Source: Anaerolineaceae bacterium
Lineage (GTDB): Bacteria; Chloroflexota; Anaerolineae; Aggregatilineales; Phototrophicaceae
Reading direction: 5' to 3'
DNA: 40,000 bases
Assembly (NCBI GenBank): GCA_020634165.1
Contig: JACKCF010000002.1
Coordinates: forward strand, 17,767-57,766
Positions 1 to 40,000 of this stretch are shown one piece after another. How positions within the stretch are numbered: position 1 is the stretch's first letter; every line of letters starts with the position of its first letter. The notes under the pieces are model-generated. The model ran no database searches, was not told the DNA's origin, and was given only the letters and a program-made list of their open reading frames with translations. The position numbers were made by a program, and so were the translations under genes.

Positions 1-223
1 GTCCAGTGAGGTAGTTACCCTCTTCAATAACGGTGGTGTAATTCTCTACTATTCGCCACTGCTGAGGCAGGCTTGTCGAGAGTAACCCTGCTTCTGTGAG
101 TGGCTTGAATGAGTTGACAACCAACATCCACAGAGGTAGACCTACCCATAAAATAGCAACAAGAGTCAGTGCCAAATACTTGGTAATGGATATTATGCTT
201 GAATGGAAGATTTTATCTGTCAT
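1..223 (-). CDS. carbohydrate ABC transporter permease (second permease, MalG-like), N-terminal part; gene runs off the window
   Basis: ATG at 223-221 overlaps the TGA (222-220) of the upstream permease (ATGA coupling). My translation is MTDKIFHSSIISITKYLALTLVAILWVGLPLWMLVVNSFKPLTEAG..., an N-terminal TM helix followed by an NSFK segment typical of sugar ABC permease 2. Not in the ORF track because it is truncated. Confidence 0.8.
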   Translation of the reverse strand, partial: MTDKIFHSSIISITKYLALTLVAILWVGLPLWMLVVNSFKPLTEAGLLSTSLPQQWRIVENYTTVIEEGNYLTG

Positions 224-1167
224 TGCATGGATACCTCACGGCGGCGGAGATAGGTGACGAGTGGAACTGCGGTGAAGATCACGATTAACGTAATCACAAG
301 GCTTAACGCGCTGCCAGTTCCAAAGTACCCACCAGTCCATTGCTGTTGCATTGCCAGGTTGAGTACCCTCGTAGCAGTTCCCGGACCACCTCGAGTGGTG
401 GCTGCCGGGATGTCGTATGCACTAATGGCTCCCAACAAGGTTGTCACAATAGTGAAAGTAAAGGCAGGTGCTAAAAGTGGGAGGCGGATGCTTGTTAAGC
501 GTTGCCACACAGAAGCCCCGTCGATTGTTGCTGCCTCCAATAGTTCTTTGGGGATCGCGTTCAGACCTGCAATGTAGACAAGCGTCGCGATGCCACTCCA
601 CTTCCATGCATCTGTGAAGGCGACCGCGAGCAGTGCTGTCCGTGCATCACCAAACCACGCATGGCTAAATCCCGGAACGAAGATTGCAATAATCTGGTTG
701 ATAGGCCCATTGGGGCTCAGCATGGCATACCAGATAAAACCTGCAGCAACGGACGAAATCAGAACGGGGATGAAGAATATTGAACGAAAAACAGAATTAA
801 TAAAATTCGTTTGTTCTAAAGCCAGAGCCAAAAGTAAGCTAACGACATTCTGCACCATCATAGCTACAATTGCATAGGCCACTGTAATGCTGATGGCTTC
901 AAGAAGGATGCCTTGACGTTGTAAAATTTCAAAGTTGTATAGGCCATTCCAGTCAATCTTGCTGCTATAGGTACTCCAATTGGTAAACGCAAGCCGAAAG
1001 TTGAGTAAGAATGGAAGGACAAAGAATAGACCAACAAAGACGATAGCTGGAAGCGCGAATGGCCACCACATGCCCCCCGGCTGGAAACGTCTGCTTCTCT
1101 GGGAAGGGTTTTTGACCTTACCAGTATCCCCTTGTCCTGTTTTTTGGGGTCGCTGTATTACACTCAT
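220..1167 (-). CDS. carbohydrate ABC transporter permease (MalF-like)
   Basis: 315-aa ORF with multiple TM helices and a binding-protein-dependent permease signature region (EAATIDGASVWQRLTSIRLPLLAP). Operon position lies between the solute-binding protein and the second permease. Confidence 0.9.
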   Translation of the reverse strand: MSVIQRPQKTGQGDTGKVKNPSQRSRRFQPGGMWWPFALPAIVFVGLFFVLPFLLNFRLAFTNWSTYSSKIDWNGLYNFEILQRQGILLEAISITVAYAIVAMMVQNVVSLLLALALEQTNFINSVFRSIFFIPVLISSVAAGFIWYAMLSPNGPINQIIAIFVPGFSHAWFGDARTALLAVAFTDAWKWSGIATLVYIAGLNAIPKELLEAATIDGASVWQRLTSIRLPLLAPAFTFTIVTTLLGAISAYDIPAATTRGGPGTATRVLNLAMQQQWTGGYFGTGSALSLVITLIVIFTAVPLVTYLRRREVSMQ

Positions 1168-1308
1168 TCGCTGCCTCCAGTCTGTGCAGTTATTTTTGTT
1201 GATTCAACAGGGCGTTCAACATATGCTGCAAAGTATTTTGCCTGCTTACTGAATAGGGCAAAGGTAACCTTTGATCCCTTTGCCCTGTTGAACCATCTTA
1301 TCGGTTAT

Positions 1309-2580
1309 TTACTCCCAACCGGGCAGACCAGCAGCTATAGCGCCTTGCTCCAGTTGGAGTTGGTACGTCACTGCTGCCTGTTCTGGTGTTGCCTGTCCGC
1401 TGACAAGTGTGCCCATAATCACATCGAACTGGATTCCGGGCGGACGGTTTGCATCCCATGAAGGACCACTGTTAAAGTCGTAAATTTCCTTGAGTAGGAG
1501 GGTAAGTCCTTGGGCATCAGCCGGGTTTTCAAAACCTTCCATAACCGGGAAAGTCTGTGACTCATCAATTGTTTCCTGGTAGCCATCGCCTGTGGCATAA
1601 CGGATAAAGTCTAGTGCTGCTGCCTCACGTGCGGAGTCGCCGGTCAATGGAGCGTAATATGACCCTGTCGGGCTGGCACCCCACCATGCAGCCGGGCCAT
1701 TAGACGCGGGGAAGGTCTCGCCAATTGTGCTATCAGCCAGCTCGGTATCGCCGTCAAACTGCTCGTTCCACAGGGCAGTGACAGGTGGTAAAGCGACCAT
1801 CGCAGCACCACCTTCAGCGACAACTGATATGCCATTCTCGAATGTGGTCGTCGTGATATCCTCGGGGAAGCATCCGTTATTGAGAAGATCACTATAGGCG
1901 GTTAAGGCAGCTACGAGTGGGCTATCCGGGGCATCAGCAGTGGTTTCCTTATCCAGGAGGGATTGCAGGTAGTCGGTATCCATGTCTGCCAAATACATGA
2001 CGGGCAGAAGCTGTGTTGGCCAAAGCGAACCACCACTTTCCCAGATCGGGATAACATCAGGTGCAACTTCCTTCAAAGTCTCGCAAGCAGCAGCGAGTTC
2101 AGTGAAGTTTTGTGGGGGTTCGATACCTGCGTCGGCGAGAACCTGCTTGTTGTAGTATAAGCCAAATACCTGCGGGAAGGATGTAATCGCGGCATACGTG
2201 TGCCCATCTACTGTCCCTAACGCGGGATAGAGAGCAGGAGCAAGTTCTATGAATGCCTCGTCACTGAGATCCTGAAGATTTTCAGTATTGAGTTGCAATA
2301 CTGCAGCCGGGGTTGCGTGATATTCCATGATATCTGGTCGCTCACCAGCAGCCCATCGTGTCAGGACTGCGTTTTCAAAGCCGTCAGCCGGAATGGCAAC
2401 CAGTTCAACTGCATTGCCAGTTTCCTCTGCCCAGCGCTCGAAAACGTTGACAAACGCATCAGGAGACGCTGAATTGTACCAGATGGTTAACGTGACGGGT
2501 TCGTCTTGGGCCTTTACTGCAGAAATCATCATGATGATGAGTGCTGCTACGGCCATAATACGTGTGAGATTTTTTGACAT
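1309..2580 (-). CDS. ABC transporter extracellular solute-binding protein (family 1, sugar/oligosaccharide)
   Basis: 423 aa with an N-terminal signal-like helix (MSKNLTRIMAVAALIIMMISAVKAQ). Composition is typical of sugar-binding proteins, and it is the first gene of the permease operon. Confidence 0.88.
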   Translation of the reverse strand: MSKNLTRIMAVAALIIMMISAVKAQDEPVTLTIWYNSASPDAFVNVFERWAEETGNAVELVAIPADGFENAVLTRWAAGERPDIMEYHATPAAVLQLNTENLQDLSDEAFIELAPALYPALGTVDGHTYAAITSFPQVFGLYYNKQVLADAGIEPPQNFTELAAACETLKEVAPDVIPIWESGGSLWPTQLLPVMYLADMDTDYLQSLLDKETTADAPDSPLVAALTAYSDLLNNGCFPEDITTTTFENGISVVAEGGAAMVALPPVTALWNEQFDGDTELADSTIGETFPASNGPAAWWGASPTGSYYAPLTGDSAREAAALDFIRYATGDGYQETIDESQTFPVMEGFENPADAQGLTLLLKEIYDFNSGPSWDANRPPGIQFDVIMGTLVSGQATPEQAAVTYQLQLEQGAIAAGLPGWE

Positions 2581-2690
2581 TGTATATTCTCCCTAAACAT
2601 TTGTTTTGAATTAGCCTTATAGATTGATAGTGATTACTCAGTTCACCTCCTCATTTGTTAAAACTCTGGGAGCCTAACTACCTGGCTCTA

Positions 2691-2706
2691 ACTTACACGA
2701 GTAAGT
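2691..2706. promoter_or_regulatory. candidate LacI-family operator (ACTTAC-N4-GTAAGT) upstream of the transporter operon
   Basis: acttacacgagtaagt has perfect 6-bp inverted arms. Its reverse complement recurs at 3832-3847 (15/16 identical) in the lacI/rhamnosidase intergenic region. Confidence 0.6.
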
Positions 2707-2754
2707 AATTGGCTAAAAAAAGTCAGTGTAATCGTCAATGCTTGCCAATCGAAT

Positions 2755-3771
2755 CTAATCAGGTACAGGACCTGTGGATTCCCTAACTTGAACTTGCCAT
2801 CCCGCTGTGATGGTTTCACGCTTGCTTTCAGGATATGTTAATCGCTTTACTAATAGTTGCACGGCGTGGCGACCGATTTGTTCAGTATCGCTTCCTACGG
2901 TAGTCAGGCTTGGGATCATGTACTTGACATCAGGGTTATCATCAAAACCTGCGACGGATAAATCGTTTGGTACTGACAGACCAAGGTCGTGAGCAGCACG
3001 AATTGCTGCAATCGCCAGAATGTCATTAATTGCCAGCAATGCTGTTGGTCGATCCGGTTGGCTCAGTATATTCATGGTTGCCTGGTAAGCATCTTCTCGG
3101 GATGGGCCACAGTGATATACCCATCGCTCGTCGAACGGCAGATTCGCATTCGCAAATGCTTGCCTGTATGCATTTAAGCGATCCAAACCCTGTATTGCGC
3201 CCTGGACACCATGCAAAAAAGCAATGTGACGGTGCCCCAACTCAAATAGGTGATTCATGATGACTACGGTGGCATCATCATATCCATGACGAAGGTAGTC
3301 AAAGTCCGAGACAGTCGATGTAATTTCTACGATGGGGTGCGTTGATTTACGGAGTTGTTGCTTGATTTGGTTTGGGAGTGCACCGAGCTCAATGACCAAT
3401 ATCAGCCCATCTACACGTTGTTCAGCTAATTCACTTATCCTCTGATTCTCTTGTGTAGCATTAAGTGCGCTATTCGCTAATAAAACCTTGTAACCAGCTT
3501 CATTTGCTTCACGGGAAATACCATTGAGTATTCCCCATTGGAAAGGGTTGTCATAAAGTGAAAGCATCACACCGATTGTTTTGGTATCACCGCTACGAAG
3601 TGCCTGAGCGCCTGCATTAATGACATAGCCTAATTCATTGATTGCGTTCATCACCCGGCGGCGTGTGTCATCGGTTATACCCTGTGTATCGACACCATTT
3701 ATGACATAAGATACTGTTGCTCTTGAAACACCTGCTAAACGCGCAACATCTGTCTGTGTCGGTTTCTTCAT
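2755..3771 (-). CDS. LacI family transcriptional regulator
   Basis: N-terminal HTH (KKPTQTDVARLAGVSRATVSYVING) plus a periplasmic-binding-protein-like sugar-binding core. I prefer the internal ATG at 3771 (MKKPT...) to the track start at 3789. Confidence 0.9.
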   Translation of the reverse strand: MKKPTQTDVARLAGVSRATVSYVINGVDTQGITDDTRRRVMNAINELGYVINAGAQALRSGDTKTIGVMLSLYDNPFQWGILNGISREANEAGYKVLLANSALNATQENQRISELAEQRVDGLILVIELGALPNQIKQQLRKSTHPIVEITSTVSDFDYLRHGYDDATVVIMNHLFELGHRHIAFLHGVQGAIQGLDRLNAYRQAFANANLPFDERWVYHCGPSREDAYQATMNILSQPDRPTALLAINDILAIAAIRAAHDLGLSVPNDLSVAGFDDNPDVKYMIPSLTTVGSDTEQIGRHAVQLLVKRLTYPESKRETITAGWQVQVRESTGPVPD

Positions 3772-3831
3772 CACACAATACCAATTCACGAAAATACTTT
3801 TGCGATAAATCTAGTTACTTGATACAATTTT

Positions 3832-3847
3832 ACTTACTCGTGTAAGC
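3832..3847. promoter_or_regulatory. second copy of the candidate LacI operator, between lacI-like gene and rhamnosidase
   Basis: acttactcgtgtaagc is the reverse complement of 2691-2706 except for the last base. Confidence 0.6.
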
Positions 3848-3899
3848 TAAACATAACAAGTTTTTACTATAGTGTCAAGTACTTTGAGAAAGATTGTTT

Positions 3900-6641
3900 A
3901 TGACAACCATCACAAACCCTCAATGTGAATATCGGACGAACCCTATGGGTATTGATGTACAAAAGCCTCGTTTCAGTTGGAAAATGGAGACAAATCGTCA
4001 GGGCGCACATCAGACCGCTTATCGTATATTTTTTGCAACTGACAAAAATCTGTTAAATGAAAATGAGGCGGATTGTTGGGATACGGGAAAAGTTGAGACA
4101 GACCAAAGTGTACAAATCATATATGAAGGTCAAGCCTTGGTTTCTCGCCAGCGTGTGTACTGGAAAGTGCAAGTATGGGATGAGACCAATAGCGTAAGTG
4201 AAAGTGATGTTGCCTGGTTTGAGATGGGCTTGCTTGAATCAGAGGATTGGCAAGCCAAGTGGATAGGTGCCAACCTCGCTGGTAATTCTGAAACCATGAT
4301 CCCCGTACCTTACTTCCGAAAAGGCTTTGCAATATCAGAGGAGCCTGTGTCTGCACGTCTGTACATCACCGCTCTAGGTGTATTTGAGTGTTCAATAAAC
4401 GGTGAACGTGTTGGTGAAGATATATTTTCTCCCGGATGGACAGATTACGGAAAACGAGTCCAATACCTGACTTACGATGTAATGAAGCATTTGCGATCAG
4501 GTGATAATGTTATCGGTACAATACTTGGCGATGGATGGGCAGCAGGTTATATCGGATGGACGGGAAGACAGAGTTATGTTGATCGCCCACGAATTCTTGC
4601 ACAACTAGTAATCACGTTTAACAATGGACAGACTCAAACAATTGTTACTGATAGTTCGTGGACTTATCAGTTTGGTCCAATTATTTATAGTGATTTTCAA
4701 ATGGGTGAGGCATACGATTCCCGTAAGGAACTCGTTGCTTGGGATACACGCTATGCGAGTCCATCCGACTGGATACAAGTTGAGGTATTCCAACATCCTG
4801 ATATTGCTCTGACCGCACAGACTGGCCCAACAGTTCGCCGTATTCAGGAGCTTGTCCCAACAGCAGAGCCTCTTAAAACTGCACCATTACGATGGCTGTT
4901 TGACCTTGGTCAAAATATGGTTGGACGAGTGCGATTCCAAGGTGCTGCGCCCGCTGGAACAACCGTCACATTTCGCTTCGCTGAAATCCTTGATGAAAAT
5001 GGTGCACTTTACACCGCAAATTTGCGAACTGCAAATGCAACAGATTCCTATACTTTTAAAGGAAATGGTAAGGAAACTTGGGAGGCGAAATTCACATTTC
5101 ATGGTTTCCGATATGTTGAAATTGAGGGCTATATCGGTGATGTCACCAGAGATACGATCACAGGCATTGTCCTGCATTCAGCGATGGAACAAACAGGCAC
5201 TTTTGATTGTTCTGACCCATTACTAAACCAACTTCAACGGAATATCTTCTGGGGTCAAAAAGGAAATTTCCTCGAACTTCCAACAGATTGCCCCCAGAGG
5301 GATGAACGTTTAGGGTGGACTGGCGATATTCAGGTATTCTCAGAGACAGCAGCGTTCAACATGGATATTGCTGGTTTTATGACACGCTGGGCACAAAACG
5401 TCCAGGATGCACAAAATCCAGATGGATCAATTCCTGCTGTTGTGCCCTATGCCTCGAACCTGCAAACAGATGGAGGGCCAGCATGGTCCGATGCCGCTAT
5501 CATTTGTATCTGGATAGTCTATATGTATTACGGAGATGTGCGTATTCTGGAGCAACATTATGGGACAATGAAATACTTTATGGATTTTCTGGTTGAAACT
5601 AGTCCCAATCACATTCGATGTGCACCGGATTACGAGGGCTGGCCTGGGTTTGGCGACTGGTTATCGGTTAATGCGAGTACTCCGCGTGACCTGATCGGGA
5701 CAGCTTTTCTCGCCTATGATGCCAGCTTGATGGCAAGAATTGCGGCCATCATCAATAAACCAGAAGATGTAGAACGTTATCAACAATTGTTTAATGATAC
5801 AAAACAGGCCTTTTGTGACCGCTATCTCGCTGGAAGCAATGTACCGATTGTCGCAATACAACCGTCAGCGATGCGTCGTGAGATGGATGATGCAGACCGT
5901 ATTTCTCAGGGGAATCTGGAGCGGGTTGATTATGGCGAAATAGCGTCTGAAGTGTTCAATACGGATCTATTCACTCCCACGCAAACAGCATATGTGCTTG
6001 CTTTGTATTTTGACCTATTGCCCGAAGATCTACGTACAAAAGCTGTTAACGAGCTTGTTGCAGATATAAAGCGGCGCGGTATGCATCTCTCTACTGGTTT
6101 CGTCGGTACTCCCTATCTTAATCACGTCCTCAGTGAGAATGGGCAGTTGGACGTAGCCTATGAGTTATTGCACCAAAAGACATGGCCTTCCTGGTTGTAC
6201 GCTGTAACACAAGGCGCAACAACAATCTGGGAGCGTTGGGATGGATGGACTGAAGAAAATGGATTCCAGACACCAGAAATGAATTCATTCAATCATTACG
6301 CTTATGGTGCAATTGGCGCATGGATGTATCGGACGATCGCAGGCGTTAACATTGATCCCGATCAACCCGCATACAAAAACATTTCGCTATCCCCACAACC
6401 GGGCGGTGGCTTAAAATACGCTCGCGCCACCCTCAAGACAGCTTATGGTGAGCTAGTGTCACACTGGCAATTTGATGCAGACACATTTAAGTACGATGTA
6501 GTCATTCCACCCAATTCAACAGCAAGTGTGATTTTGCCATTTGATGGCAATATTTTCCTAAACGGCGAACGTACACAAGGTACTTGCCATAAGTTGATGG
6601 CGGGTGAGTATACATTTGAGGTCACGCAGGTCGTATCGTAA
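3900..6641 (+). CDS. alpha-L-rhamnosidase (glycoside hydrolase family 78)
   Basis: The N-terminal PRFSWKMETNRQGAHQTAYRI motif and the catalytic-domain segment TDCPQRDERLGWTGD are characteristic of GH78. About 913 aa from the ATG at 3900; the track begins at a TTG at 3894. Confidence 0.92.
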   Translation: MTTITNPQCEYRTNPMGIDVQKPRFSWKMETNRQGAHQTAYRIFFATDKNLLNENEADCWDTGKVETDQSVQIIYEGQALVSRQRVYWKVQVWDETNSVSESDVAWFEMGLLESEDWQAKWIGANLAGNSETMIPVPYFRKGFAISEEPVSARLYITALGVFECSINGERVGEDIFSPGWTDYGKRVQYLTYDVMKHLRSGDNVIGTILGDGWAAGYIGWTGRQSYVDRPRILAQLVITFNNGQTQTIVTDSSWTYQFGPIIYSDFQMGEAYDSRKELVAWDTRYASPSDWIQVEVFQHPDIALTAQTGPTVRRIQELVPTAEPLKTAPLRWLFDLGQNMVGRVRFQGAAPAGTTVTFRFAEILDENGALYTANLRTANATDSYTFKGNGKETWEAKFTFHGFRYVEIEGYIGDVTRDTITGIVLHSAMEQTGTFDCSDPLLNQLQRNIFWGQKGNFLELPTDCPQRDERLGWTGDIQVFSETAAFNMDIAGFMTRWAQNVQDAQNPDGSIPAVVPYASNLQTDGGPAWSDAAIICIWIVYMYYGDVRILEQHYGTMKYFMDFLVETSPNHIRCAPDYEGWPGFGDWLSVNASTPRDLIGTAFLAYDASLMARIAAIINKPEDVERYQQLFNDTKQAFCDRYLAGSNVPIVAIQPSAMRREMDDADRISQGNLERVDYGEIASEVFNTDLFTPTQTAYVLALYFDLLPEDLRTKAVNELVADIKRRGMHLSTGFVGTPYLNHVLSENGQLDVAYELLHQKTWPSWLYAVTQGATTIWERWDGWTEENGFQTPEMNSFNHYAYGAIGAWMYRTIAGVNIDPDQPAYKNISLSPQPGGGLKYARATLKTAYGELVSHWQFDADTFKYDVVIPPNSTASVILPFDGNIFLNGERTQGTCHKLMAGEYTFEVTQVVS

Positions 6642-6686
6642 TCCTCGCTATGCGGGGTAAAACTACGCCCGAAAGGTTCTATACAA

Positions 6687-7970
6687 ATGCAATTCGATTT
6701 GTTATCGCCCCGTCAACAACTTGTGCGAATCATGCAGCGTATCTATTACGGTGGTTTGACTACGCTGTCAGGTGGAAATCTATCGATCCGGGATAACGAC
6801 GACACTATTTGGATTACGCCAAGTGGAATTGATAAGGGCAAACTCATTGATAAAGATATGGTGGCTGTCTACCCGGATGGCAGCTACGCGGGTTTGCATA
6901 AACCATCATCTGAGTTGCCGTTTCATGAGGCAATCTACAAAGCACGCCCCGATCTTAGGGCAATTGTACACGCTCATACCCCAGCTCTGGTTGCATTTAG
7001 TATTGTCCGTAAGGTACCAGATACACGAATTATCCCGCAAGCACATCGTATTTGCGGACAAGTTGGCTACGCTCCATATGCCTTACCAGGTAGTGGAATC
7101 TTGGGTGAAAACATTTCAAATACCTTCGCTCAGGGTTTTAATGCTATTTTGCTGGAAAATCATGGTGTGGTGACAGCAGACGCAACGCTCCTGGATGCTT
7201 TCCAAAGATTGGAAACTCTCGACTTTTGTGCCCGCAGCCAGATGTATGCTCAGAGCTTCGGCGAAATTTCCAACTTAACTAAGGATGAATTAGATTTATT
7301 CGAACATCGAGACAATCACCTACCCGTGTTTATGCCCGACCAACACTCCAGTTATGAGCGAGAACAACGTGAAAAAGTTGTGGACATCGTTCACCGAGCT
7401 TGTGAGCGCAGTCTCATGATAAGCACCGAAGGTGTTGTATCAGCGAGGATAAATGACCAATCATTCTTGATAACTCCTACAGGTGTAGATCGTCCCTCAG
7501 TTGATTTGGAAAGTTTGGTACTTGTCAGCGAGGGTAAACAGGAAATGGGTAAACTGGCAAGTCGTTCGGTTCTCCTCCACCAAGAAATCTATAAGTCTAA
7601 TCCCGATGTGAACGCGATCATTACAGCACAATCCCCTTATGCAACAGCATTTACAATCTCCGAGAGATCATTTGATACAAAAACTATCCCGGAGAGCTAT
7701 ATCATGTTATTAGAAACACCGAAGCTATCGTTTGGTGTGCAATACAAGCAACCTGCGGAAGTCTCAAAGATCATTGCTTTGGGCAATCCTGTTGTGCTCT
7801 TGCAAAATGATTGTGTTCTGACGACGGGGACTACGTTGTTAAATGCCTTTGACCGACTTGAAGTAGCAGAGTTCACAGCACGTTCATTGGTTGAATCTTT
7901 CTCGATCGGGGATTTAGTTCCTATTGGAAACGAAGAAATTCAAGCATTAAAAGATAAGTTTTTGACTTGA
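6687..7970 (+). CDS. tandem class II aldolase/adducin-domain protein (rhamnulose-1-phosphate aldolase-like)
   Basis: Two class II aldolase-like halves. The first has the metal-ligand pattern VHAHTPAL ... LENHGVV. The second has TAQSPYA ... LQNDCVL at the equivalent positions. Confidence 0.8.
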   Translation: MQFDLLSPRQQLVRIMQRIYYGGLTTLSGGNLSIRDNDDTIWITPSGIDKGKLIDKDMVAVYPDGSYAGLHKPSSELPFHEAIYKARPDLRAIVHAHTPALVAFSIVRKVPDTRIIPQAHRICGQVGYAPYALPGSGILGENISNTFAQGFNAILLENHGVVTADATLLDAFQRLETLDFCARSQMYAQSFGEISNLTKDELDLFEHRDNHLPVFMPDQHSSYEREQREKVVDIVHRACERSLMISTEGVVSARINDQSFLITPTGVDRPSVDLESLVLVSEGKQEMGKLASRSVLLHQEIYKSNPDVNAIITAQSPYATAFTISERSFDTKTIPESYIMLLETPKLSFGVQYKQPAEVSKIIALGNPVVLLQNDCVLTTGTTLLNAFDRLEVAEFTARSLVESFSIGDLVPIGNEEIQALKDKFLT

Positions 7971-7973
7971 CAA

Positions 7974-8960
7974 TCATTTTATGTTGTCGAACCACCTTGT
8001 TGCCTTACTTTTACTCAGATTCACAATGATCTGTTGCAGATCTTCGTGTCCCTGCATTTTGGAAGTTATTTGCTTTTTCAGCAGAGACTCATTATTCAGG
8101 AACGGAAGATTATCTAATACATAAATCACTGCTGCATGTATTCTGACATGAATATCTCCTTCCTTGGTGGTGAAATTTGGTTCAACTATTTCCAGCTCTC
8201 GTGCGATGAGCAAGCATAGATGATGAAGCTTTCTATAGCGAATGACGTGTACTGGATACAGCGTCTTATAAAGCCATGTATCGGGCGCCGTGACAATCGC
8301 TAAACATAGTATAGATATGGAGCTACATCCATATGCCAAGATTTGCCAGATAGAGTAGACGTTGCTCGCTTGCAACGAAAGCCCGTATATAGCAGCAAGC
8401 ACGTTAAAAATTACACAAGCAAATAAGAAGAACTGCAAAAGGGATTGCCAGAAGTGATGTGCCAGGGCGATATCACTCATCATCTGTGTATTACCTCCAG
8501 CGGTACCTAGAACAACAAACGCCGGAATATTGCCAAAAAATATTATTAGATGGCTGCACCAGTAGATTGTTGAATACGGTGTGTTTTGAAGGATTATCAT
8601 CAGCGACAAGTTGAGTGCTTCGGCAAGCAACAAACTAACGAATGTAATTCGAACAAGCGTGACATGCAGAAGCTTCTTCAAGCTGATGGTATAAAGTGCT
8701 GCTACAAAAAAGTACAGGGAGGTCCGCGCAATCATTGCAAATGGAACATTCCATTGAGGTAGAACTATGGTATCCAATCTCTGAAGGACATAATAGCTGT
8801 TGAACAGATAACCAAAACCCGTCAGATAGGCACTCAGCCATAACATCAACCATGGAAATCGTAGGAATTGGGGATCACGCCCATGCCCAAGCAAGCGTGA
8901 TACATAATAGGACCACCAGACAATACCCAATCCGATGTATATTTGCTCGATGACATTCAT
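7974..8960 (-). CDS. polytopic membrane protein of unknown function (last gene of XRE/ImmA operon)
   Basis: Roughly 7-8 hydrophobic helices followed by a ~90-aa soluble tail. Starts at the ATG at 8960 (MNVIEQ...) or the TTG at 8969, a few nt after the ImmA-like stop. Confidence 0.7.
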   Translation of the reverse strand: MNVIEQIYIGLGIVWWSYYVSRLLGHGRDPQFLRFPWLMLWLSAYLTGFGYLFNSYYVLQRLDTIVLPQWNVPFAMIARTSLYFFVAALYTISLKKLLHVTLVRITFVSLLLAEALNLSLMIILQNTPYSTIYWCSHLIIFFGNIPAFVVLGTAGGNTQMMSDIALAHHFWQSLLQFFLFACVIFNVLAAIYGLSLQASNVYSIWQILAYGCSSISILCLAIVTAPDTWLYKTLYPVHVIRYRKLHHLCLLIARELEIVEPNFTTKEGDIHVRIHAAVIYVLDNLPFLNNESLLKKQITSKMQGHEDLQQIIVNLSKSKATRWFDNIK

Positions 8961-8972
8961 GAAGCACAAGCA

Positions 8973-9584
8973 TCAAAGTTGATCAAATGGCGGGAAGAGA
9001 TTCGTATTGGTTGTCTTTACTAGATAGCGCCGAAAACTATGTTGTCTGATTCGAGAGAGTAGGAGATTTGCAAACTGCTCGGCTTCCTGCTCTTCAACGC
9101 CAATGGCATTGCGTGTCCGACAATGCCCAACCATGTTTTTTAGCAAGGCAGCTAGCTCGTCAGGTAAATTAGCTCCCCGAACACGATACCCTTGGTGCTT
9201 GAGAACAATATGGGCTGATTCATGAACGACCGTATGGTTCTGAATCAGAGGATGCTTGCCCATATTGTAGAAAATAAAATCCTGTTCATGCGCGTGAACA
9301 TAGGCTCCAGAAAGCGACTCTGAGAAAGGTATTGCCACCAGATCAATTTCACGATTCAGTGCGTGCCGAAGATGGTCAACATAATTCGGAATGGAAAATG
9401 TATCAGGTTGATAACCTAGTGCATCAATGACCGAAACCAAATCCGAATCCGTAGATAATCCTGTTCCACTGTCGATTTGTGCCTGTCGCGGTGCAAGTCT
9501 AGTTCCTGATTGACTGCGGCCAGTTTTTTCCTCGATGTGACGCAACATCAAAACCAGATCATTTTGATTGATAGATAGCAGCAT
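8973..9584 (-). CDS. ImmA/IrrE-family zinc metallopeptidase-like protein
   Basis: HExxH motif in the context VVHESAHIVLKH. Size (~200 aa) and linkage to an XRE regulator match ImmA/IrrE (DUF955) proteins. Confidence 0.75.
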   Translation of the reverse strand: MLLSINQNDLVLMLRHIEEKTGRSQSGTRLAPRQAQIDSGTGLSTDSDLVSVIDALGYQPDTFSIPNYVDHLRHALNREIDLVAIPFSESLSGAYVHAHEQDFIFYNMGKHPLIQNHTVVHESAHIVLKHQGYRVRGANLPDELAALLKNMVGHCRTRNAIGVEEQEAEQFANLLLSRIRQHSFRRYLVKTTNTNLFPPFDQL

Positions 9585-9605
9585 GATACAAACTCCGTAA
9601 CAACC

Positions 9606-10526
9606 TCAACCTACGTTTTTTTGGAGAACAATCCGGTAGTAGCCCTGATAACCTTGTCCTACCATGTATGGCATCAACAGTGCAGCAATTGCATTTTGAG
9701 CCATTTCTCTTGGTAACAATAAGCGTGAAACGTCAAACAATCCAGGAACGGATCGCCAAAAAGTCAGAATCTTACGAAGTCTTTTCAGGTTAGGCATGAT
9801 CTGATTGGCAAGATCGGTACATTCCCCAACCACGAAATTCTGACGGTGTGCTTCATCTAGAAAATCCGATATGAGAATAGCTTCGTCAATTGCCATACTC
9901 TTCTCAATCAGGCGACGCGCCAGATACTCGTCCTCTGTGAGTTTGGCCGAAGGTACAACACGAAAGCCATCAAATAGAATGAACGATCCTCCAGACTTGA
10001 GTACGCGCCATGCTTCTGCCAGCACATTGCCTATGTTGTCGGAATGACAAACGCTCTCGACATCATAAAGTATATTGAACAATTCATCTGTAAAGGGCAA
10101 ATAATGGAAGTCCGCGTTGGTGACGGTTGCATTTGGATATTTTCTAACTGCATGGCGTGACTGTCGTGTGTGTGAGGGCGTGAGATCGACACCGAAGAAC
10201 TGATTGGCTGGTTGGGCTACTGCTAGCTTCCGCAGATTAAAACCAGCGCCACAGCCCAGTTCCAGCACGATCATATTGGGTTGATCCATTAGGTCACTGA
10301 GTTGCTGAACCTGGGCATTATAGTCGGAAAAACGGAAATGACCATCTTCGGAGAGCGACATGTGCACCGCACCATCCAGCGAATGAAGCAGCCGATAGGC
10401 AAGGCTGCTGCGCGTGTAGTAGCGTTGAATGTCCTGATGTGATACTGAATGGCTGAGTAGTTCATCAACATTAAAATGCCGATGAATCCAGTCCAAATCT
10501 CGTTTCAGTGCATCCGGGCCCGACAT
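9606..10526 (-). CDS. class I SAM-dependent methyltransferase
   Basis: Motif I VLELGCGAGFNLRKL and a post-I acidic residue (FFGVDLT). No (D/N/S)PP(Y/F/W) motif, so it is probably not an N6A/N4C DNA methyltransferase. Confidence 0.8.
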   Translation of the reverse strand: MSGPDALKRDLDWIHRHFNVDELLSHSVSHQDIQRYYTRSSLAYRLLHSLDGAVHMSLSEDGHFRFSDYNAQVQQLSDLMDQPNMIVLELGCGAGFNLRKLAVAQPANQFFGVDLTPSHTRQSRHAVRKYPNATVTNADFHYLPFTDELFNILYDVESVCHSDNIGNVLAEAWRVLKSGGSFILFDGFRVVPSAKLTEDEYLARRLIEKSMAIDEAILISDFLDEAHRQNFVVGECTDLANQIMPNLKRLRKILTFWRSVPGLFDVSRLLLPREMAQNAIAALLMPYMVGQGYQGYYRIVLQKNVG

Positions 10527-10532
10527 GGGATT

Positions 10533-10961
10533 TCACGAAGGGAACTCGTCTTCGGGCATATTGTGCATAGAACGATCAGCACGCATGACATAGGAAAGAA
10601 TGCGCTCCAAGTCCTTTCGGGCATCTTCGGACAAGCGATTGAGTCGCATCGCTAATTTCAGCTCATAGCTTTCCTCGCTACGACCTGCGGCCATTATCTC
10701 CAACGCCTCATTCTCCGATGTTGCCTCGAAGTATGCCAATTTAACATCAAAGAACCGACATAGGAGTTTGATAGTATCTATTCCAGGATTCTGAATTGAG
10801 CCACGTCGAATTGCACTGAGAGAAGATTGACTAATGCCAGTTGCTTCTGATACATCCCTATCAACATAATACGTGCCATCTGATTTATAACGATGCCTGT
10901 AAAGCAAACTAAGCAGTTCTGAGACTCGTAATGCATAATCTTCAGGCAATCTGGCAGACAT
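10533..10961 (-). CDS. XRE-family helix-turn-helix transcriptional regulator (ImmR-like)
   Basis: HTH segment VSEATGISQSSLSAIRRGSIQNPGIDTIKLLCRFFDV. First gene of the operon, divergent from an AT-rich promoter region. Confidence 0.85.
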   Translation of the reverse strand: MSARLPEDYALRVSELLSLLYRHRYKSDGTYYVDRDVSEATGISQSSLSAIRRGSIQNPGIDTIKLLCRFFDVKLAYFEATSENEALEIMAAGRSEESYELKLAMRLNRLSEDARKDLERILSYVMRADRSMHNMPEDEFPS

Positions 10962-11020
10962 ACAATCATCCTAACACCGATTTCTGTAATACCAATTGTA
11001 GTATAAAATAGCTATTTTCT

Positions 11021-11036
11021 TACCATTATTATGGTA
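11021..11036. promoter_or_regulatory. palindrome TACCAT-TATT-ATGGTA in the divergent promoter region (candidate XRE operator)
   Basis: Perfect 6-bp inverted arms. A related imperfect site, ataccaattgtagtat, lies ~30 bp upstream (10989-11004). The region between divergent genes is very AT-rich. Confidence 0.4.
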
Positions 11037-11110
11037 CTGTTGCATTATTCTGCAAAAATATTATTATTGTTTATATACAATCCATTTTTTATTTACAGGC
11101 AGGCTAGATC

Positions 11111-11290
11111 ATGAGCAATCAAACCCGCCGCGACGAGCTAATCCAAGAAATCATTCAACTGCTGTCGGACATGCCGCCTCAAGCCCGCGAAACACTGCTG
11201 TATCAGTGGTATCTCATCGCCAGCAAAATGAATCCCTCCTCAAATAACAACTCGCCTGACGATACCCAATCCAGACGATGCGATAAGTAA
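11111..11290 (+). CDS. small hypothetical protein (59 aa), divergent from the XRE gene
   Basis: My translation: MSNQTRRDELIQEIIQLLSDMPPQARETLLYQWYLIASKMNPSSNNNSPDDTQSRRCDK*. Below the ORF-track size cutoff; the position resembles cro/xis-type genes, but I recognise no motif. Confidence 0.35.
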   Translation: MSNQTRRDELIQEIIQLLSDMPPQARETLLYQWYLIASKMNPSSNNNSPDDTQSRRCDK

Positions 11291-11472
11291 AATAGCTACG
11301 CCTCATGCAGATTCCCGATGAGAGCCACCGAAACATTCCACTGCCTGCTGTTCTTTTTCCCTTGCTTCCAATAAATGCCCTGTTCCGTTTTGAGGTGCAT
11401 CCACCTGATGCACCGGAATGTGCTGCCATCACCTGTGAGCACGGAGTTCAGCCACGATGGCACGTTTCGCCA

Positions 11473-11539
11473 CGAGGTCAAGGCGCTCGCTCCGGGCTTG
11501 TGCCGCAATGCTCAGCGCGAGCTGAATACCTTGACCTCG
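11473..11539. other. long imperfect hairpin in GC-rich non-coding leader upstream of ssb
   Basis: cgaggtcaagg (11473-11483) pairs with ccttgacctcg (11529-11539). gctcgc (11485-11490) pairs with gcgagc (11517-11522). Apical GGC-TTGT-GCC lies at 11495-11504. Confidence 0.5.
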
Positions 11540-11626
11540 CGGCCAGTGAAAACGCGCCGACGCTGTGGCAACTCCGGCACAGGGCTGGAGCACAAGAGTC
11601 GGCGCACAGCGCCAGGGAGTGACATC

Positions 11627-12010
11627 ATGACGTACCAGATACATATCATTGTCGGACATCTCGGGGATACGCCCGAACTGCGCGAAGCCAATGGTCAGTC
11701 GGTGACCAACTTCTCGGTCGCGGTAAATATCCGTCGGGGTGAGCAGCAGTCCACAACATGGTATCGCGTGACTGCATGGAATGGGCTGGCAGAGACAGTT
11801 TGCCAGTATCTGGAGAAGGGTCGCCGTGTGCTGGTGGATGGCAGCAACCTTCGGAGTAGCGCCTACATCGACCGCGACGGTCAACCACGAGCCAGCCTTG
11901 AACTCACTGCCAATCGTGTCCAGTTCCTGGACAGCGTTGCCAGCGAAGGCGAGCAGGAATCTGCCTCCGACAGCGACGACAACAATGGCGGAGAGGACAT
12001 TCCGTTCTAG
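11627..12010 (+). CDS. ssb: single-stranded DNA-binding protein
   Basis: OB-fold N-terminus MTYQIHIIVGHLGDTPELREANGQSVTNFSVAVN..WYRVTAW and an acidic tail ending DDNNGGEDIPF. RBS agggag precedes the ATG at 11627; the track ORF start at 11375 is an upstream extension. Confidence 0.92.
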   Translation: MTYQIHIIVGHLGDTPELREANGQSVTNFSVAVNIRRGEQQSTTWYRVTAWNGLAETVCQYLEKGRRVLVDGSNLRSSAYIDRDGQPRASLELTANRVQFLDSVASEGEQESASDSDDNNGGEDIPF

Positions 12011-12037
12011 CTGTGACCAACAACCTCATACAGCACG

Positions 12038-12068
12038 AGGCAGTGGCTATAGGGTCACTGCCTTTTTT
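12038..12068 (+). terminator. rho-independent terminator after ssb
   Basis: Stem ggcagtg (12039-12045) / cactgcc (12056-12062) followed by a run of six T. Confidence 0.7.
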
Positions 12069-12125
12069 GTTTAGTTATATTGTTTGTTGGCGACTCTGAG
12101 AAGGTGAATTATCGGATTGGCGAAT

Positions 12126-14036
12126 TTACTGGAACCAGTGGTTAGGTATCAATGCTCGGCCGTCTCTCCAAGGCTCTTCAACAAGAGCTTCATGCCACTC
12201 TGGCTCATTTGCATGTTCTAGAACGATAATCTGCAAGTTCGGTGAGAGTTGCTCTGCAACTTGGAACAACAATCGAAATATACGACGAATCTGCTGTCGA
12301 TCCTTGTCATCTTCATATGTATCATCTGGATAGTATGGTGAACTTGGCTGATCAAAAACAAGGATGCCAGGAACAGGACGATCATGGTTTATGAAATAGG
12401 AATGCAACGCCAATAGGGCTGCAATATGATATGGAAGATAGTTCTTGCCTGTACTTCCAATTTGACGCAAAGACATGACCCGTTTGTTATGCTCAATCTT
12501 TACTGTCAAGTTTCGACGATCCAACCAGCAGTTGTTGTTAACATATTCTACATCAAGTTCACCGGCAAATTGCGTCATCATATCCCCAATCTCACCATCA
12601 ATCTGGAAGAAAGCATCTTCGAATTGATCAGGGTCAAGTTGCTTTTCTATGTCCTCAAGTTGCTCAGTGAGTTTTTGAACCTGCGATTCAAGGTCATTGA
12701 TTTCACTGCCGCGAAAATTAGTTGTGGTTATATCTATATAATAGCTAATTCTGCCAACTACATGTCGTGTCTGATCCTCAAGAGACTTGTCAGCTACTCT
12801 TTCCTGTCTCGAATTGAAAATGCCATTGATTGCAGCCTCTGTTTCTTGTATAGATACCTTGATATCCGCTTCATCTGTCCTTAATTGATCAATGGCGGCC
12901 TGCAACTCAGGCCTCTGATGTTCAGCAAAATTTGCTTCACTTTCGAGCTTCTCAAGTGATCGTTTTATTGCTTGTATGCTTGGCAAATGGTCACCGATTG
13001 AATTTCCACATAAAGGGCAGTTCTCATCATCAATATCATCGAAAAAACTGACGGTACCTAGACGATTCACTTGCTCCCTGACAGCACTTTGATAGCCATT
13101 AGTATCTGCAAGATATTGTTGATACTGCGCAATATAAAACTGCACGTCATCTAGTTGATGGTATAGTTCTCTCACTCGTCTTTGGAGCTCTGGAAGCCTA
13201 TTATCGGGTAAGCTTAGTACATTTTCTGGCCTCCAGTTCCGTGCACTGGCCAAAAGAGTGAACATATCATAATCGGTTTCATAACTAGCATCGATATCTA
13301 TAAGCCCAACTTCTTTGGCTTCTTCAATTAGTCGCTCGCCTCTCGTGACTCTTTCTTGTACATTACTTCTGGCAGCCTCAAGTTGTCTTTGCGCTTTATT
13401 AAGTTCCTTGGCTACTCTCTTCTTGTCGTTAATCAATGACAAGTAGTTGGTTGGATACACTCCTAGAAAATATGGGAGACTATCCTTAATTGTGGTGGGA
13501 ATAAATTGATCGTCTTGACGATGGAAGAGATGTCGATCACTCGTAATAATAGTTGCATCTTGAAATAGGAAAAACCTTGCGTGACTTATGTCAACTTCGT
13601 AATCCTCAGTTGTTCTAGACTCATCTGGATAAACGTGATGACGTATTCCAAGTCTTTGTGAAATCTCTTGTCGGATTGCGTCGTCATTCGAGTTGATGAC
13701 AAGTTCTTCCAGACTAGGAACACCGACTGAAGGAGCAATTCTGAGGTAGGCTTCACTTTGAGACTGGCTATTCCCCAGAGGCGGTTTAGCTACCAAAAGT
13801 TGCATATCGTCAAACTGATATAGCACAGCAAACCAAGCAATAGAGTCTTGAATTTCTTGGCTAAGCTTTATATCAGGACTTTTTCGTCCCATACAATATT
13901 CAATGATAGGGATCAGCGCAGACTTGCCAGTTCCTTGTTCACCTGTGATGATATTGACCTGCCCAAGAGCGAAATCCAGTGTGCGAATATCACCAGACTT
14001 GCTATATATGTAGATTGATTTTATCTGCATAGTCAT
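12126..14036 (-). CDS. ABC-3C system ATPase (DUF3732-like, SMC/Rad50-type ABC ATPase with coiled coil)
   Basis: Walker A GEQGTGKS near the N-terminus. Long coiled-coil middle with a CPLCG zinc-hook-like motif. C-terminal signature-like IGSTGKN and Walker B ILVFDQPS. Likely start at the ATG at 14036 (MTMQIKSIYIY), 2 nt after the upstream stop. Confidence 0.8.
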   Translation of the reverse strand: MTMQIKSIYIYSKSGDIRTLDFALGQVNIITGEQGTGKSALIPIIEYCMGRKSPDIKLSQEIQDSIAWFAVLYQFDDMQLLVAKPPLGNSQSQSEAYLRIAPSVGVPSLEELVINSNDDAIRQEISQRLGIRHHVYPDESRTTEDYEVDISHARFFLFQDATIITSDRHLFHRQDDQFIPTTIKDSLPYFLGVYPTNYLSLINDKKRVAKELNKAQRQLEAARSNVQERVTRGERLIEEAKEVGLIDIDASYETDYDMFTLLASARNWRPENVLSLPDNRLPELQRRVRELYHQLDDVQFYIAQYQQYLADTNGYQSAVREQVNRLGTVSFFDDIDDENCPLCGNSIGDHLPSIQAIKRSLEKLESEANFAEHQRPELQAAIDQLRTDEADIKVSIQETEAAINGIFNSRQERVADKSLEDQTRHVVGRISYYIDITTTNFRGSEINDLESQVQKLTEQLEDIEKQLDPDQFEDAFFQIDGEIGDMMTQFAGELDVEYVNNNCWLDRRNLTVKIEHNKRVMSLRQIGSTGKNYLPYHIAALLALHSYFINHDRPVPGILVFDQPSSPYYPDDTYEDDKDRQQIRRIFRLLFQVAEQLSPNLQIIVLEHANEPEWHEALVEEPWRDGRALIPNHWFQ

Positions 14037-14038
14037 AG

Positions 14039-15736
14039 CTAACGTTTCTTTATCCCCCACCAAGTCCAGATACTATCGGGGTCTCCGACTCGCGCATACC
14101 AACGCCCAACAAATTCTGCGGATTTACGAATACTTTCAGCATCATGAATCGAAACAGGCGACTCTTCAACAAATCGAATTACCTGTTTACGTTTCACTTT
14201 TTTGACATTTCCAGAATCATCAATAGAAATAATCTTTTGCTTTAAACCAAAAGCGAGCGCCTCTTTAGTAATAGTCTCAAGCTCATTTACAATATCAGCA
14301 AATCCGATTCGAGAAGTTGGATTCCTTGTGATCCATACGTGAAATTTCGTCGCAATGCTTGAAGGCAATAAGCTTCTAGTTCTGCCATGCAAAATGACTG
14401 GCAGTATGAGTGGAACCAAGATATAAGGCATTCCAGTATCAGAGTCGTATGATCCTATGGCATCGCGCAACAGGACAGAACAAAATGCTGGGTTGAAGAG
14501 ATTTGCAATCTCTAGTGGACGTTTATCCCACAAAGAATCACTAGTTGGTACGGTTTCTATTCCAAGTATTGTCGTTAATCGCTCCAAAAACTGGGGATGC
14601 CACCAAACTCTTGGTTCGTCGCGGTTTGCTAACATATGGAAGCTTCCGCGAGTGATGTGAATGGCTGTGACGCGGCTTCTTATTGGTATATTAGAATCTT
14701 CTACCCATCGTAATATCTCTCTTCCAAATCTCTGCATCTCGTCTTCGCTGTCTTGCCAAGTAGGCAACTCATCTTCTAGTTGCGCTTTTCTTAGCTGCCA
14801 AGCTTCTACCAAGAGTTTCTCATACTTATCAAGCTCAGGATAATTAATGAGATCAGTGTTGATCCACTTGGAACGCTCTTCGGTAGCCCGGTAGTAGTCT
14901 AGAATCGCTTGCTGAATGCGTCTTTCGTGTGGCTGTATGGCATCCAGTTGGCGCTTAAAATTAAACTGCTTTACATCGTAATCTTCAGGCAAATCTGAAT
15001 ACGCAAAATTGATAGGCAAATTGTCGGGCGCATATTTGTCTGATATCTCATCTATTCGATACCGTAGTTCTCTTCTCGTAATTCTGTCCGTACTTGTAGC
15101 ATCTAAATGATAATCGACTCTTGTTATCCACCAACCCAAGAGATCTTCGTATACAGAAGCCAAAATTTCGTCACGGACCTGTAATGTATTTTTGATGTCT
15201 TGCTCAATCTGCTGAATACTTGGTTGGTCTGTCTGTACAAGAATTGAGTTTGCCAAAATCAACTTGTTAGCATCGCTCAATTCTTGAAAAGCTTTAGCAT
15301 AATCAACTATTTTCTTGTTTTTTATAGATCCCGCCGTCGTATTTAGTCTCGAAACTATTTTCTCAAGATCACGATTAGTGGGGGGGACACTCAGTAACAC
15401 AACAAGAGATTCCCTGTTGGTTGGCAATCCCTCAGTAGTAGCCAATAATAGAGTCCCATTACCATCAACAGAATTACTTTTGAGCAAATTACTCCAAAGA
15501 CTGATGGTTTTCCACAGGTCTTCACTCTTATCAGTCAGATTGGCATTCCCTGTCTTATGCTTGAGCTGAACAGTTGTCGTTTCACTGCCTTCCACATAAT
15601 CAACATCGTCAAGGATTTCGATTGCTACAGATGTGTCAGGATGAGTCTTGGACAACAAAAGATACAACGCATACCGCTTCTGGTAGTCGTAACCACGCAT
15701 AGACGCACGAGCAGAATAAGGGGAGAAATCAGACAT
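14039..15736 (-). CDS. ABC-3C effector: Cap4-like (DUF4297) restriction-endonuclease-fold nuclease fused to a middle-component-like C-terminal region
   Basis: The N-terminus GYDYQKRYALYLLL...AIEILDDVDYV...VQLKH matches the Cap4/DUF4297 nuclease pattern. The last ~170 aa (NPAFCSVLLRDAIGSY...PYILVPLILPVILH) resemble ABC-3C middle components as I recall them. Confidence 0.65.
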   Translation of the reverse strand: MSDFSPYSARASMRGYDYQKRYALYLLLSKTHPDTSVAIEILDDVDYVEGSETTTVQLKHKTGNANLTDKSEDLWKTISLWSNLLKSNSVDGNGTLLLATTEGLPTNRESLVVLLSVPPTNRDLEKIVSRLNTTAGSIKNKKIVDYAKAFQELSDANKLILANSILVQTDQPSIQQIEQDIKNTLQVRDEILASVYEDLLGWWITRVDYHLDATSTDRITRRELRYRIDEISDKYAPDNLPINFAYSDLPEDYDVKQFNFKRQLDAIQPHERRIQQAILDYYRATEERSKWINTDLINYPELDKYEKLLVEAWQLRKAQLEDELPTWQDSEDEMQRFGREILRWVEDSNIPIRSRVTAIHITRGSFHMLANRDEPRVWWHPQFLERLTTILGIETVPTSDSLWDKRPLEIANLFNPAFCSVLLRDAIGSYDSDTGMPYILVPLILPVILHGRTRSLLPSSIATKFHVWITRNPTSRIGFADIVNELETITKEALAFGLKQKIISIDDSGNVKKVKRKQVIRFVEESPVSIHDAESIRKSAEFVGRWYARVGDPDSIWTWWGIKKR

Positions 15737-16407
15737 AGAGACTATTCTACTGGTTAAACCATAACATCAATACATGAATATGGTGCGCATACTAGCACGT
15801 TTCTACATCCTAGACCACCATGCTTAACTCTTCCTAAATCCTATTAAATTGTACAAGAACAAGAGAAAGCATTCGATAAAGGAATCTAGACTACTCGCCA
15901 ATGTTGTGGCTACATTGTAGAGCAAGTGTTTTATCCATAACGTCTGAACTTCGGGCGAAGCGAGTATAAGCGAGTGGTTATAGCAGCGATTAGCTCATTG
16001 CATCGTACGCAATGAAAATCGTCCCTTTTACAATTTTGGGGCACTTGACCCGCCGCTATAAGAGGTATTCTTTCATCAGAAGAATTCTGTTCTTGAAAAT
16101 CAATTTTCAGTCAGCAAGTTCCATATGCGGCGGGTAGCAGGTTAAAAACCTGCCCCTCAACGCCGGGGAGGCTCGCTGCGCCGCGCTCAGCGGGCGCCGC
16201 TCCTTCGCGACTTGCGCCGCTCTGGAGCCGCTGGACAAGTCCAGCGTTCGGAAAGACAAAAATCAGGTGTCCAGCGCGGCTCGACTCAGAAACCTGTGCT
16301 CCAAACTCCAGCTACCTGCGTTGCCACACTAGACCCTTTATCTGACAATAAATGTGACGAAACTGCGAAATATCGCCAACCCACACAATGTCTGGGGAAT
16401 CACTTTT

Positions 16408-16818
16408 ATGACAAGTCAGAACCGCCAATCGGTGCGAGTTTACGCACGAATTACGCCTGAGTTACATACACTTCTACAGCAGGTTCGTATTGCCAAACGC
16501 ATTGATTCCGATGCCGAAATAGTACGTGCTGCTCTAAGAGCCTATCTGGATCGCCAGTCAAATCAGGTCGCCAGCAAGCGACACTTCAGCTATTCATTGC
16601 AGCAGAGGTTGAGTTATCTGGATTGGCATCTTTCGGTTATCACAACGTTGCTGGCTCAGGCACTTGCAATGATTATCACCGCGATCACTGGACAAAAGGT
16701 GACTCCCGATAAACTGCTTGAACAGTCAATTCGCATGGCAACAGATAAACATAACGAGCTGACTCAAAGGCTCAATGATGCCATGCCCGGTGAAGAGTCA
16801 GGCGAATTTGCTGAATGA
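16408..16818 (+). CDS. ribbon-helix-helix (CopG/MobC-like) protein, probable relaxosome accessory factor
   Basis: MTSQNRQSVRVYARITPELHTLLQQVRIAKRIDSDAEIVRAALRAYL has the RHH pattern. Its stop overlaps the next gene's start (ATGA at 16815). Confidence 0.6.
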   Translation: MTSQNRQSVRVYARITPELHTLLQQVRIAKRIDSDAEIVRAALRAYLDRQSNQVASKRHFSYSLQQRLSYLDWHLSVITTLLAQALAMIITAITGQKVTPDKLLEQSIRMATDKHNELTQRLNDAMPGEESGEFAE

Positions 16819-17498
16819 AGAAACATGCTCTGATCTGCAAATTATTGTACAAACTTGATAACAGGCATTCGCGCACCAACATGATGGATATGCTCAAGTA
16901 TCTCCAGTTCCGAGAAGATCAGGATCAACTGGCACCTGCTGTAGGTTGGGATCGCTGGATAGATCGTGGATTGGGTAAACATTATAGAGCAATTTCAAAG
17001 AGCCTGGAGCAATTGGCGGGTGACCACACCAACCAGGATGAGGTGCTGCTGCGAATGATGGTAATGTCACCTCATCCTGATCTGATGAAGCAGCTACCAC
17101 CTTCAAGACGCAGACGGGCGCTGCACCAGATGACGCAGGCGATGATGGAGAACTACTTCACATCGCAGGATATGTCTGTGCCGGAATACAGCTATGTCAT
17201 TCACGACCCGAAGCAGGAAAATGGCGAGCAGCGATTGCATAGCCATGTTGTATTTCCAGCAACGACACCCGACATTGATGGCAGACGACATTACAATTTG
17301 CGGCGCAAGCAGATGGTACACTTTCATCAGGAACGAGATCGTACAATTACGCAGGTGCTATCACGCTATCTAGGTCATGAGCAGGTTATCGAGCTGGATC
17401 GAAATCTGCTCACAGCAGCCGAAAAGCGTGAGCGTGAGAAATCGATGGCGATTCCAAATGATATTTACGATCTGAATCAGTGGTTTGATATGAGTTGA
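16815..17498 (+). CDS. relaxase/mobilisation nuclease-like protein (small, MOBQ/MOBP-like motifs)
   Basis: Candidate catalytic Tyr context MLKYLQFRED. HxDx(n)HxH-type histidine motif VIHDPKQENGEQRLHSHVVF. Located immediately upstream of the coupling protein. Confidence 0.55.
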   Translation: MKKHALICKLLYKLDNRHSRTNMMDMLKYLQFREDQDQLAPAVGWDRWIDRGLGKHYRAISKSLEQLAGDHTNQDEVLLRMMVMSPHPDLMKQLPPSRRRRALHQMTQAMMENYFTSQDMSVPEYSYVIHDPKQENGEQRLHSHVVFPATTPDIDGRRHYNLRRKQMVHFHQERDRTITQVLSRYLGHEQVIELDRNLLTAAEKREREKSMAIPNDIYDLNQWFDMS

Positions 17499-17501
17499 CC
17501 C

Positions 17502-19304
17502 ATGTTGTATTGGCTATTCACTGAAGGACAAATCTGGGCGAAGGTATTAATCGTGCCTGCTGGCGTAGTCACGCTGATTCTGACACTAATCCTTGCAAGC
17601 AAGACAAAGCACTCCCATTCGCGTTTGAAGATCATCAATCACCTTGCACTATCTCTATTCCTGTCCAGCGGATTTGTCCTTCTCCTGAGTACTACGATCA
17701 TTCAACGTGGACGCGCCAGTTTACCGCAGGCTCTTGACTGGCTTGTTGGTGCTCCAGCTTCAATTGATAGCCGTCGTATCCTGAGCTTCAGCACAATATG
17801 GGTGCTGGTTCTTCTGGCTGGCAACCTACTCCTGACACAGCAAATAAAACCAGCTTCCGCACTGCACGAATGGCTCAATCTGCTGAAGCGTCCCTACAAA
17901 AAACGTGGTGAAGTAGGATCATCGCACTTTTGCACGCCATCTGAATTTCGCCGTTTTCGCACACCTCATAGCGAAGGTATCACATTTGATGGGGCTTTCT
18001 GGGGAGAACGCAACCGGCGACTGGATAGTGGCACTGAGCGACTGTGTCTTAGTAGCGAAGATGCTTCGCGTGGCATTCTGGCTTTAGGAAGTCCGGGGTC
18101 AGGCAAAAGTCAGGCTGTGATTCTGCCAATTATCTCTCAGAAAATGCAGGCAGGGCATTCGCTGATCGTCGCCGATCCACAAGGCGAACTGACGCCCTAC
18201 ATTCTTCGGCTTTCCGGGCTGTCTCATCATACAATCGCCATTCATGATCCGACTCAAACGGAGACACCACGCTTCAATCTGGCGGATGATGTGCATACGG
18301 TTTCCGATGCACGAGCAATTGCTGATGTGCTGGTTTCACGCTTGCCCGGCGACAATCAGTTCTGGAGCGATGCGGCTTCTTCGGTACTTGCAGCCTGTTT
18401 GCTTCGGTTCAAAACACTGGGCGAGATTTATAGCGCACTGGCTGACGTCAACAAGCTGGTAGAGCAGTTCAGCAGCCGCGAGGACGATGCGCGCTACCTG
18501 GCAAACAACTTCATGGCAAGTGTGAAAAACGACGGCAAGGTCGCAGCCAATATTGTATCAACACTAGCAACGGCCCTGACTGGTTGGGCATCTGCTGCCG
18601 TGCGTGAAAATACAGCGTCTTCCGATTTTAAAGCAGCCATTCTGATCAAGCGGCCAACTGTCATCATTCTTACTTGTCCGGGACGCATGCGGCAGGTCTA
18701 TGCACCTTATCTTGGAGCAGTGTTGCGGCGTCTCATGCTGGATCTGGATACTTTGGGCGAACACCATGGCGGTGCGCTGCCAAAACCGATCACAATTATC
18801 ATGGATGAATTCCCGACTCTGGGACGGCTGGATGGCTTGGTAGCGGACATCAATCTGGTACGTAAACGGCGCATTACTATTGTGATCGCAGCCCAGACTC
18901 GCGCCCAGTTGCAGCATATCTATGGCACTCAGGGTGCTGATGTGCTACTGAGTGGACTTGCAACACAGATTGTTTTTGGTGGATGTGATACGCATACAGC
19001 CAGCTACTATAGCCAGGCCAGCGGGCAAGCCTCTGCCGGAAATAAAAAAGATGATTTCGTGCGACCACGACCGCTGCTCACGCTTGATGAGGTTCAAAGC
19101 CCCCCACGCGGCAACTGCCTGATCTTCATGCGCTATACAGAGCGCGATTACGCCGCCCAGTTGATTCTGTCGGCGCGGCTCAGGCGATTTTATGAGAGCA
19201 ATTTTGTTCCCGAAACGGGCCAGCAACCATATCTGTTGCCGAGGCGCAACGCAATGAAACTACTGGATCAGGTGCCCCTCACTATCGGGAAACCAACTTC
19301 ATGA
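17502..19304 (+). CDS. type IV secretion coupling protein (TraG/VirD4/TraD family)
   Basis: N-terminal TM helices, Walker A GSPGSGKSQ and Walker B IIMDEFPTLG. 600 aa. Confidence 0.88.
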   Translation: MLYWLFTEGQIWAKVLIVPAGVVTLILTLILASKTKHSHSRLKIINHLALSLFLSSGFVLLLSTTIIQRGRASLPQALDWLVGAPASIDSRRILSFSTIWVLVLLAGNLLLTQQIKPASALHEWLNLLKRPYKKRGEVGSSHFCTPSEFRRFRTPHSEGITFDGAFWGERNRRLDSGTERLCLSSEDASRGILALGSPGSGKSQAVILPIISQKMQAGHSLIVADPQGELTPYILRLSGLSHHTIAIHDPTQTETPRFNLADDVHTVSDARAIADVLVSRLPGDNQFWSDAASSVLAACLLRFKTLGEIYSALADVNKLVEQFSSREDDARYLANNFMASVKNDGKVAANIVSTLATALTGWASAAVRENTASSDFKAAILIKRPTVIILTCPGRMRQVYAPYLGAVLRRLMLDLDTLGEHHGGALPKPITIIMDEFPTLGRLDGLVADINLVRKRRITIVIAAQTRAQLQHIYGTQGADVLLSGLATQIVFGGCDTHTASYYSQASGQASAGNKKDDFVRPRPLLTLDEVQSPPRGNCLIFMRYTERDYAAQLILSARLRRFYESNFVPETGQQPYLLPRRNAMKLLDQVPLTIGKPTS

Positions 19305-19624
19305 ACAAAACTGAGCTCGTCAAACAGATTGCTCGTGAAAGCAAATACACTGACACACCTGTGACGCGTACTCAGGTACGCTGGGTTGTTGATGCACTGT
19401 TCGAGGCAATTCGGATGGAACTGGCCGACGAAGATAGCCGCGTAGAGATTGAACATTTTGGCGTGTGGGAGCGACATACAGTTCATAGGCTCAATACAGG
19501 TACACTGGTTAATAAAGATGGTGCTCGTCGTATACCAGCGAAAAGCCACAGCCGAATTACCTTCAGGACAGCAAAACGCCTCAGGTCAACCTCTGATAAA
19601 AGCTCAAATCTTCATTCACCGTAA
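19301..19624 (+). CDS. HU/IHF-family DNA-binding protein
   Basis: MNKTELVKQIARESKYT...VVDALFEAIRMELA...VEIEHFGVW matches the HU/IHF fold pattern. ATGA overlap with the coupling-protein stop. Confidence 0.8.
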   Translation: MNKTELVKQIARESKYTDTPVTRTQVRWVVDALFEAIRMELADEDSRVEIEHFGVWERHTVHRLNTGTLVNKDGARRIPAKSHSRITFRTAKRLRSTSDKSSNLHSP

Positions 19625-20090
19625 AGCCGCGACTGCGATAGAAATCAGGCAGGTAGGACGTTATAGCAAGATCATCGCTGGTAATCCATCCACGAATGAG
19701 CGATACATCCATGCTCCGTGCTGAGTCAAGGACATAAGCTAACATCGCTGAACCTAGCCCACGCCCTCTGAAGGTGACAGGCCGCCTGTCGAGAAATGGC
19801 AGACGTTGCCACCATTTTTTGAAATACAGGGGAGGATCAAAAATAATCAGATCACCGATGACTATCTCATCGGGTCGTGGCATACGCCAGTTGATTTGCC
19901 CAATGACGTCTTTTTTTGAGCACACATGGCTGATCAGACTAGATGCAGACAGATTCCCTTCAATTGTATAAACCTGACCAGCATCGTCGTAGATGAAGTG
20001 GTTGATCTGAATTCCATCCTCGCGCAAGCTCTTATAATCGTCAATTAGCATCACATACTCACTTGAGATTGGCTTATCAATCCGATACAT
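19581..20090 (-). CDS. GNAT-family N-acetyltransferase
   Basis: Acetyl-CoA-binding motif A RGRGLGSAMLAYVLDSA. 169 aa. Converges on and overlaps the HU gene's 3' end by 44 nt. Confidence 0.75.
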   Translation of the reverse strand: MYRIDKPISSEYVMLIDDYKSLREDGIQINHFIYDDAGQVYTIEGNLSASSLISHVCSKKDVIGQINWRMPRPDEIVIGDLIIFDPPLYFKKWWQRLPFLDRRPVTFRGRGLGSAMLAYVLDSARSMDVSLIRGWITSDDLAITSYLPDFYRSRGFTVNEDLSFYQRLT

Positions 20091-20131
20091 CTTATGGAGT
20101 AAACAGGATTATAACCGAATCCTGACGTGGC

Positions 20132-20194
20132 AGAACATTTCATATCAGAACGTTTGAGCTATACTCCAGTTGTTATAACAAGAACGTTTGATCT
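20132..20194. promoter_or_regulatory. three AGAAC-N4-type half-palindromes (candidate LexA/SOS boxes) upstream of imuA
   Basis: AGAACATTTCATAT (20132-20145), AGAACGTTTGAGCT (20147-20160) and AGAACGTTTGATCT (20181-20194). The last is one mismatch from AGAAC-N4-GTTCT. All lie 5' of the preferred imuA start at 20250. Confidence 0.5.
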
Positions 20195-20249
20195 ATCGGA
20201 AACCGGTTTGCATTGGAACCGGGTCAGTTTTGTTTTGCCGGAAGCCACC

Positions 20250-20927
20250 ATGAGCACTGTCACCGCCCGATCCGAGGCACTCGAAAAGACCATTCAGCAG
20301 CTGCAGCGCCAGTTCGGCCAGCAGGTGATTGCTGCTGCAAGCCGCTTGTCGCAGGCTGAGGTGTTGCACACAGGCGTCACTGCCCTGGATACGGCGCTGG
20401 GTGGCGGATTGGCAGTCGGCCAAATCAGCGAGCTGCGTGCGCTACCCGGTCATGGGGCAACCTCACTGGCGATGCGCCTCATTGCTTCGGCACAGGCAGC
20501 AGGCCGAATCGGTATTTTCATGGATCTGGCAGATGCCTTCGATGCCAGCGCTGCCCACCATGCTCATGTCGATTTTATGCGTTCGCACTTCCTGCTGGTA
20601 CAGCCGCCTTCGCCAACAGATGCCTTCATTTTTGTGCAGGCCGTGCTCCATGCCCGCATTCCCGGTATCGTCATCGTGCGACCGCATCCGCAGCAGCCCT
20701 TGCCCCAGCTGCCCTGGTCGCGGCTGAAAGGAGCGCTCGCCAGTTTGCCGCTGGTCGTCGTCGTGATTCAGCCGCCTGCATCAACCGAAATCGAGGCCGC
20801 AGGCACGCGCCTGCTTTTGAAGCGCGTATCCGGTGACAATACGGTGCAGATTCGCATTCTGCGCCATCCATTGGGCAAAGCCGGGCAGGTAGTAAGAGTT
20901 CCCCTGTTGCCGGAAGGGTCGCGCTGA
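20250..20927 (+). CDS. imuA: ImuA-like RecA-fold protein of the imuA-imuB-dnaE2 mutagenesis cassette
   Basis: LDTALGGGLAVGQISELRALPGHGATSLAMRLIA is a RecA/ImuA-type P-loop region. Its stop overlaps the imuB start (TGATG). I prefer the ATG at 20250 (MSTVTAR...) because the candidate SOS boxes lie within the longer track ORF. Confidence 0.75.
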   Translation: MSTVTARSEALEKTIQQLQRQFGQQVIAAASRLSQAEVLHTGVTALDTALGGGLAVGQISELRALPGHGATSLAMRLIASAQAAGRIGIFMDLADAFDASAAHHAHVDFMRSHFLLVQPPSPTDAFIFVQAVLHARIPGIVIVRPHPQQPLPQLPWSRLKGALASLPLVVVVIQPPASTEIEAAGTRLLLKRVSGDNTVQIRILRHPLGKAGQVVRVPLLPEGSR

Positions 20928-22108
20928 TGTTATGTATCACTCTGACCCACTTCGCGGCGGCAGTCGAGAGCTTTCAGCATCCCGAACTGGCCGACAAGCC
21001 GCTCATCCTGACGCAGAAGCGCAAGCGTGGGCATGTCGTCGCGGCAGTCAATCAGTTGGCATGGGAGGCCGGTGTGCGACCCTTCCAACCACTGCATCAG
21101 GCCAAAACGCGCTGCACCAATGCCGAAATTCGCTCGGCCAATCATCTGGCGTATGAGCGGCTTCTGCTGGAAATCGCCGCAGGGATTCATCCGCTGGTCA
21201 ACAAGCTGGAACCGGAATATCAGCCGACGGTCGCCAGCATCTACCTGGATATGCCCTACGACCGCGTGCTGCTGGCCGCTATCGGACGCATCATTCAGGA
21301 GAAGGTCGGCCTGCGAGTGAAGTTCGGACGCAGCGAGAAAAAATTCCCGGCGCGGGTGGCTTCGGCGGTGAGCGGAGCCGGGCAGTGTGCGACGGTCACA
21401 CCGGGTGATGAAGGGCGTTTTCTGTCGCCCTATCGGGTGGCACTGCTGCCGCTACCGATCAGCATGGCACGGAAATTGCAACTGGTGGGCGTAACAACAT
21501 TGGGTGAACTGGCGAAGCTGCCGCGCACGGAAGTGTGGCAGCAGTTCGGGCGCGAGGGACGACGTATGCACGAGATGGCCTGCGGCGAGGATGTGCGTCC
21601 GATTGTGGCCTGGACGCCGGAAAAAGTGCTGTCCATCAGTGAAGAATTCGAGGATGGCATCGCGGATCGGCAGATGCTGAACCGTCATTTGCAGCGTTTG
21701 GCGCAGCCGCTACTGGATCAACTGGCGGGCAAGGAAGCGCATCGCCTGACGATCACCGTGGAAACAGCCGACGGTCAACGATGGGATGAGGAGCGGCAGC
21801 CGGAAGATGGCATCAAGGCCAACAATCCCTTCTTTCTGCTGCGGCAGATACAGTATGCCCTCGACAGCCATCCGGTGGAAACACCCGTCACCCGCGTGAC
21901 GTTGCGCCTGTCACGCCTGAAAGATCCGCTGCCAGTGCAGCTATCGCTGTTTGATGAACCCTCGGACAAGGTCAAACTGCCGAACCTGATTCCACTGTGG
22001 CTGGAGCGTCAGCCGACGCTGACCGTGTGCGGTGTGGATCTCAAACAGCCCGATCACATCGTCGCTGAAGAGCGCTTCAAGATTGAGCAGATCAGCGGGG
22101 CATCATGA
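20927..22108 (+). CDS. imuB: ImuB, Y-family DNA polymerase-like protein (catalytically degenerate)
   Basis: Y-family fold with an N-terminus MLCITLTHFAAAVE, where DinB-type enzymes have DxDxF(F/Y). Position between imuA and dnaE2. Confidence 0.85.
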   Translation: MLCITLTHFAAAVESFQHPELADKPLILTQKRKRGHVVAAVNQLAWEAGVRPFQPLHQAKTRCTNAEIRSANHLAYERLLLEIAAGIHPLVNKLEPEYQPTVASIYLDMPYDRVLLAAIGRIIQEKVGLRVKFGRSEKKFPARVASAVSGAGQCATVTPGDEGRFLSPYRVALLPLPISMARKLQLVGVTTLGELAKLPRTEVWQQFGREGRRMHEMACGEDVRPIVAWTPEKVLSISEEFEDGIADRQMLNRHLQRLAQPLLDQLAGKEAHRLTITVETADGQRWDEERQPEDGIKANNPFFLLRQIQYALDSHPVETPVTRVTLRLSRLKDPLPVQLSLFDEPSDKVKLPNLIPLWLERQPTLTVCGVDLKQPDHIVAEERFKIEQISGAS

Positions 22109-22365
22109 GTTACCTGTGGCTTCCGGGCATTCCGATCCGGGTGTGGCTCAGATATGGTGTGCCCAATCGTTTTCAGTGGGAACGGCAGTCCTTTTTTGTG
22201 GCGCACATCGTCGATAGCTGGCGCGTTGATACCGGCTGGTGGCGGCTGGAACGGCGTGCCTGTCAGTACTGGCAGATCACGACCACGACCCGGGTGCTGA
22301 TGGTCATCTACCGCGATGAACTGTCGCTCGAACCCGCATGGTTTCTGGAACAACTGGTAGATTAG
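22105..22365 (+). CDS. small conserved-looking protein between imuB and dnaE2 (Trp-rich; possibly a DUF6504-type imuB-associated protein)
   Basis: 86 aa with an ATGA overlap with the imuB stop; ends 3 nt before the GTG start of dnaE2. WRVDTGWWRLERRACQYWQI motif. The family name is from memory only. Confidence 0.5.
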   Translation: MSYLWLPGIPIRVWLRYGVPNRFQWERQSFFVAHIVDSWRVDTGWWRLERRACQYWQITTTTRVLMVIYRDELSLEPAWFLEQLVD

Positions 22366-22367
22366 TT

Positions 22368-25300
22368 GTGGGTTACGTCGAACTGCACTGCCATTCGTGC
22401 TACAGCCTGAAGGATGGCGCATCCACCCCAGTGGAACTGGTTCAGCAAGCCAAAGCGCTGGGCATGAGCGCCCTCGCCCTGACTGATCACAATGCGGTTT
22501 ATGGCGCGGTCGAATTCTGCAAAGCGGCGACCGAGGTCGGCATCAAACCGATCTTTGGTGCGGAAATGACGCTTGATTCCGGGCATCACCTGACGCTACT
22601 GGTGAAAAATCTGCGCGGCTGGTCGAACCTCGGACACCTGATTACACTGGCACAATTCAATGCGCCCAAGGGCGAAGCACTCATTGCGCTGGATACCTTT
22701 TTCGGACATACCGATGGCCTGATTGCCCTCACTGGCTGTCGAAATGGATTATTGGCAGAACATCTTATAAGGAAAGATCGAGCAGCAACAAAGTCGGCGC
22801 TGAAAGACCTGATTGCCCTGTTTGGCAAGGATAATCTATGGGTGGAATTGCAGAGGCATCATCTGCCGGGGGAGAAGGCACTCATTCAGCAGCTTGTGGC
22901 GCTGGCGAAGTCGGAGCAGGTTGGTATCGTGGCGACCAACAACGTGCATTACGCCACCCCGGAGCGCAAACCGCTGCAGGATGTGCTGGTGTGCGTCGAG
23001 CACCTGACCAACCTTGATGATGCTCAGGCACGCGGCCTGCTGCGCATCAACCACGAATACCACCTCAAATCAGTCCGGCAGATGAGTGACCTGTTCGCCG
23101 ACTATCCCGAAGCGATCACCAACACACAGCTCATCGCCGATCAGTGCAACTTTATTCCTGAATATGGTTATCAGGACTTGCCGGAATTCCCCACGCCGAA
23201 CTATCTGCCAGCAGAAGTATATCTGCGCCAGTTATGCGAAGCAGCGTTGGCAAAGCGCTTTTCAGGCGAGACCAGCAAGGTTCGGGCACAGTTGGAACAT
23301 GAACTGGACGTCATCCGCGAATCGAGGCTGTCGAATTATTTTCTCATTGTGTGGGACATCGTGAATTATGCCGGCAGCCAGAACATCCTGTGTCAGGGAC
23401 GCGGCTCGGCGGCGAATTCGCTGGTGGCCTATTTGCTGCACATCACACCGATTGACCCTATTGAGCATGGCCTGGTCTTCGAGCGTTTTCTGTCGAAGGA
23501 ACGGCAGGTCACACCTGATATCGACATCGACTTTGACAGTGCGAGGCGCGAGGAAGTCATCCAGTATGTGATGCAGCGCTATGGCACCGATCATGCCGCC
23601 ATGACCTGCACCTTTATCACCTACCGCACCAAGAGTGCCCTGCGTGATGTGGGACGGGCGCTGGGTGTGCCGCCGGAATGGATCGAACGCGCTTCGAAGG
23701 CCGTGCGCGGCTACCGGGGCGCCAATCGCAAGCCTCTGAGCTTCATCGACGAGACGGTCGAGGAACCGCTGGATGATTCGGTTGTGGAACAAATTTACGC
23801 GCTGGTCGAACAGCTTCAGGGACTGCCACGCCACATTGGGCAGCACAACGGCGGCATGGTCATCATGCGCGACATCCTCAGCCAGCGCGTGCCGATTGAA
23901 CCGGCCACCATGCAGGATCGTGTCGTCATTCAGTGGGACAAGGAAGCCCTGGAAACGGTCAATCTGGTCAAGTTTGACATTCTGGGGCTGGGCATGCTGG
24001 CGGCCATTCAGGAAGCATCGGACACAGTGCTGCGGCTGACGGGCAAACCGTTCCGCATTGAAGACCTGACCTTCGACGATCCAGCGATTTTCAGAATGAT
24101 CGCCGAAGCCGACACTATCGGCCTGTTTCAGGTGGAGAGCCGCGCACAGGCCCAACTTTTGCCGCGCTTCCAGCCAAAAAACTTTAGCGACATTATTATC
24201 GCCATCTCGCTGATTCGACCGGGGCCGATTCAGGGTGGTATGGTGCATCCCCTGCTTCGGCGACGTACCGGACGTGAGGAGGTAACGTATCTGTATGATG
24301 CCCTGCGCCCTTCGCTGGAAGAGACCTATGGCGTCATTGTGTGGCAGGAACAGGTGCTGCTTGTTGCACGCGACATCGCTGGATTCACAGCAGGCGAAGG
24401 TGAGCAGCTTCGACGGGCGCTGGGCGCGAAAAACGGTTATGAGCGCGTCGAATCGTTCCATGACCGCTTCATCATGGGCGCAGCCAGCAAGGGCATTTCT
24501 GCCGAAATTGCTGAAGCCATCTTTGACCAGCTTCGTGGCTTCGGGGGCTATTCCTTCGCCAAATCGCACGCCGCCAGCTTCGCCGTGCTGGTGTACGCCT
24601 CGGCGTACTTGCGGAAGTATCACCCGGCGGCTTTTTACTGCGCCCTGATCAACGCCCAGCCGATGGGCTTCTGGTCGGTCGATGTGCTGACCAACGATGC
24701 GGCTCGGCTTGGTGTGAAAACGCTCAAGGTAGACATCAACCGCAGCGTAGCCAGAACCGAGGTGCTGGATGCGAAAAATATCCGGCTGGGCCTGACGCAG
24801 GTGAAAAGCATCGGCGAATCGAGTGCAGATCGCATCCTTGCGGCACGCGAGAAAGGCAGCTTCAACAGCCTCGAGGATCTATGCCGACGCACACAGCTCC
24901 CTGAACGCAAGATCGAGAATCTGATTCAGGCCGGTGCGGTCGATGCGTGGGGCATTCCGAGGCGCAAGTTGATCTGGCAGGCGGGACTCTACAAGGCCGA
25001 TGAGGATGAACTCGATCTGGCGTATCTGGCGGAGGAACTGGCACTGCCCTTGCAGCATGGGGTGCAGGAGCAGGCGATGGAGTACAGTGTGACCGGCATC
25101 AACACGGGCGACCACCTGATGAGTTATGCCCGCGACTGGCTGAGGCAGCGCGACACCCTCGCCAGTTATGAACTGGCGGACTGCTCCCATAATTCGATTG
25201 TGCGGGTGGCGGGGCAGAACCGTGTGGCGCAGTCGCCGCAGACCGCGAAGGGCATGACCTTCCTGACGCTGGAGGATGAATGGGGCATGATGAACATTGT

Positions 25301-25466
25301 CGTGCGTCCCGACATCTTCGGACGCTATGCCCGCATCATTCTGGATAGTCCGCTGCTGCTGGTGAAAGGCCTGCTGGAGCGTGGCGATGGTGGCACGATC
25401 AATGTGCTCGCGCATCAGTTTGCTGCGCTGCCGATGCAGACCTTACTGTATTTATGTCCGCGTTGA
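22368..25466 (+). CDS. dnaE2: error-prone DNA polymerase III alpha subunit DnaE2
   Basis: PHP domain start (V/M)GYVELHCHSCYSLKDGAS and polymerase core motifs (FDILGLGML, GLFQVES, RPGP). ~1030 aa. Alternative ATG at 22338 overlaps the preceding small ORF. Confidence 0.92.
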   Translation: MGYVELHCHSCYSLKDGASTPVELVQQAKALGMSALALTDHNAVYGAVEFCKAATEVGIKPIFGAEMTLDSGHHLTLLVKNLRGWSNLGHLITLAQFNAPKGEALIALDTFFGHTDGLIALTGCRNGLLAEHLIRKDRAATKSALKDLIALFGKDNLWVELQRHHLPGEKALIQQLVALAKSEQVGIVATNNVHYATPERKPLQDVLVCVEHLTNLDDAQARGLLRINHEYHLKSVRQMSDLFADYPEAITNTQLIADQCNFIPEYGYQDLPEFPTPNYLPAEVYLRQLCEAALAKRFSGETSKVRAQLEHELDVIRESRLSNYFLIVWDIVNYAGSQNILCQGRGSAANSLVAYLLHITPIDPIEHGLVFERFLSKERQVTPDIDIDFDSARREEVIQYVMQRYGTDHAAMTCTFITYRTKSALRDVGRALGVPPEWIERASKAVRGYRGANRKPLSFIDETVEEPLDDSVVEQIYALVEQLQGLPRHIGQHNGGMVIMRDILSQRVPIEPATMQDRVVIQWDKEALETVNLVKFDILGLGMLAAIQEASDTVLRLTGKPFRIEDLTFDDPAIFRMIAEADTIGLFQVESRAQAQLLPRFQPKNFSDIIIAISLIRPGPIQGGMVHPLLRRRTGREEVTYLYDALRPSLEETYGVIVWQEQVLLVARDIAGFTAGEGEQLRRALGAKNGYERVESFHDRFIMGAASKGISAEIAEAIFDQLRGFGGYSFAKSHAASFAVLVYASAYLRKYHPAAFYCALINAQPMGFWSVDVLTNDAARLGVKTLKVDINRSVARTEVLDAKNIRLGLTQVKSIGESSADRILAAREKGSFNSLEDLCRRTQLPERKIENLIQAGAVDAWGIPRRKLIWQAGLYKADEDELDLAYLAEELALPLQHGVQEQAMEYSVTGINTGDHLMSYARDWLRQRDTLASYELADCSHNSIVRVAGQNRVAQSPQTAKGMTFLTLEDEWGMMNIVVRPDIFGRYARIILDSPLLLVKGLLERGDGGTINVLAHQFAALPMQTLLYLCPR

Positions 25467-25525
25467 AAAGATGGTACATGATGTAAAATAAGTTGAATTG
25501 ATTAAATGTTTGAAAGAAAAAATTC

Positions 25526-27286
25526 ATGAATGTCATCCGACTATTCATGTGGGGTTATCAAGACTCATTCTGGATAGAAGCGAAACTTGCCGCAGAAAAG
25601 GTCTTCAATCAACTTGACTCTGACTTCAAACCGCAGGTTTTTCTCCTAGGTATACTTTCGGAAGATTTGGAGGAGCGATATCCTGTCTGTTTTGAGCCAG
25701 AAGAGTGTGGATTGCAGGAAGAGTGGTTTACTGAAATACAAGAGCAAGCCAAACATTATGAGGCAATCGACGAAGAAAGACACTATTTTCACTCCCATCC
25801 ATTGTCGCAAGAAAAACACGAGCAACACCTCAAGCTCAAGGCTTTGCGCAAAGCCTTACTGGAAATATTGAATTCACACAATAGCGTTAGTACAAATTAT
25901 GAGGTTTTTTGCTCTTATCCAATTTTGGTAAGCGGATATCGTGTTTTTGTTGTACTGAAGCTCAATGAAGCTTGCTATCAAAAATATTATGCACTAAATA
26001 CTACCCATTTGAGACGAGATAAAATACCTACTTCCTTGATTGACGCAGTGATTTTAGAGTATTTTGCTGCTTGTCAGAGAGCTCTAATGCTACCTAATCC
26101 GGGAGCAGGACTTAAAACCTTAGAACGAGAACCGACGGAGATTATCAACTTGGCTGGTCGATTCTTAATGTATACGCCAGCGCTAAAGAGTGAAGCTGGC
26201 AACAATATTGCTTCATATACGTTATTTGAAGACTGCAACACCATTTCATCTCTGACTTACGAAGGGGCAGAAGGTCGTGGAAAGATAATTCTCGCTCCAC
26301 CCAATCATCCTAATGTTTCGATTGATATTTTATTTGCCAAACCTGTTGCTTTCAAGAATTTTGGTGCAGTACGAAAACTACTAGAACTTTGCGGTCATCG
26401 TGAAAGCCTCATTGCTGATTCAACCTCAATTTATGGATTAGGTTACGTATCAGGCACTTACGATGTGAGGTATGAAAACTTGTTTCAAATCAACTTCACT
26501 CGGCAGCATTCATGGGAACTGGTTCATGCTCAACATACTATGATGCGCGTAAAATATCGCCAAGCAAATATCCCAAGTTCGGTAATTAATGAAACCAAAT
26601 TCAGAACAGACGCTGGACGTATTTTCCCAAACATTGAACCCAAACAAATTGAAGCGCTGCTTGAACTAATTGTCGCCGCGACTAAACAAAAACACGGGGC
26701 TCTGGTCATAATTGCTGAAGACGCAGAACAAGAAGCAACCAGACTTGCAAATGAATCAACTGTCATACAACCTATCCCATTAACTCCTGAACTGATGAGT
26801 TTGGTTACGGCTATTGATGGAGCTGTTCTTGTTTCACCTGATGCAACCTGTTTTGCAATAGGAGTTATATTAGATGGCCGAGCTACGCCAAAGGGTAACC
26901 CCGCAAGAGGTGCTCGCTATAATTCAGCGATTCGTTACGTTGAAAGTCAAAATCAAAGCCTTGCAATTGTAGTTTCCGAGGATGGCGGAGTCAATTTAAT
27001 TCCTAATCTAATGCCACAAATACGCAAGTCTGAACTTATACGACACATCGAAATTATAGGGGAAGTACACACTTCTGAGAAGCGTGATCGCATAGCTTAT
27101 TATGCATCTGAAGAATGGCTAAGATCACATCAATTTTATCTCTCGAAAGAACAATGCGACAAATTAAATATGATGATGAGAGAGATAACACGGGGTTTCC
27201 TACGTGAAAGTGGATGGGGTATTGAACACAATGATCTTCAACCTCATGAAGATATGAATGAATCATATTTCATGATCGAAGATTGA
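25526..27286 (+). CDS. 586-aa protein with unassigned N-terminal ~370 aa and a C-terminal diadenylate-cyclase-like (DisA_N/DAC) domain with altered catalytic motif
   Basis: HGALVIIAEDAE (from aa 390), IDGAVLV (D431-G432-A433), GARYNSAIRY (R464-Y465-N466 where DACs have RHR) and AIVVSEDGGVNLI align to the DAC pattern GALIVI / HDGA / GTRHRAA / VSEETG. Confidence 0.6.
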   Translation: MNVIRLFMWGYQDSFWIEAKLAAEKVFNQLDSDFKPQVFLLGILSEDLEERYPVCFEPEECGLQEEWFTEIQEQAKHYEAIDEERHYFHSHPLSQEKHEQHLKLKALRKALLEILNSHNSVSTNYEVFCSYPILVSGYRVFVVLKLNEACYQKYYALNTTHLRRDKIPTSLIDAVILEYFAACQRALMLPNPGAGLKTLEREPTEIINLAGRFLMYTPALKSEAGNNIASYTLFEDCNTISSLTYEGAEGRGKIILAPPNHPNVSIDILFAKPVAFKNFGAVRKLLELCGHRESLIADSTSIYGLGYVSGTYDVRYENLFQINFTRQHSWELVHAQHTMMRVKYRQANIPSSVINETKFRTDAGRIFPNIEPKQIEALLELIVAATKQKHGALVIIAEDAEQEATRLANESTVIQPIPLTPELMSLVTAIDGAVLVSPDATCFAIGVILDGRATPKGNPARGARYNSAIRYVESQNQSLAIVVSEDGGVNLIPNLMPQIRKSELIRHIEIIGEVHTSEKRDRIAYYASEEWLRSHQFYLSKEQCDKLNMMMREITRGFLRESGWGIEHNDLQPHEDMNESYFMIED

Positions 27287-27615
27287 AGCATAATAATGAT
27301 GAGGTCGCATAACGAATAATGTTCTTGTGCTAACTTGAGTTAAGCACCTCACATATCTATTTCTCCAGTGACCTCGCCGATGAATTTCGCGCCGTTTGAG
27401 TTATGGCAGTAGCCTGGCGTGTGCCCATCCACATGCTGCTTCGGATTGTGTGAATATATTATATTGGGTAAACCAACCATATGATTTGCTAAGTCTAATG
27501 GGATCTTTTTCGAGTTCACCCGGAATAAGGTCCAACATATGCTATAGGTTACGTTATAGGGTAATATTGATGAATTACATGCCATTTACTGTGTTAAGAA
27601 CGGTCATATTGTAAA

Positions 27616-29499
27616 ATGCCGAGTTTCACGGTTGAGTACAATTCAAAGGGACGCTTGGGACAATTCAGCTTTGAGAATGGGATAACTAATATCTCAACAC
27701 CTTTTATGTTCCCAGTGGCTTCAACAGTGACTGGCACAACAGCAAATGGGGGCGGAATATGGAAGTATATTCTTCAGGCATATCCAGATACTGATACGGA
27801 TGTTAATCAGGCCCTCATGCGTCGAGGGATGCCCATTCTTTCACAAGCACTTCAGTTCCTGGATTATGGTGTTAGCAAAAACAAAGTTAATCTTTGGCGG
27901 CAACAGTCGATCCGGAAGATGTATAATGAAGCACATAGAATGGACTATAAGGCACCTATTTTTCTTGATTCTGGTGGATTCAAGTTAATGTGGCGTGAAG
28001 GTCTCAATCTTGATGAATATGGGATCAACCTAAGTCCATCAAAAGAAGCACATAGCATCTTATGTCTGCAGCATGACTTGGGTGCGAACATTATTGCCAG
28101 CCTAGATTATCCAATACCCCCCAATCTTGCTCCGTCTGAAGCTAAGCAAAGAATGAAAAGAAGTCGTAGAAATGCTATCACTGTTGCTCGCTATCTGCGG
28201 GATGGAGAATTTTCAAGCTGGAGACCTTTTCTTTACATGCCAGTTCATGGGTTGTCACCGGAAGCAATCTCAGCATATGTAAAAAACCTATTCAATAGCG
28301 TATATACCTATGGGCTTGGTAATGATCCCATCGGAATTGCGGTAGGCTCTCTTGTCCCCCTGCGATTCTCTCGCACAAACCTATATCGGATCATCACAAT
28401 TGTCGATGCCGCAGTAAAAGCAATACCTGCCAAATACCGAGATCGAATCCCTGTACACGTTTTTGGTGTCACAGGAATCTTAATTCCGTTTTTAGCATAC
28501 TGCGGTGTTGATACCTATGATTCAAGTACTTATGTTAAGGAGGCCATTAATCTTAGATACATGCATCCCGATACAAGAGTTGGTCATGCTGTATTGGAAA
28601 TGACAGAAGATGATTTCATTTGCGATTGTGATGTTTGTCGGAATATTAAATTACTGGAATTACAAGAAGCTCTTGCGGCTGAGGGAACGGGCAAACCTTT
28701 AGTCCAATCTGGTCACTACAAAAGTAAATATTATGCTGATATTGCCTTACATAACTTGGAACAAGACTTCAAAATATTACGAGAAACGAGACATGCCATA
28801 AAACAAAATTATATGGCTGAGTTTATCTTGCAAGTGGCTGAGCGATTCCCACGAATGCGATATGCACTTGATGGTCTCTGTGACACTAATAAGGATTTGA
28901 GACTCAAAGCATCCAAACGCATACAACCTGTTATAAAAACAAAAAAAATAACCAAATCGATTGTTTTTCAGACACTTTCTCATACCCCGGATGATTTTAA
29001 TATTGCACATATGAATGGACATATTAACAGATCATATCCTCGTATTCTGTTATTGCTTCCATGCTCGTCAGACAAACCTTATTCTGATTCAAGAACACAT
29101 AAGTACGTTGAAAAGCATATACATGACTATATTCCTGGAATGAGAGATAAAATTCATAAGGTTTCATTGTCAGGGCTCTATGGGCCCGTTCCCGAAGAAT
29201 ATGAAACATGCAAACCTGTACTTGACTATAACTATCGTCTAATTCCGAAAAACGAAGCGCAGATAGAACTAGTCACTACACGGCTTGTTGAATATCTTGA
29301 AATTCACGGTGCAAAATATCTACATTGCGTAGCGTATGCAACGAGTAAGGCTTATCGTTTGGTATTTGAAAAAACAGCAGAACAATACCCATCCCTGACA
29401 CTTTTACCCACTGCTCCCAAGTCTAAACGACTTACAGAGTTTTTCAGAACAAAAAACATCCAAGAATTAGTTAACATGATAAGTGATATGCTTGATTAA
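27616..29499 (+). CDS. TGT/DpdA-like (tRNA- or DNA-guanine transglycosylase family) protein fused to an ArcS-type (DUF5591-like) C-terminal domain
   Basis: TGT motifs FLDSGGF (D118), CGVDTYD (D299, D302) and the Zn site CDCDVC (C336, C338, C341) with a later H in IALHNL. The C-terminal PCSSDKPYSDSRTH (aa 482-495) fits the ArcS motif PC-X3-KPY-X2-S-X2-H. Confidence 0.75.
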   Translation: MPSFTVEYNSKGRLGQFSFENGITNISTPFMFPVASTVTGTTANGGGIWKYILQAYPDTDTDVNQALMRRGMPILSQALQFLDYGVSKNKVNLWRQQSIRKMYNEAHRMDYKAPIFLDSGGFKLMWREGLNLDEYGINLSPSKEAHSILCLQHDLGANIIASLDYPIPPNLAPSEAKQRMKRSRRNAITVARYLRDGEFSSWRPFLYMPVHGLSPEAISAYVKNLFNSVYTYGLGNDPIGIAVGSLVPLRFSRTNLYRIITIVDAAVKAIPAKYRDRIPVHVFGVTGILIPFLAYCGVDTYDSSTYVKEAINLRYMHPDTRVGHAVLEMTEDDFICDCDVCRNIKLLELQEALAAEGTGKPLVQSGHYKSKYYADIALHNLEQDFKILRETRHAIKQNYMAEFILQVAERFPRMRYALDGLCDTNKDLRLKASKRIQPVIKTKKITKSIVFQTLSHTPDDFNIAHMNGHINRSYPRILLLLPCSSDKPYSDSRTHKYVEKHIHDYIPGMRDKIHKVSLSGLYGPVPEEYETCKPVLDYNYRLIPKNEAQIELVTTRLVEYLEIHGAKYLHCVAYATSKAYRLVFEKTAEQYPSLTLLPTAPKSKRLTEFFRTKNIQELVNMISDMLD

Positions 29500-29615
29500 T
29501 ATCTCTATAACTAACCAAAAATCGCATATGAATATATAATAGTAATCCTTACCTAAATTACATAACTTAAATCGAACTGTTTGTGGGCGTGCCAAGTAAT
29601 GTATGAGGAAATACT

Positions 29616-32600
29616 ATGGTTAGTAATCAGATTCTTCAAGAAGATTTCGATGCTCTAAAATCATCTTTTTTGCTAATTAATCAGGATAACAATGTTCCCA
29701 CAACAATGTTTGTTGAATCTTATAGTCAAATAGTCCCCTCAAAGACCCGTGTCGAAATTCGTGAAGGTTTGTACATCCCTCGACCATTGGAAGTCGCTCG
29801 AATCCTCCGACATTTGAAACAAAGATTTACCCCAAATGGTAACTATGCTTCCTTGGTAAGTCGAATTCGTGCAGAGATCATACTTCGTGAGCGACCTTAT
29901 CGAAATACAAAACCAGAAGATGTACCACAATCGCTGCGAAATATTGCTGAAATCGGTCGTCTCAATAACATAATTGAGTTTCGTTATTCTGAATTCCAGT
30001 GGCGTGGGTGGCAAATTGTGCTAGAGGCATTAGCAAAATCCCAACTGGGCCAACCCGCAGGAGTAGTGGCGACAGCACCAACAGGTTCTGGTAAAACAGA
30101 AACATTCATGTTGCCCATCATCACTGACACTGTAGAAGCGGCAGCGCGAGGTGCAGAAAGACATTTTGTTTTTATTTATCCGAGGCGTGCGCTAGCCCAA
30201 GACCAATTATCTAGGGTTCTACGTTACGTAAAAAATGCGTGTAATCACTTTAAAATGCCCGATCATCGCATAATTGTTGGCATTCAATTCACAGGCATTG
30301 CTTCAAGTAGAGAATCCACGTTACGAAACCGCAATATATTTCACAACAGGCGCAGTTTTAAGTTGTTAGATAGATGTCCGTGGTGTGGCAAACGTAAACA
30401 ATTGATTTTTCAAACACAGGGAGAATATTCATACCTACAGTGTTCTGAGTGTGAGAATCGAGTCGCTGTTTCACTCTCTAAAAACGATCACAGCTCATTA
30501 AATCCTAATTTGATGATTACAACTGCTGAGTCCTTAGACAATATGTATATGGATTGGGATTTTCGTGATTATATACCGAAGATCGACGGTATTATTTTTG
30601 ACGAGGCACATTTATTCAACCAAGTATATGGAGCTCATATCCATCACCTGATTCAGCGCGTTAGAAATATTGTCCGCGAAATCTCTCGAAAGGAACTGCT
30701 ACTAATTGCTTCTAGTGCTACCATTTCTGAGCCTGCTGATTTTGCTAATCGCTTATTTTATGGTAATGAGAATCCTCCTAGTAATATTTATTCCATTGAC
30801 GCCAATCAATATGAAATGAACCCAAGTGGTATCGAAACATTTTTCTTTTTGCAGACTGATAATGCGCGACAAACGATGTCGACAATGATTCAAACGGTGA
30901 TGGCAACAATGCATGGAGCAATTAATGATGATCGACGGGCTATCATATTCGCAAGCTCATTGGACACTGTGGGACGCTTAAAAGTACAGTTTGACGATGC
31001 CGAGATAAACCAACAACTTTGGAGGATGAGGATCAACAACCAAGATATTAATGTTTTTCAATTTGAGAATGTATCTTGTCCGCGCACAACACCGTATATT
31101 TGCTCACTATATGATATGGGAGAATGCTGGCGTGGCATCTTAGGCGGAATACAATGCCATGAGAATCCAATATTGGGGATGCGTTCCAGTAGTTTGGAGA
31201 CACAAACAATTACAGGAAATACACAAGGCAGCCGATCACTTGATAAGCCAGTTATCATCGGAACATCTGCCTTAGAAGTAGGCATTGATGATCCTACAGT
31301 ACAGACAACTTTTCATTATCGACCTCCTCGGACAGTCTTTGATTTTATCCAAAGAAGAGGCCGGGCAGGACGGAAAGAAAATGATACTGCTTATACAGTG
31401 ATGGTCTTGGGACAAGATTCAACAGATCATTTCTATCTGGTGCGTCGTCATCGCCTAATTGCTGGTCAATACTCTCTCCCACTCAACCCTAACAATCCAG
31501 TAGTTACTCGAATTCATGAATTACTTAGTCAAAGTCGGGCTGAAGGTTTTCGACTCGTCAGTAGCAACGGAAGTGAATTGAATGGTACATGGCTTTGGCT
31601 TGTTCATACACTCCAAAATTCGTCAATAGTTTCTTCGGCGCATGAAGCGCTACTGAACGAAGTGTTACGGGCGCGCAGCTTCGATGTAAAGAAAGCAAAA
31701 TTACTGAAATGGATTAACGAAAATATTGAAGCTCTTGAAAATCAACTGGCTGATCGTGGTATGTTCAGGACAAATAGATATCCTACACTTCCTATGCTTG
31801 TGGCTGTGTTTGACGATATTGTAGCGGCGTATGATTCTTGGGTTGAAGAAGAAGATGTAACAACACAAGATACAGCAAAAAAGTTAATAAGTTATCAGCA
31901 TAGACTAGGGGATATGTATTCGGCTTTTGATGGTAGAGCATACGATCGCAGGCGGTTTACAGAGGAGTTTGATGTTGTCAGTCAAACATTACAACGGATG
32001 ATCGCTAACATACAGGAAGAACAGCGGGAAGTTCGAGACAGATTTCGTGAGACAAGGGCATGGTATGATTTCTTTTTTCATCTACGTAAATTATATGATC
32101 AGGATTGGATTTTTTACACTTTTTCATATGTAGTGAAGTATATTTATCAAGCACTATTCTTCTTAAATCGCGGATTTGATAACCAAACGCAAAATGAGAT
32201 TGATGTATATGTTCCCGATAATTATTTCGGCAACATAACTCCAATGCGTGTTCATATTGGTGATCAGAATAAGCGAACAACAGAGCCGATAACTTATTTG
32301 GAATCGTTATTTTATCCCTATCGTATTAGCTACCGTTATGCAAGTGATGCCGCCCACACCCAGCTTGCTCCAATGTATATGCTAGATAGCCGCAGCAGAG
32401 AAATAATTGGACCTAACCAAGTAAGAATAAAGCCGGCGGCCTATGGTTTGTCGATTGCAGATCCAGAAAACCCTGACTATTCAGTTCGCAAAGTTCGTGA
32501 AATCCGTGTTATGGAGCTTCAGGCTGATGCCCGTCAAAACATTAGCATGTGTCAAACTTGTTTCCGCACTTACGATATAGATTTTGACCAAATGAATTGT

Positions 32601-33473
32601 GAATGTGGCGGCGATATTGCTCAGGGTTCAATATTTGTGGAAAAAACATATACAAGACAAGGGATACACGAGCAACAACGGCGAATAAATATAGGTAATA
32701 GTTTTAGCATAGTACCTGCTCTGGATACGTGGACAAAAGTTAACGGTTCCCAAGTTACGTTTACACCTTTGAATGGCGGACGAAGAATTCGGTTCAATGC
32801 TTGGTTGAGCCCTAGCTTATATTTTTCTATCCCAACTAAGGGTATTTCTTGGAGGGTGCGTGCCATTGCTAATCATGTTGAGGAAAGCCTTCATGCTGCC
32901 GCCCATGTCTTGGTTAAGGCAATGGCATCAGTTGTAGGCGTGCGTGAAGATCAATTAGCATATAGTTGGCAGTCTGAGAGTCAGGAAGTAGTAGTTTGGG
33001 AAAAATATGAGGGTGGTGCAGGGCTATGTGAGATATTTGCAGATCGTTTGCAACGTAATCCTTTAGAAGTCTATCAGGAAATGGTCTCTGTTGTAGCATG
33101 TCCCATATATTTATCAGAACAAAAAGGGCATTTGTGGGAGACAGATGATGAACTGCGAAATTACTTATCTCATGAATTTGGACTTGCCCCTGAAACAGCA
33201 TTACTTAAAGAAATTATCGATAACACCATATCGGAATCGAGATCGAATACTTCCGAGTTGGTCTGCACAGATAATGATGGTTGTCCAGTATGTATTACAT
33301 CCATCACGAATGCTCAGGATGATCAACCGAGTCGTTTGATCGCTTGGAGGTTAATCGGTGATTTAATAAAGGTATTTGAAGAGAGCGAATGGAAAGAAAT
33401 TACCCCAGAACAATTCGCCCCTGTAGTGTGGGTAGATAACAATGCGGAACTAATATATGTCTTGGTCTTCTAA
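29616..33473 (+). CDS. large DEAD/DEAH-box (YprA/MrfA-like) helicase with inserted zinc ribbon and C-terminal DUF1998-like 4-Cys domain
   Basis: Walker A APTGSGKT (K160), motif Ia YPRRALAQDQ, FDEAH (D329-H332), SSAT and QRRGRAGR. Zn ribbon CPWC...CSEC (aa 254-279) lies between motifs I and II. C-terminal CQTC (979-982), NCECGG, WEKYEGGAGL (1128-1137) and CPVC (1223-1226). Confidence 0.8.
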   Translation: MVSNQILQEDFDALKSSFLLINQDNNVPTTMFVESYSQIVPSKTRVEIREGLYIPRPLEVARILRHLKQRFTPNGNYASLVSRIRAEIILRERPYRNTKPEDVPQSLRNIAEIGRLNNIIEFRYSEFQWRGWQIVLEALAKSQLGQPAGVVATAPTGSGKTETFMLPIITDTVEAAARGAERHFVFIYPRRALAQDQLSRVLRYVKNACNHFKMPDHRIIVGIQFTGIASSRESTLRNRNIFHNRRSFKLLDRCPWCGKRKQLIFQTQGEYSYLQCSECENRVAVSLSKNDHSSLNPNLMITTAESLDNMYMDWDFRDYIPKIDGIIFDEAHLFNQVYGAHIHHLIQRVRNIVREISRKELLLIASSATISEPADFANRLFYGNENPPSNIYSIDANQYEMNPSGIETFFFLQTDNARQTMSTMIQTVMATMHGAINDDRRAIIFASSLDTVGRLKVQFDDAEINQQLWRMRINNQDINVFQFENVSCPRTTPYICSLYDMGECWRGILGGIQCHENPILGMRSSSLETQTITGNTQGSRSLDKPVIIGTSALEVGIDDPTVQTTFHYRPPRTVFDFIQRRGRAGRKENDTAYTVMVLGQDSTDHFYLVRRHRLIAGQYSLPLNPNNPVVTRIHELLSQSRAEGFRLVSSNGSELNGTWLWLVHTLQNSSIVSSAHEALLNEVLRARSFDVKKAKLLKWINENIEALENQLADRGMFRTNRYPTLPMLVAVFDDIVAAYDSWVEEEDVTTQDTAKKLISYQHRLGDMYSAFDGRAYDRRRFTEEFDVVSQTLQRMIANIQEEQREVRDRFRETRAWYDFFFHLRKLYDQDWIFYTFSYVVKYIYQALFFLNRGFDNQTQNEIDVYVPDNYFGNITPMRVHIGDQNKRTTEPITYLESLFYPYRISYRYASDAAHTQLAPMYMLDSRSREIIGPNQVRIKPAAYGLSIADPENPDYSVRKVREIRVMELQADARQNISMCQTCFRTYDIDFDQMNCECGGDIAQGSIFVEKTYTRQGIHEQQRRINIGNSFSIVPALDTWTKVNGSQVTFTPLNGGRRIRFNAWLSPSLYFSIPTKGISWRVRAIANHVEESLHAAAHVLVKAMASVVGVREDQLAYSWQSESQEVVVWEKYEGGAGLCEIFADRLQRNPLEVYQEMVSVVACPIYLSEQKGHLWETDDELRNYLSHEFGLAPETALLKEIIDNTISESRSNTSELVCTDNDGCPVCITSITNAQDDQPSRLIAWRLIGDLIKVFEESEWKEITPEQFAPVVWVDNNAELIYVLVF

Positions 33474-33942
33474 GTCGTTACAATGGATGATTCCTGGTAT
33501 CTTTTTAACTGCAAAGAAGTCAAGCAAAATAGTTATAATGAGTCCTTGGATTGATGATGTGGAATTACTTATATATTCTTGGAATGGGCGAGAACAATTA
33601 GCTGGCAATGTTTTACTTTCAAATGTAATGAAATGGCTGCATAGGAATCGCAATAATCATTTTCTAGCTTACGTACGGACAGATCAACTGTATCCTAGGA
33701 TTAATCCTCGGTTAAATCGTGTACAAAGTCGAGCCTCTTCAGCTTTGGAAGTTCGAGATATTCAATATTTGCACGCGAAATTACTAATCACAGATGCAAT
33801 GGTTTTAGAAACTTCTGCGAATTTTCTGACTTATAGCATTCACAGAAATGTCGAAAGTCTCTATATTAGAAAAAATCCGTTACAAAATGCATCAGCTTTT
33901 GCTCAGGACTTCATTACTAGACACGGCCACAGTCAACTATGA
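33457..33942 (+). CDS. phospholipase D-family (single HKD) nuclease-like protein
   Basis: HKD motif LHAKLLITDAMVLETSANF (H106, K108) and an N-terminal IVIMSPWI strand typical of PLD/Nuc. Overlaps the helicase 3' end; an alternative start is at 33487. Confidence 0.75.
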   Translation: MSWSSKSLQWMIPGIFLTAKKSSKIVIMSPWIDDVELLIYSWNGREQLAGNVLLSNVMKWLHRNRNNHFLAYVRTDQLYPRINPRLNRVQSRASSALEVRDIQYLHAKLLITDAMVLETSANFLTYSIHRNVESLYIRKNPLQNASAFAQDFITRHGHSQL

Positions 33943-34346
33943 AGATTTATGTTGCAGGACCACTGTTCAATACTATGGAGCGCAGCTACTTAGAGGAAAT
34001 CGCAACTGCACTTGAGAATGCAGGTTACAATACATTTCTTCCGCACAGAGATGTTGGGTTATTAGATAGTATTGATGATGTTAATCGAGAGCATATATTC
34101 CGCGCAGATATGACTGCGTTGGATGACTGCGATATTTGTGTTGCATTACTAACTGGACCTGATCATGATTCAGGTACCAGTGCAGAAATTGGCTATATGT
34201 ATGCCAAAGGAAAACCATGTTTTGGTATCACTGATGATATGCGATGGATGAATAATCTCATTTGGGGGCTTTGTAACTCAGGCAACAATATCTGTACATC
34301 AATCGAGACATGCATTCAACTGCTAAAAACGCAAATTAGTCAGTAG
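33939..34346 (+). CDS. nucleoside 2-deoxyribosyltransferase-family protein
   Basis: MKIYVAGPLFN N-terminus and DSGTSAEIGYMYAKGKP (catalytic-Glu context) match the NDT/Rcl family pattern. ATGA overlap with the PLD gene. Confidence 0.75.
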   Translation: MKIYVAGPLFNTMERSYLEEIATALENAGYNTFLPHRDVGLLDSIDDVNREHIFRADMTALDDCDICVALLTGPDHDSGTSAEIGYMYAKGKPCFGITDDMRWMNNLIWGLCNSGNNICTSIETCIQLLKTQISQ

Positions 34347-35013
34347 TAATTAAAGGATTAAGCTGCGTATTAGCGTTGATAGCATCGATACCCTCCTGCC
34401 TTTTTATAAAGTTTACTGTCAGATAAGTTAGGGGAGTTGCCAGAGACTCATACAATGTTTTGAACAACCATTGTGTAATGACAGCCAATACCAAATCATT
34501 GGTTGCCATGGTTCCAGCGAAAGCAATCACAATAAATATTAGAGAATCAAAGCCCTGACCAACAACAGTAGAAGTTATAGTCCTAGACCATAGCCAGCGT
34601 CCTTTTGTTAGTTTTTTCATTCTATCGAGGATATACGCATTCAAGAATTCGCCAATTAGATATGCGATAAATGAAGCAAAAAGTAGGCGAGGAGTGTAAC
34701 CAAGGATTCGTTCATATGCTGCTTGTCCGTCCCAGAAATTGGCAGATGGAAGAAGTTGTCCTGCGACAATGCCTGCCACAGCAACAAGATTGCAGAAAAA
34801 ACCAAGCCATATTACTCGACGTGCATTTCGAAATCCATAGACCTCGGTAAGAATATCACCTACGATGTAGCTGATTGGAAAAATGACTATGCCCGCGGGC
34901 ATGATAAAGCCCCAGATATCCACCAGCTTTACTGCCGCAATATTGGCAGTGATTAGAGATGTAATAAATAGACCTGCAATTGATACAAACCAAATTGAAT
35001 ATTTGTTTGACAT
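34336..35013 (-). CDS. yhhQ: queuosine-precursor (preQ0/preQ1) transporter, YhhQ/VUT family
   Basis: Six-TM protein with ITANIAAVKLV...PAGIVIFPISYIVGDILTEVYG, characteristic of YhhQ (DUF165). Confidence 0.8.
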   Translation of the reverse strand: MSNKYSIWFVSIAGLFITSLITANIAAVKLVDIWGFIMPAGIVIFPISYIVGDILTEVYGFRNARRVIWLGFFCNLVAVAGIVAGQLLPSANFWDGQAAYERILGYTPRLLFASFIAYLIGEFLNAYILDRMKKLTKGRWLWSRTITSTVVGQGFDSLIFIVIAFAGTMATNDLVLAVITQWLFKTLYESLATPLTYLTVNFIKRQEGIDAINANTQLNPLITTD

Positions 35014-35025
35014 GTAGTCTCCGGT

Positions 35026-35694
35026 TTACTGATAATGTAGTGGATCCTTGATCCCCACATCGTGAAAGGCTTTCAGTCGTTCAGCACATGTAGGACAGTT
35101 TCCACAAGCTAAATCTTCGCCTCTATAACAAGACCAAGTTTTACTATAATCTACTCCAATCTTTAATCCAATCTGCAGAATATCTGTTTTTGTGAAATTG
35201 ACAAACGGTGCTCTGATAAGAATTTGATTTGGCTGCAAATCGTAAACGGCATTTACTCTAGACGTGAATTCAGATGTCGTATCCCAATAACCATAGATAT
35301 CGTGTTTCTGAGCACCATAAAAAACTTCTTGCACTCCTAGTGTCTCTGCCCATGCAATTGCAAGTGATAGAAATATCATGTTTCGATTAGGTACATAGGT
35401 CGAAGGCGGTACTTCTTTGGAGACATGTGTTGCTGAAGGAATCTCCATATCTTTATTGACCAAAGAAGACTTGAGCCATAGATCCTGAAGAGGTGATAGA
35501 TCAACAATCATATGGAGTAACCCAAGAGATTGGGTGTGCATTTGAGCAAATCGCACCTCCTTGTTATGACGTTGACCATACTTGAATGTAATAACTGCAG
35601 GGATTCGCTTTCTTTCATGCAAGTAATACAGCAATGTTGTGCTGTCAAATCCACCGCTTAATATCACAACCGAATCAGACCTACCTTCATTCAT
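35026..35694 (-). CDS. queC: 7-cyano-7-deazaguanine (preQ0) synthase QueC (divergent)
   Basis: PP-loop VVILSGGFDSTT, YVPNRN and the C-terminal Zn cluster CYRGEDLACGNCPTCAERL. It has YWDTTSEF where canonical QueC has YPDCRPEF. Confidence 0.85.
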   Translation of the reverse strand: MNEGRSDSVVILSGGFDSTTLLYYLHERKRIPAVITFKYGQRHNKEVRFAQMHTQSLGLLHMIVDLSPLQDLWLKSSLVNKDMEIPSATHVSKEVPPSTYVPNRNMIFLSLAIAWAETLGVQEVFYGAQKHDIYGYWDTTSEFTSRVNAVYDLQPNQILIRAPFVNFTKTDILQIGLKIGVDYSKTWSCYRGEDLACGNCPTCAERLKAFHDVGIKDPLHYQ

Positions 35695-35868
35695 ACGCTT
35701 ATATTTCCCAAATTCCTAACACCATACTTGTATATGAAATAGTAACTAATTGTACACACTAAAAATAGCTACTAAAAATCGACCTTGACTTAGCGCTTGT
35801 AGGTAAACACTGCGCCTTTGCATCCCTGTCTAATATCCTACTCGCCCATTCGTTAAAATCATGCCTTT

Positions 35869-36420
35869 GCTGCCTTTCTCATTGCACAGTACCACGCCAC
35901 CCCACAGCCTCATACCTGTAGACAGGTACGGCTACGGGTTTGCTTCTGGCTTGTGCCGTTTCACTCATAGCAAACCCGTGCCGTCCTTCGGATGGGCTGT
36001 GGGGAACCCCGACGTGGTATGGCCTGTGCAGAAAGGCAGCTTAACAAAAGCATATTCGGATTACCGACTGGACGGTGTTTCGTTAGCCAGGTCTCGTTTG
36101 CTCGAAAGGGCGCGTTGTAATCCCCGGAGCCTCTGTGCTCCGACGGTCTCCTGTAGACGGTCGCTCTGATCCGATATGCCATCCCTGCCCTCAACAGTCC
36201 GGTTGAGCGGTGCTATAGCGGTCGTGGATGCTGGTGAATTGTGATATTCACCAGACTGGAAGGGTCAACGTCTCGAGGTTTTCGTTCGTGCGAAGCCGGG
36301 GCGCATCCAGGCTGTGAACAACGGTCAAGCGCAGAATTACATCTGAGCTTGTCTCGCACCGATAGGCGGTAGACAACAGATTTTTCACTACTCACGCTCA
36401 TCACGATCTACGGATTGTGG
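35869..36420. other. GC-rich, ORF-poor, highly self-complementary non-coding region (candidate large structured RNA or ssDNA-active element)
   Basis: Nested colinear helices: 35869-79/36030-40 (11 bp), 35884-89/36024-29, 35891-96/36013-18 and 35900-09/35995-36004 (10 bp). These enclose hairpins 35914-27 and 35934-79. A second domain is closed by 36050-61/36169-79, with hairpins at 36125-42, 36190-207 and 36231-54. Confidence 0.45.
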
Positions 36421-36470
36421 TGGGCGTTTTTGCTTACCCACACACCATTTCACCTTTCAGGAGGTGCGAT

Positions 36471-37355
36471 ATGATCGAAATCACGATCCACACAGATGGC
36501 TCGTGCCAGACGCAGACGCACAGCGGTGGCTGGGCAGCGGTGCTGATGAGTGGCACCCATCGTATGGTTCTCAGCGGCAGCGCTGAGGAGACAACTGTCA
36601 ATGCAATGGAATTGATGGCAGCAGTGAACGGACTGAAAGCGCTCAAGAGAGCGAACCAGACCGTCATGCTGGTGACCGACTCGCAGTATGTAACGCGCGG
36701 CGTAAACGAGTGGTTGTCCGCTTGGATCGAACGCGGCTGGCTGACAACGAACAAGAATCCAGTAGCGAACCGCAATCTGTGGGAGCAGATGAACGGACTG
36801 CTGGCACAACACCATGTCACAGTGATGTGGGTACCGCGTGAGCAGAACATCGAAGCAGATGGGCTAGCTCAGGAAGCGCGGCTCAATCACGGATTAACCG
36901 CGACGAAAGCAGTGCAGACGATCACACACCTGATGATCGCAGGATCACGCACAGCCACATCGCAAATGCTGGCCTATGCCCGCCGTGCAGTGCGTCGCGC
37001 TCACGACCGCGGTTACACGGTGATCGTTGGGGACAACCCAAAAGGCGTGGATATGGCGGTGATACGTGAGTGCCGTCGCTTGAAAACACCCGTGATTGTG
37101 GCGGGTCCGAGCAACTTTCCGCGCAACGGCGGCTGCAAGCACGGGCAATATGTGATGGTTCATCCCGACACATACTCTGCGGCCAATGGGCGCAGGCTCA
37201 ATCGTTACACAGTACGGGATCGCTGGTTGGCAGACACGGCTCAGATTGGTCTGTTTATCTGGAATGGTGCAAGTCCCGGTACGAAGGCTGGGTTTGATTA
37301 TATGATCGGGCGCAACAAGGATGCCCACCTGATTAATTTCGGTGCGGAGGTGTAA
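36471..37355 (+). CDS. RNase HI domain fused to a SLOG/DUF2493-like (DprA-related) C-terminal domain
   Basis: RNase H DEDD residues in the contexts HTDGSC, AMELMA, VTDSQY and NIEADGLA. The C-terminal half IVGDNPKGVDMAV...PVIVAG resembles SLOG/DUF2493. The RBS caggagg precedes the ATG at 36471, so the track start at 36417 is unlikely. Confidence 0.75.
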   Translation: MIEITIHTDGSCQTQTHSGGWAAVLMSGTHRMVLSGSAEETTVNAMELMAAVNGLKALKRANQTVMLVTDSQYVTRGVNEWLSAWIERGWLTTNKNPVANRNLWEQMNGLLAQHHVTVMWVPREQNIEADGLAQEARLNHGLTATKAVQTITHLMIAGSRTATSQMLAYARRAVRRAHDRGYTVIVGDNPKGVDMAVIRECRRLKTPVIVAGPSNFPRNGGCKHGQYVMVHPDTYSAANGRRLNRYTVRDRWLADTAQIGLFIWNGASPGTKAGFDYMIGRNKDAHLINFGAEV

Positions 37356-37357
37356 CC

Positions 37358-38833
37358 ATGAGTGAACATATCATCCCGACTGGGATGCAGATTGTCGCGA
37401 CAGGCACGGGCGAAGCTGAGACGGCTGCCCCAGGCATTCTTGTAGAGATGAGTCAGCACAATGCATCGGACACGCCATGGTTCTGGCTGCGCGGCGATAC
37501 CTACCCGCACCGCGAGCTACTCAAACGCTGGGGCTGTCGCTGGAGCAAAAAGCGCAAGTCATGGTACTACATCGGGGAACAACTTCCCGCTGCGGTGCAG
37601 CAGCTCATCGAGCAGATAAACATGCGGTCAGGCGAAACTGTTCCGGTCGACGATCAAAATCCATGTTCAGTAGAAAACGCGGTACAAGAAACACCAGTCG
37701 CGTCAGATGAAGCGCCACGCCTGTTCGACATGGGCGAAGCGGTTTACGCACGACACGAACTGGAGATGCCTGACGGTCGGTCAGTGCCCACTGGCACGCA
37801 CGGAACGATCATACGTCTGTATAACCGCAATCCGACGCATGGTTGGAGCTATGATGTGGACTTTGTGGGAATCGGAATTGGCTGGTTCTTCGAGCGTGAG
37901 CTGAGCAACCTCGAACCCACACCGGGAATCCGCATCACACGAGGGAGCGTGGTGCCAGCAGGAACCGTTCCACCGCCAACGGATGCCGAGATCAAGAGTG
38001 CTCTGATAGACGGTGGATATCAGCCGGAAGCAGTCGTAACTCAGGCCGAAAAGCCGTCCGTATCCCAATCTGATGAAGTTGCCGCCGAGTTGGACACCAT
38101 TGAGCCAAAAATCCGCATTATCAAACCTGTGCTGGATTTGCCTGACGGGGCTGAACCCGATCCGGTGATCGCAGCAGTCCGTGAGATGAAATCCGCAACT
38201 TTGCCTGTCTTCCAGACCACATCGTCAATAAATGGCAAACGCAATCTCGTTCGCATTCCGCAATCCCCCTGCGGAGAGCTGACAGGTAGCATCACGGGCA
38301 GCGTGTGGTGTTATGGCTATGCCGTGCATGAGGGCATCTGTGTGTACGTGAATTGTGGAGGGCCGAGAATGGCTGTCGAGGCGATTCGCGCGAAGCTTGC
38401 CAAAGGCGACATCGTGAATTGTGTGCCGATGGATGCGCCTGCGATTGAGCTGACGGCGGGTGAAGGCAACACGGGCATGTACACCGCCTTCATGCAGAAC
38501 ATCCCCGAAGCGAAGTTCACCAGCCTGATTCTGGTGCATGAGATGCTGACGCAGCCCAACTATGGCGGCAAATCGATCACATTTATGGTGCATGAATCCG
38601 ATGAGCAGGCCATGATCCAACTGCGCCATCACATCACGAAGCTGGTGAAAGTACCCGTTTTCATGGAATGGACGAGCTATCTGTGGCACACGGGACAGGC
38701 CGCGAAGCTGCTGCGACCAACGCGCACAGGCGGCGACATCAAACTATGGACGGTTGATCTGGATGCCGATGCATGGACACGGCTGATTACAGGTGGATTG
38801 GCTCAAGAGATTATTGATCTACCTGAAAGGTGA
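37358..38833 (+). CDS. hypothetical protein (491 aa), translationally coupled to the RNase H-SLOG gene
   Basis: The N-terminal WFWLRGDTYPHRELLKRWGCRWSKKRKSWYY resembles the small module at the N-termini of some plasmid/phage primase-type proteins (DUF5710-like, from memory). A middle SH3-like segment reads GTHGTIIRLYN...YDVDFVGIG. The C-terminal ~250 aa are unassigned. Confidence 0.6.
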   Translation: MSEHIIPTGMQIVATGTGEAETAAPGILVEMSQHNASDTPWFWLRGDTYPHRELLKRWGCRWSKKRKSWYYIGEQLPAAVQQLIEQINMRSGETVPVDDQNPCSVENAVQETPVASDEAPRLFDMGEAVYARHELEMPDGRSVPTGTHGTIIRLYNRNPTHGWSYDVDFVGIGIGWFFERELSNLEPTPGIRITRGSVVPAGTVPPPTDAEIKSALIDGGYQPEAVVTQAEKPSVSQSDEVAAELDTIEPKIRIIKPVLDLPDGAEPDPVIAAVREMKSATLPVFQTTSSINGKRNLVRIPQSPCGELTGSITGSVWCYGYAVHEGICVYVNCGGPRMAVEAIRAKLAKGDIVNCVPMDAPAIELTAGEGNTGMYTAFMQNIPEAKFTSLILVHEMLTQPNYGGKSITFMVHESDEQAMIQLRHHITKLVKVPVFMEWTSYLWHTGQAAKLLRPTRTGGDIKLWTVDLDADAWTRLITGGLAQEIIDLPER

Positions 38834-38945
38834 AGTATTTCATGCGGTTGACAATCCTCCGTTCGACATAATACAATTGCCACGAAGGTTCACAATAGGC
38901 TTCTACGTGTTTTTGAGGGCAGGCCTCTATCCTCTGAGTGAGATT

Positions 38946-39947
38946 ATGACAACTGTTAAAAACCAGCATTTTGTGCCTCAGTTCTATCTAAGACAATTTG
39001 CAAACTCACAGTCACAAGTAAATGTCTTTGACAAATTGCAACAGAAAACGTTTCGAGCAAACATCGCAGATGTTGGTAGCGCTCGATACTTTTATGACCT
39101 TTCACAGGAGCAGGTTGCCTCATTTGAAGCTCAAATCGAAAAAAAGAAAGAAAACGGTGAGCTAGATCCTGCGATTGAGGACGAAGTCCGCGCACGCATG
39201 ACTAATGTACAGTGGGTAGAACAGAAACTCAGTACATGGGAACATCGATTTGCAAATGTTTTGAATGATGTAATCATGACGCTCGAAAAGCGACGACGTT
39301 TCAAAAAACGATTCCGAAGCAACATTGCACAACTTGTTGCATTACAATACTGGCGAACATATGAACGTCGTCAAGGTATGATGGAGTTCGATAGAAAATT
39401 GGAAACCGAAGTAATGAAGCTTGTCAACCGGATGAATGAGGTCAAGCAAACTAACTTCACTGCAGAAGATTTAGGAATTGCATACGATCCTGATAGGACG
39501 GCAGATCGTCATAAGATGATTATGCTTGACACCGAAATCTTGAATGAGACTGCCAATATATTTAACAGTCACATATGGGTGATTGGTGTGAATGATACCA
39601 AAGTCCCGTTATATACGTCTGATAATCCTGTGACACAGCGAGCACATAAAACAGATGATTGGCGGAGTAATACAGGCATTGCCTCTCCTGGAATAGAAAT
39701 TTTCTTCCCTTTAAGCCCTAAGTATGTGCTCAAAATGTTTGAGAGAAGCTATTTCCATACTATGGAATCATATGATGGGCGATTGATCTATCTCAAAGAA
39801 GAGAACATCGTCTACAACAACAGCCATCAAGTACAGTCTGCATATAGACAAATATATAGCCCCACAAGTGATTTTCAGCTGATTGAGCAGATGCTCGCAG
39901 AAGAACCAGAAATCGCGGAGCCGAAAACACGTTTCAACGTCGGTTAA
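38946..39947 (+). CDS. DUF4238 domain-containing protein
   Basis: The N-terminus MTTVKNQHFVPQFYLRQFAN carries the HFVPQFYL signature of DUF4238. AT-rich relative to the preceding genes. I prefer the ATG at 38946 to the track start at 38793, which overlaps the previous gene. Confidence 0.75.
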   Translation: MTTVKNQHFVPQFYLRQFANSQSQVNVFDKLQQKTFRANIADVGSARYFYDLSQEQVASFEAQIEKKKENGELDPAIEDEVRARMTNVQWVEQKLSTWEHRFANVLNDVIMTLEKRRRFKKRFRSNIAQLVALQYWRTYERRQGMMEFDRKLETEVMKLVNRMNEVKQTNFTAEDLGIAYDPDRTADRHKMIMLDTEILNETANIFNSHIWVIGVNDTKVPLYTSDNPVTQRAHKTDDWRSNTGIASPGIEIFFPLSPKYVLKMFERSYFHTMESYDGRLIYLKEENIVYNNSHQVQSAYRQIYSPTSDFQLIEQMLAEEPEIAEPKTRFNVG

Positions 39948-39966
39948 GTCACAATCACTAGAATGG

Positions 39967-39997
39967 AAAGCCATATCGCGTAACGGTATGGCTTTTT
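39967..39997 (+). terminator. rho-independent terminator after the DUF4238 gene
   Basis: aaagccata (39967-39975) pairs with tatggcttt (39987-39995), followed by a T-run. The loop is 11 nt. Confidence 0.6.
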
Positions 39998-40000
39998 GAT

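Follow-up and report, generated by a model that had tools for sequence, protein, structure and literature searches.

We analyzed a 40,000-nucleotide stretch of DNA (the window) and found that six of its genes, at positions 27616–35694, form one functional unit headed by a fusion of a TGT and an ArcS-type domain. On balance, we favor the view that these genes are a compact restriction-modification-type defence module that uses a 7-deazaguanine mark in DNA and travels as cargo of a conjugative element of an Anaerolineae bacterium. The modification-plus-restriction logic, already proposed in the initial annotation, is strongly favored by comparative genomics, since the fusion gene is linked to swappable arms in about 46 loci from two domains of life. 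Gene neighbourhood suggests that the substrate of the fusion is DNA and, by analogy, its product could be 2'-deoxyarchaeosine (dG+) or a lysine adduct. We found no published description of such a TGT-ArcS fusion system in the literature.

Locus organization and extent of the unit

The window is itself an ICE/defence island, which houses an ABC-3C system and a T4SS coupling protein as well as imuA-imuB-dnaE2. An ORF check of the sequence recovered all seven ORFs of the initial annotation at unchanged coordinates, and Pfam profile searches agree with its seven domain calls. The region had been described as an AT-rich 10-kb block between GC-rich genes. Its low G+C content is real (0.37–0.42 at 26–36 kb, compared to 0.56–0.60 at 20–25 kb and 0.52–0.57 at 36–39 kb), but kb 1–20 of the window range from 0.41 to 0.53, so that the GC-rich flanks are as unusual as the block itself. 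The overlapping ends described for the helicase, PLD and NDT genes can be read directly from the sequence: the PLD ATG at 33457 gives a 17-nt overlap with the helicase gene, whose TAA is at 33471–33473, and an ATGA at 33939–33942 forms the PLD/NDT junction. This arrangement suggests that translation may be coupled within the helicase-PLD-NDT string. The NDT and yhhQ genes are convergent and overlap by 11 nt.

The seventh gene, which had been counted as a member of the system, lies outside the unit. It is located 330 nt upstream of the fusion gene on the same strand (25526–27286, plus strand) and encodes a DACNG-DACNH-DAC protein of the CdaG/DS-2C type (Pfam DACNG 4e-60, DACNH 1e-30, DAC 5e-12), with a DGA motif at 431 and an RHR motif that reads R-Y-N. 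This protein scores 604.5 bits against NCBIfam DS2_3_antiphage (NF053872; cut-off 630) and belongs to a family presented in two preprints (bioRxiv 10.64898/2026.08.10.743927 and.743972). Among about 130 related loci, no other one carries a DAC gene beside the fusion, not even the nearest relatives (L001, L084, and L085), while DAC homologues are solitary and found in unrelated neighbourhoods. On these grounds, and given its DS-2C type, we trimmed the unit to 27616–35694. The DAC protein is probably a cyclic-di-AMP synthase of a different defence family. No CD-NTase or cyclic-nucleotide-binding effector was found in the block, nor any 2TM effector near the DAC gene.

The TGT-ArcS fusion protein

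The first gene of the unit (27616–29499, plus strand) encodes a modification enzyme of 627 aa, in which an arcTGT-like base-exchange domain (residues 1–412 approximately) is followed by an ArcS C1/DUF5591 domain (approximately 470–627; Pfam TGT 2e-20, DUF5591 4e-15). The chain ends after DUF5591, and neither a C2 domain nor a PUA domain, which is RNA-binding, was found by Pfam and PDB profile searches. In alignments of 23 and 83 homologues, the catalytic Asp pair (D118 and D299), the base-binding Asp (D164), and the Zn site C336/C338/C341/H379 are invariant, and these residues align to those of P. horikoshii arcTGT. The same alignments reveal the ArcS motif P482-C-x3-K-P-Y-x2-S-x2-H495, of which P482, C483, K487, P488, Y489, S492, and H495 are kept in 82–83 of the 83 sequences. 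The fusion initially annotated, with its D118 and D299, is thus borne out by both domains, and judged by its residues it appears catalytically competent, with an intact arcTGT-like domain and an ArcS-type domain.

A PDB profile search of the fusion returned arcTGT 1IQ8 at 5e-24 and AF0587 (DUF5591) at 2e-7, together with a marginal match to Cap10 (E 0.006). The AF2 model (pLDDT 84.9) has arcTGT structures as its best Foldseek matches, which confirms the fold. However, scores stay far under the equivalog cut-offs of NCBIfam TgtA TIGR00432 (94.7 bits vs 350) and ArcS NF040592 (85.6 bits vs 440), and under the NCBIfam Tgt cut-off as well. The fusion has no match among PADLOC models (E<0.01) or among NCBIfam DpdA models (E<0.001). 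In phage records, only the DUF5591 half finds matches, to STSV viruses (about 33% identity to STSV1/STSV2 ArcS2, E 2e-4); by tblastn, the TGT half has no detectable similarity to phage genomes, including phage DpdA. Radical-SAM genes are absent from the window block and from the annotated arm-bearing loci. The fusion is labelled tRNA-guanine transglycosylase in public records.

The fusion is associated with swappable arms

We examined the neighbours of the fusion gene in these related loci. The family is conserved in Chloroflexi, cyanobacteria, haloarchaeal megaplasmids, and Poribacteria, and its hosts comprise cells, plasmids, and ICEs; IMG/VR viral contigs contain no relatives. Outside Poribacteria, a nuclease/helicase module directly adjoins the fusion in the 46 or so arm-bearing loci, often with QueC or YhhQ too. 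These loci span three bacterial phyla and haloarchaea, frequently with short gaps or a reversed gene order.

The arms are of several types. A DpdJ/DpdK-like helicase and PLD pair, in either gene order, is present in the window locus (WIN), L001, L003, L007, L060, L085, L113, L117, L120-122, L135-137, and L147. NurA and HerA are found in L002, L084, L086, L091, L092, L100, L119, and L127, and GmrSD_N (NsnA/PD-T4-2_A) with HEPN in L004-6, L010, L011, L013, L015, L016, L099, and L102. The remaining arms consist of a helicase with GmrSD_N and HEPN (L008, L076), DISARM DrmA (1050 bits) with DrmB (L070, L139), a helicase with DUF4365 (L014), and a GIY-YIG protein (L081). The cyanobacterial partners, GmrSD_N/DUF262 and HEPN, match PD-T4-2/Nsn-type models.

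L001 and L084 are sisters in the tree and carry a helicase/PLD and a NurA/HerA arm, respectively, which indicates that arms are exchanged between close relatives. Between WIN and L001, the arm is much less conserved (helicase 30%, PLD 28% identity) than the modification and supply genes (TGT 67%, YhhQ 77%, QueC 67%, NDT 67%); the NDT copies of L001 and L084 share 80% identity. In haloarchaeal megaplasmids, the fusion heads a Dpd-restriction-like operon ending in DpdJ-like (2e-52) and DpdK-like genes, and in another case a weak DpdA/DUF6884 (DpdC-type) pair is located near the fusion. About 50 Poribacteria species harbor a monophyletic and apparently vertically inherited clade of the fusion, with no adjacent restriction arm and housekeeping-type neighbours, in some cases with QueD upstream.

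The helicase and PLD nuclease

The arm of the window consists of a DEAH helicase of 1285 aa (29616–33473, plus strand; Pfam DEAD, ResIII, Helicase_C) and a PLD nuclease of 161 aa (33457–33942, plus strand), whose closest relatives, as far as profile scores indicate, are DpdJ and DpdK. The helicase carries GSGKT at 157 (K160), DEAH at 329, a Zn-ribbon insert (C254–C279), and a C-terminal MZB/DUF1998-like Zn domain. This agrees with its first description as a DEAH helicase with a DUF1998-like tail, although the Pfam score of MZB/DUF1998, 23.1 bits, is slightly below the cut-off of 24.2. Its match to DpdJ (PADLOC 1.8e-55, NCBIfam 3.9e-53) spans the helicase core only and reaches 180.6 bits for an equivalog cut-off of 800. 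The PLD assignment also stands, with a single HKD motif (H106-x-K-x4-D) and matches to DpdK (PADLOC 6.8e-11; NCBIfam 9.2e-11, 41.6 bits vs a cut-off of 100); PLDc_2 is weak (20 bits vs 27). Matches to DrmA (1e-18) and DrmC (1e-4) in the block are weak. The helicase is presumed to be the restriction motor. At least 23 other loci have a homologue of this helicase next to the fusion gene, and a Natrinema megaplasmid has the same helicase-PLD order.

The NDT-family enzyme and the preQ0 supply genes

The last gene of the plus-strand string (33939–34346) encodes a nucleoside 2-deoxyribosyltransferase/DNPH1-family enzyme of 135 aa (Pfam Nuc_deoxyrib_tr 1.4e-24) with the catalytic-type motif D-x-G-T-S-A-E-I-G. 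The gene occupies an equivalent position in L001, L084, L090, and L091, with helicase or NurA/HerA arms, and is a recurrent accessory (5 loci, two arm types). Its product is presumed to salvage the modified base or to release it. This NDT subfamily is also common as a stand-alone chromosomal gene in Chloroflexi.

On the minus strand, the unit ends with a YhhQ/Vut_1 transporter of queuosine precursors (preQ0/preQ1; 34336–35013, Pfam Vut_1 5e-54) and QueC, the 7-cyano-7-deazaguanine (preQ0) synthase (35026–35694, Pfam QueC 5e-61). Both are canonical, as initially annotated, since they exceed the curated equivalog cut-offs (YhhQ, TIGR00697, 136.2 bits vs 50.95; QueC, TIGR00364, 182.1 bits vs 150.3). 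About 19 loci have YhhQ adjoining the fusion gene, and QueC is near it in about 15.

Proposed mechanism

In the mechanism that we propose, QueC would convert host-made CDG to preQ0, and YhhQ would import preQ0. The arcTGT-like domain would then replace guanine by preQ0 in the DNA of the cell itself, with D299 as Asp nucleophile, D118 as Asp acid/base, and the Zn site. The ArcS C1 domain would next place an amine on the nitrile to give an amidine base, either dG+ or a lysine-type adduct, a step for which phage nt-1 DpdA2+ArcS2 and T. kodakarensis ArcS serve as analogues. Unmarked incoming DNA would be attacked by the helicase and the PLD nuclease, a DpdJ-like and DpdK-like pair that is probably coupled in translation, and the NDT enzyme might act on deoxynucleosides or deoxynucleotides to free or recycle the modified base. 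The fused ArcS domain would replace DpdC, while DpdB has no replacement in the locus.

Several features speak against a self-marking module. The TGT domain is nearest to tRNA-acting arcTGT and no DpdA model matches it; the helicase and PLD protein are far under the DpdJ and DpdK equivalog cut-offs; and the locus has no recognizable counterpart of DpdB, which Salmonella DpdA requires. The arm-less Poribacteria fit a tRNA or orphan-modification role at least as well. GmrSD_N-type partners are in most cases modification-dependent enzymes, so some arms may use the opposite logic. The arm-bearing loci also lack a radical-SAM gene, and T. kodakarensis ArcS reaches G+ only with its radical-SAM partner RaSEA (PMC11298593).

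More broadly, the fusion could define a widespread undescribed modular immune class, in Chloroflexi, cyanobacteria, and haloarchaeal plasmids, with an amidine-type 7-deazaguanine self-mark in cellular DNA and no DpdB-type ATPase, a view that we put forward as tentative and rather doubtful. As ArcS-type C1 transfers lysine and a RaSEA-like enzyme is absent, the mark may be a dPreQ0 adduct of lysine or perhaps another amino acid. If this were true, the module would write, without a DpdB-type ATPase, a DNA base that has so far not been observed in nature, and the arm-less Poribacteria copies would mean that an entire phylum carries orphan deazaguanine marks across its genomes.

Alternative explanations

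The fusion might instead be a bacterial one-polypeptide tRNA enzyme that inserts preQ0 at G15 and then forms the amidine to yield an archaeosine-type base, the arms being unrelated island cargo. The nearest sequence and structural relative (arcTGT), the ArcS motif, the public annotation, and the Poribacteria clade would all fit. However, the linkage to DNA-targeting modules in some 46 loci is too recurrent for chance, and the fusion is located on plasmids and ICEs. Haloarchaea already own arcTGT and ArcS for tRNA, the PUA and C2 domains are missing, and the TgtA and ArcS scores are low. We therefore consider a tRNA role unlikely.

The mark may also be made but follow a non-classical logic, in which invading or damaged DNA is tagged for type IV-like arms or a self mark is sensed to license an effector, much as SspE senses phosphorothioate. 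The GmrSD_N/DUF262 and HEPN partners of cyanobacteria would fit, as DUF262 proteins include modification-dependent GmrSD and the modification-sensing SspE, and the great diversity of arms points the same way. In the window, however, the arm is DpdJ/DpdK-like, a type that in Dpd is assigned to restricting unmodified DNA (PMC10164549; GATOR-GC preprint, 10.1101/2025.02.24.639861). The genes for precursor supply look constitutive, which suits standing self-marking, and we saw no sign that the enzyme targets foreign DNA, which makes such a logic improbable here.

We find it very improbable that the mark chiefly coats the conjugative element or the host's genome for anti-restriction or epigenetic purposes, with independent arms. 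Such a coat would suit an island carried by an ICE and neighbouring a T4SS coupling protein (as in L091), the orphan Poribacteria copies, and the parallel with phages, in which 7-deazaguanines block restriction enzymes (PMC6884629). Nevertheless, the gene overlaps suggest helicase-PLD-NDT coupling, the arm-fusion linkage recurs in both gene orders and in distant lineages, and viral contigs (IMG/VR) lack relatives. Finally, it is scarcely credible that the whole 10-kb block is a seven-gene type IV CBASS-like or DS-2-like signalling system: despite the proximity of the DAC gene, the marginal Cap10 match, the c-di-AMP made by DS-2C-type DAC proteins, which occur in some CBASS variants (10.64898/2026.08.10.743927), and the QueC-like and TGT-like proteins reported for type IV CBASS (PMC13639016), the DAC gene is missing from all other loci and its homologues stand alone, QueC passes the canonical cut-off, the fusion matches no PADLOC model, and the block has no CD-NTase or cyclic-nucleotide-binding effector.

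Comparison with known systems

The six-gene module, which we favor as a self-marking defence module, appears to be a so far undescribed relative of Dpd restriction-modification. The dPreQ0/dADG Dpd system of Salmonella Montevideo was reportedly described by Thiaville in 2016. There, DpdB is a ParB/DndB-like ATPase needed for insertion, and DpdC (DUF6884) converts dPreQ0 to dADG. Dpd (dpdA-K) is a dPreQ0/dADG restriction-modification system of Salmonella Montevideo and other bacteria (PMC10164549), and a fraction of dpd islands carry preQ0 supply genes (10.1101/2025.02.24.639861). Like Dpd, the window has a TGT-superfamily enzyme next to a helicase/PLD pair best matching DpdJ and DpdK, the supply genes QueC and YhhQ, and a mobile-island setting. 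Unlike in Dpd, the TGT is arcTGT-like rather than DpdA-type, and two restriction genes take the place of dpdD-K. Searches with Pfam, PADLOC, and NCBIfam models found no DpdB in any ORF at 25526–37355 and no DUF6884/DpdC or DpdA in the block, which upholds the earlier statement that DpdB and DpdC are lacking; with DpdA, DpdB, and DpdC absent, the module falls outside canonical Dpd. In place of DpdC it has a fused ArcS C1 domain, so an amidine is predicted and not the amide dADG.

The closest tested precedent is DpdA2 with the stand-alone DUF5591 protein ArcS2, a pair found in Vibrio phage nt-1 and Sulfolobus STSV viruses that puts dG+ into plasmid DNA in E. coli (PMC10516641). In both systems, base exchange with preQ0 would precede a reaction of the nitrile that a DUF5591/ArcS-core domain carries out. 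In the window, the two activities are fused and encoded by cells, plasmids, or ICEs rather than viruses, and their coupling to nucleases and helicases implies a role in defence and not in anti-restriction.

The fusion also resembles archaeal arcTGT and ArcS, with an N-terminus nearest to arcTGT and a C-terminal PC-x3-KPY-x2-S-x2-H motif. ArcS acts independently of tRNA shape, a preQ0 nucleoside 5'-phosphate being a sufficient substrate (PMC11298593). Unlike arcTGT+ArcS(+RaSEA), the fusion has no C2/PUA, no RaSEA-type gene nearby, and defence-type neighbours, and its family is mainly bacterial and plasmid-borne in haloarchaea.

DISARM comprises the DrmA helicase, DrmB (DUF1998), the DrmC PLD protein, and a methyltransferase. 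The window likewise joins a helicase, DUF1998/MZB, and PLD, and L070 and L139 have a true DrmA/DrmB pair. However, the helicase and MZB of the window are in one protein, nearer to DpdJ than to DrmA, and neither a separate DrmB nor a methyltransferase was found in the block by Pfam and PADLOC; modification would here fall to the deazaguanine enzyme.

As a design analogue, the Dnd/Ssp phosphorothioate systems pair one conserved modification module with alternative arms, including HerA-type and DUF262-type. Their chemistry is wholly different and the modification modules share no homologous component. A fusion with interchangeable arms is the pattern to be expected if the module marks self DNA and its restriction arms can be swapped.

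Domain architecture of the TGT-ArcS fusion

On the evidence of its sequence, the 627-aa product of the gene at 27616-29499 (+) is a genuine two-activity fusion. A profile built from 23 homologues matched residues 90-414 to P. horikoshii arcTGT (1IQ8; E 5e-24) and residues 466-587 to the DUF5591 protein AF0587 (2Q07). Both in these 23 sequences and in a set of 83, which took in every Poribacteria copy, three elements are invariant: the catalytic and base-binding aspartates of arcTGT (D118, D164, and D299), its zinc site (C336, C338, C341, and H379) and the ArcS C1 signature PC-x3-KPY-x2-S-x2-H (P482-H495). The AlphaFold2 model, of high confidence (pLDDT 84.9), has arcTGT structures as its best PDB matches; a Foldseek search with this model confirmed the TGT fold, a result that does not discriminate DNA-acting from tRNA-acting enzymes. 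Neither a C2 nor a PUA domain was found in the fusion. NCBIfam assigned it to the TGT superfamily only, with scores far below the equivalog cut-offs (94.7 vs. 350 bits for TgtA and 85.6 vs. 440 for ArcS, and likewise far below that for bacterial Tgt). No PADLOC model of any kind matched it.

The fusion gene is associated with exchangeable arms

The fusion gene is followed by genes for a helicase (29616-33473 (+)), a PLD nuclease (33457-33942 (+)) and a nucleoside 2-deoxyribosyltransferase (NDT, 33939-34346 (+)), and then by yhhQ (34336-35013 (-)) and queC (35026-35694 (-)). All seven ORFs of the initial annotation, and the domains it had claimed for them, hold, and the 17-nt helicase/PLD overlap and the ATGA overlap of PLD and NDT could be read directly off the sequence. 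NDT and yhhQ are convergent and overlap by 11 nt. GSGKT (K160) and DEAH motifs are present in the helicase, as are a zinc-ribbon insert (CxxC...CxxC) and, at the C-terminus, an MZB/DUF1998-like region whose score falls narrowly short of the Pfam cut-off. The PLD protein has one HxKxxxxD motif, at H106.

Relatives of the fusion were collected from a one-genome-per-species set (80), JGI metagenomes (51) and annotated plasmids, giving about 130 loci, and six further contigs were added through exact-protein look-ups. ORFs were called, clustered and searched with reference proteins, and representatives were annotated by Pfam and PADLOC. Conservation of the neighborhood of the 627-aa family, put forward earlier as a check, was borne out: about 46 distinct loci, belonging to Chloroflexi, cyanobacteria, haloarchaea and related metagenomic contigs, have an arm immediately next to the fusion gene, the arm being the nuclease/helicase module presumed to be the restriction side. 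The arm type varies from locus to locus. A DpdJ-like helicase with a DpdK-like PLD lies downstream of the fusion in the window and in L001, L003, L007, L085, and L113, and upstream of it in L117, L120-122, L135-137, and L147. NurA and HerA are found in L002, L084, L086, L091, L092, L100, L119, and L127, and a GmrSD_N/DUF262 protein (PADLOC NsnA and PD-T4-2_A matches) with a HEPN_MAE_28990 protein in ten cyanobacterial loci. The other arms are a helicase with a GmrSD_N/DUF262 and HEPN pair (L008 and L076), a true DISARM DrmA (1050 bits) with DrmB and a UvrD helicase (L070 and L139), a helicase with DUF4365 (L014), and a GIY-YIG nuclease (L081).

These arm types are intermixed among close relatives in a neighbor-joining tree. 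L001, L084, and L085 form the sister group of the window's fusion, with a helicase/PLD arm in L001 and L085 and a NurA/HerA arm in L084. When the window is compared with L001, TGT, YhhQ, QueC, and NDT are 67%, 77%, 67%, and 67% identical, while the helicase and PLD reach only 30% and 28%. The NDT of L001 is 80% identical to the L084 copy.

The DISARM genes, with DrmB bearing MZB, are convergent to the TGT-ArcS gene in L070 (11903-20041) and L139, and the same arrangement occurs in L105. No methyltransferase was identified within the examined stretch of these three loci, which could represent a DISARM variant using a deazaguanine mark in place of methylation.

Precursor supply and NDT genes

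About 15 loci encode QueC close to the fusion, and about 19 encode YhhQ there. NDT is present in five (the window, L001, L084, L090, and L091), and its position is constant whichever arm is present. As a system-specific marker NDT was rejected, its subfamily being a common stand-alone chromosomal gene in Chloroflexi; its presence in five loci nevertheless indicates a genuine accessory. On a chromosomal contig (L096, 5529-6420), queF (preQ0 reductase) and the gene for a close homologue of the island NDT (59% identity) are divergently arranged; this hints slightly at a link between the subfamily and 7-deazaguanine metabolism outside the island.

Fusion genes of haloarchaea and Poribacteria

On the megaplasmid of Natrinema sp. 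SYSU A 869, the fusion is the first gene of an eight-gene operon, followed by a DruE/DpdJ-like helicase, two hypotheticals, a 969-aa ATPase, a further hypothetical, a DpdJ-like helicase (2e-52) and an overlapping DpdK-like PLD. A Haladaptatus plasmid carries two fusion copies, with a weak DpdA/DUF6884 pair at a distance of about 10 kb. The Poribacteria genes, from about 50 species, form a monophyletic clade. Of the Poribacteria species genomes collected, almost all have one or two TGT-ArcS genes (loci L019-L062) with all catalytic residues intact. No nuclease arm adjoins the fusion gene in the Poribacteria loci, where Fe-ADH, GFO/IDH, ArgD-like and similar genes are its neighbors. In about 13 of these loci the gene directly upstream is QueD-like, and in about 15 the fusion is preceded by a type II DNA methylase, alone or together with a MutH-like endonuclease.

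Given its arcTGT/ArcS ancestry and this clade without arms, the fusion might act on tRNA. However, its recurrent linkage to DNA-targeting modules, the additional copies on haloarchaeal plasmids and the lack of a PUA domain make such a role unlikely.

IMG/VR viral contigs yielded no relative of the fusion, and the phage collection gave matches to the DUF5591 part alone, in ArcS2 genes from Sulfolobus STSV viruses. A phage origin or an anti-restriction-only role was rejected on these grounds.

A proposed restriction-modification module

An enzyme for base exchange and nitrile chemistry that is conserved and intact, together with supply genes and arms exchanged on plasmids and ICEs, points to the modification module of a restriction-modification-type defense. 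We therefore favor, as a probable though far from certain reading, that the fusion, its supply genes and the arm constitute a defense of this type with a 7-deazaguanine DNA mark. QueC and YhhQ, which do belong to these families, would supply preQ0; the TGT domain would swap G for preQ0 in DNA and the C1 domain would form an amidine. The helicase and PLD are predicted to restrict DNA without the mark, and the NDT enzyme might conceivably salvage or release the modified base.

The proposed chemistry has an experimental precedent. In E. coli, DpdA2 of Vibrio phage nt-1 places preQ0 in plasmid DNA, and when the stand-alone DUF5591 protein ArcS2 is added, dPreQ0 is gone and dG+ is formed (PMC10516641). 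The ArcS of T. kodakarensis transfers lysine to the preQ0 nitrile and requires the radical-SAM enzyme RaSEA to reach G+; its minimal substrate is the preQ0 nucleoside 5'-phosphate, so tRNA architecture is not needed (PMC11298593). As no radical-SAM gene was found in the arm-bearing loci of the six look-up contigs, the final base could be dG+ (via ammonia or glutamine) or a lysine-type adduct.

The GmrSD_N partners suggest that the logic could be inverted, with arms that are modification-dependent or modification-sensing, which we consider quite improbable. That the mark is purely an anti-restriction or epigenetic coat is very doubtful, since the coupled arms would be left unexplained.

The DAC gene is separate cargo

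The 586-aa product of 25526-27286 (+) is a DACNG-DACNH-DAC protein, probably of the CdaG/DS-2C family (DS2_3_antiphage 604.5 bits vs. an NCBIfam cut-off of 630). According to two recent preprints, proteins of this type synthesize c-di-AMP in vitro and are at times found with CBASS operons (10.64898/2026.08.10.743927; 10.64898/2026.08.10.743972). The initial annotation had counted it as a member of the system and looked to conserved neighborhoods of its family, a view that did not survive: a DAC homologue is absent from every other fusion-family locus (about 130), closest relatives included, and all three homologues looked up are solitary, in unrelated neighborhoods. We therefore conclude that the DAC gene is separate cargo that happens to sit between dnaE2 and the system; a seven-gene unit with DAC included is contradicted by the phyletic pattern and can be dismissed as highly improbable. 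A type IV CBASS or DS-2 reading of the block is also unlikely, as QueC is canonical, the fusion lacks any PADLOC match and there is no CD-NTase or effector. In L089 (11429-12880), we observed a 483-aa DUF6884 (DpdC-type domain) protein and a ScoMcrA_N-like protein about 2.7 kb downstream of a Roseiflexaceae DS-2C-like DAC homologue; the arrangement, seen once, is probably coincidental.

Genomic surroundings

The window derives from an Anaerolineaceae metagenome-assembled genome, and an NCBI record from a genome of this kind is 100% identical to the 627-aa protein. Chromosomal sugar-utilization genes occupy 1-8 kb of the window, and from about 8 kb onward its content is that of an integrative conjugative element (ICE) and defense island, including an HTH regulator, a methyltransferase, SSB and HU. 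An ABC-3C-type defense pair (12126-15736 (-)) encodes a 645-aa SMC-like ATPase with DUF3732 and a 565-aa protein with a Cap4-type nuclease domain and the MC3 and CTD7 domains of ABC-three-component systems. Then come a type IV secretion coupling protein (17502-19304) and, still on the conjugative element and directly ahead of the island, an imuA(RecA-like)-imuB-dnaE2 mutagenesis cassette (20127-25466). In L070 (5179-8787), an unrelated Chloroflexota locus, the TGT-ArcS gene is likewise closely preceded by a gene for a DnaE2 homologue (36% identity), which may reflect a shared ICE backbone or a cargo hotspot. The tRNA-His (anticodon ATG) called by ARAGORN at 25130-25213 is within the dnaE2 ORF and almost certainly a false positive.

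Downstream of the block follow an RNase H fusion protein, a 491-aa ORF without family match and a DUF4238 protein. The first (36417-37355 (+), 312 aa) has an N-terminal RNase H domain, and its C-terminal ~140 residues match PADLOC PsyrA weakly and look SLOG/DUF2493-like in sequence. Because a 65% identical homologue likewise follows QueC in L001, this protein may travel with the island. The ORFs of 491, 331, and 203 aa (37358-38833 (+); 7974-9584 (-)) have no Pfam match, nor has the 491-aa ORF an NCBIfam match; they are uncharacterized ICE cargo.

The block had been described as AT-rich between GC-rich flanks. It does differ from its immediate flanks (G+C 0.37-0.42 vs. 0.52-0.60), but the window's first 20 kb have values of 0.41-0.53, which makes the flanks no less unusual than the block. 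No direct or inverted repeats delimit the block, and the gaps at 27287-27615 and 35695-36416 contain no credible small ORFs. Promoter and terminator scans gave counts not above shuffled controls and are thus uninformative. Neither a preQ1 riboswitch nor any other RNA element matched Rfam at gathering thresholds anywhere in the window.

Comparison with known systems

To our knowledge, 7-deazaguanine DNA marks in cellular organisms are known only via the DpdABC route (dPreQ0 and dADG), and archaeosine-type DNA bases only from viruses. The full-text literature searched yielded no account of this TGT-DUF5591 fusion or of its association with DpdJ/K, NurA/HerA or GmrSD_N/HEPN, though coverage was incomplete and a prior description is possible. 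Of the related recent surveys, one requires dpdAB (10.1101/2025.02.24.639861) and another presents a different, BREX-related system that contains a TGT (PMC12839542).

If confirmed, the module would be a second, independently assembled cellular route for writing deazaguanines into DNA, with a single polypeptide and no DpdB. The fusion family would probably yield a different base and would work with restriction arms of at least five kinds, offering a natural series for how nucleases and helicases read a deazaguanine mark and a simple enzyme whose two activities could serve to replace DNA bases site-specifically. It would also explain "tRNA-guanine transglycosylase" annotations in hundreds of bacterial genomes. 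The prediction is concrete, is open to direct mass spectrometry in several cultured strains and might uncover archaeosine-type bases or lysine adducts in the DNA of cells. The cultured carriers are Thermogemmatispora carboxidivorans PM5 (L014), Allocoleopsis franciscana, Spirulina subsalsa, Nostoc sp. MG11, Planktothrix paucivesiculata PCC 9631, Natrinema sp. SYSU A 869, and Haladaptatus sp. YSMS36.

In its proposed working the system resembles Dpd. It does not belong to it: models for DpdA had no match anywhere in the block, nor had those for DpdB and DpdC, as the initial annotation had anticipated for the latter two, and the relationship of the helicase and PLD to DpdJ and DpdK is no more than distant. 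Compared with the viral DpdA2/ArcS2 pair, the system would combine both chemistries in a single cellular polypeptide, attached to restriction arms.

Follow-up and report, generated by a model that had tools for sequence, protein, structure and literature searches.

The cyclase gene and its surroundings

The gene at 25526..27286 (+ strand) of the window, by which we mean the whole 40-kb stretch of DNA that was analyzed, is an intact open reading frame encoding a protein of 586 aa that is full length relative to its family profile. Its Pfam domains (DACNG, DACNH, and DAC), its match to the NCBIfam profile NF053872, and its homologues identify it as a gene for a diadenylate cyclase of the CdaG/DS-2C family. 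It lies at the edge of a low-GC island of seven genes (25467..35935), delimited by GC and GC3; dnaE2 and an RNase H gene flank the island. In addition to the cyclase, the island encodes a TGT-DUF5591 protein (ArcS-like), a DpdJ-like DEAD helicase with an MrfA Zn-binding domain, a DpdK-like PLD nuclease, and a nucleoside 2-deoxyribosyltransferase, with a YhhQ-type preQ0 transporter and QueC encoded on the opposite strand. The seven genes have a GC content of 0.36-0.41 (0.41 for the cyclase) and a GC3 of 0.28-0.35, and the flanks, namely a cassette of imuA-like, imuB-like, and dnaE2 genes on one side and the RNase H gene on the other, have values of 0.56-0.60 and 0.61-0.70, respectively. Because the cyclase gene shares its GC and GC3 with the deazaguanine genes, both belong to a single acquired island (approximately 25467-35935). 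The island is part of a larger mobile element carrying several defense cargos: an ABC-3C system (12126-15736), a T4SS coupling protein, and the error-prone polymerase cassette imuA/imuB/dnaE2. A tRNA-His called by ARAGORN inside dnaE2 was treated as spurious.

The TGT-DUF5591 gene follows the cyclase gene after a spacer of 329 bp (27287..27615). No Rfam element or riboswitch was found in 25000-36500, which includes this spacer, and promoter and terminator consensus sequences occur at chance level in 25300-27800. PADLOC assigned none of its families to the cyclase, and its matches among the neighboring genes are to DpdJ, DpdK, and QueC.

Domain architecture and predicted structure

From the N-terminus, the protein consists of a DACNG domain at aa 8-215 (25547..26170, + strand; PF21752, E 4.3e-60), a DACNH domain at aa 231-335 (26216..26530, + strand; PF21750, E 9.5e-31), and a DAC (DisA_N) catalytic domain at aa 386-489 (26681..26992, + strand; PF02457, E 4.9e-12), the last of which exceeds its gathering score of 27 with 45.9 bits. 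DACNG and DACNH are both described in Pfam as a "probable sensor domain." The original prediction had correctly recognized the DAC/DisA_N domain in the C-terminal third, and the N-terminal part of about 370 aa, which it took to match nothing, turns out to be made up of these two named, functionally uncharacterized families. Beyond the DAC domain, DSSP analysis of an AlphaFold2 model delineates a predicted C-terminal three-helix bundle at aa 501-562 (27026..27211, + strand) that has no Pfam family and falls within the C-terminal 90 aa, which are modeled as a helical bundle. A shorter variant of the family lacks this bundle, the matches at loci L046, L056, L061, and L068 stopping near aa 492. 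Neither an HhH domain nor any other DNA-binding domain nor a DisA-linker was found in the protein with Pfam at E≤1, and a CdaA-type transmembrane anchor is absent.

The arrangement of DACNG, DACNH, and DAC, in this order in one protein of ~580 aa, is that of the CdaG family, as two August 2026 preprints quote it from the census of DAC proteins (Galperin 2023, J Bacteriol 205:e0002323). The protein described here shows no structural difference from that family; what sets it apart among the sampled members is its location, no other copy lying next to a deazaguanine block within a low-GC island.

The AlphaFold2 model of the whole protein, built on 61 homologues, has a pLDDT of 88.9 and a pTM of 0.80. 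In Foldseek searches its C-terminal third matches the structures of DisA, CdaA, and CdaM with a probability of 1.00, a TM score of 0.6-0.66 normalized to the target, and an identity of up to 26% (DisA 9y4s/7y0d and CdaA 6huw). The DAC fold of the C-terminal third is thus confirmed by comparison of the model with DisA and CdaA, and the match is far beyond a chance resemblance. At the level of sequence this relationship is distant: searches of PDB sequences with the full protein (phmmer) and with a profile of 61 family sequences (hmmsearch) retrieved no DAC, and the isolated DAC segment (aa 370-500) gave weak but correctly aligned matches in phmmer.

For the N-terminal part, a separate model of aa 1-352 reached a pLDDT of 91.8, and Foldseek found no significant fold neighbor for it in the PDB. 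Its best match is itself a DAC enzyme, CdaM (8ofj_B), at an E-value of only 0.068 and a TM score of 0.39, and an hhalign comparison of DACNH with DAC is in register and insignificant (E 0.23). It has been remarked in the literature that DACNH is perhaps a very distant, catalytically dead DAC. The model comparisons are suggestive only, and DACNH is possibly a degenerate DAC-like fold.

Active-site motifs and their conservation

The DAC domain retains the motif blocks of canonical cyclases with a characteristic set of replacements. Direct translation places an HGALVII block at 26693-26713 (+ strand), and direct translation together with a phmmer alignment places I430-D431-G432-A433, the counterpart of H-D-G-A, at 26813..26824 (+ strand), R461-G-A-R464-Y465-N466-S467, the counterpart of G-T-R-H-R-A, at 26906..26926 (+ strand), and S484-E485-D486-G487, the counterpart of S-E-E-x-G, at 26975..26986 (+ strand). 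Within these, RGARYNSAIR spans 26906-26935, R464-Y465-N466 spans nucleotides 26915-26923, and VVSEDGG spans 26969-26989. When aa 370-500 are aligned by phmmer with CdaA from the PDB, "taIDGAvlv" falls on "plHDGAvim," "GARYNsA" on "GTRHRaA," and "vvSEDgg" on "vSEEtGG," and all three blocks pair without gaps, so that the blocks listed in the original prediction (GALVII, IDGA, RYN, and VSEDGG) are borne out and its replacements of RHR by RYN and of His by Ile are correctly placed. D431-G432-A433, which contains the catalytic Asp, pairs with the DGA of CdaA. In the R-H-R motif the first Arg alone is retained, the protein having R464-Y465-N466 instead, as does the whole CdaG family, and the His before DGA is replaced by Ile.

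Canonical cyclases (CdaA/DacA, CdaM, and DisA) therefore share with the present protein the catalytic fold and the GAL(V/I), DGA, and S-E-x-G motifs, but they have R-H-R and H-DGA where it has R-Y-N and I-DGA. It also differs from them in its N-terminal module of 370 aa and in lacking both the transmembrane anchor of CdaA and the HhH domain of DisA.

These replacements are a property of the family. D431-G432, R464, Tyr or Phe at 465, N466, and S467 are invariant in an alignment of 121 close homologues (121/121). All of these except S467, which is present in 146 of the 149, are likewise invariant in 149/149 alignable representatives of 50%-identity clusters (28-46% identity), a set gathered without any word index. 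D431-G432, R464, Tyr or Phe at 465, and N466 also occur in all five DS-2C genes that unrelated peptide patterns retrieved from gamma-proteobacteria, in the E. coli protein EcDS-2C (WP_001593457.1), which has IDGT and SRGSRYNS, and in more distant DACNH+DAC proteins that have no DACNG. Across the family, the D-G pair is invariant and the counterpart of Ile430 nearly so; S484 and D486 are invariant as well and, together with the Asp-Gly and the first Arg, are constant over more than 270 diverse sequences. All family-invariant residues (W9, Q12, E246, G252, R283-K284, D431-G432, R461-G462, R464, N466-S467, S484, and D486) are present in the 586-aa protein. The 80 further loci discussed below (L016-L095) were fetched with a pattern that itself includes R[YF]NS; they were therefore used for their neighborhoods only and left out of all motif counts.

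RYN is thus the normal signature of the CdaG/DS-2C family and not a peculiarity of the gene at 25526-27286. The strict conservation of the R-[Y/F]-N-S site means that it is under purifying selection as a working site and is not decaying, and, combined with the published activity of relatives, it marks R-[Y/F]-N-S as this family's version of the phosphate-binding motif of DAC enzymes. The invariant R461 is a candidate source of the lost positive charge.

Relatives and the DS-2 anti-phage system

The family is large. A search of 90% clusters gave 1729 homologues, the best match having 56% identity, and at E≤1e-30 the family comprises 1465 clusters of 50% identity. The closest relatives, which are 40-56% identical and have the same architecture, come from cyanobacteria and Chloroflexota, the nearest named ones from Nostocales and Roseiflexaceae. 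All-against-all clustering of flanking open reading frames revealed no recurrent neighbor gene for the solo clade (35-56% identity), and close relatives occur in non-defense surroundings too (L008). A query of genome contigs with the single protein gave six loci, all of DS-2 type or distant.

DS-2 is composed of a patatin phospholipase, a cGAS-like nucleotidyltransferase, and a DAC protein, and it protects E. coli from phage (DefensePredictor, PMC13092281). Its third component, DS-2C (E. coli WP_001593457.1/WP_016240614.1), has the same layout of DACNG, DACNH, DAC, and helical bundle as the present protein and nearly the same length (581 aa compared with 586 aa); I-D-G-x and R-Y-N-S are common to both, and both genes lie in a defense-rich mobile region. 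Protection by DS-2 is lost when the DAC carries D433A, which affects the Asp of IDG, or a mutation of a second predicted catalytic residue (PMC13092281). The mutant designated "R468A" in that work does not correspond to an arginine in our reading, as the near-identical EcDS-2C has R466-Y467-N468.

The 586-aa protein matches NF053872 (DS2_3_antiphage) over its full length; its score of 604.5 bits falls slightly short of the equivalog cutoff (630), compared with 806-819 bits for bona fide DS-2C proteins, and it has only ~31% identity to the validated and assayed DS-2C clade; its activity and its role in defense are accordingly extrapolated from that clade. In true DS-2 loci (L001-L005, L067, L076, L079, and L081) the cyclase gene directly follows the patatin and CD-NTase genes. 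Neither the patatin phospholipase (DS2_1) nor the CD-NTase (DS2_2) was found by tblastn (E≤1e-3) anywhere in the 40-kb window, and no open reading frame of the window has a Pfam match to Patatin or SMODS. With this absence, and with no recurrent neighbor in the closer relatives, the gene is a solo CdaG.

DAC domains occur in anti-phage islands in another form as well, the PanS minimal defense DACs (Panoptoo/PanDA, 2026 preprints). PanS proteins are constitutively active cyclases of ~150 aa that have a 2TM-beta effector as partner, whereas the protein studied here has 586 aa and large regulatory domains, and no 2TM-beta effector is encoded nearby.

Catalytic activity and product

In canonical DACs, the residues at the positions of RHR and of the His of HDGA contact the phosphates and the metal, not the base. 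An active cyclase in which R-[Y/F]-N and I-D-G-A remodel this phosphate and metal pocket might make a product other than 3'3'-c-di-AMP. Throughout the family, two of the three residues of RHR have changed, as has the His that precedes DGA, and the protein is distant from the assayed clade. Furthermore, PanS proteins are reported to make 3'3'-cUA, which indicates a wider product range of DACs than had been thought (10.64898/2026.08.10.743927). However, a Kranzusch-lab preprint (bioRxiv 10.64898/2026.08.10.743927) reports activity for DS-2C proteins purified from Hymenobacter and Flagellimonas and identifies the products of the Hymenobacter proteins as c-di-AMP by LC-MS. The assayed proteins are expected to carry R-[Y/F]-N, because the motif is invariant in every family sample that we examined, and the substituted positions are those that contact phosphates and metal in canonical enzymes, not those that contact the base. 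We therefore consider an altered product rather unlikely. The original prediction had listed a cyclase with altered chemistry or substrate among three readings; the cyclase half of that proposal comes closest to the present picture, and its altered half is without support, since the relatives are reported to make ordinary c-di-AMP.

The same replacements could be taken to mean that the protein is a catalytically dead pseudo-cyclase that merely binds a nucleotide as a receptor or sensor, a reading also raised originally. The protein does lack both the canonical RHR and the HDGA histidine, and EcDS-2C was not among the five of eight purified proteins that showed robust activity in vitro (10.64898/2026.08.10.743927). 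Such a protein is nevertheless difficult to reconcile with an invariant RYN motif and with Asp-Gly, first Arg, and S-x-D residues that are constant across the family, with related DS-2C proteins that are active in vitro and make c-di-AMP, and with the requirement for the DAC in E. coli, where D433A abolishes DS-2 defense. We regard loss of catalysis as unlikely.

The cyclase and the deazaguanine block

The position of the gene raises a different possibility, namely that the cyclase contributes functionally to the deazaguanine system. It might, for example, respond to infection or to DNA that lacks the modification and, through the nucleotide it makes, switch on the DpdJ-like helicase, the DpdK-like nuclease, or the TGT-DUF5591 modifier. 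The cyclase gene lies immediately upstream of the block, on the same strand, and its GC and GC3 are identical to those of the six block genes, all of which is compatible with a local functional link in this island. The arrangement is seen in L007 and L108, the latter being the only further copy, and DS-2 demonstrates that CdaG proteins can serve as an added component of another defense system.

The distribution of the genes, however, argues against such a link. L007 and L108 are two samples of the same strain, so that the adjacency is seen in one strain only. Homologues of TGT, helicase, PLD nuclease, nucleoside 2-deoxyribosyltransferase, YhhQ, and QueC were found at none of 80 metagenomic CdaG loci, which extend at least 2 kb downstream in 44 cases and at least 2 kb upstream in 43, and block genes are also absent at the CdaG loci L008 and L011. 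Conversely, a DAC gene is present at none of seven distinct TGT-DUF5591 loci, and the block is complete without one in L012/L013 and L106. L012, from an Aggregatilineales MAG, is particularly instructive: it carries the same block, with a TGT that is 67% identical, and the same right-hand junction, and the right flank of the present island (35936-36666) is homologous to it with 72% identity in DNA. LexA-like and primase-like genes occupy the position of the cyclase in L012, with an integrase at the other end. The 329-bp spacer and the proteins of the block, in which no nucleotide-sensor domain (SAVED, CARF, or STING-like) was detected, also speak against a link. Functional membership in the deazaguanine system is thus improbable, and on present sequence comparisons the best view of the cyclase is that of a variable cargo gene at the island's edge and not of a conserved component of the block. 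Its initial description as the first gene of the deazaguanine block is right as a matter of position only, and membership in a deazaguanine operon finds no support in comparative genomics.

Two more elaborate scenarios start from the solo CdaG. In this island it might have come to serve the deazaguanine restriction-modification block as an infection sensor, its cyclic dinucleotide licensing the DpdJ-like helicase or the DpdK-like nuclease, or it might act with no dedicated effector and arrest the cell by flooding the host's c-di-AMP network. We give these scenarios little credence; if true, either one would be a new coupling of second-messenger signaling to defense based on DNA modification.

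Finally, a DNA-integrity scanner of the DisA type, coupling DNA binding to c-di-AMP synthesis, is a very improbable description of the protein, even though DisA chains are the top Foldseek matches and the C-terminal helices of EcDS-2C have a weak HHpred match to the DisA-linker (81.7%; PMC13092281 supplement), because no HhH or other DNA-binding domain was found with Pfam, the DAC domain is C-terminal and not, as in DisA, N-terminal and followed by a linker and a C-terminal HhH domain, and the DisA alignments have an rmsd of 11-12 Å outside the DAC core, so that the DNA-scanning module once suggested for this gene is left without support.

A proposed model for the solo CdaG

We consider it fairly probable that the gene at 25526-27286 encodes a stand-alone diadenylate cyclase of the CdaG (= DS-2C) family that is carried as cargo of a defense island, outside the conserved deazaguanine block. 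Its product is most likely, on the combined analysis, a sensor-regulated c-di-AMP synthase. The N-terminal DACNG/DACNH module would restrain the cyclase until a signal, probably one linked to infection, allowed two DAC domains to pair; the paired domains would then condense two molecules of ATP into 3'3'-c-di-AMP. As there is no candidate receptor in the window, the receiver of this signal may be encoded elsewhere or may be the host's own c-di-AMP network. The gene itself would have arrived as part of a horizontally acquired low-GC defense island inside the larger mobile element. A link of this kind to defense is consistent with the report that CdaG branches are enriched in antiphage neighbors (10.64898/2026.08.10.743972).

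Against this model stands the result that no candidate for a c-di-AMP receptor or effector was found within the 40-kb window, which leaves the output of a solo cyclase unaccounted for.

Implications

Work published from 2023 to 2026 had already described the CdaG family, the names of its domains, its role in defense, and the product of its enzymes. What is new here is a divergent solo member of the family in Chloroflexota-like DNA. In annotation, its position beside the deazaguanine genes should not be passed on as an operon. Solo CdaG genes without CBASS partners exist in Chloroflexota and cyanobacteria, which raises the question of what reads their signal and of which ligand DACNG and DACNH bind. 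In addition, the loss of RHR in a DAC protein with DACNG and DACNH should not be equated with inactivation, as R-[Y/F]-N-S is a conserved variant of the active site that extends across about 1,500 50%-identity clusters.

The RYN Variant and Relatives of the Cyclase

Two distant relatives of the cyclase, on the IMG/VR contigs L104 (8255-9301) and L105 (1642-2427), resemble it only over the DACNH and DAC domains (from aa ~220-240), yet both retain IDGA, the counterpart of HDGA, and RG[AS]RYNS, in which RYN stands in place of RHR. Therefore, the RYN variant seems to go with the DACNH-DAC pair and not with DACNG. CdaG-like genes are very rare on viral contigs in IMG/VR, where four loci were found. 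In a shorter CdaG subgroup (metagenomic loci L046, L056, L061, L068-L073, L078, L083-L085 and others), matches stop near aa 492, without the C-terminal helical bundle; the synteny of the neighbourhood is conserved, including a ~280-aa gene upstream, and the context looks like a housekeeping one and not an island.

The cyclase of the E. coli anti-phage system DS-2, EcDS-2C, is encoded at 5001-6746 of L101 (E. coli AR_0128), and the DS-2 mutants "R468A" and D433A have been published (PMC13092281, Table S11). D433A falls on the Asp of IDG in the near-identical EcDS-2C of L101; the position of "R468A" holds no arginine, as the sequence there is R466-Y467-N468 and the next Arg is 472, a mismatch that may be a numbering slip in PMC13092281. 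Over L101 3069-11746, a complete type II CBASS (CapV-like phospholipase, DncV, E2/UBC-ThiF Cap2, and Cap3) lies directly downstream of the DS-2 operon, and two CBASS-like systems are therefore side by side in E. coli.

Genomic Setting of the Island

A mobile-element backbone occupies window 10533-25466 and comprises an HTH regulator, SSB, a T4SS coupling protein (17502-19304) and an HU-like protein, followed by ImuA-like (RecA-fold), ImuB-like (Y-family polymerase) and error-prone DnaE2, which matches NF004225 at 1113 bits. The low-GC island begins immediately after the dnaE2 stop codon. A tRNA-His (anticodon ATG) called by ARAGORN at 25130-25213 lies within the dnaE2 coding sequence and is almost certainly a false positive. 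An ABC-3C system at 12126-15736 on the minus strand (DUF3732/AAA_23 ATPase and Cap4-nuclease/CTD7/MC3 protein), also of low GC (0.42), constitutes a second defence cargo.

The flank right of the island (window 35936-36666) shares 72% DNA identity with that of a related element in an Aggregatilineales MAG (L012, 19708-20451). Whereas L012 carries a tyrosine integrase between QueC and this flank, tblastn found none in the window copy, so the latter seems to be an element that has been immobilised or has decayed, at the same insertion site as in L012.

The Deazaguanine Block

The deazaguanine block (window 27616-35694) is headed by a TGT+DUF5591 protein, ArcS-like without PUA, which is likewise first in the modular blocks of seven compared loci. 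The partner module differs: DpdJ-like helicase and DpdK-like PLD (window, L012, L015, L099, L106), NurA and HerA (L014, L098), or GmrSD_N and HEPN (L096), with QueC, YhhQ and nucleoside 2-deoxyribosyltransferase as common additions. No PADLOC model matched the TGT+DUF5591 protein. Overall, this block looks like an undescribed Dpd-like family of Chloroflexota and cyanobacteria, and its novelty may exceed that of the cyclase.

Follow-up and report, generated by a model that had tools for sequence, protein, structure and literature searches.

The fusion gene and its cassette

The window, that is, the whole 40-kb stretch of DNA that was analyzed, carries a compact gene cassette within a block of low GC content (25.5 to 35.7 kb of the window). 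Its first gene joins a TGT domain to a DUF5591 domain in one reading frame. The features of this gene and of the genes that follow it are listed below.

27616-29499, plus strand: TGT-DUF5591 fusion gene (ATG start, 627 aa; Pfam TGT and DUF5591)
27907-28851, plus strand: TGT catalytic domain (TIM barrel and zinc site), aa 98 to 412 (PF01702, E 2.1e-20)
27967-27981, plus strand: DSGGF, aa 118 to 122, with D118 equivalent to D95 of ArcTGT (alignment)
28105-28107, plus strand: D164 (LDYP), equivalent to the base-recognition residue D130 of ArcTGT (alignment)
28504-28521, plus strand: GVDTYD, aa 297 to 302 (D299, D302), with D302 equivalent to the ArcTGT nucleophile D249 (alignment)
28621-28638, plus strand: zinc motif CDCDVC, aa 336 to 341 (C336, C338, C341; C279/C281/C284 of ArcTGT)
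28750-28752, plus strand: H379, fourth zinc ligand, aligned to H307 of P. horikoshii ArcTGT
29038-29385, plus strand: DUF5591/ArcS C1-type Rossmann-like domain, aa 475 to 590 (PF17884, E 4.4e-15)
29059-29100, plus strand: PCSSDKPYSDSRTH, aa 482 to 495, the ArcS signature PC-X3-KPY-X2-S-X2-H (read in the translation)
29616-33473, plus strand: DpdJ-like YprA-family helicase (DEAD/DEAH, Helicase_C, and MrfA Zn-binding domain; Pfam)
33457-33942, plus strand: small PLD-family (DpdK-like) nuclease (Pfam, PADLOC, NCBIfam)
33939-34346, plus strand: nucleoside 2-deoxyribosyltransferase-family (NDT) gene (PF05014, E 1.4e-24)
34336-35013, minus strand: YhhQ-type queuosine-precursor (preQ0/preQ1) transporter (TIGR00697, 136 bits against a cutoff of 51; Vut_1)
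35026-35694, minus strand: QueC, 7-cyano-7-deazaguanine (preQ0) synthase (TIGR00364, 182 bits against a cutoff of 150)

Both halves of the fusion protein exceed the Pfam thresholds of their families (PF01702, 73.5 bits against 26.3; PF17884, 56.3 bits against 26), and the TGT superfamily threshold of NCBIfam is passed as well (TIGR00449, 71.4 bits against 47.6). The best solved relative of the TGT half is ArcTGT (1IQ8; profile E 6.1e-22, Foldseek E 3.4e-20). For the DUF5591 half, the fold search returned AF0587/2Q07 as the sole solved-structure match (E 1.3e-6), a relationship also detected by sequence profile (4.1e-7), and the viral ArcS homologs of STSV1/2 match this half in tblastn (1e-5). 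The AF2 model of the full protein has a pLDDT of 91.6 and a pTM of 0.89; modeled alone, the DUF5591 half reaches a pLDDT of 91.1. The domain pair and the motif match in this ORF are far beyond chance. The initial annotation had read DSGGF at residues 118 to 122, D299/D302, CxCxxC at 336 to 341, and PCSSDKPYSDSRTH at 482 to 495, all of which are found there, and the downstream His that it mentioned is H379. Its description of an intact TGT core holds, in that the counterparts of the catalytic residues and zinc ligands of ArcTGT are all kept, and its assignment of the C-terminal region to the ArcS/DUF5591 type agrees with the profile and fold matches. The objection that it had raised against itself, a C-terminal region with no such match, falls away because DUF5591 and ArcS profiles do match.

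The adjoining helicase/PLD module, likewise noticed at the outset, was confirmed by Pfam, PADLOC, and NCBIfam. The helicase carries the motifs GSGKT157 and DEAH329 and matches the PADLOC DpdJ model (1.8e-55), while its NCBIfam DpdJ score of 180.6 bits lies well under the equivalog cutoff of 800. The PLD gene overlaps the helicase stop by 17 nt, and its product has an intact HxKxxxxD motif at aa 106 to 113, with a PADLOC DpdK match of 6.8e-11 and an NCBIfam DpdK score of 41.6 bits, well under the equivalog cutoff of 100. The NDT gene in turn overlaps the PLD gene by 4 nt. By its NCBIfam score, the QueC of the window is a true QueC equivalog. The same six-gene cassette (fusion, helicase, PLD, NDT, YhhQ, QueC) occurs in a second locus, L001, beside an integrase and a primase and with an NDT at the same place (67% identity).

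No TGT-family gene other than the fusion gene was found in the 40-kb window, and scans of the window with Pfam, NCBIfam, and PADLOC found no DpdA, no DndB/ParB-like DpdB, and no DUF6884 DpdC. QueD, QueE, and FolE are absent from the window, so that the supply of preQ0 precursor hinges on the host or on uptake. None of the 39 longer ORFs of the window matched a radical SAM family in Pfam (the QueC ORF was scanned with PADLOC and NCBIfam only, and some overlapping or shadow ORFs lay outside the Pfam scan). Among neighbors within 6 kb in the related loci, a scan for CxxxCxxC picked up just two kinds of gene, a KamA-like one in 11 loci of a single Poribacteria clade and QueE in L064. The earlier remark that a RaSEA-like radical SAM partner is missing thus applies to the window ORFs scanned and, generally, to the related loci.

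Searches for att repeats and a tRNA integration site around the low-GC island yielded nothing beyond short repeats at chance level, and the one "tRNA-His" called by ARAGORN lies inside the DnaE2 ORF. Promoter and terminator counts were at shuffle level and therefore uninformative.

Relation to ArcTGT and ArcS and conservation of the family

The N-terminal half shares with P. horikoshii ArcTGT (TgtA, 1IQ8) the equivalents of D95, D130, D249, C279, C281, C284, and H307. In other respects the two proteins differ. The fusion protein scores 94.7 bits on TIGR00432, for which the equivalog cutoff is 350, and it is devoid of the C2 and PUA tRNA-binding domains (no Pfam match to TGT_C2 or PUA; the DUF5591 domain forms the C-terminal end of the protein). 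The C1 position is taken by the ArcS-type Rossmann domain, and an insert at aa 39 to 51, TGTTA(R/N)GGGxWKY, is invariant in the fusion family and specific to it.

Archaeal ArcS (domain definitions as in PMC5699537 and PMC10516641) also has DUF5591 with PC-X3-KPY-X2-S-X2-H, and the motif of the fusion protein aligns column for column with those of nine ArcS-type representatives. These nine, however, keep only the ArcS motif and have no equivalents of D118, S119, D164, and G244-S245. ArcS also carries TGT_C2 and PUA, neither of which is found in the fusion protein, and acts jointly with RaSEA, a radical SAM enzyme, whereas the fusion gene has no RaSEA-like partner. Consistent with this distance, the fusion protein scores 85.6 bits on NF040592 and 38.3 bits on NF053620, against equivalog cutoffs of 440 and 600, respectively. 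The TGT-like N-domain of canonical ArcS representatives has degenerate catalytic residues, and the fusion protein is therefore not simply an ArcS. The initial annotation had singled out the presence of both signatures in one protein as an oddity. This stands as far as the intact TGT residues are concerned, but the mere combination of TGT and DUF5591 is not unusual given the TGT-like N-domain of canonical ArcS.

Homologs make up at least 497 sequence clusters, and all 120 among the matches listed have the same TGT-DUF5591 architecture. Named database examples are labeled only "tRNA-guanine transglycosylase" or "7-cyano-7-deazaguanine tRNA-ribosyltransferase." In an alignment of 72 sequences (40 to 67% identity), the catalytic, zinc, and ArcS-motif residues are invariant, comprising D118, S119, G120, G121, D164, D299, D302, C336, C338, C341, and H379 on the TGT side and P482, C483, K487, P488, Y489, S492, and H495 in the ArcS motif. 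Both sets remain essentially invariant in the 77 full-length members from 80 related genome loci, down to approximately 29% identity, and D302 and the zinc site (C336, C338, C341, H379) are kept in 77/77. Since the 72 to 77 members span six phyla-level groups (Chloroflexota, Cyanobacteria, Poribacteria, Planctomycetota, Symbiobacteriaceae, and Halobacteria), both sites are under selection. Judged by sequence, the TGT-DUF5591 proteins are a distinct family apart from canonical ArcS, because the latter, while keeping PC-X3-KPY, has C2/PUA domains and no longer the catalytic residues of TGT. The ORFs of L069, L071, L073, and L074 are split in a manner that resembles frameshifts.

This conservation bears on the possibility that the protein performs only the nitrile step, the ArcS-like domain acting on preQ0 already present in DNA while the barrel merely holds the flipped base and a DpdA elsewhere or the host Tgt makes the insertion. 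Canonical ArcS, which also has a TGT-like N-domain without transglycosylase function, provides a precedent. Moreover, in two haloarchaeal loci a second candidate is at hand: a divergent neighbor of the fusion gene in L066 is a Pfam DpdA (E 0.007 against the window fusion in pairwise BLASTP), and in L064 a second TGT of 420 aa follows the fusion gene, so that the fusion protein there may not be the inserter. Even so, D118, S119, D164, D302, and the zinc site are invariant in the family, L064 and L066 included, which is unexpected for a mere binding module, as canonical ArcS has lost such residues. In addition to the window, 78/80 related loci have no other TGT-family gene (within 10 kb). We consider this reading quite unlikely.

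Genomic neighborhoods and the choice between DNA and tRNA

Outside Poribacteria, the fusion gene of 21/27 loci lies no more than 5 kb from a DNA-directed partner, a helicase or nuclease module in 20 of them and a DNA methylase in one, often at a spacing of only 20 to 260 nt; an overlapping NurA+HerA pair beside the fusion gene of L002 adds a twenty-second locus. The partners are of several kinds. In 12 loci the fusion gene is immediately followed, within 5 kb, by a gene for a YprA/DpdJ-like helicase, usually accompanied by a DpdK-like PLD; DUF262 (PADLOC NsnA/PD-T4-2_A) and HEPN genes follow in 10 cyanobacterial loci; and one locus has a bona fide DrmA and an MZB protein (DISARM type). Upstream of the fusion gene, 15 loci of Poribacteria and one of Planctomycetota encode an N6/N4 DNA methylase, sometimes together with a MutH-like nuclease. 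More than half of the sampled loci, belonging to Poribacteria, are without a helicase/nuclease partner, and many of these lie among housekeeping-like genes.

Such neighborhoods have to be weighed against a function in tRNA, in which the ArcTGT-like domain would insert preQ0 and the ArcS-like domain would finish an archaeosine-type nucleoside, the defense genes being merely coresident. The resemblance of the N-terminal half to tRNA enzymes (the 1IQ8 and TIGR00432 matches given above) fits this idea, as does the near-universal presence of the family in sampled Poribacteria, often in housekeeping-like surroundings and sometimes in two copies per genome. The missing C2 and PUA domains of ArcTGT and ArcS argue against it, although for PUA this is weak evidence, since ArcTGT can form G+ without that domain (Sabina and Soll 2006, cited in PMC6790972). 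Similarly, T. kodakarensis ArcS accepts a minimal substrate, needing only a preQ0 nucleoside 5'-phosphate and not tRNA architecture (PMC11298593). In contrast, the DNA-directed partners outside Poribacteria, the mobility of the cassette (the integrase in L001 and the low-GC island in the window), and the sparseness of the family, with 94 matches among 185,579 species genomes (approximately 0.05%), are not what would be expected of a housekeeping tRNA modification. On balance, a role in tRNA seems unlikely to us. The suggestion in the initial annotation that the modification is possibly on DNA gains support, by analogy, from the helicase/nuclease neighborhoods in several phyla and from the DpdA2/ArcS2 precedent of phage nt-1 (PMC10516641).

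A proposed self-marking module and competing functions

In DNA, 7-deazaguanine marks are known to be written by the large Dpd islands, in the form of dPreQ0 and dADG, and by phages, in the form of dG+ among others. A putative inserter fused to an archaeosine-synthase core, beside a helicase and a nuclease, is an arrangement not yet described in cells. We judge it reasonably probable, by analogy with these systems, that the fusion protein is a self-contained two-step DNA hypermodification enzyme and provides the self mark in a compact, Dpd-like cassette for restriction and modification. First, preQ0 would be made by the adjacent QueC from host-derived CDG or be taken up via the adjacent YhhQ. 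The ArcTGT-like barrel would then flip the target guanine, with D302 attacking C1' and guanine leaving; by homology, D118 would act as general acid/base and D164 would read the base, and the installation of preQ0 would yield dPreQ0 in DNA. Subsequently, the DUF5591 domain, with the PC-X3-KPY-X2-S-X2-H motif at its center, might convert the nitrile of the installed base into an amidine-type product, either 2'-deoxyarchaeosine (dG+) or, if the chemistry is that of T. kodakarensis ArcS without RaSEA, a lysine-amidine adduct. Finally, following the Dpd/DISARM paradigm, the cotranscribed DpdJ-like helicase, as the motor of restriction, and the DpdK-like PLD protein would attack unmarked DNA. The fusion gene would be a portable M module, which elsewhere is coupled to DUF262+HEPN, NurA+HerA, or DISARM-type modules.

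Two other functions are suggested by further genes at the locus. Directly upstream, and likewise within the low-GC block, lies a gene for a DS-2C-like diadenylate cyclase (DACNG+DACNH+DAC; NF053872, 604.5 bits). Together with the nearby QueC and a weak profile match of the fusion protein to Cap10 (9NTN, E 0.0087), it raises the idea of nucleobase-protein conjugation or signaling like that of Cap9/Cap10 in type IV CBASS, in which the fusion protein and QueC together would act on the cyclase. A functional link to the cyclase was rejected, as a gap of 329 bp separates the two genes, a DAC homolog is present in 0/80 related loci, and the window scans found no CD-NTase or other CBASS genes. Likewise, Cap10-like protein deazaguanylation was set aside: the zinc site that is missing from Cap10 (10.1101/2025.04.06.647259) is invariant in the fusion family, there is no CD-NTase, and QueC scores as the true enzyme. 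The N terminus of the cyclase (MNVI...) also differs from the Gly2 that is conjugated in CdnD. This scenario is, in our view, very improbable.

Conceivably, the protein acts together with the operon NDT in making a 7-deazaguanine deoxynucleotide, whether as an antiviral small molecule or as a substrate for replication. The translational coupling of NDT in both the window and L001 is in keeping with this, and T. kodakarensis ArcS does modify preQ0 nucleoside 5'-monophosphate (PMC11298593). However, NDT is found in only 2/81 loci, the window included, and TGT-superfamily members in the cited literature act on polymer-bound guanine or, in the case of Cap10, on a protein-linked base, none of them on a free nucleoside or nucleotide. 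We see a very faint prospect for this function.

A bolder version of the self-marking hypothesis, possible but in our judgment more apt to fail than to hold, is that the family comprises the first cellular archaeosine-type writers in chromosomal DNA, which would insert and derivatize preQ0 in cis and supply at least four unrelated restriction machineries with their self mark. These would be the DpdJ/K-like, DUF262+HEPN, NurA+HerA, and DISARM modules, the fusion protein in the last case replacing the usual methyltransferase. As there is no RaSEA partner, an amino acid-conjugated (lysine-amidine) 7-deazaguanine of a kind not seen before may be the stable product in DNA. The finding points to an uncharacterized family of at least 497 sequence clusters that would hold the whole modification pathway downstream of preQ0 in one protein and be exchanged among restriction modules. 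If so, archaeosine-type DNA modification would extend from phages to bacterial and archaeal chromosomes, a minimal transplantable system of about three genes would install a charged 7-deazaguanine in DNA, ArcS chemistry without RaSEA would be laid open by a natural experiment, and a systematic misannotation would be corrected. Given that cultured carriers exist, the prediction is directly checkable by nucleoside mass spectrometry. Carriers in culture include Thermogemmatispora carboxidivorans PM5, Spirulina subsalsa, Allocoleopsis franciscana, Planktothrix paucivesiculata PCC 9631, Microseira wollei NIES-4236, and Halorubrum glutamatedens.

Comparison with Dpd, BRIGADE, Cap10, and phage systems

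In the Dpd system of Salmonella, dpdD-K provide restriction and DpdA/B/C modification (PMC10164549). The Montevideo system and the present cassette have in common a YprA-family (DpdJ-like) helicase, a small PLD (DpdK-like) nuclease, QueC, and YhhQ, but the cassette has approximately 6 genes rather than approximately 15 and is without DpdA, DpdB, DpdC, and DpdE-I. The nitrile step is predicted to be carried out by an ArcS-type domain and not by DpdC (DUF6884), which makes an amidine, rather than the amide dADG, the probable product. Some observations run counter to a role on DNA. The nearest relative of the TGT half is ArcTGT, a tRNA enzyme, and the fusion protein has no match at E <= 0.01 to the DpdA models PF23859, NF041059, and PADLOC DpdA. 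Furthermore, no DpdB-like ATPase is found here, though Salmonella DpdA requires DpdB (PMC10164549).

The haloarchaeal Dpd-like BRIGADE systems (bioRxiv 10.1101/2025.09.15.676423) likewise combine a 7-deazaguanine cluster with YprA helicase(s) and a small PLD or PD-(D/E)xK nuclease, and the haloarchaeal fusion members L064 and L066 sit in such clusters. BRIGADE was described from halophilic archaea only, where two YprA helicases and DpdG/DpdHI are the usual complement, whereas the window is bacterial and has a single helicase. Neither the main text of the BRIGADE paper nor the supplements consulted mention a TGT-DUF5591 protein (10.1101/2025.09.15.676423). Cap10 of type IV CBASS (10.1101/2025.04.06.647259) resembles the fusion protein in its TGT fold, its defense context, and a QueC-family gene nearby. 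It differs in its remodeled nucleic acid surface and in the loss of the zinc subdomain, the ligands of which are invariant in the fusion family, as well as in its CBASS partner CD-NTase, which is absent here.

The closest parallel is offered by DpdA2 and ArcS2 of Vibrio phage nt-1 (PMC10516641, PMC6884629), which pair a TGT-family transglycosylase with a DUF5591 core devoid of C2/PUA and are, as here, linked to preQ0 supply genes. The modeled halves match the nt-1 proteins in Foldseek (DpdA2, E 3.6e-9; ArcS2, R9TEI9, E 2.4e-3). In E. coli, nt-1 DpdA2 alone puts dPreQ0 into plasmid DNA, and DpdA2 with ArcS2 gives dG+ (PMC10516641). The yield of dG+ was very low, at 4 to 7 per 10^6 nt (PMC10516641), which leaves doubt as to what ArcS2-type enzymes really produce in DNA. 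This precedent, absent from the initial annotation, lowers the novelty of the finding. The differences are that the nt-1 activities reside in two separate viral proteins (ArcS2 being a stand-alone DUF5591), while here they are predicted in one polypeptide encoded by a cellular gene. A phage origin or an anti-restriction role found no support, as a search of 2.9 million viral contigs turned up no family member and tblastn with the TGT half matched no phage sequence. The fusion protein is best read, by analogy, as the cellular and fused counterpart of nt-1 DpdA2 and ArcS2, and its pairing with restriction-type helicase/nuclease modules implies self-marking for defense rather than anti-restriction.

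Two active centres in one polypeptide

The fusion gene is a real open reading frame:

27616-29499, forward strand, TGT-DUF5591 fusion ORF, 627 aa

A regular-expression check located DSGGF, GVDTYD, and CDCDVC at aa 118 to 122, 297 to 302, and 336 to 341 and PCSSDKPYSDSRTH at aa 482 to 495, the last fitting the ArcS signature PC-X3-KPY-X2-S-X2-H, which confirms the TGT and ArcS motifs claimed in the initial annotation. Pfam assigned TGT (PF01702, aa 98 to 412, E 2.1e-20) and DUF5591 (PF17884, aa 475 to 590, E 4.4e-15), both above the gathering score, so the C-terminal region does match the DUF5591 profile. With NCBIfam, the protein scored below cutoff against both TgtA (94.7 bits; cutoff, 350) and ArcS (85.6 bits; cutoff, 440) and had no DpdA match; a PADLOC scan of the protein gave no match.

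Since ArcS is itself an ArcTGT paralogue with a TGT-like N-domain (PMC5699537, PMC10516641), the combination of TGT and DUF5591 alone would be ordinary. When the DUF5591 domain alone was searched against 1.84 billion cluster representatives, only 219 clusters reached an E value of 1e-3 or better. The best matches were mostly proteins of 600 to 700 aa with a C-terminal domain, that is, the fusion family, with shorter proteins interspersed; weaker matches (E about 1e-6 to 1e-5) comprised 575- to 660-aa proteins with a mid-placed domain and proteins of about 180 to 200 aa. Pfam gave the proteins with the mid-placed domain a canonical ArcS layout, DUF5591 plus TGT_C2 and PUA with the TGT match absent or partial, whereas the fusion family lacks C2 and PUA. 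The PCSxxKPYSxSxxH block is common to the fusion protein and all nine aligned ArcS-type proteins. DSGG (D118/S119), the G244-S245 loop, and LDYP (D164) have no equivalent in any of the nine, and the zinc motif is missing from several. The claim that intact TGT catalysis residues and an ArcS centre share one protein thus stands.

A profile built from 15 family members and run against all PDB sequences found Pyrococcus horikoshii ArcTGT (1IQ8, E 6.1e-22) as its best match. Counted along this alignment, D118, D164, and D302 of the fusion protein correspond to D95, D130, and D249 of ArcTGT, and C336, C338, C341, and H379 to C279, C281, C284, and H307, so that the downstream His noted initially is H379. 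We take D95/D249 to be the catalytic pair of ArcTGT, D130 its base-recognition Asp, and the other four its zinc ligands. The second match, over the C-terminal half, was the DUF5591+PUA protein AF0587 (2Q07, E 4.1e-7), followed by bacterial TGTs (E about 1e-5 or worse) and Cap10 (0.0087). An AF2 model of the fusion protein (pLDDT 91.6, pTM 0.89), computed from a 72-sequence alignment, likewise ranked ArcTGT first in Foldseek against the PDB. For a separate AF2 model of the C-terminal 182 aa (pLDDT 91.1), the one significant PDB neighbour was 2Q07 (E 1.3e-6, 23% identity), the remaining matches being generic Rossmann-like folds with E > 0.008.

Across the 72 sequences (40 to 67% identity to the fusion protein), D118, D164, D302, C336, C338, C341, and H379 are invariant, as are P482, C483, K487, P488, Y489, S492, and H495. 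Among 77 full-length members from genomes, which range down to about 29% identity and include haloarchaea, no substitution occurs at D118, S119, D164, D302, or the four zinc ligands, nor at C483, K487, P488, Y489, or S492. Conservation thus extends jointly to both active centres. An almost invariant, family-specific segment, TGTTA(R/N)GGGxWKY (window 27730-27768, aa 39 to 51), sits in a stretch about 25 residues longer than in ArcTGT (profile positions 36 to 101 versus ArcTGT chain residues 41 to 81) and might be a nucleic-acid-contacting element.

Distribution and genomic neighbourhoods of the family

A search of 5.8 billion proteins returned at least 497 clusters of fusion relatives. Among the matches listed, 120 of 120 carry both domains in about 580 to 740 aa, and those with a name are annotated only as 'tRNA-guanine transglycosylase' or '7-cyano-7-deazaguanine tRNA-ribosyltransferase'. 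The only literature full-text match to 'DUF5591' was a 2023 phage paper, and we found no description of a TGT-DUF5591 fusion family in the literature searched, which is not proof of absence. An Anaerolineaceae MAG encodes a protein identical to the fusion protein of the window. Across 185,579 species, each represented by one genome, a relative is encoded in 94 stretches; the 80 loci retrieved (L numbers below) belong to Chloroflexota, Cyanobacteria, many Poribacteria, Planctomycetota, Symbiobacteriaceae, and two Halobacteria. No viral member was found among 2.9 million viral contigs. The BFVD viral protein A0A2I7SB39 (596 aa) aligns to the full-length fusion model over 612 columns (E 8e-6, TM about 0.37) and, judged by these models, may be a viral full-length analogue. 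In L069, L071, L073, and L074, the gene lies in two overlapping or adjacent ORFs (e.g., 420 + 349 aa), probably frameshifts or assembly errors and not natural TGT/DUF5591 splits.

ORFs were called in the 80 loci and clustered, and cluster HMMs were built. Twelve loci have a YprA/DpdJ-like helicase within 5 kb of the fusion gene, usually 20 to 30 nt downstream, joined in four of these by a DpdK-like PLD and in L014 by a DUF4365 nuclease-like protein instead. Ten cyanobacterial loci carry, directly downstream, a MAE_28990-type HEPN protein and a DUF262/GmrSD_N protein matching PADLOC NsnA (1.1e-60) and PD-T4-2_A (1.5e-37); in L008 and L076, this pair is accompanied by a YprA-like helicase match. 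In L070 (11903-20041), the fusion gene abuts a DISARM core with a bona fide DrmA (1050 bits), an MZB/DrmB-like protein, and a UvrD-like helicase, and it could possibly replace the DISARM methyltransferase. Altogether, a DNA-directed partner stands within 5 kb in 21 of the 27 non-Poribacteria loci, namely a DNA methylase in L078 and a helicase or nuclease module in the other 20; L002, with overlapping NurA and HerA genes, raises this to 22, and three of the remaining loci lie on truncated contigs or have a frameshifted gene.

In Poribacteria, an N6/N4 DNA methylase lies just upstream in 15 loci, six of which also have a MutH-like nuclease; with L078 (Planctomycetota, methylase downstream), methylase loci total 16. 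A QueD-like gene adjoins the fusion gene in six loci, five of them from Poribacteria. In the remaining Poribacteria loci the fusion gene stands among housekeeping-like genes, and the Poribacteria loci, which form the majority of those sampled, have no obvious restriction partner, a caveat. The family is near-universal in sampled Poribacteria (L019 to L026, L028, L032, L057, L068, and others), with two paralogues in some genomes (L046/L057, L028/L062, L022/L072). In one clade, the fusion gene is immediately preceded by a QueD-like gene and followed, three genes on, by a KamA-like radical SAM gene (11 loci); another clade has the upstream methylase and MutH-like nuclease.

That the fusion protein is a tRNA enzyme seems unlikely, a caveat to a DNA target being that its TGT half is more like a tRNA enzyme than any DpdA profile. 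DNA-acting TGTs are diverse and not mutually detectable by sequence (PMC6884629). Since ArcTGT can dispense with PUA (cited in PMC6790972), the lack of this domain in the fusion family is weak evidence.

Of the 80 loci, L066 alone has a separate DpdA-family gene and L064 alone a second TGT. L064 (6776-14158, Halorubrum glutamatedens) encodes QueC-QueE-QueD, the fusion protein, a DUF6884 (DpdC-type) protein, a second TGT of 420 aa, and a HATPase; a single cluster thus holds nitrile enzymes of both the ArcS and the DpdC type. In L066 (2313-11902, Haloarchaeobius baliensis), genes for a YprA helicase and an HNH protein accompany a Pfam DpdA gene that diverges from the fusion gene. Both haloarchaeal members lie in Dpd/BRIGADE-like clusters. 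The extra transglycosylase in these two loci is a caveat on the fusion protein as inserter, and with the TGT residues unsubstituted in all 77 members, a role confined to ArcS chemistry appears quite improbable.

The cassette in the window

The helicase/PLD module described initially beside the fusion gene was borne out by Pfam, PADLOC, and NCBIfam. After a 116-nt gap follows a 1285-aa DEAD/DEAH helicase with an MrfA Zn-binding (DUF1998) domain, whose top match is DpdJ (PADLOC 1.8e-55; NCBIfam 180.6 bits, under the cutoff of 800). The gene for a 161-aa PLD protein, with DpdK as best match and HxKxxxxD intact, overlaps the helicase stop by 17 nt. A nucleoside 2-deoxyribosyltransferase gene (33939-34346, forward strand) overlaps the PLD gene by 4 nt and is translationally coupled; base salvage, nucleotide-pool editing, or an effector function are candidate roles. 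On the opposite strand, in convergent orientation, are the genes for a true QueC and for a YhhQ preQ0/preQ1 transporter. As the initial annotation held, there is no RaSEA-like partner: no radical SAM, second TGT-family, or CD-NTase gene was found in the scanned ORFs of the 40-kb window. GC content is 0.39 to 0.45 in the block between 25.5 and 35.7 kb and 0.53 to 0.58 on either flank. The closest related locus, L001 (67% identity), has the identical six genes in identical order, flanked by a primase/LexA-like gene set on one side and an integrase on the other, so the cassette moves as a unit.

Upstream of the fusion gene, a DS-2C-like diadenylate cyclase (25526-27286, forward strand; DACNG + DACNH + DAC) scores 604.5 bits against NF053872 'DS2_3_antiphage', slightly below the cutoff of 630. 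Cyclases of the DS-2C type are c-di-AMP synthases associated with CBASS (PMC13092281; 10.64898/2026.08.10.743927), and no CD-NTase or phospholipase was found near it in the 40 kb. It shares the low-GC block with the cassette and has a counterpart in none of the 80 related loci; the deoxyribosyltransferase gene is kept only in L001 (16569-16988). A role of the fusion protein linked to the cyclase and one in the nucleotide pool are each highly improbable.

The window further contains an ABC-3C-like defence pair (12126-15736, reverse strand), comprising an AAA_23/DUF3732 ATPase and a Cap4-nuclease + CTD7 + MC3 protein, and at 16354-25466 (forward strand) conjugative-element remnants (T4SS coupling protein, HU) followed by an ImuA-like/ImuB/DnaE2 mutasome cassette of high GC (0.58). 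RNase H, DUF4238, and sugar-metabolism genes are also present. The 'tRNA-His(atg)' that ARAGORN called at 25130-25213 falls within the DnaE2 ORF and is probably spurious.

Proposed function and known systems

We consider it reasonably probable that the fusion protein is the bifunctional DNA modification module of a Dpd-like restriction-modification system, and the initial interpretation is supported as far as computation reaches. The adjacent QueC and YhhQ would supply preQ0, and the ArcTGT-like domain would put it in place of a guanine in DNA, with nucleophilic attack by D302, acid/base catalysis by D118, and base reading by D164. The ArcS-type domain may then turn the nitrile into an amidine, giving dG+, and helicase and PLD would restrict DNA without the mark. 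Without RaSEA, the product could be a lysine adduct. Yokogawa et al. reportedly found in 2019 that RaSEA turns the ArcS lysine adduct into G+. Thermococcus kodakarensis ArcS adds lysine to the nitrile, its sole need being a preQ0 nucleoside 5'-phosphate (PMC11298593).

In Salmonella, DpdA and the ParB-like ATPase DpdB put preQ0 into DNA, DpdC turns it into dADG, and dpdD-K provide restriction (PMC10164549), whereas the window cassette has no DpdB-like ATPase. BRIGADE systems, reported from haloarchaea only, are Dpd-like and combine YprA helicases with a small PLD in one cluster; their description does not mention a TGT-DUF5591 protein (bioRxiv 10.1101/2025.09.15.676423). Cap10 has a TGT fold without a zinc site and acts on a protein-linked base (10.1101/2025.04.06.647259), whereas the zinc ligands are kept in 77 of 77 fusion-family members. 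DpdA2 of phage nt-1 by itself produces dPreQ0 in plasmid DNA in E. coli and, together with the stand-alone DUF5591 protein ArcS2, gives dG+ in low yield (PMC10516641; see also PMC6884629). In Foldseek, the two halves of the fusion model match nt-1 DpdA2 (E 3.6e-9) and ArcS2 (E 2.4e-3), respectively, and the modelled structure fits the notion of a fused cellular counterpart of this pair.

Follow-up and report, generated by a model that had tools for sequence, protein, structure and literature searches.

The gap of ~600 bases ahead of an RNase HI-fusion gene in the 40,000-nucleotide stretch of DNA analyzed here (the window) proves to be a genuine folded nucleic-acid element that is strongly conserved in mobile DNA of Anaerolineae, and a role in conjugation is inferred for it. 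Conservation, covariation, strand signatures, the terminator and the gene context are the parts of this account that are shown. The element is likely to be composite (Table 1): domain 1 behaves like an ssDNA hairpin of the template strand, a role that is inferred, and the rest behaves like a plus-sense RNA with a terminator. The initial annotation had proposed either a structured RNA or an ssDNA element, and this proposal is supported in the refined form that the region is probably both at once.

Table 1. Features of the element, its flanking genes and the related hairpin ahead of ssb (positions in the window).
Feature	Positions	Strand	Description
ssb-leader hairpin	11419..11603	minus	second, simpler hairpin of the domain 1 family, immediately ahead of ssb (start codon 11627)
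Domain 1	35869..36040	minus	172-nt imperfect hairpin with three-way junction; candidate ssDNA promoter, activity inferred
Extended -10-like element TGnTAnnnT, TGGTACTGT	35886..35894	minus	conserved across sequence clusters
Weak -35-like element (xTG), TATGAG	35909..35914	minus	17 nt upstream of the -10-like hexamer
Apical module yCyGG-GCTTGYGCC-G-N5-CTCA	35944..35969	none	contains mini-hairpin 35948-57
5-nt bulge (TGGCC on plus)	36020..36024	none	in would-be template arm, opposite the -10-like element
Linker CTTAACAAAA	36040..36049	plus	between domains 1 and 2; near the leader 5' end if the start is at ~36030 (inferred)
Domain 2	36050..36179	plus	multi-helix junction closed by 36050-61/36169-79
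Domain 3, window-type variant A	36184..36370	plus	nested helices including hairpins 36190-207, 36231-54, 36269-303 and 36323-54
Intrinsic terminator	36394..36432	plus	15-bp stem, 4-nt loop, then TTTTT; found by scan
RBS AGGAGG (36452-57) and RNase HI-fusion gene	36452..37355	plus	start codon 36471; C-terminal alpha/beta domain
Partner gene c0	37358..38833	plus	491 aa here, ~610-620 aa elsewhere; function unknown

The element is kept in more than 50 Anaerolineae loci at 70-84% nucleotide identity, which often exceeds the 55-60% protein identity of the downstream gene, and the same RNase H-fusion gene lies downstream in all of them. Several copies are present per genome, on mobile DNA. Relative to shuffles, the window sequence folds far more stably, with z values of -6.9 (plus strand) and -6.0 (minus strand). 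Consensus structure and covariation were assessed in an alignment of 36 homologous sequences (A2) containing 99 pairs, in which the paired fraction of cells is 92.7% versus 34-44% when the partners are slid. Double (compensatory) changes occur in 61 of the 99 pairs, as against 35.7 +/- 2.7 in shuffles, none of 500 of which reaches 61, and 19-26 pairs in the slid controls. The initial annotation had called for conservation and covariation to be checked in homologous loci, and both checks are strongly positive. The helices that it listed also held: 35869-79/36030-40 corresponds to consensus helices 1-2 of the 36 homologues, 35884-89/36024-29 to helix 3, 35891-96/36013-18 to helix 4, 35900-09/35995-36004 to helix 5, hairpins 35914-27 and 35934-79 to helix 6 and helices 7-8, respectively, the closing stem of domain 2 to helices 12-13, and hairpin 36125-42 to helix 18, while the first two hairpins given for domain 3 in Table 1 are present in the RNAalifold consensus of variant A.

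Two negative claims of the initial annotation, that the region holds no credible ORF and that it could not be matched to RNase P, tmRNA, a group II intron domain V or a preQ1 riboswitch, were likewise borne out. Four internal ORFs scanned against Pfam gave no match (best E = 0.25), ORFs overlapping the element are not preserved across loci, and indels among homologues are not multiples of three; a coding reading was rejected on the basis of the missing Pfam matches and the failure of these ORFs to persist. Rfam covariance models run over the whole window at the gathering threshold returned 0 matches, and relaxing the search to E <= 10 over 35600-36600 gave only a mir-10 match that we consider noise (E = 4), with nothing for RNase P, tmRNA, group I or II introns, riboswitches, GOLLD, ROOL, HEARO, OLE or RNA I. 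A blastn search of the region against 72,556 plasmids found no match, and self-blast within the window gave only short chance matches, with the exception of an 11-mer region in the leader of ssb.

Our initial reading was that the entire element is one plus-strand RNA, given 255 G.U versus 28 A.C in the first consensus. This was dropped because prediction on both strands gave equal energies and the G.U excess arose from invariant 'pairs' that exist only on the plus strand. A minus-strand RNA or cis-antisense system was also rejected, since no promoter or terminator was found for it and domain 3 with the terminator is clearly plus-sense.

Helices 1-11 of domain 1 covary in the 36-sequence alignment, and a covariance model (R1) finds this domain in more than 50 loci, always in the orientation of the RNase H gene. 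The minus strand is the more stable in 31 of 36 sequences with RNA parameters and in 35 of 36 with DNA parameters. This bias is modest (~4-5 kcal/mol), and the sequences are phylogenetically correlated, forming 21 clusters of which one contains 10 sequences. Weighted wobbles in domain 1 amount to 31-37 for G.U(+) versus 40-73 for G.U(-), with 79-101 for other mismatches; A.C is at least as common as G.U, and other mismatches outnumber each of them. Domain 1 also folds well as a plus-strand RNA (-96 kcal/mol).

The minus strand of domain 1 carries the conserved motif TGnTAnnnT, the fixed positions of which are, in order, T in 24, G in 25, T in 24, A in 23 and T in 26 of 26 weighted clusters, whereas the three middle positions vary and covary. 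These fixed positions are exactly those read by sigma-70-type factors, and the mirror of the motif on the plus strand, in the other arm, is TAnnnC/G, without the final T. Departures from TAnnnT are seen in one clade with TCTGAT and in two others with CAGAGT or GAGAGT. The -35-like site is TTGACA in locus L004, CTGGAC in a divergent group and TTTGCA or TTTGAG in others, at a spacing of 15-17 nt; its match to consensus is weak, and a generic promoter scan reports no promoter here. In all homologues, the site at 36020-24 is occupied by a bulge of 5-8 nt with variable sequence, and the apical module is nearly invariant in 40 sequences. There is no conserved duplex promoter upstream of domain 1, where the flanks are variable, and a duplex promoter at that position or in the TTAACA linker was rejected because none is conserved and the spacing is wrong.

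The 11-mer GGCTTGTGCCG, which the initial annotation had reported as common to this region and the ssb leader, is present at 35948-58 and 11495-505, and the link proved to be both real and informative. The apical module of domain 1 recurs at the tip of the ssb-leader hairpin (11485-11522; 28.3 bits, E = 2e-5), and it scores 27-42 bits in four homologues of this leader. DNA folding of 11280-11630 gives -82.2 kcal/mol (z = -5.6) for the minus strand versus -68.8 kcal/mol (z = -2.2) for the plus strand; the hairpin is conserved in loci L081-L084, and the minus strand is the more stable in all five ssb leaders. On this strand, TTGACC (11481-76) is followed after a 16-nt spacer by TGc-CATCGT (11462-54), and the pattern across the ssb leaders is TTGAC(C/G/A), a 16-nt spacer and TGc-CAyNGT. 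The -10-like hexamer falls in an internal loop of which the non-template side is conserved and the opposite side variable. Neither a large RNA nor a terminator lies behind the ssb-leader hairpin. Two other candidate copies in the window were rejected: that at 16209 (GACTTGCGCCG) is in a GC-rich structured region but is not a long hairpin, and that at 22234 falls within coding sequence.

Domains 2 and 3 carry the signatures of a plus-strand RNA, with G.U far above A.C. Helices 12-18 of domain 2 are 82-100% paired with many double changes, and weighted wobbles are 32-108 for G.U(+) versus 11-24 for G.U(-), a ratio of 3-4.5. The exception in this domain is hairpin 36125-42, which has A.C in 25 of 36 sequences and favors the minus strand. 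RNAalifold analysis of 13 variant-A sequences gives 79 pairs including the terminator, 35 of which show at least two Watson-Crick types, and the cells of domain 3 and the terminator comprise 802 Watson-Crick, 127 G.U and 20 A.C. Part of domain 3 is replaced by variant B in other loci. Between domains 1 and 2, TTAACAAA is nearly invariant, even in the divergent group, whose domain 2 differs.

The terminator is conserved with compensatory changes and G.U pairs, and in 36 of 39 loci a terminator-like hairpin with a T-run precedes the RNase H start codon by ~45 nt, leaving no room for a promoter between the two. Its distance from the leader RNA is variable: a translated DUF488 gene separates leader RNA and terminator in the commoner variant, where the terminator is nonetheless kept, and in variant B the terminator is located beyond a 135-codon ORF. 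The best alternative partner for the 5' half of the terminator is the GTCGTGGATGC segment of domain 3, with which it pairs only weakly, and local antiterminator pairing was rejected; such pairing is also disfavored because it could not operate across the DUF488 ORF.

The RNase H-fusion protein matches Pfam RNase_H (E = 5.8e-32) and RNase HI entries in the PDB, and it has more than 280 homologues, nearly all in Anaerolineae. A structural model (pLDDT 87.8) predicts an alpha/beta fold for the C-terminal half, which the initial annotation had labeled 'SLOG'; this label is neither confirmed nor refuted, and remains unverified because the listed Foldseek matches are all to the RNase HI domain. Partner gene c0 is downstream of the RNase H gene in 65 loci. 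Searches of c0 against Pfam (545 homologues, none with a domain), NCBIfam and PDB sequences were empty, PHROGs gave one short match to an unnamed family (phrog_15863), and the AlphaFold model is poor (pLDDT 57.6). Genes for a T4 coupling protein, HU, ssb and imuA-imuB-dnaE2 are present in the window, and the plus strand carries nearly all of them. Other sequences with the cassette include OZ245017.1 and CBDDKI010000002.1. In related loci the gene block consists of an optional DUF488 gene, the RNase HI fusion, c0, a DUF6094 methylase-SNF2 helicase and a RepB-type primase; locus L161, for example, continues into the DUF6094 helicase and RepB_primase, and the window lacks a primase gene. In L161 and several other loci, the element lies right at the border of an integrative conjugative element (ICE), beside co-oriented host genes. 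The assignment of the minus strand as the T-strand rests on gene orientation alone because oriT, relaxase and transferred strand have not been identified.

Our best reading, for which the evidence is finely balanced in the absence of transcript data, is that an Frpo-like ssDNA promoter is joined to a leader RNA of a new kind that acts in cis, likely as a processive antiterminator, in the establishment operon of an ICE. The ssDNA promoter activity, the start site, antitermination and the identity of the transferred strand are all inferred, and no transcript or start-site data are available. In this view, a composite control element heads the 'establishment' gene block, and the domain 1 hairpin would form in the template (minus) strand once the element becomes single-stranded, for example on conjugative entry. 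The stem would rebuild a promoter consisting of the weak -35-like xTG, a 15-17 nt spacer and the extended -10 TGnTAnnnT, with the bulge in the template arm pre-distorting the duplex where melting begins; RNA polymerase would then start near 36030 and proceed rightwards. This promoter would be incomplete on the gene's strand in duplex DNA, and a simpler copy of the same hairpin would drive ssb. The plus transcript would open with a leader of ~400 nt composed of CUUAACAAAA followed by domains 2 and 3, which may act processively on polymerase by antitermination in cis of the kind known for put, EAR and canT, and not through a local hairpin switch. Processive action seems most likely because a translated DUF488 gene separates leader and terminator in many loci, although antitermination by the leader is inferred only from this arrangement. 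Several observations count against the best reading. The position at the ICE edge, as in L161, fits an RNA-level insulator/antiterminator equally well, and if read-through transcripts contain the leader as well, what the terminator discriminates against is left unexplained. In addition, the TATGAG -35 is weak, the promoter scan is empty, some clades lack TAnnnT, and hairpin 36125-42 favors the minus strand.

Domain 1 may be compared with the Frpo/ssi elements, namely Frpo1 and Frpo2 of plasmid F and ssi of ColIb-P9. As in those systems, a long imperfect hairpin lies upstream of co-oriented, putatively early genes that include ssb, which Frpo likewise precedes in F and related plasmids (PMC9849209, PMC11541004), and more than one related copy is present per element. 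Here, and likewise in F Frpo2 (-100.8 versus -93.5 kcal/mol in a control fold), the template strand forms the more stable fold of the two. Further likenesses are promoter elements placed in the stem with irregularities at the -10, which are inferred here, and a promoter that is incomplete as duplex on the gene's strand. Nevertheless, model R1 gave no significant match on the F leading region (best E = 0.55), and there is no sequence similarity to F Frpo; homology to known Frpo/ssi sequences, the criterion used in PMC11541004, is not met. The element also differs from Frpo/ssi in its length (170-180 nt versus ~300 nt), in its three-way junction bearing two side hairpins, in an invariant apical module that has no counterpart in Frpo, in combining an extended -10 with a weak -35, in its Chloroflexota (Anaerolineae) host and a carrier that is apparently integrative rather than a plasmid, and in the ~400-nt leader RNA and terminator that follow the copy studied here.

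The leader recalls the antiterminator RNAs of phage HK022 (put), Bacillus (EAR) and Tn916 (canT), and conAn of pLS20, in that a structured RNA heads a long mobile-element operon. Moreover, as in those systems, a downstream intrinsic terminator must be passed for gene expression, and action would be at a distance, given that a DUF488 ORF can separate RNA and terminator here; antitermination itself is an inference drawn from this layout. The partner terminator in Tn916 serves to shield the ICE against host transcription (PMC11658703). Unlike put and EAR, which are 70-120 nt in size, the present leader has ~350-400 nt; there is no match to any Rfam family, noise aside, even at E <= 10, and no ConAn1-like partner protein was identified. 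Like the present element, the zipper attenuator of pLS20 (PMC13401043) is a conjugative-element leader several hundred nucleotides in length that includes a long, imperfect stem-loop and finishes in an intrinsic terminator ahead of the first gene. In pLS20, however, the terminator adjoins the long stem and is absorbed into it (PMC13401043), whereas here ~350 nt of other conserved structure, often with a whole ORF, separates the two, and the long stem lacks plus-RNA signatures. ROOL, GOLLD, OLE, HEARO and ColE1 RNA II share the size class, the GC-rich multi-domain fold and the association with mobile DNA, and RNA II alone also shares a functional link to RNase H. The present element differs from all of these in giving no covariance-model match, in its fixed 5'-leader position and orientation, in its composite strand signature, and in that no RNA I-like antisense partner was found.

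The main rival, against which the evidence leans slightly, holds that the whole 560 nt, including domain 1, is one plus-sense cis-regulatory leader RNA with no ssDNA stage, whose transcription would begin upstream or reach it through the joint of the excised circle and which would act for the ICE genes as an insulator with an antiterminator/attenuator, like terminator T1 and canT of Tn916 or the pLS20 leader. The clear plus-RNA signature of domains 2-3 and the terminator, the favorable fold of domain 1 as plus RNA, the location of the element at the ICE boundary beside co-oriented host genes, where an insulator would be useful (PMC11658703), and the precedent for long imperfect stem-loops in conjugation-operon leaders (PMC13401043) all support this idea. 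Domain 1, however, shows no excess of G.U over A.C, and the opposite strand is the more stable in 31-35 of 36 sequences. The rival also leaves unexplained the minus-strand TGnTAnnnT with its opposite bulge and the ssb-leader copy, behind which there is no large RNA and no terminator; there is no conserved promoter upstream, and the zipper arrangement needs a terminator adjoining the long stem, which is not the case here. It is unlikely that domain 1 and the ssb-leader hairpin are instead ssi signals that prime complementary-strand synthesis on the transferred strand, using the host primase or the RepB-type primase of the element, with the element RNase H trimming RNA:DNA hybrids and an origin function like that of ColE1 RNA II or RSF1010 ssiA/ssiB. 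This possibility is favored by the template-strand hairpin signature, by an invariant apical loop with a mini-hairpin that resembles a protein recognition site, by the RepB_primase gene in the same block of L161, RepB' being known to use structured ssi sites (PMC8567376), by the RNase HI gene directly downstream, and by the earlier account of Frpo as a promoter that also provides primers (Masai and Arai 1997, cited in PMC9849209). On the other hand, the conserved TGnTAnnnT and its spacing to xTG are promoter-specific. The RSF1010 ssi recognized by RepB' spans 40 nt, as against 170-180 nt here, with nt 7-27 forming a hairpin, a specific hexamer on the 5' side, and priming that begins 3' to the hairpin; neither an RNA I-like antisense partner nor an Rfam match to ColE1-type RNAs was found, and there is no primase gene in the window. 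The ssi hypothesis overlaps our best reading and does not exclude it.

Two further explanations carry little weight. A stand-alone, trans-acting large ncRNA like ROOL, GOLLD or OLE, its gene finishing at the terminator and the RNase H gene being read by leak-through, would be consistent with the ornate multi-domain structure of 400-560 nt and its strong sequence conservation, with the several copies per genome on mobile DNA, and with a clean 3' terminator in window-type loci. We consider this very unlikely: in loci of the commoner variant, RNA and terminator are separated by a translated DUF488 gene, so that the terminator is to be assigned to the RNase H gene and not to the RNA; moreover, no promoter of its own was found, the orientation is constant and directly ahead of the same operon, and there is no Rfam match. 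That the region merely reflects chance self-complementarity in GC-rich DNA or the remnant of a decayed gene, as short overlapping ORFs on both strands might suggest, is all but excluded by nucleotide identity of up to 84% across loci whose proteins are 55-60% identical, by the 61 pairs with compensatory changes, and by internal ORFs that have no Pfam match and are not preserved, with indels that are not multiples of three.

A bolder version of our best reading, an Frpo-like promoter with a cis-acting leader, is possible, in which domains 2-3 constitute a new class of large (~350-400 nt) cis-acting RNA made only from incoming ssDNA. Initiation at the hairpin promoter would leave the 5' segment AGAAAGGCAGCUUAACAAAA free, whereas read-through transcripts from duplex DNA would bury it in the domain 1 stem, so that 'entry' transcripts alone would render polymerase terminator-resistant and permit expression of the RNase H, c0, methylase-helicase and primase genes. 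If true, the RNA would in effect sense whether its own template is single- or double-stranded.

ssDNA promoters have been shown experimentally in only a few enterobacterial plasmids and have been proposed elsewhere from loose consensus matches, and to our knowledge no regulation of conjugation has been described in Chloroflexota. If our best reading is correct, the element would represent an ssDNA-promoter family outside Proteobacteria that is backed by compensatory evolution, a strand-specific signature and a conserved extended -10, and the reading of early genes from incoming ssDNA would become a general, testable principle of conjugation. The attached leader is among the larger conserved bacterial leader structures without an Rfam match, and its fixed pairing with a terminator ahead of the RNase HI fusion suggests a new mechanism of antitermination or establishment. 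These findings also provide a functional handle on the uncharacterized c0, DUF488-N3a and DUF6094-helicase families, and the covariance model and apical motif can be used to find such conjugative elements, and the heads of their establishment blocks, in Anaerolineae metagenomes.

The element lies between queC and a gene whose product joins an RNase HI domain to a second alpha/beta domain, and opens a block of 56% G+C (~35800-38800) within DNA of ~41% G+C. Both strands fold far better than shuffled sequences (z = -6.9 and -6.0), and all of the helices listed in the initial annotation are present in the consensus structure of the homologues. Its statement that the region holds no credible ORF also stands; the internal ORFs match no family, nor are they kept across loci. 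A search of Rfam at the gathering threshold returns no match, and relaxing the cut-off to E <= 10 yields only noise. More than 280 relatives of the RNase HI-fusion protein, often several per genome, are found almost exclusively in Anaerolineae/Chloroflexota metagenome-assembled genomes, and the non-coding region precedes the gene in more than 50 of 80 fetched loci with 70-84% nucleotide identity, a level that persists where the downstream protein is only 55-60% identical. The check that the annotation had proposed, conservation and covariation in homologous loci, is positive. In an alignment of 36 sequences covering the first ~340 nt of the element, 92.7% of cells are paired compared to 34-44% when partners are slid, and both sides have changed in 61 of 99 pairs, a value reached by none of 500 shuffles (35.7 +/- 2.7). 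The 3' part of the element occurs in two variants, and 13 sequences of the window's type give 79 pairs, of which 35 show at least two Watson-Crick types. A divergent clade retains domain 1 and the linker TTAACAAA, with a different domain 2.

Features of the window and mismatch counts for the element (domains 1 and 2, weighted over 21 sequence clusters; domain 3 + terminator, raw cells, 13 sequences)
Feature	Position	Strand	G.U plus	G.U minus (A.C on plus)	Other mismatches	Remarks
ssb ORF, as mechanically called	11375-12010					takes in the leader hairpin; conserved start codon with RBS at 11627 (127 aa)
ssb-leader hairpin apex	11485-11522					domain 1 model, 28.3 bits, E = 2e-5
ABC-3C system	12126-15736	minus				Cap4-nuclease/MC3/CTD7 protein and DUF3732 ATPase; defence-type cargo
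Structured non-coding stretch	16110-16345					61% G+C
RHH-like protein, type IV coupling protein, HU						
imuA-imuB-dnaE2 mutagenesis cassette	20127-25466					56-60% G+C; within conjugative element
ARAGORN 'tRNA-His (anticodon atg)'	25130-25213					within dnaE2 ORF; likely false positive
DAC-domain protein	25526-27286					DACNG-DACNH-DAC (DisA-type cyclase); defence-type cargo
Dpd-like 7-deazaguanine DNA-modification cluster	27616-35694					AT-rich cargo immediately left of element
TGT/DpdA-like protein with DUF5591	27616-29499					Dpd-like cluster
DEAD/MZB helicase	29616-33473					Dpd-like cluster; 1285 aa
PLD-like protein, nucleoside 2-deoxyribosyltransferase, Vut_1/queT-type transporter						Dpd-like cluster
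queC	35026-35694	minus				Dpd-like cluster
Element	35850-36470					
Domain 1	35869-36040		31-37	40-73	79-101	
Domain 2	36050-36179		32-108	11-24	23-30	
Domain 3 + terminator	36184-36432		127	20	78	
Intrinsic terminator	36394-36432					15-bp hairpin + T5
RNase HI-fusion gene	36471-37355	plus				
c0 partner gene	37358 on					491 aa

The mismatch counts show that the element is composite: domain 1 has a signature unlike that of plus-strand RNA, whereas domains 2 and 3 with the terminator resemble ordinary plus-sense RNA. Moreover, the minus strand of domain 1 is the more stable in 31 of 36 sequences with RNA parameters and in 35 of 36 with DNA parameters, although this bias is modest and phylogenetically correlated. 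An early reading of the whole element as one plus-strand RNA, based on the many G.U pairs in the plus-strand RNAalifold structure, was dropped because prediction on both strands gives equal energies and the G.U excess comes from invariant 'pairs' that are predicted on one strand only.

Domain 1 looks like a promoter formed in single-stranded DNA, with promoter activity itself being inferred. On the minus strand, the would-be non-template arm carries xTG, 15-17 nt, and then TGnTAnnnT (T 24, G 25, n, T 24, A 23, n, n, n, T 26 in 26 clusters), the three middle bases of which vary with compensation. The conserved positions are those read by sigma-70-type factors. The facing arm has a 5-8 nt bulge exactly opposite this -10-like element (window 36020-24), and the plus-strand mirror of the motif ends in C or G rather than T. 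No conserved duplex promoter was found upstream of domain 1, where the flanks are variable. From this geometry, polymerase on the folded minus-strand DNA would run rightwards, and the plus RNA would start near 36030; this inferred start fits the plus-RNA signatures that begin right after domain 1. The weak points are a poor -35 and three clades that deviate from TAnnnT. In addition, oriT and relaxase are absent from the data examined, and the identity of the transferred strand is only inferred.

The link to the ssb leader drawn in the initial annotation, through a shared apical 11-mer, also held, given that the domain 1 covariance model matches the apex of the ssb-leader hairpin and four available homologues of this leader (27-42 bits). 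The hairpin is conserved, its minus strand is always the more stable and reads TTGAC(C/G/A), 16 nt, then TGc-CAyNGT, and the -10-like hexamer occupies an internal loop that is conserved on its non-template side and variable on the facing one. Separately, the structured stretch upstream of the RHH-like/coupling-protein operon contains GACTTGCGCCG, with one mismatch to the apical 11-mer, and CGTTCGGAAAGAC, resembling a motif in divergent leaders. It is not one long hairpin, its minus strand is again more stable with DNA parameters (-51.2 vs -45.5 kcal/mol), and it is perhaps oriT or another ssDNA signal.

Conservation of the terminator includes compensatory and G.U changes, and 36 of 39 loci have a terminator-like hairpin with a T-run ~45 nt ahead of the start codon of the RNase H gene. 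Because the interval between terminator and RBS leaves no space for a promoter, the RNase H gene and those following it need read-through for expression. More commonly, the structured region and the terminator are separated by a DUF488-N3a gene, so that any help from the leader must act at a distance. In loci with the other 3' variant (L021 3936-3952 and equivalent sites), the hairpin overlaps the DUF488 stop codon (CCGGTGATGAACCGG), and DUF488 translation could conceivably affect termination.

Taken as a whole, the window represents a conjugative element carrying defence cargo, and the plus strand encodes almost all of its backbone genes. A cassette of conserved order comprises the element, an optional DUF488, the RNase HI fusion, c0 (~610 aa, without known domain), an optional small protein, and a DUF6094 methylase-SNF2 helicase; at one locus it extends into a RepB-type primase and then a Prok-Ub/E2/E1 set, with host-like genes directly upstream. 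These functions are of the establishment type. The window's c0 lacks the N-terminal ~120 aa of its relatives (~600-630 aa), and the cassette stops after it (span noted, 37358-39947), with G+C falling at ~38.8 kb and a DUF4238 gene in place of the helicase. The post-terminator gene of four other loci has no RNase HI domain and begins at the C-terminal alpha/beta domain (MIAGSR...), so the fusion halves are separable and the element accompanies the second. Locus L014 (990-2895) has two complete domain 1 copies (143 and 149 bits) on either side of a 423-aa ORF that, by inspection and without a family scan, resembles an IS110-family transposase. Many assembly contigs, ten of them listed, break off within the element at 170-470 nt ahead of the RNase H gene, as expected if near-identical copies repeat within genomes.

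The reading that we favor, for which the case could still fall either way, is that domain 1 would serve as an ssDNA promoter like Frpo of plasmid F and that domains 2-3 would follow as a new leader RNA, most likely conferring processive antitermination, itself inferred, at the conserved terminator. A single large plus-sense leader RNA remains possible, and an RNA-level insulator or antiterminator is kept alive by loci in which the element sits at the very edge of mobile DNA (PMC11658703), but domain 1 lacks a plus-strand RNA signature and its minus strand is more stable in 31-35 of 36 sequences. A role in priming (ssi, a single-strand initiation signal) or as an RNA II-like origin, suggested by the association with RNase H and RepB-type primase (PMC8567376), seems unlikely, and an ornate non-coding RNA acting in trans slightly more so. 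Chance self-complementarity, set beside the shuffle results, is all but excluded.

The Frpo-like reading has a parallel in plasmid F, which carries two related Frpo copies, one upstream of ssb (PMC9849209), as the window has two related hairpins with one ahead of ssb. Folding of F Frpo2 shows a template-strand bias (-100.8 vs -93.5 kcal/mol) in common with domain 1 and the ssb-leader hairpin, and the F leading genes are oriented toward oriT, an arrangement that is assumed for the window element as well. There is no sequence relation between the element and Frpo. The working logic would resemble that of known ssDNA promoters and antiterminator leaders, but the architecture, leader size, apical module, and phylum are new, and there is a real chance that the leader represents a new class.
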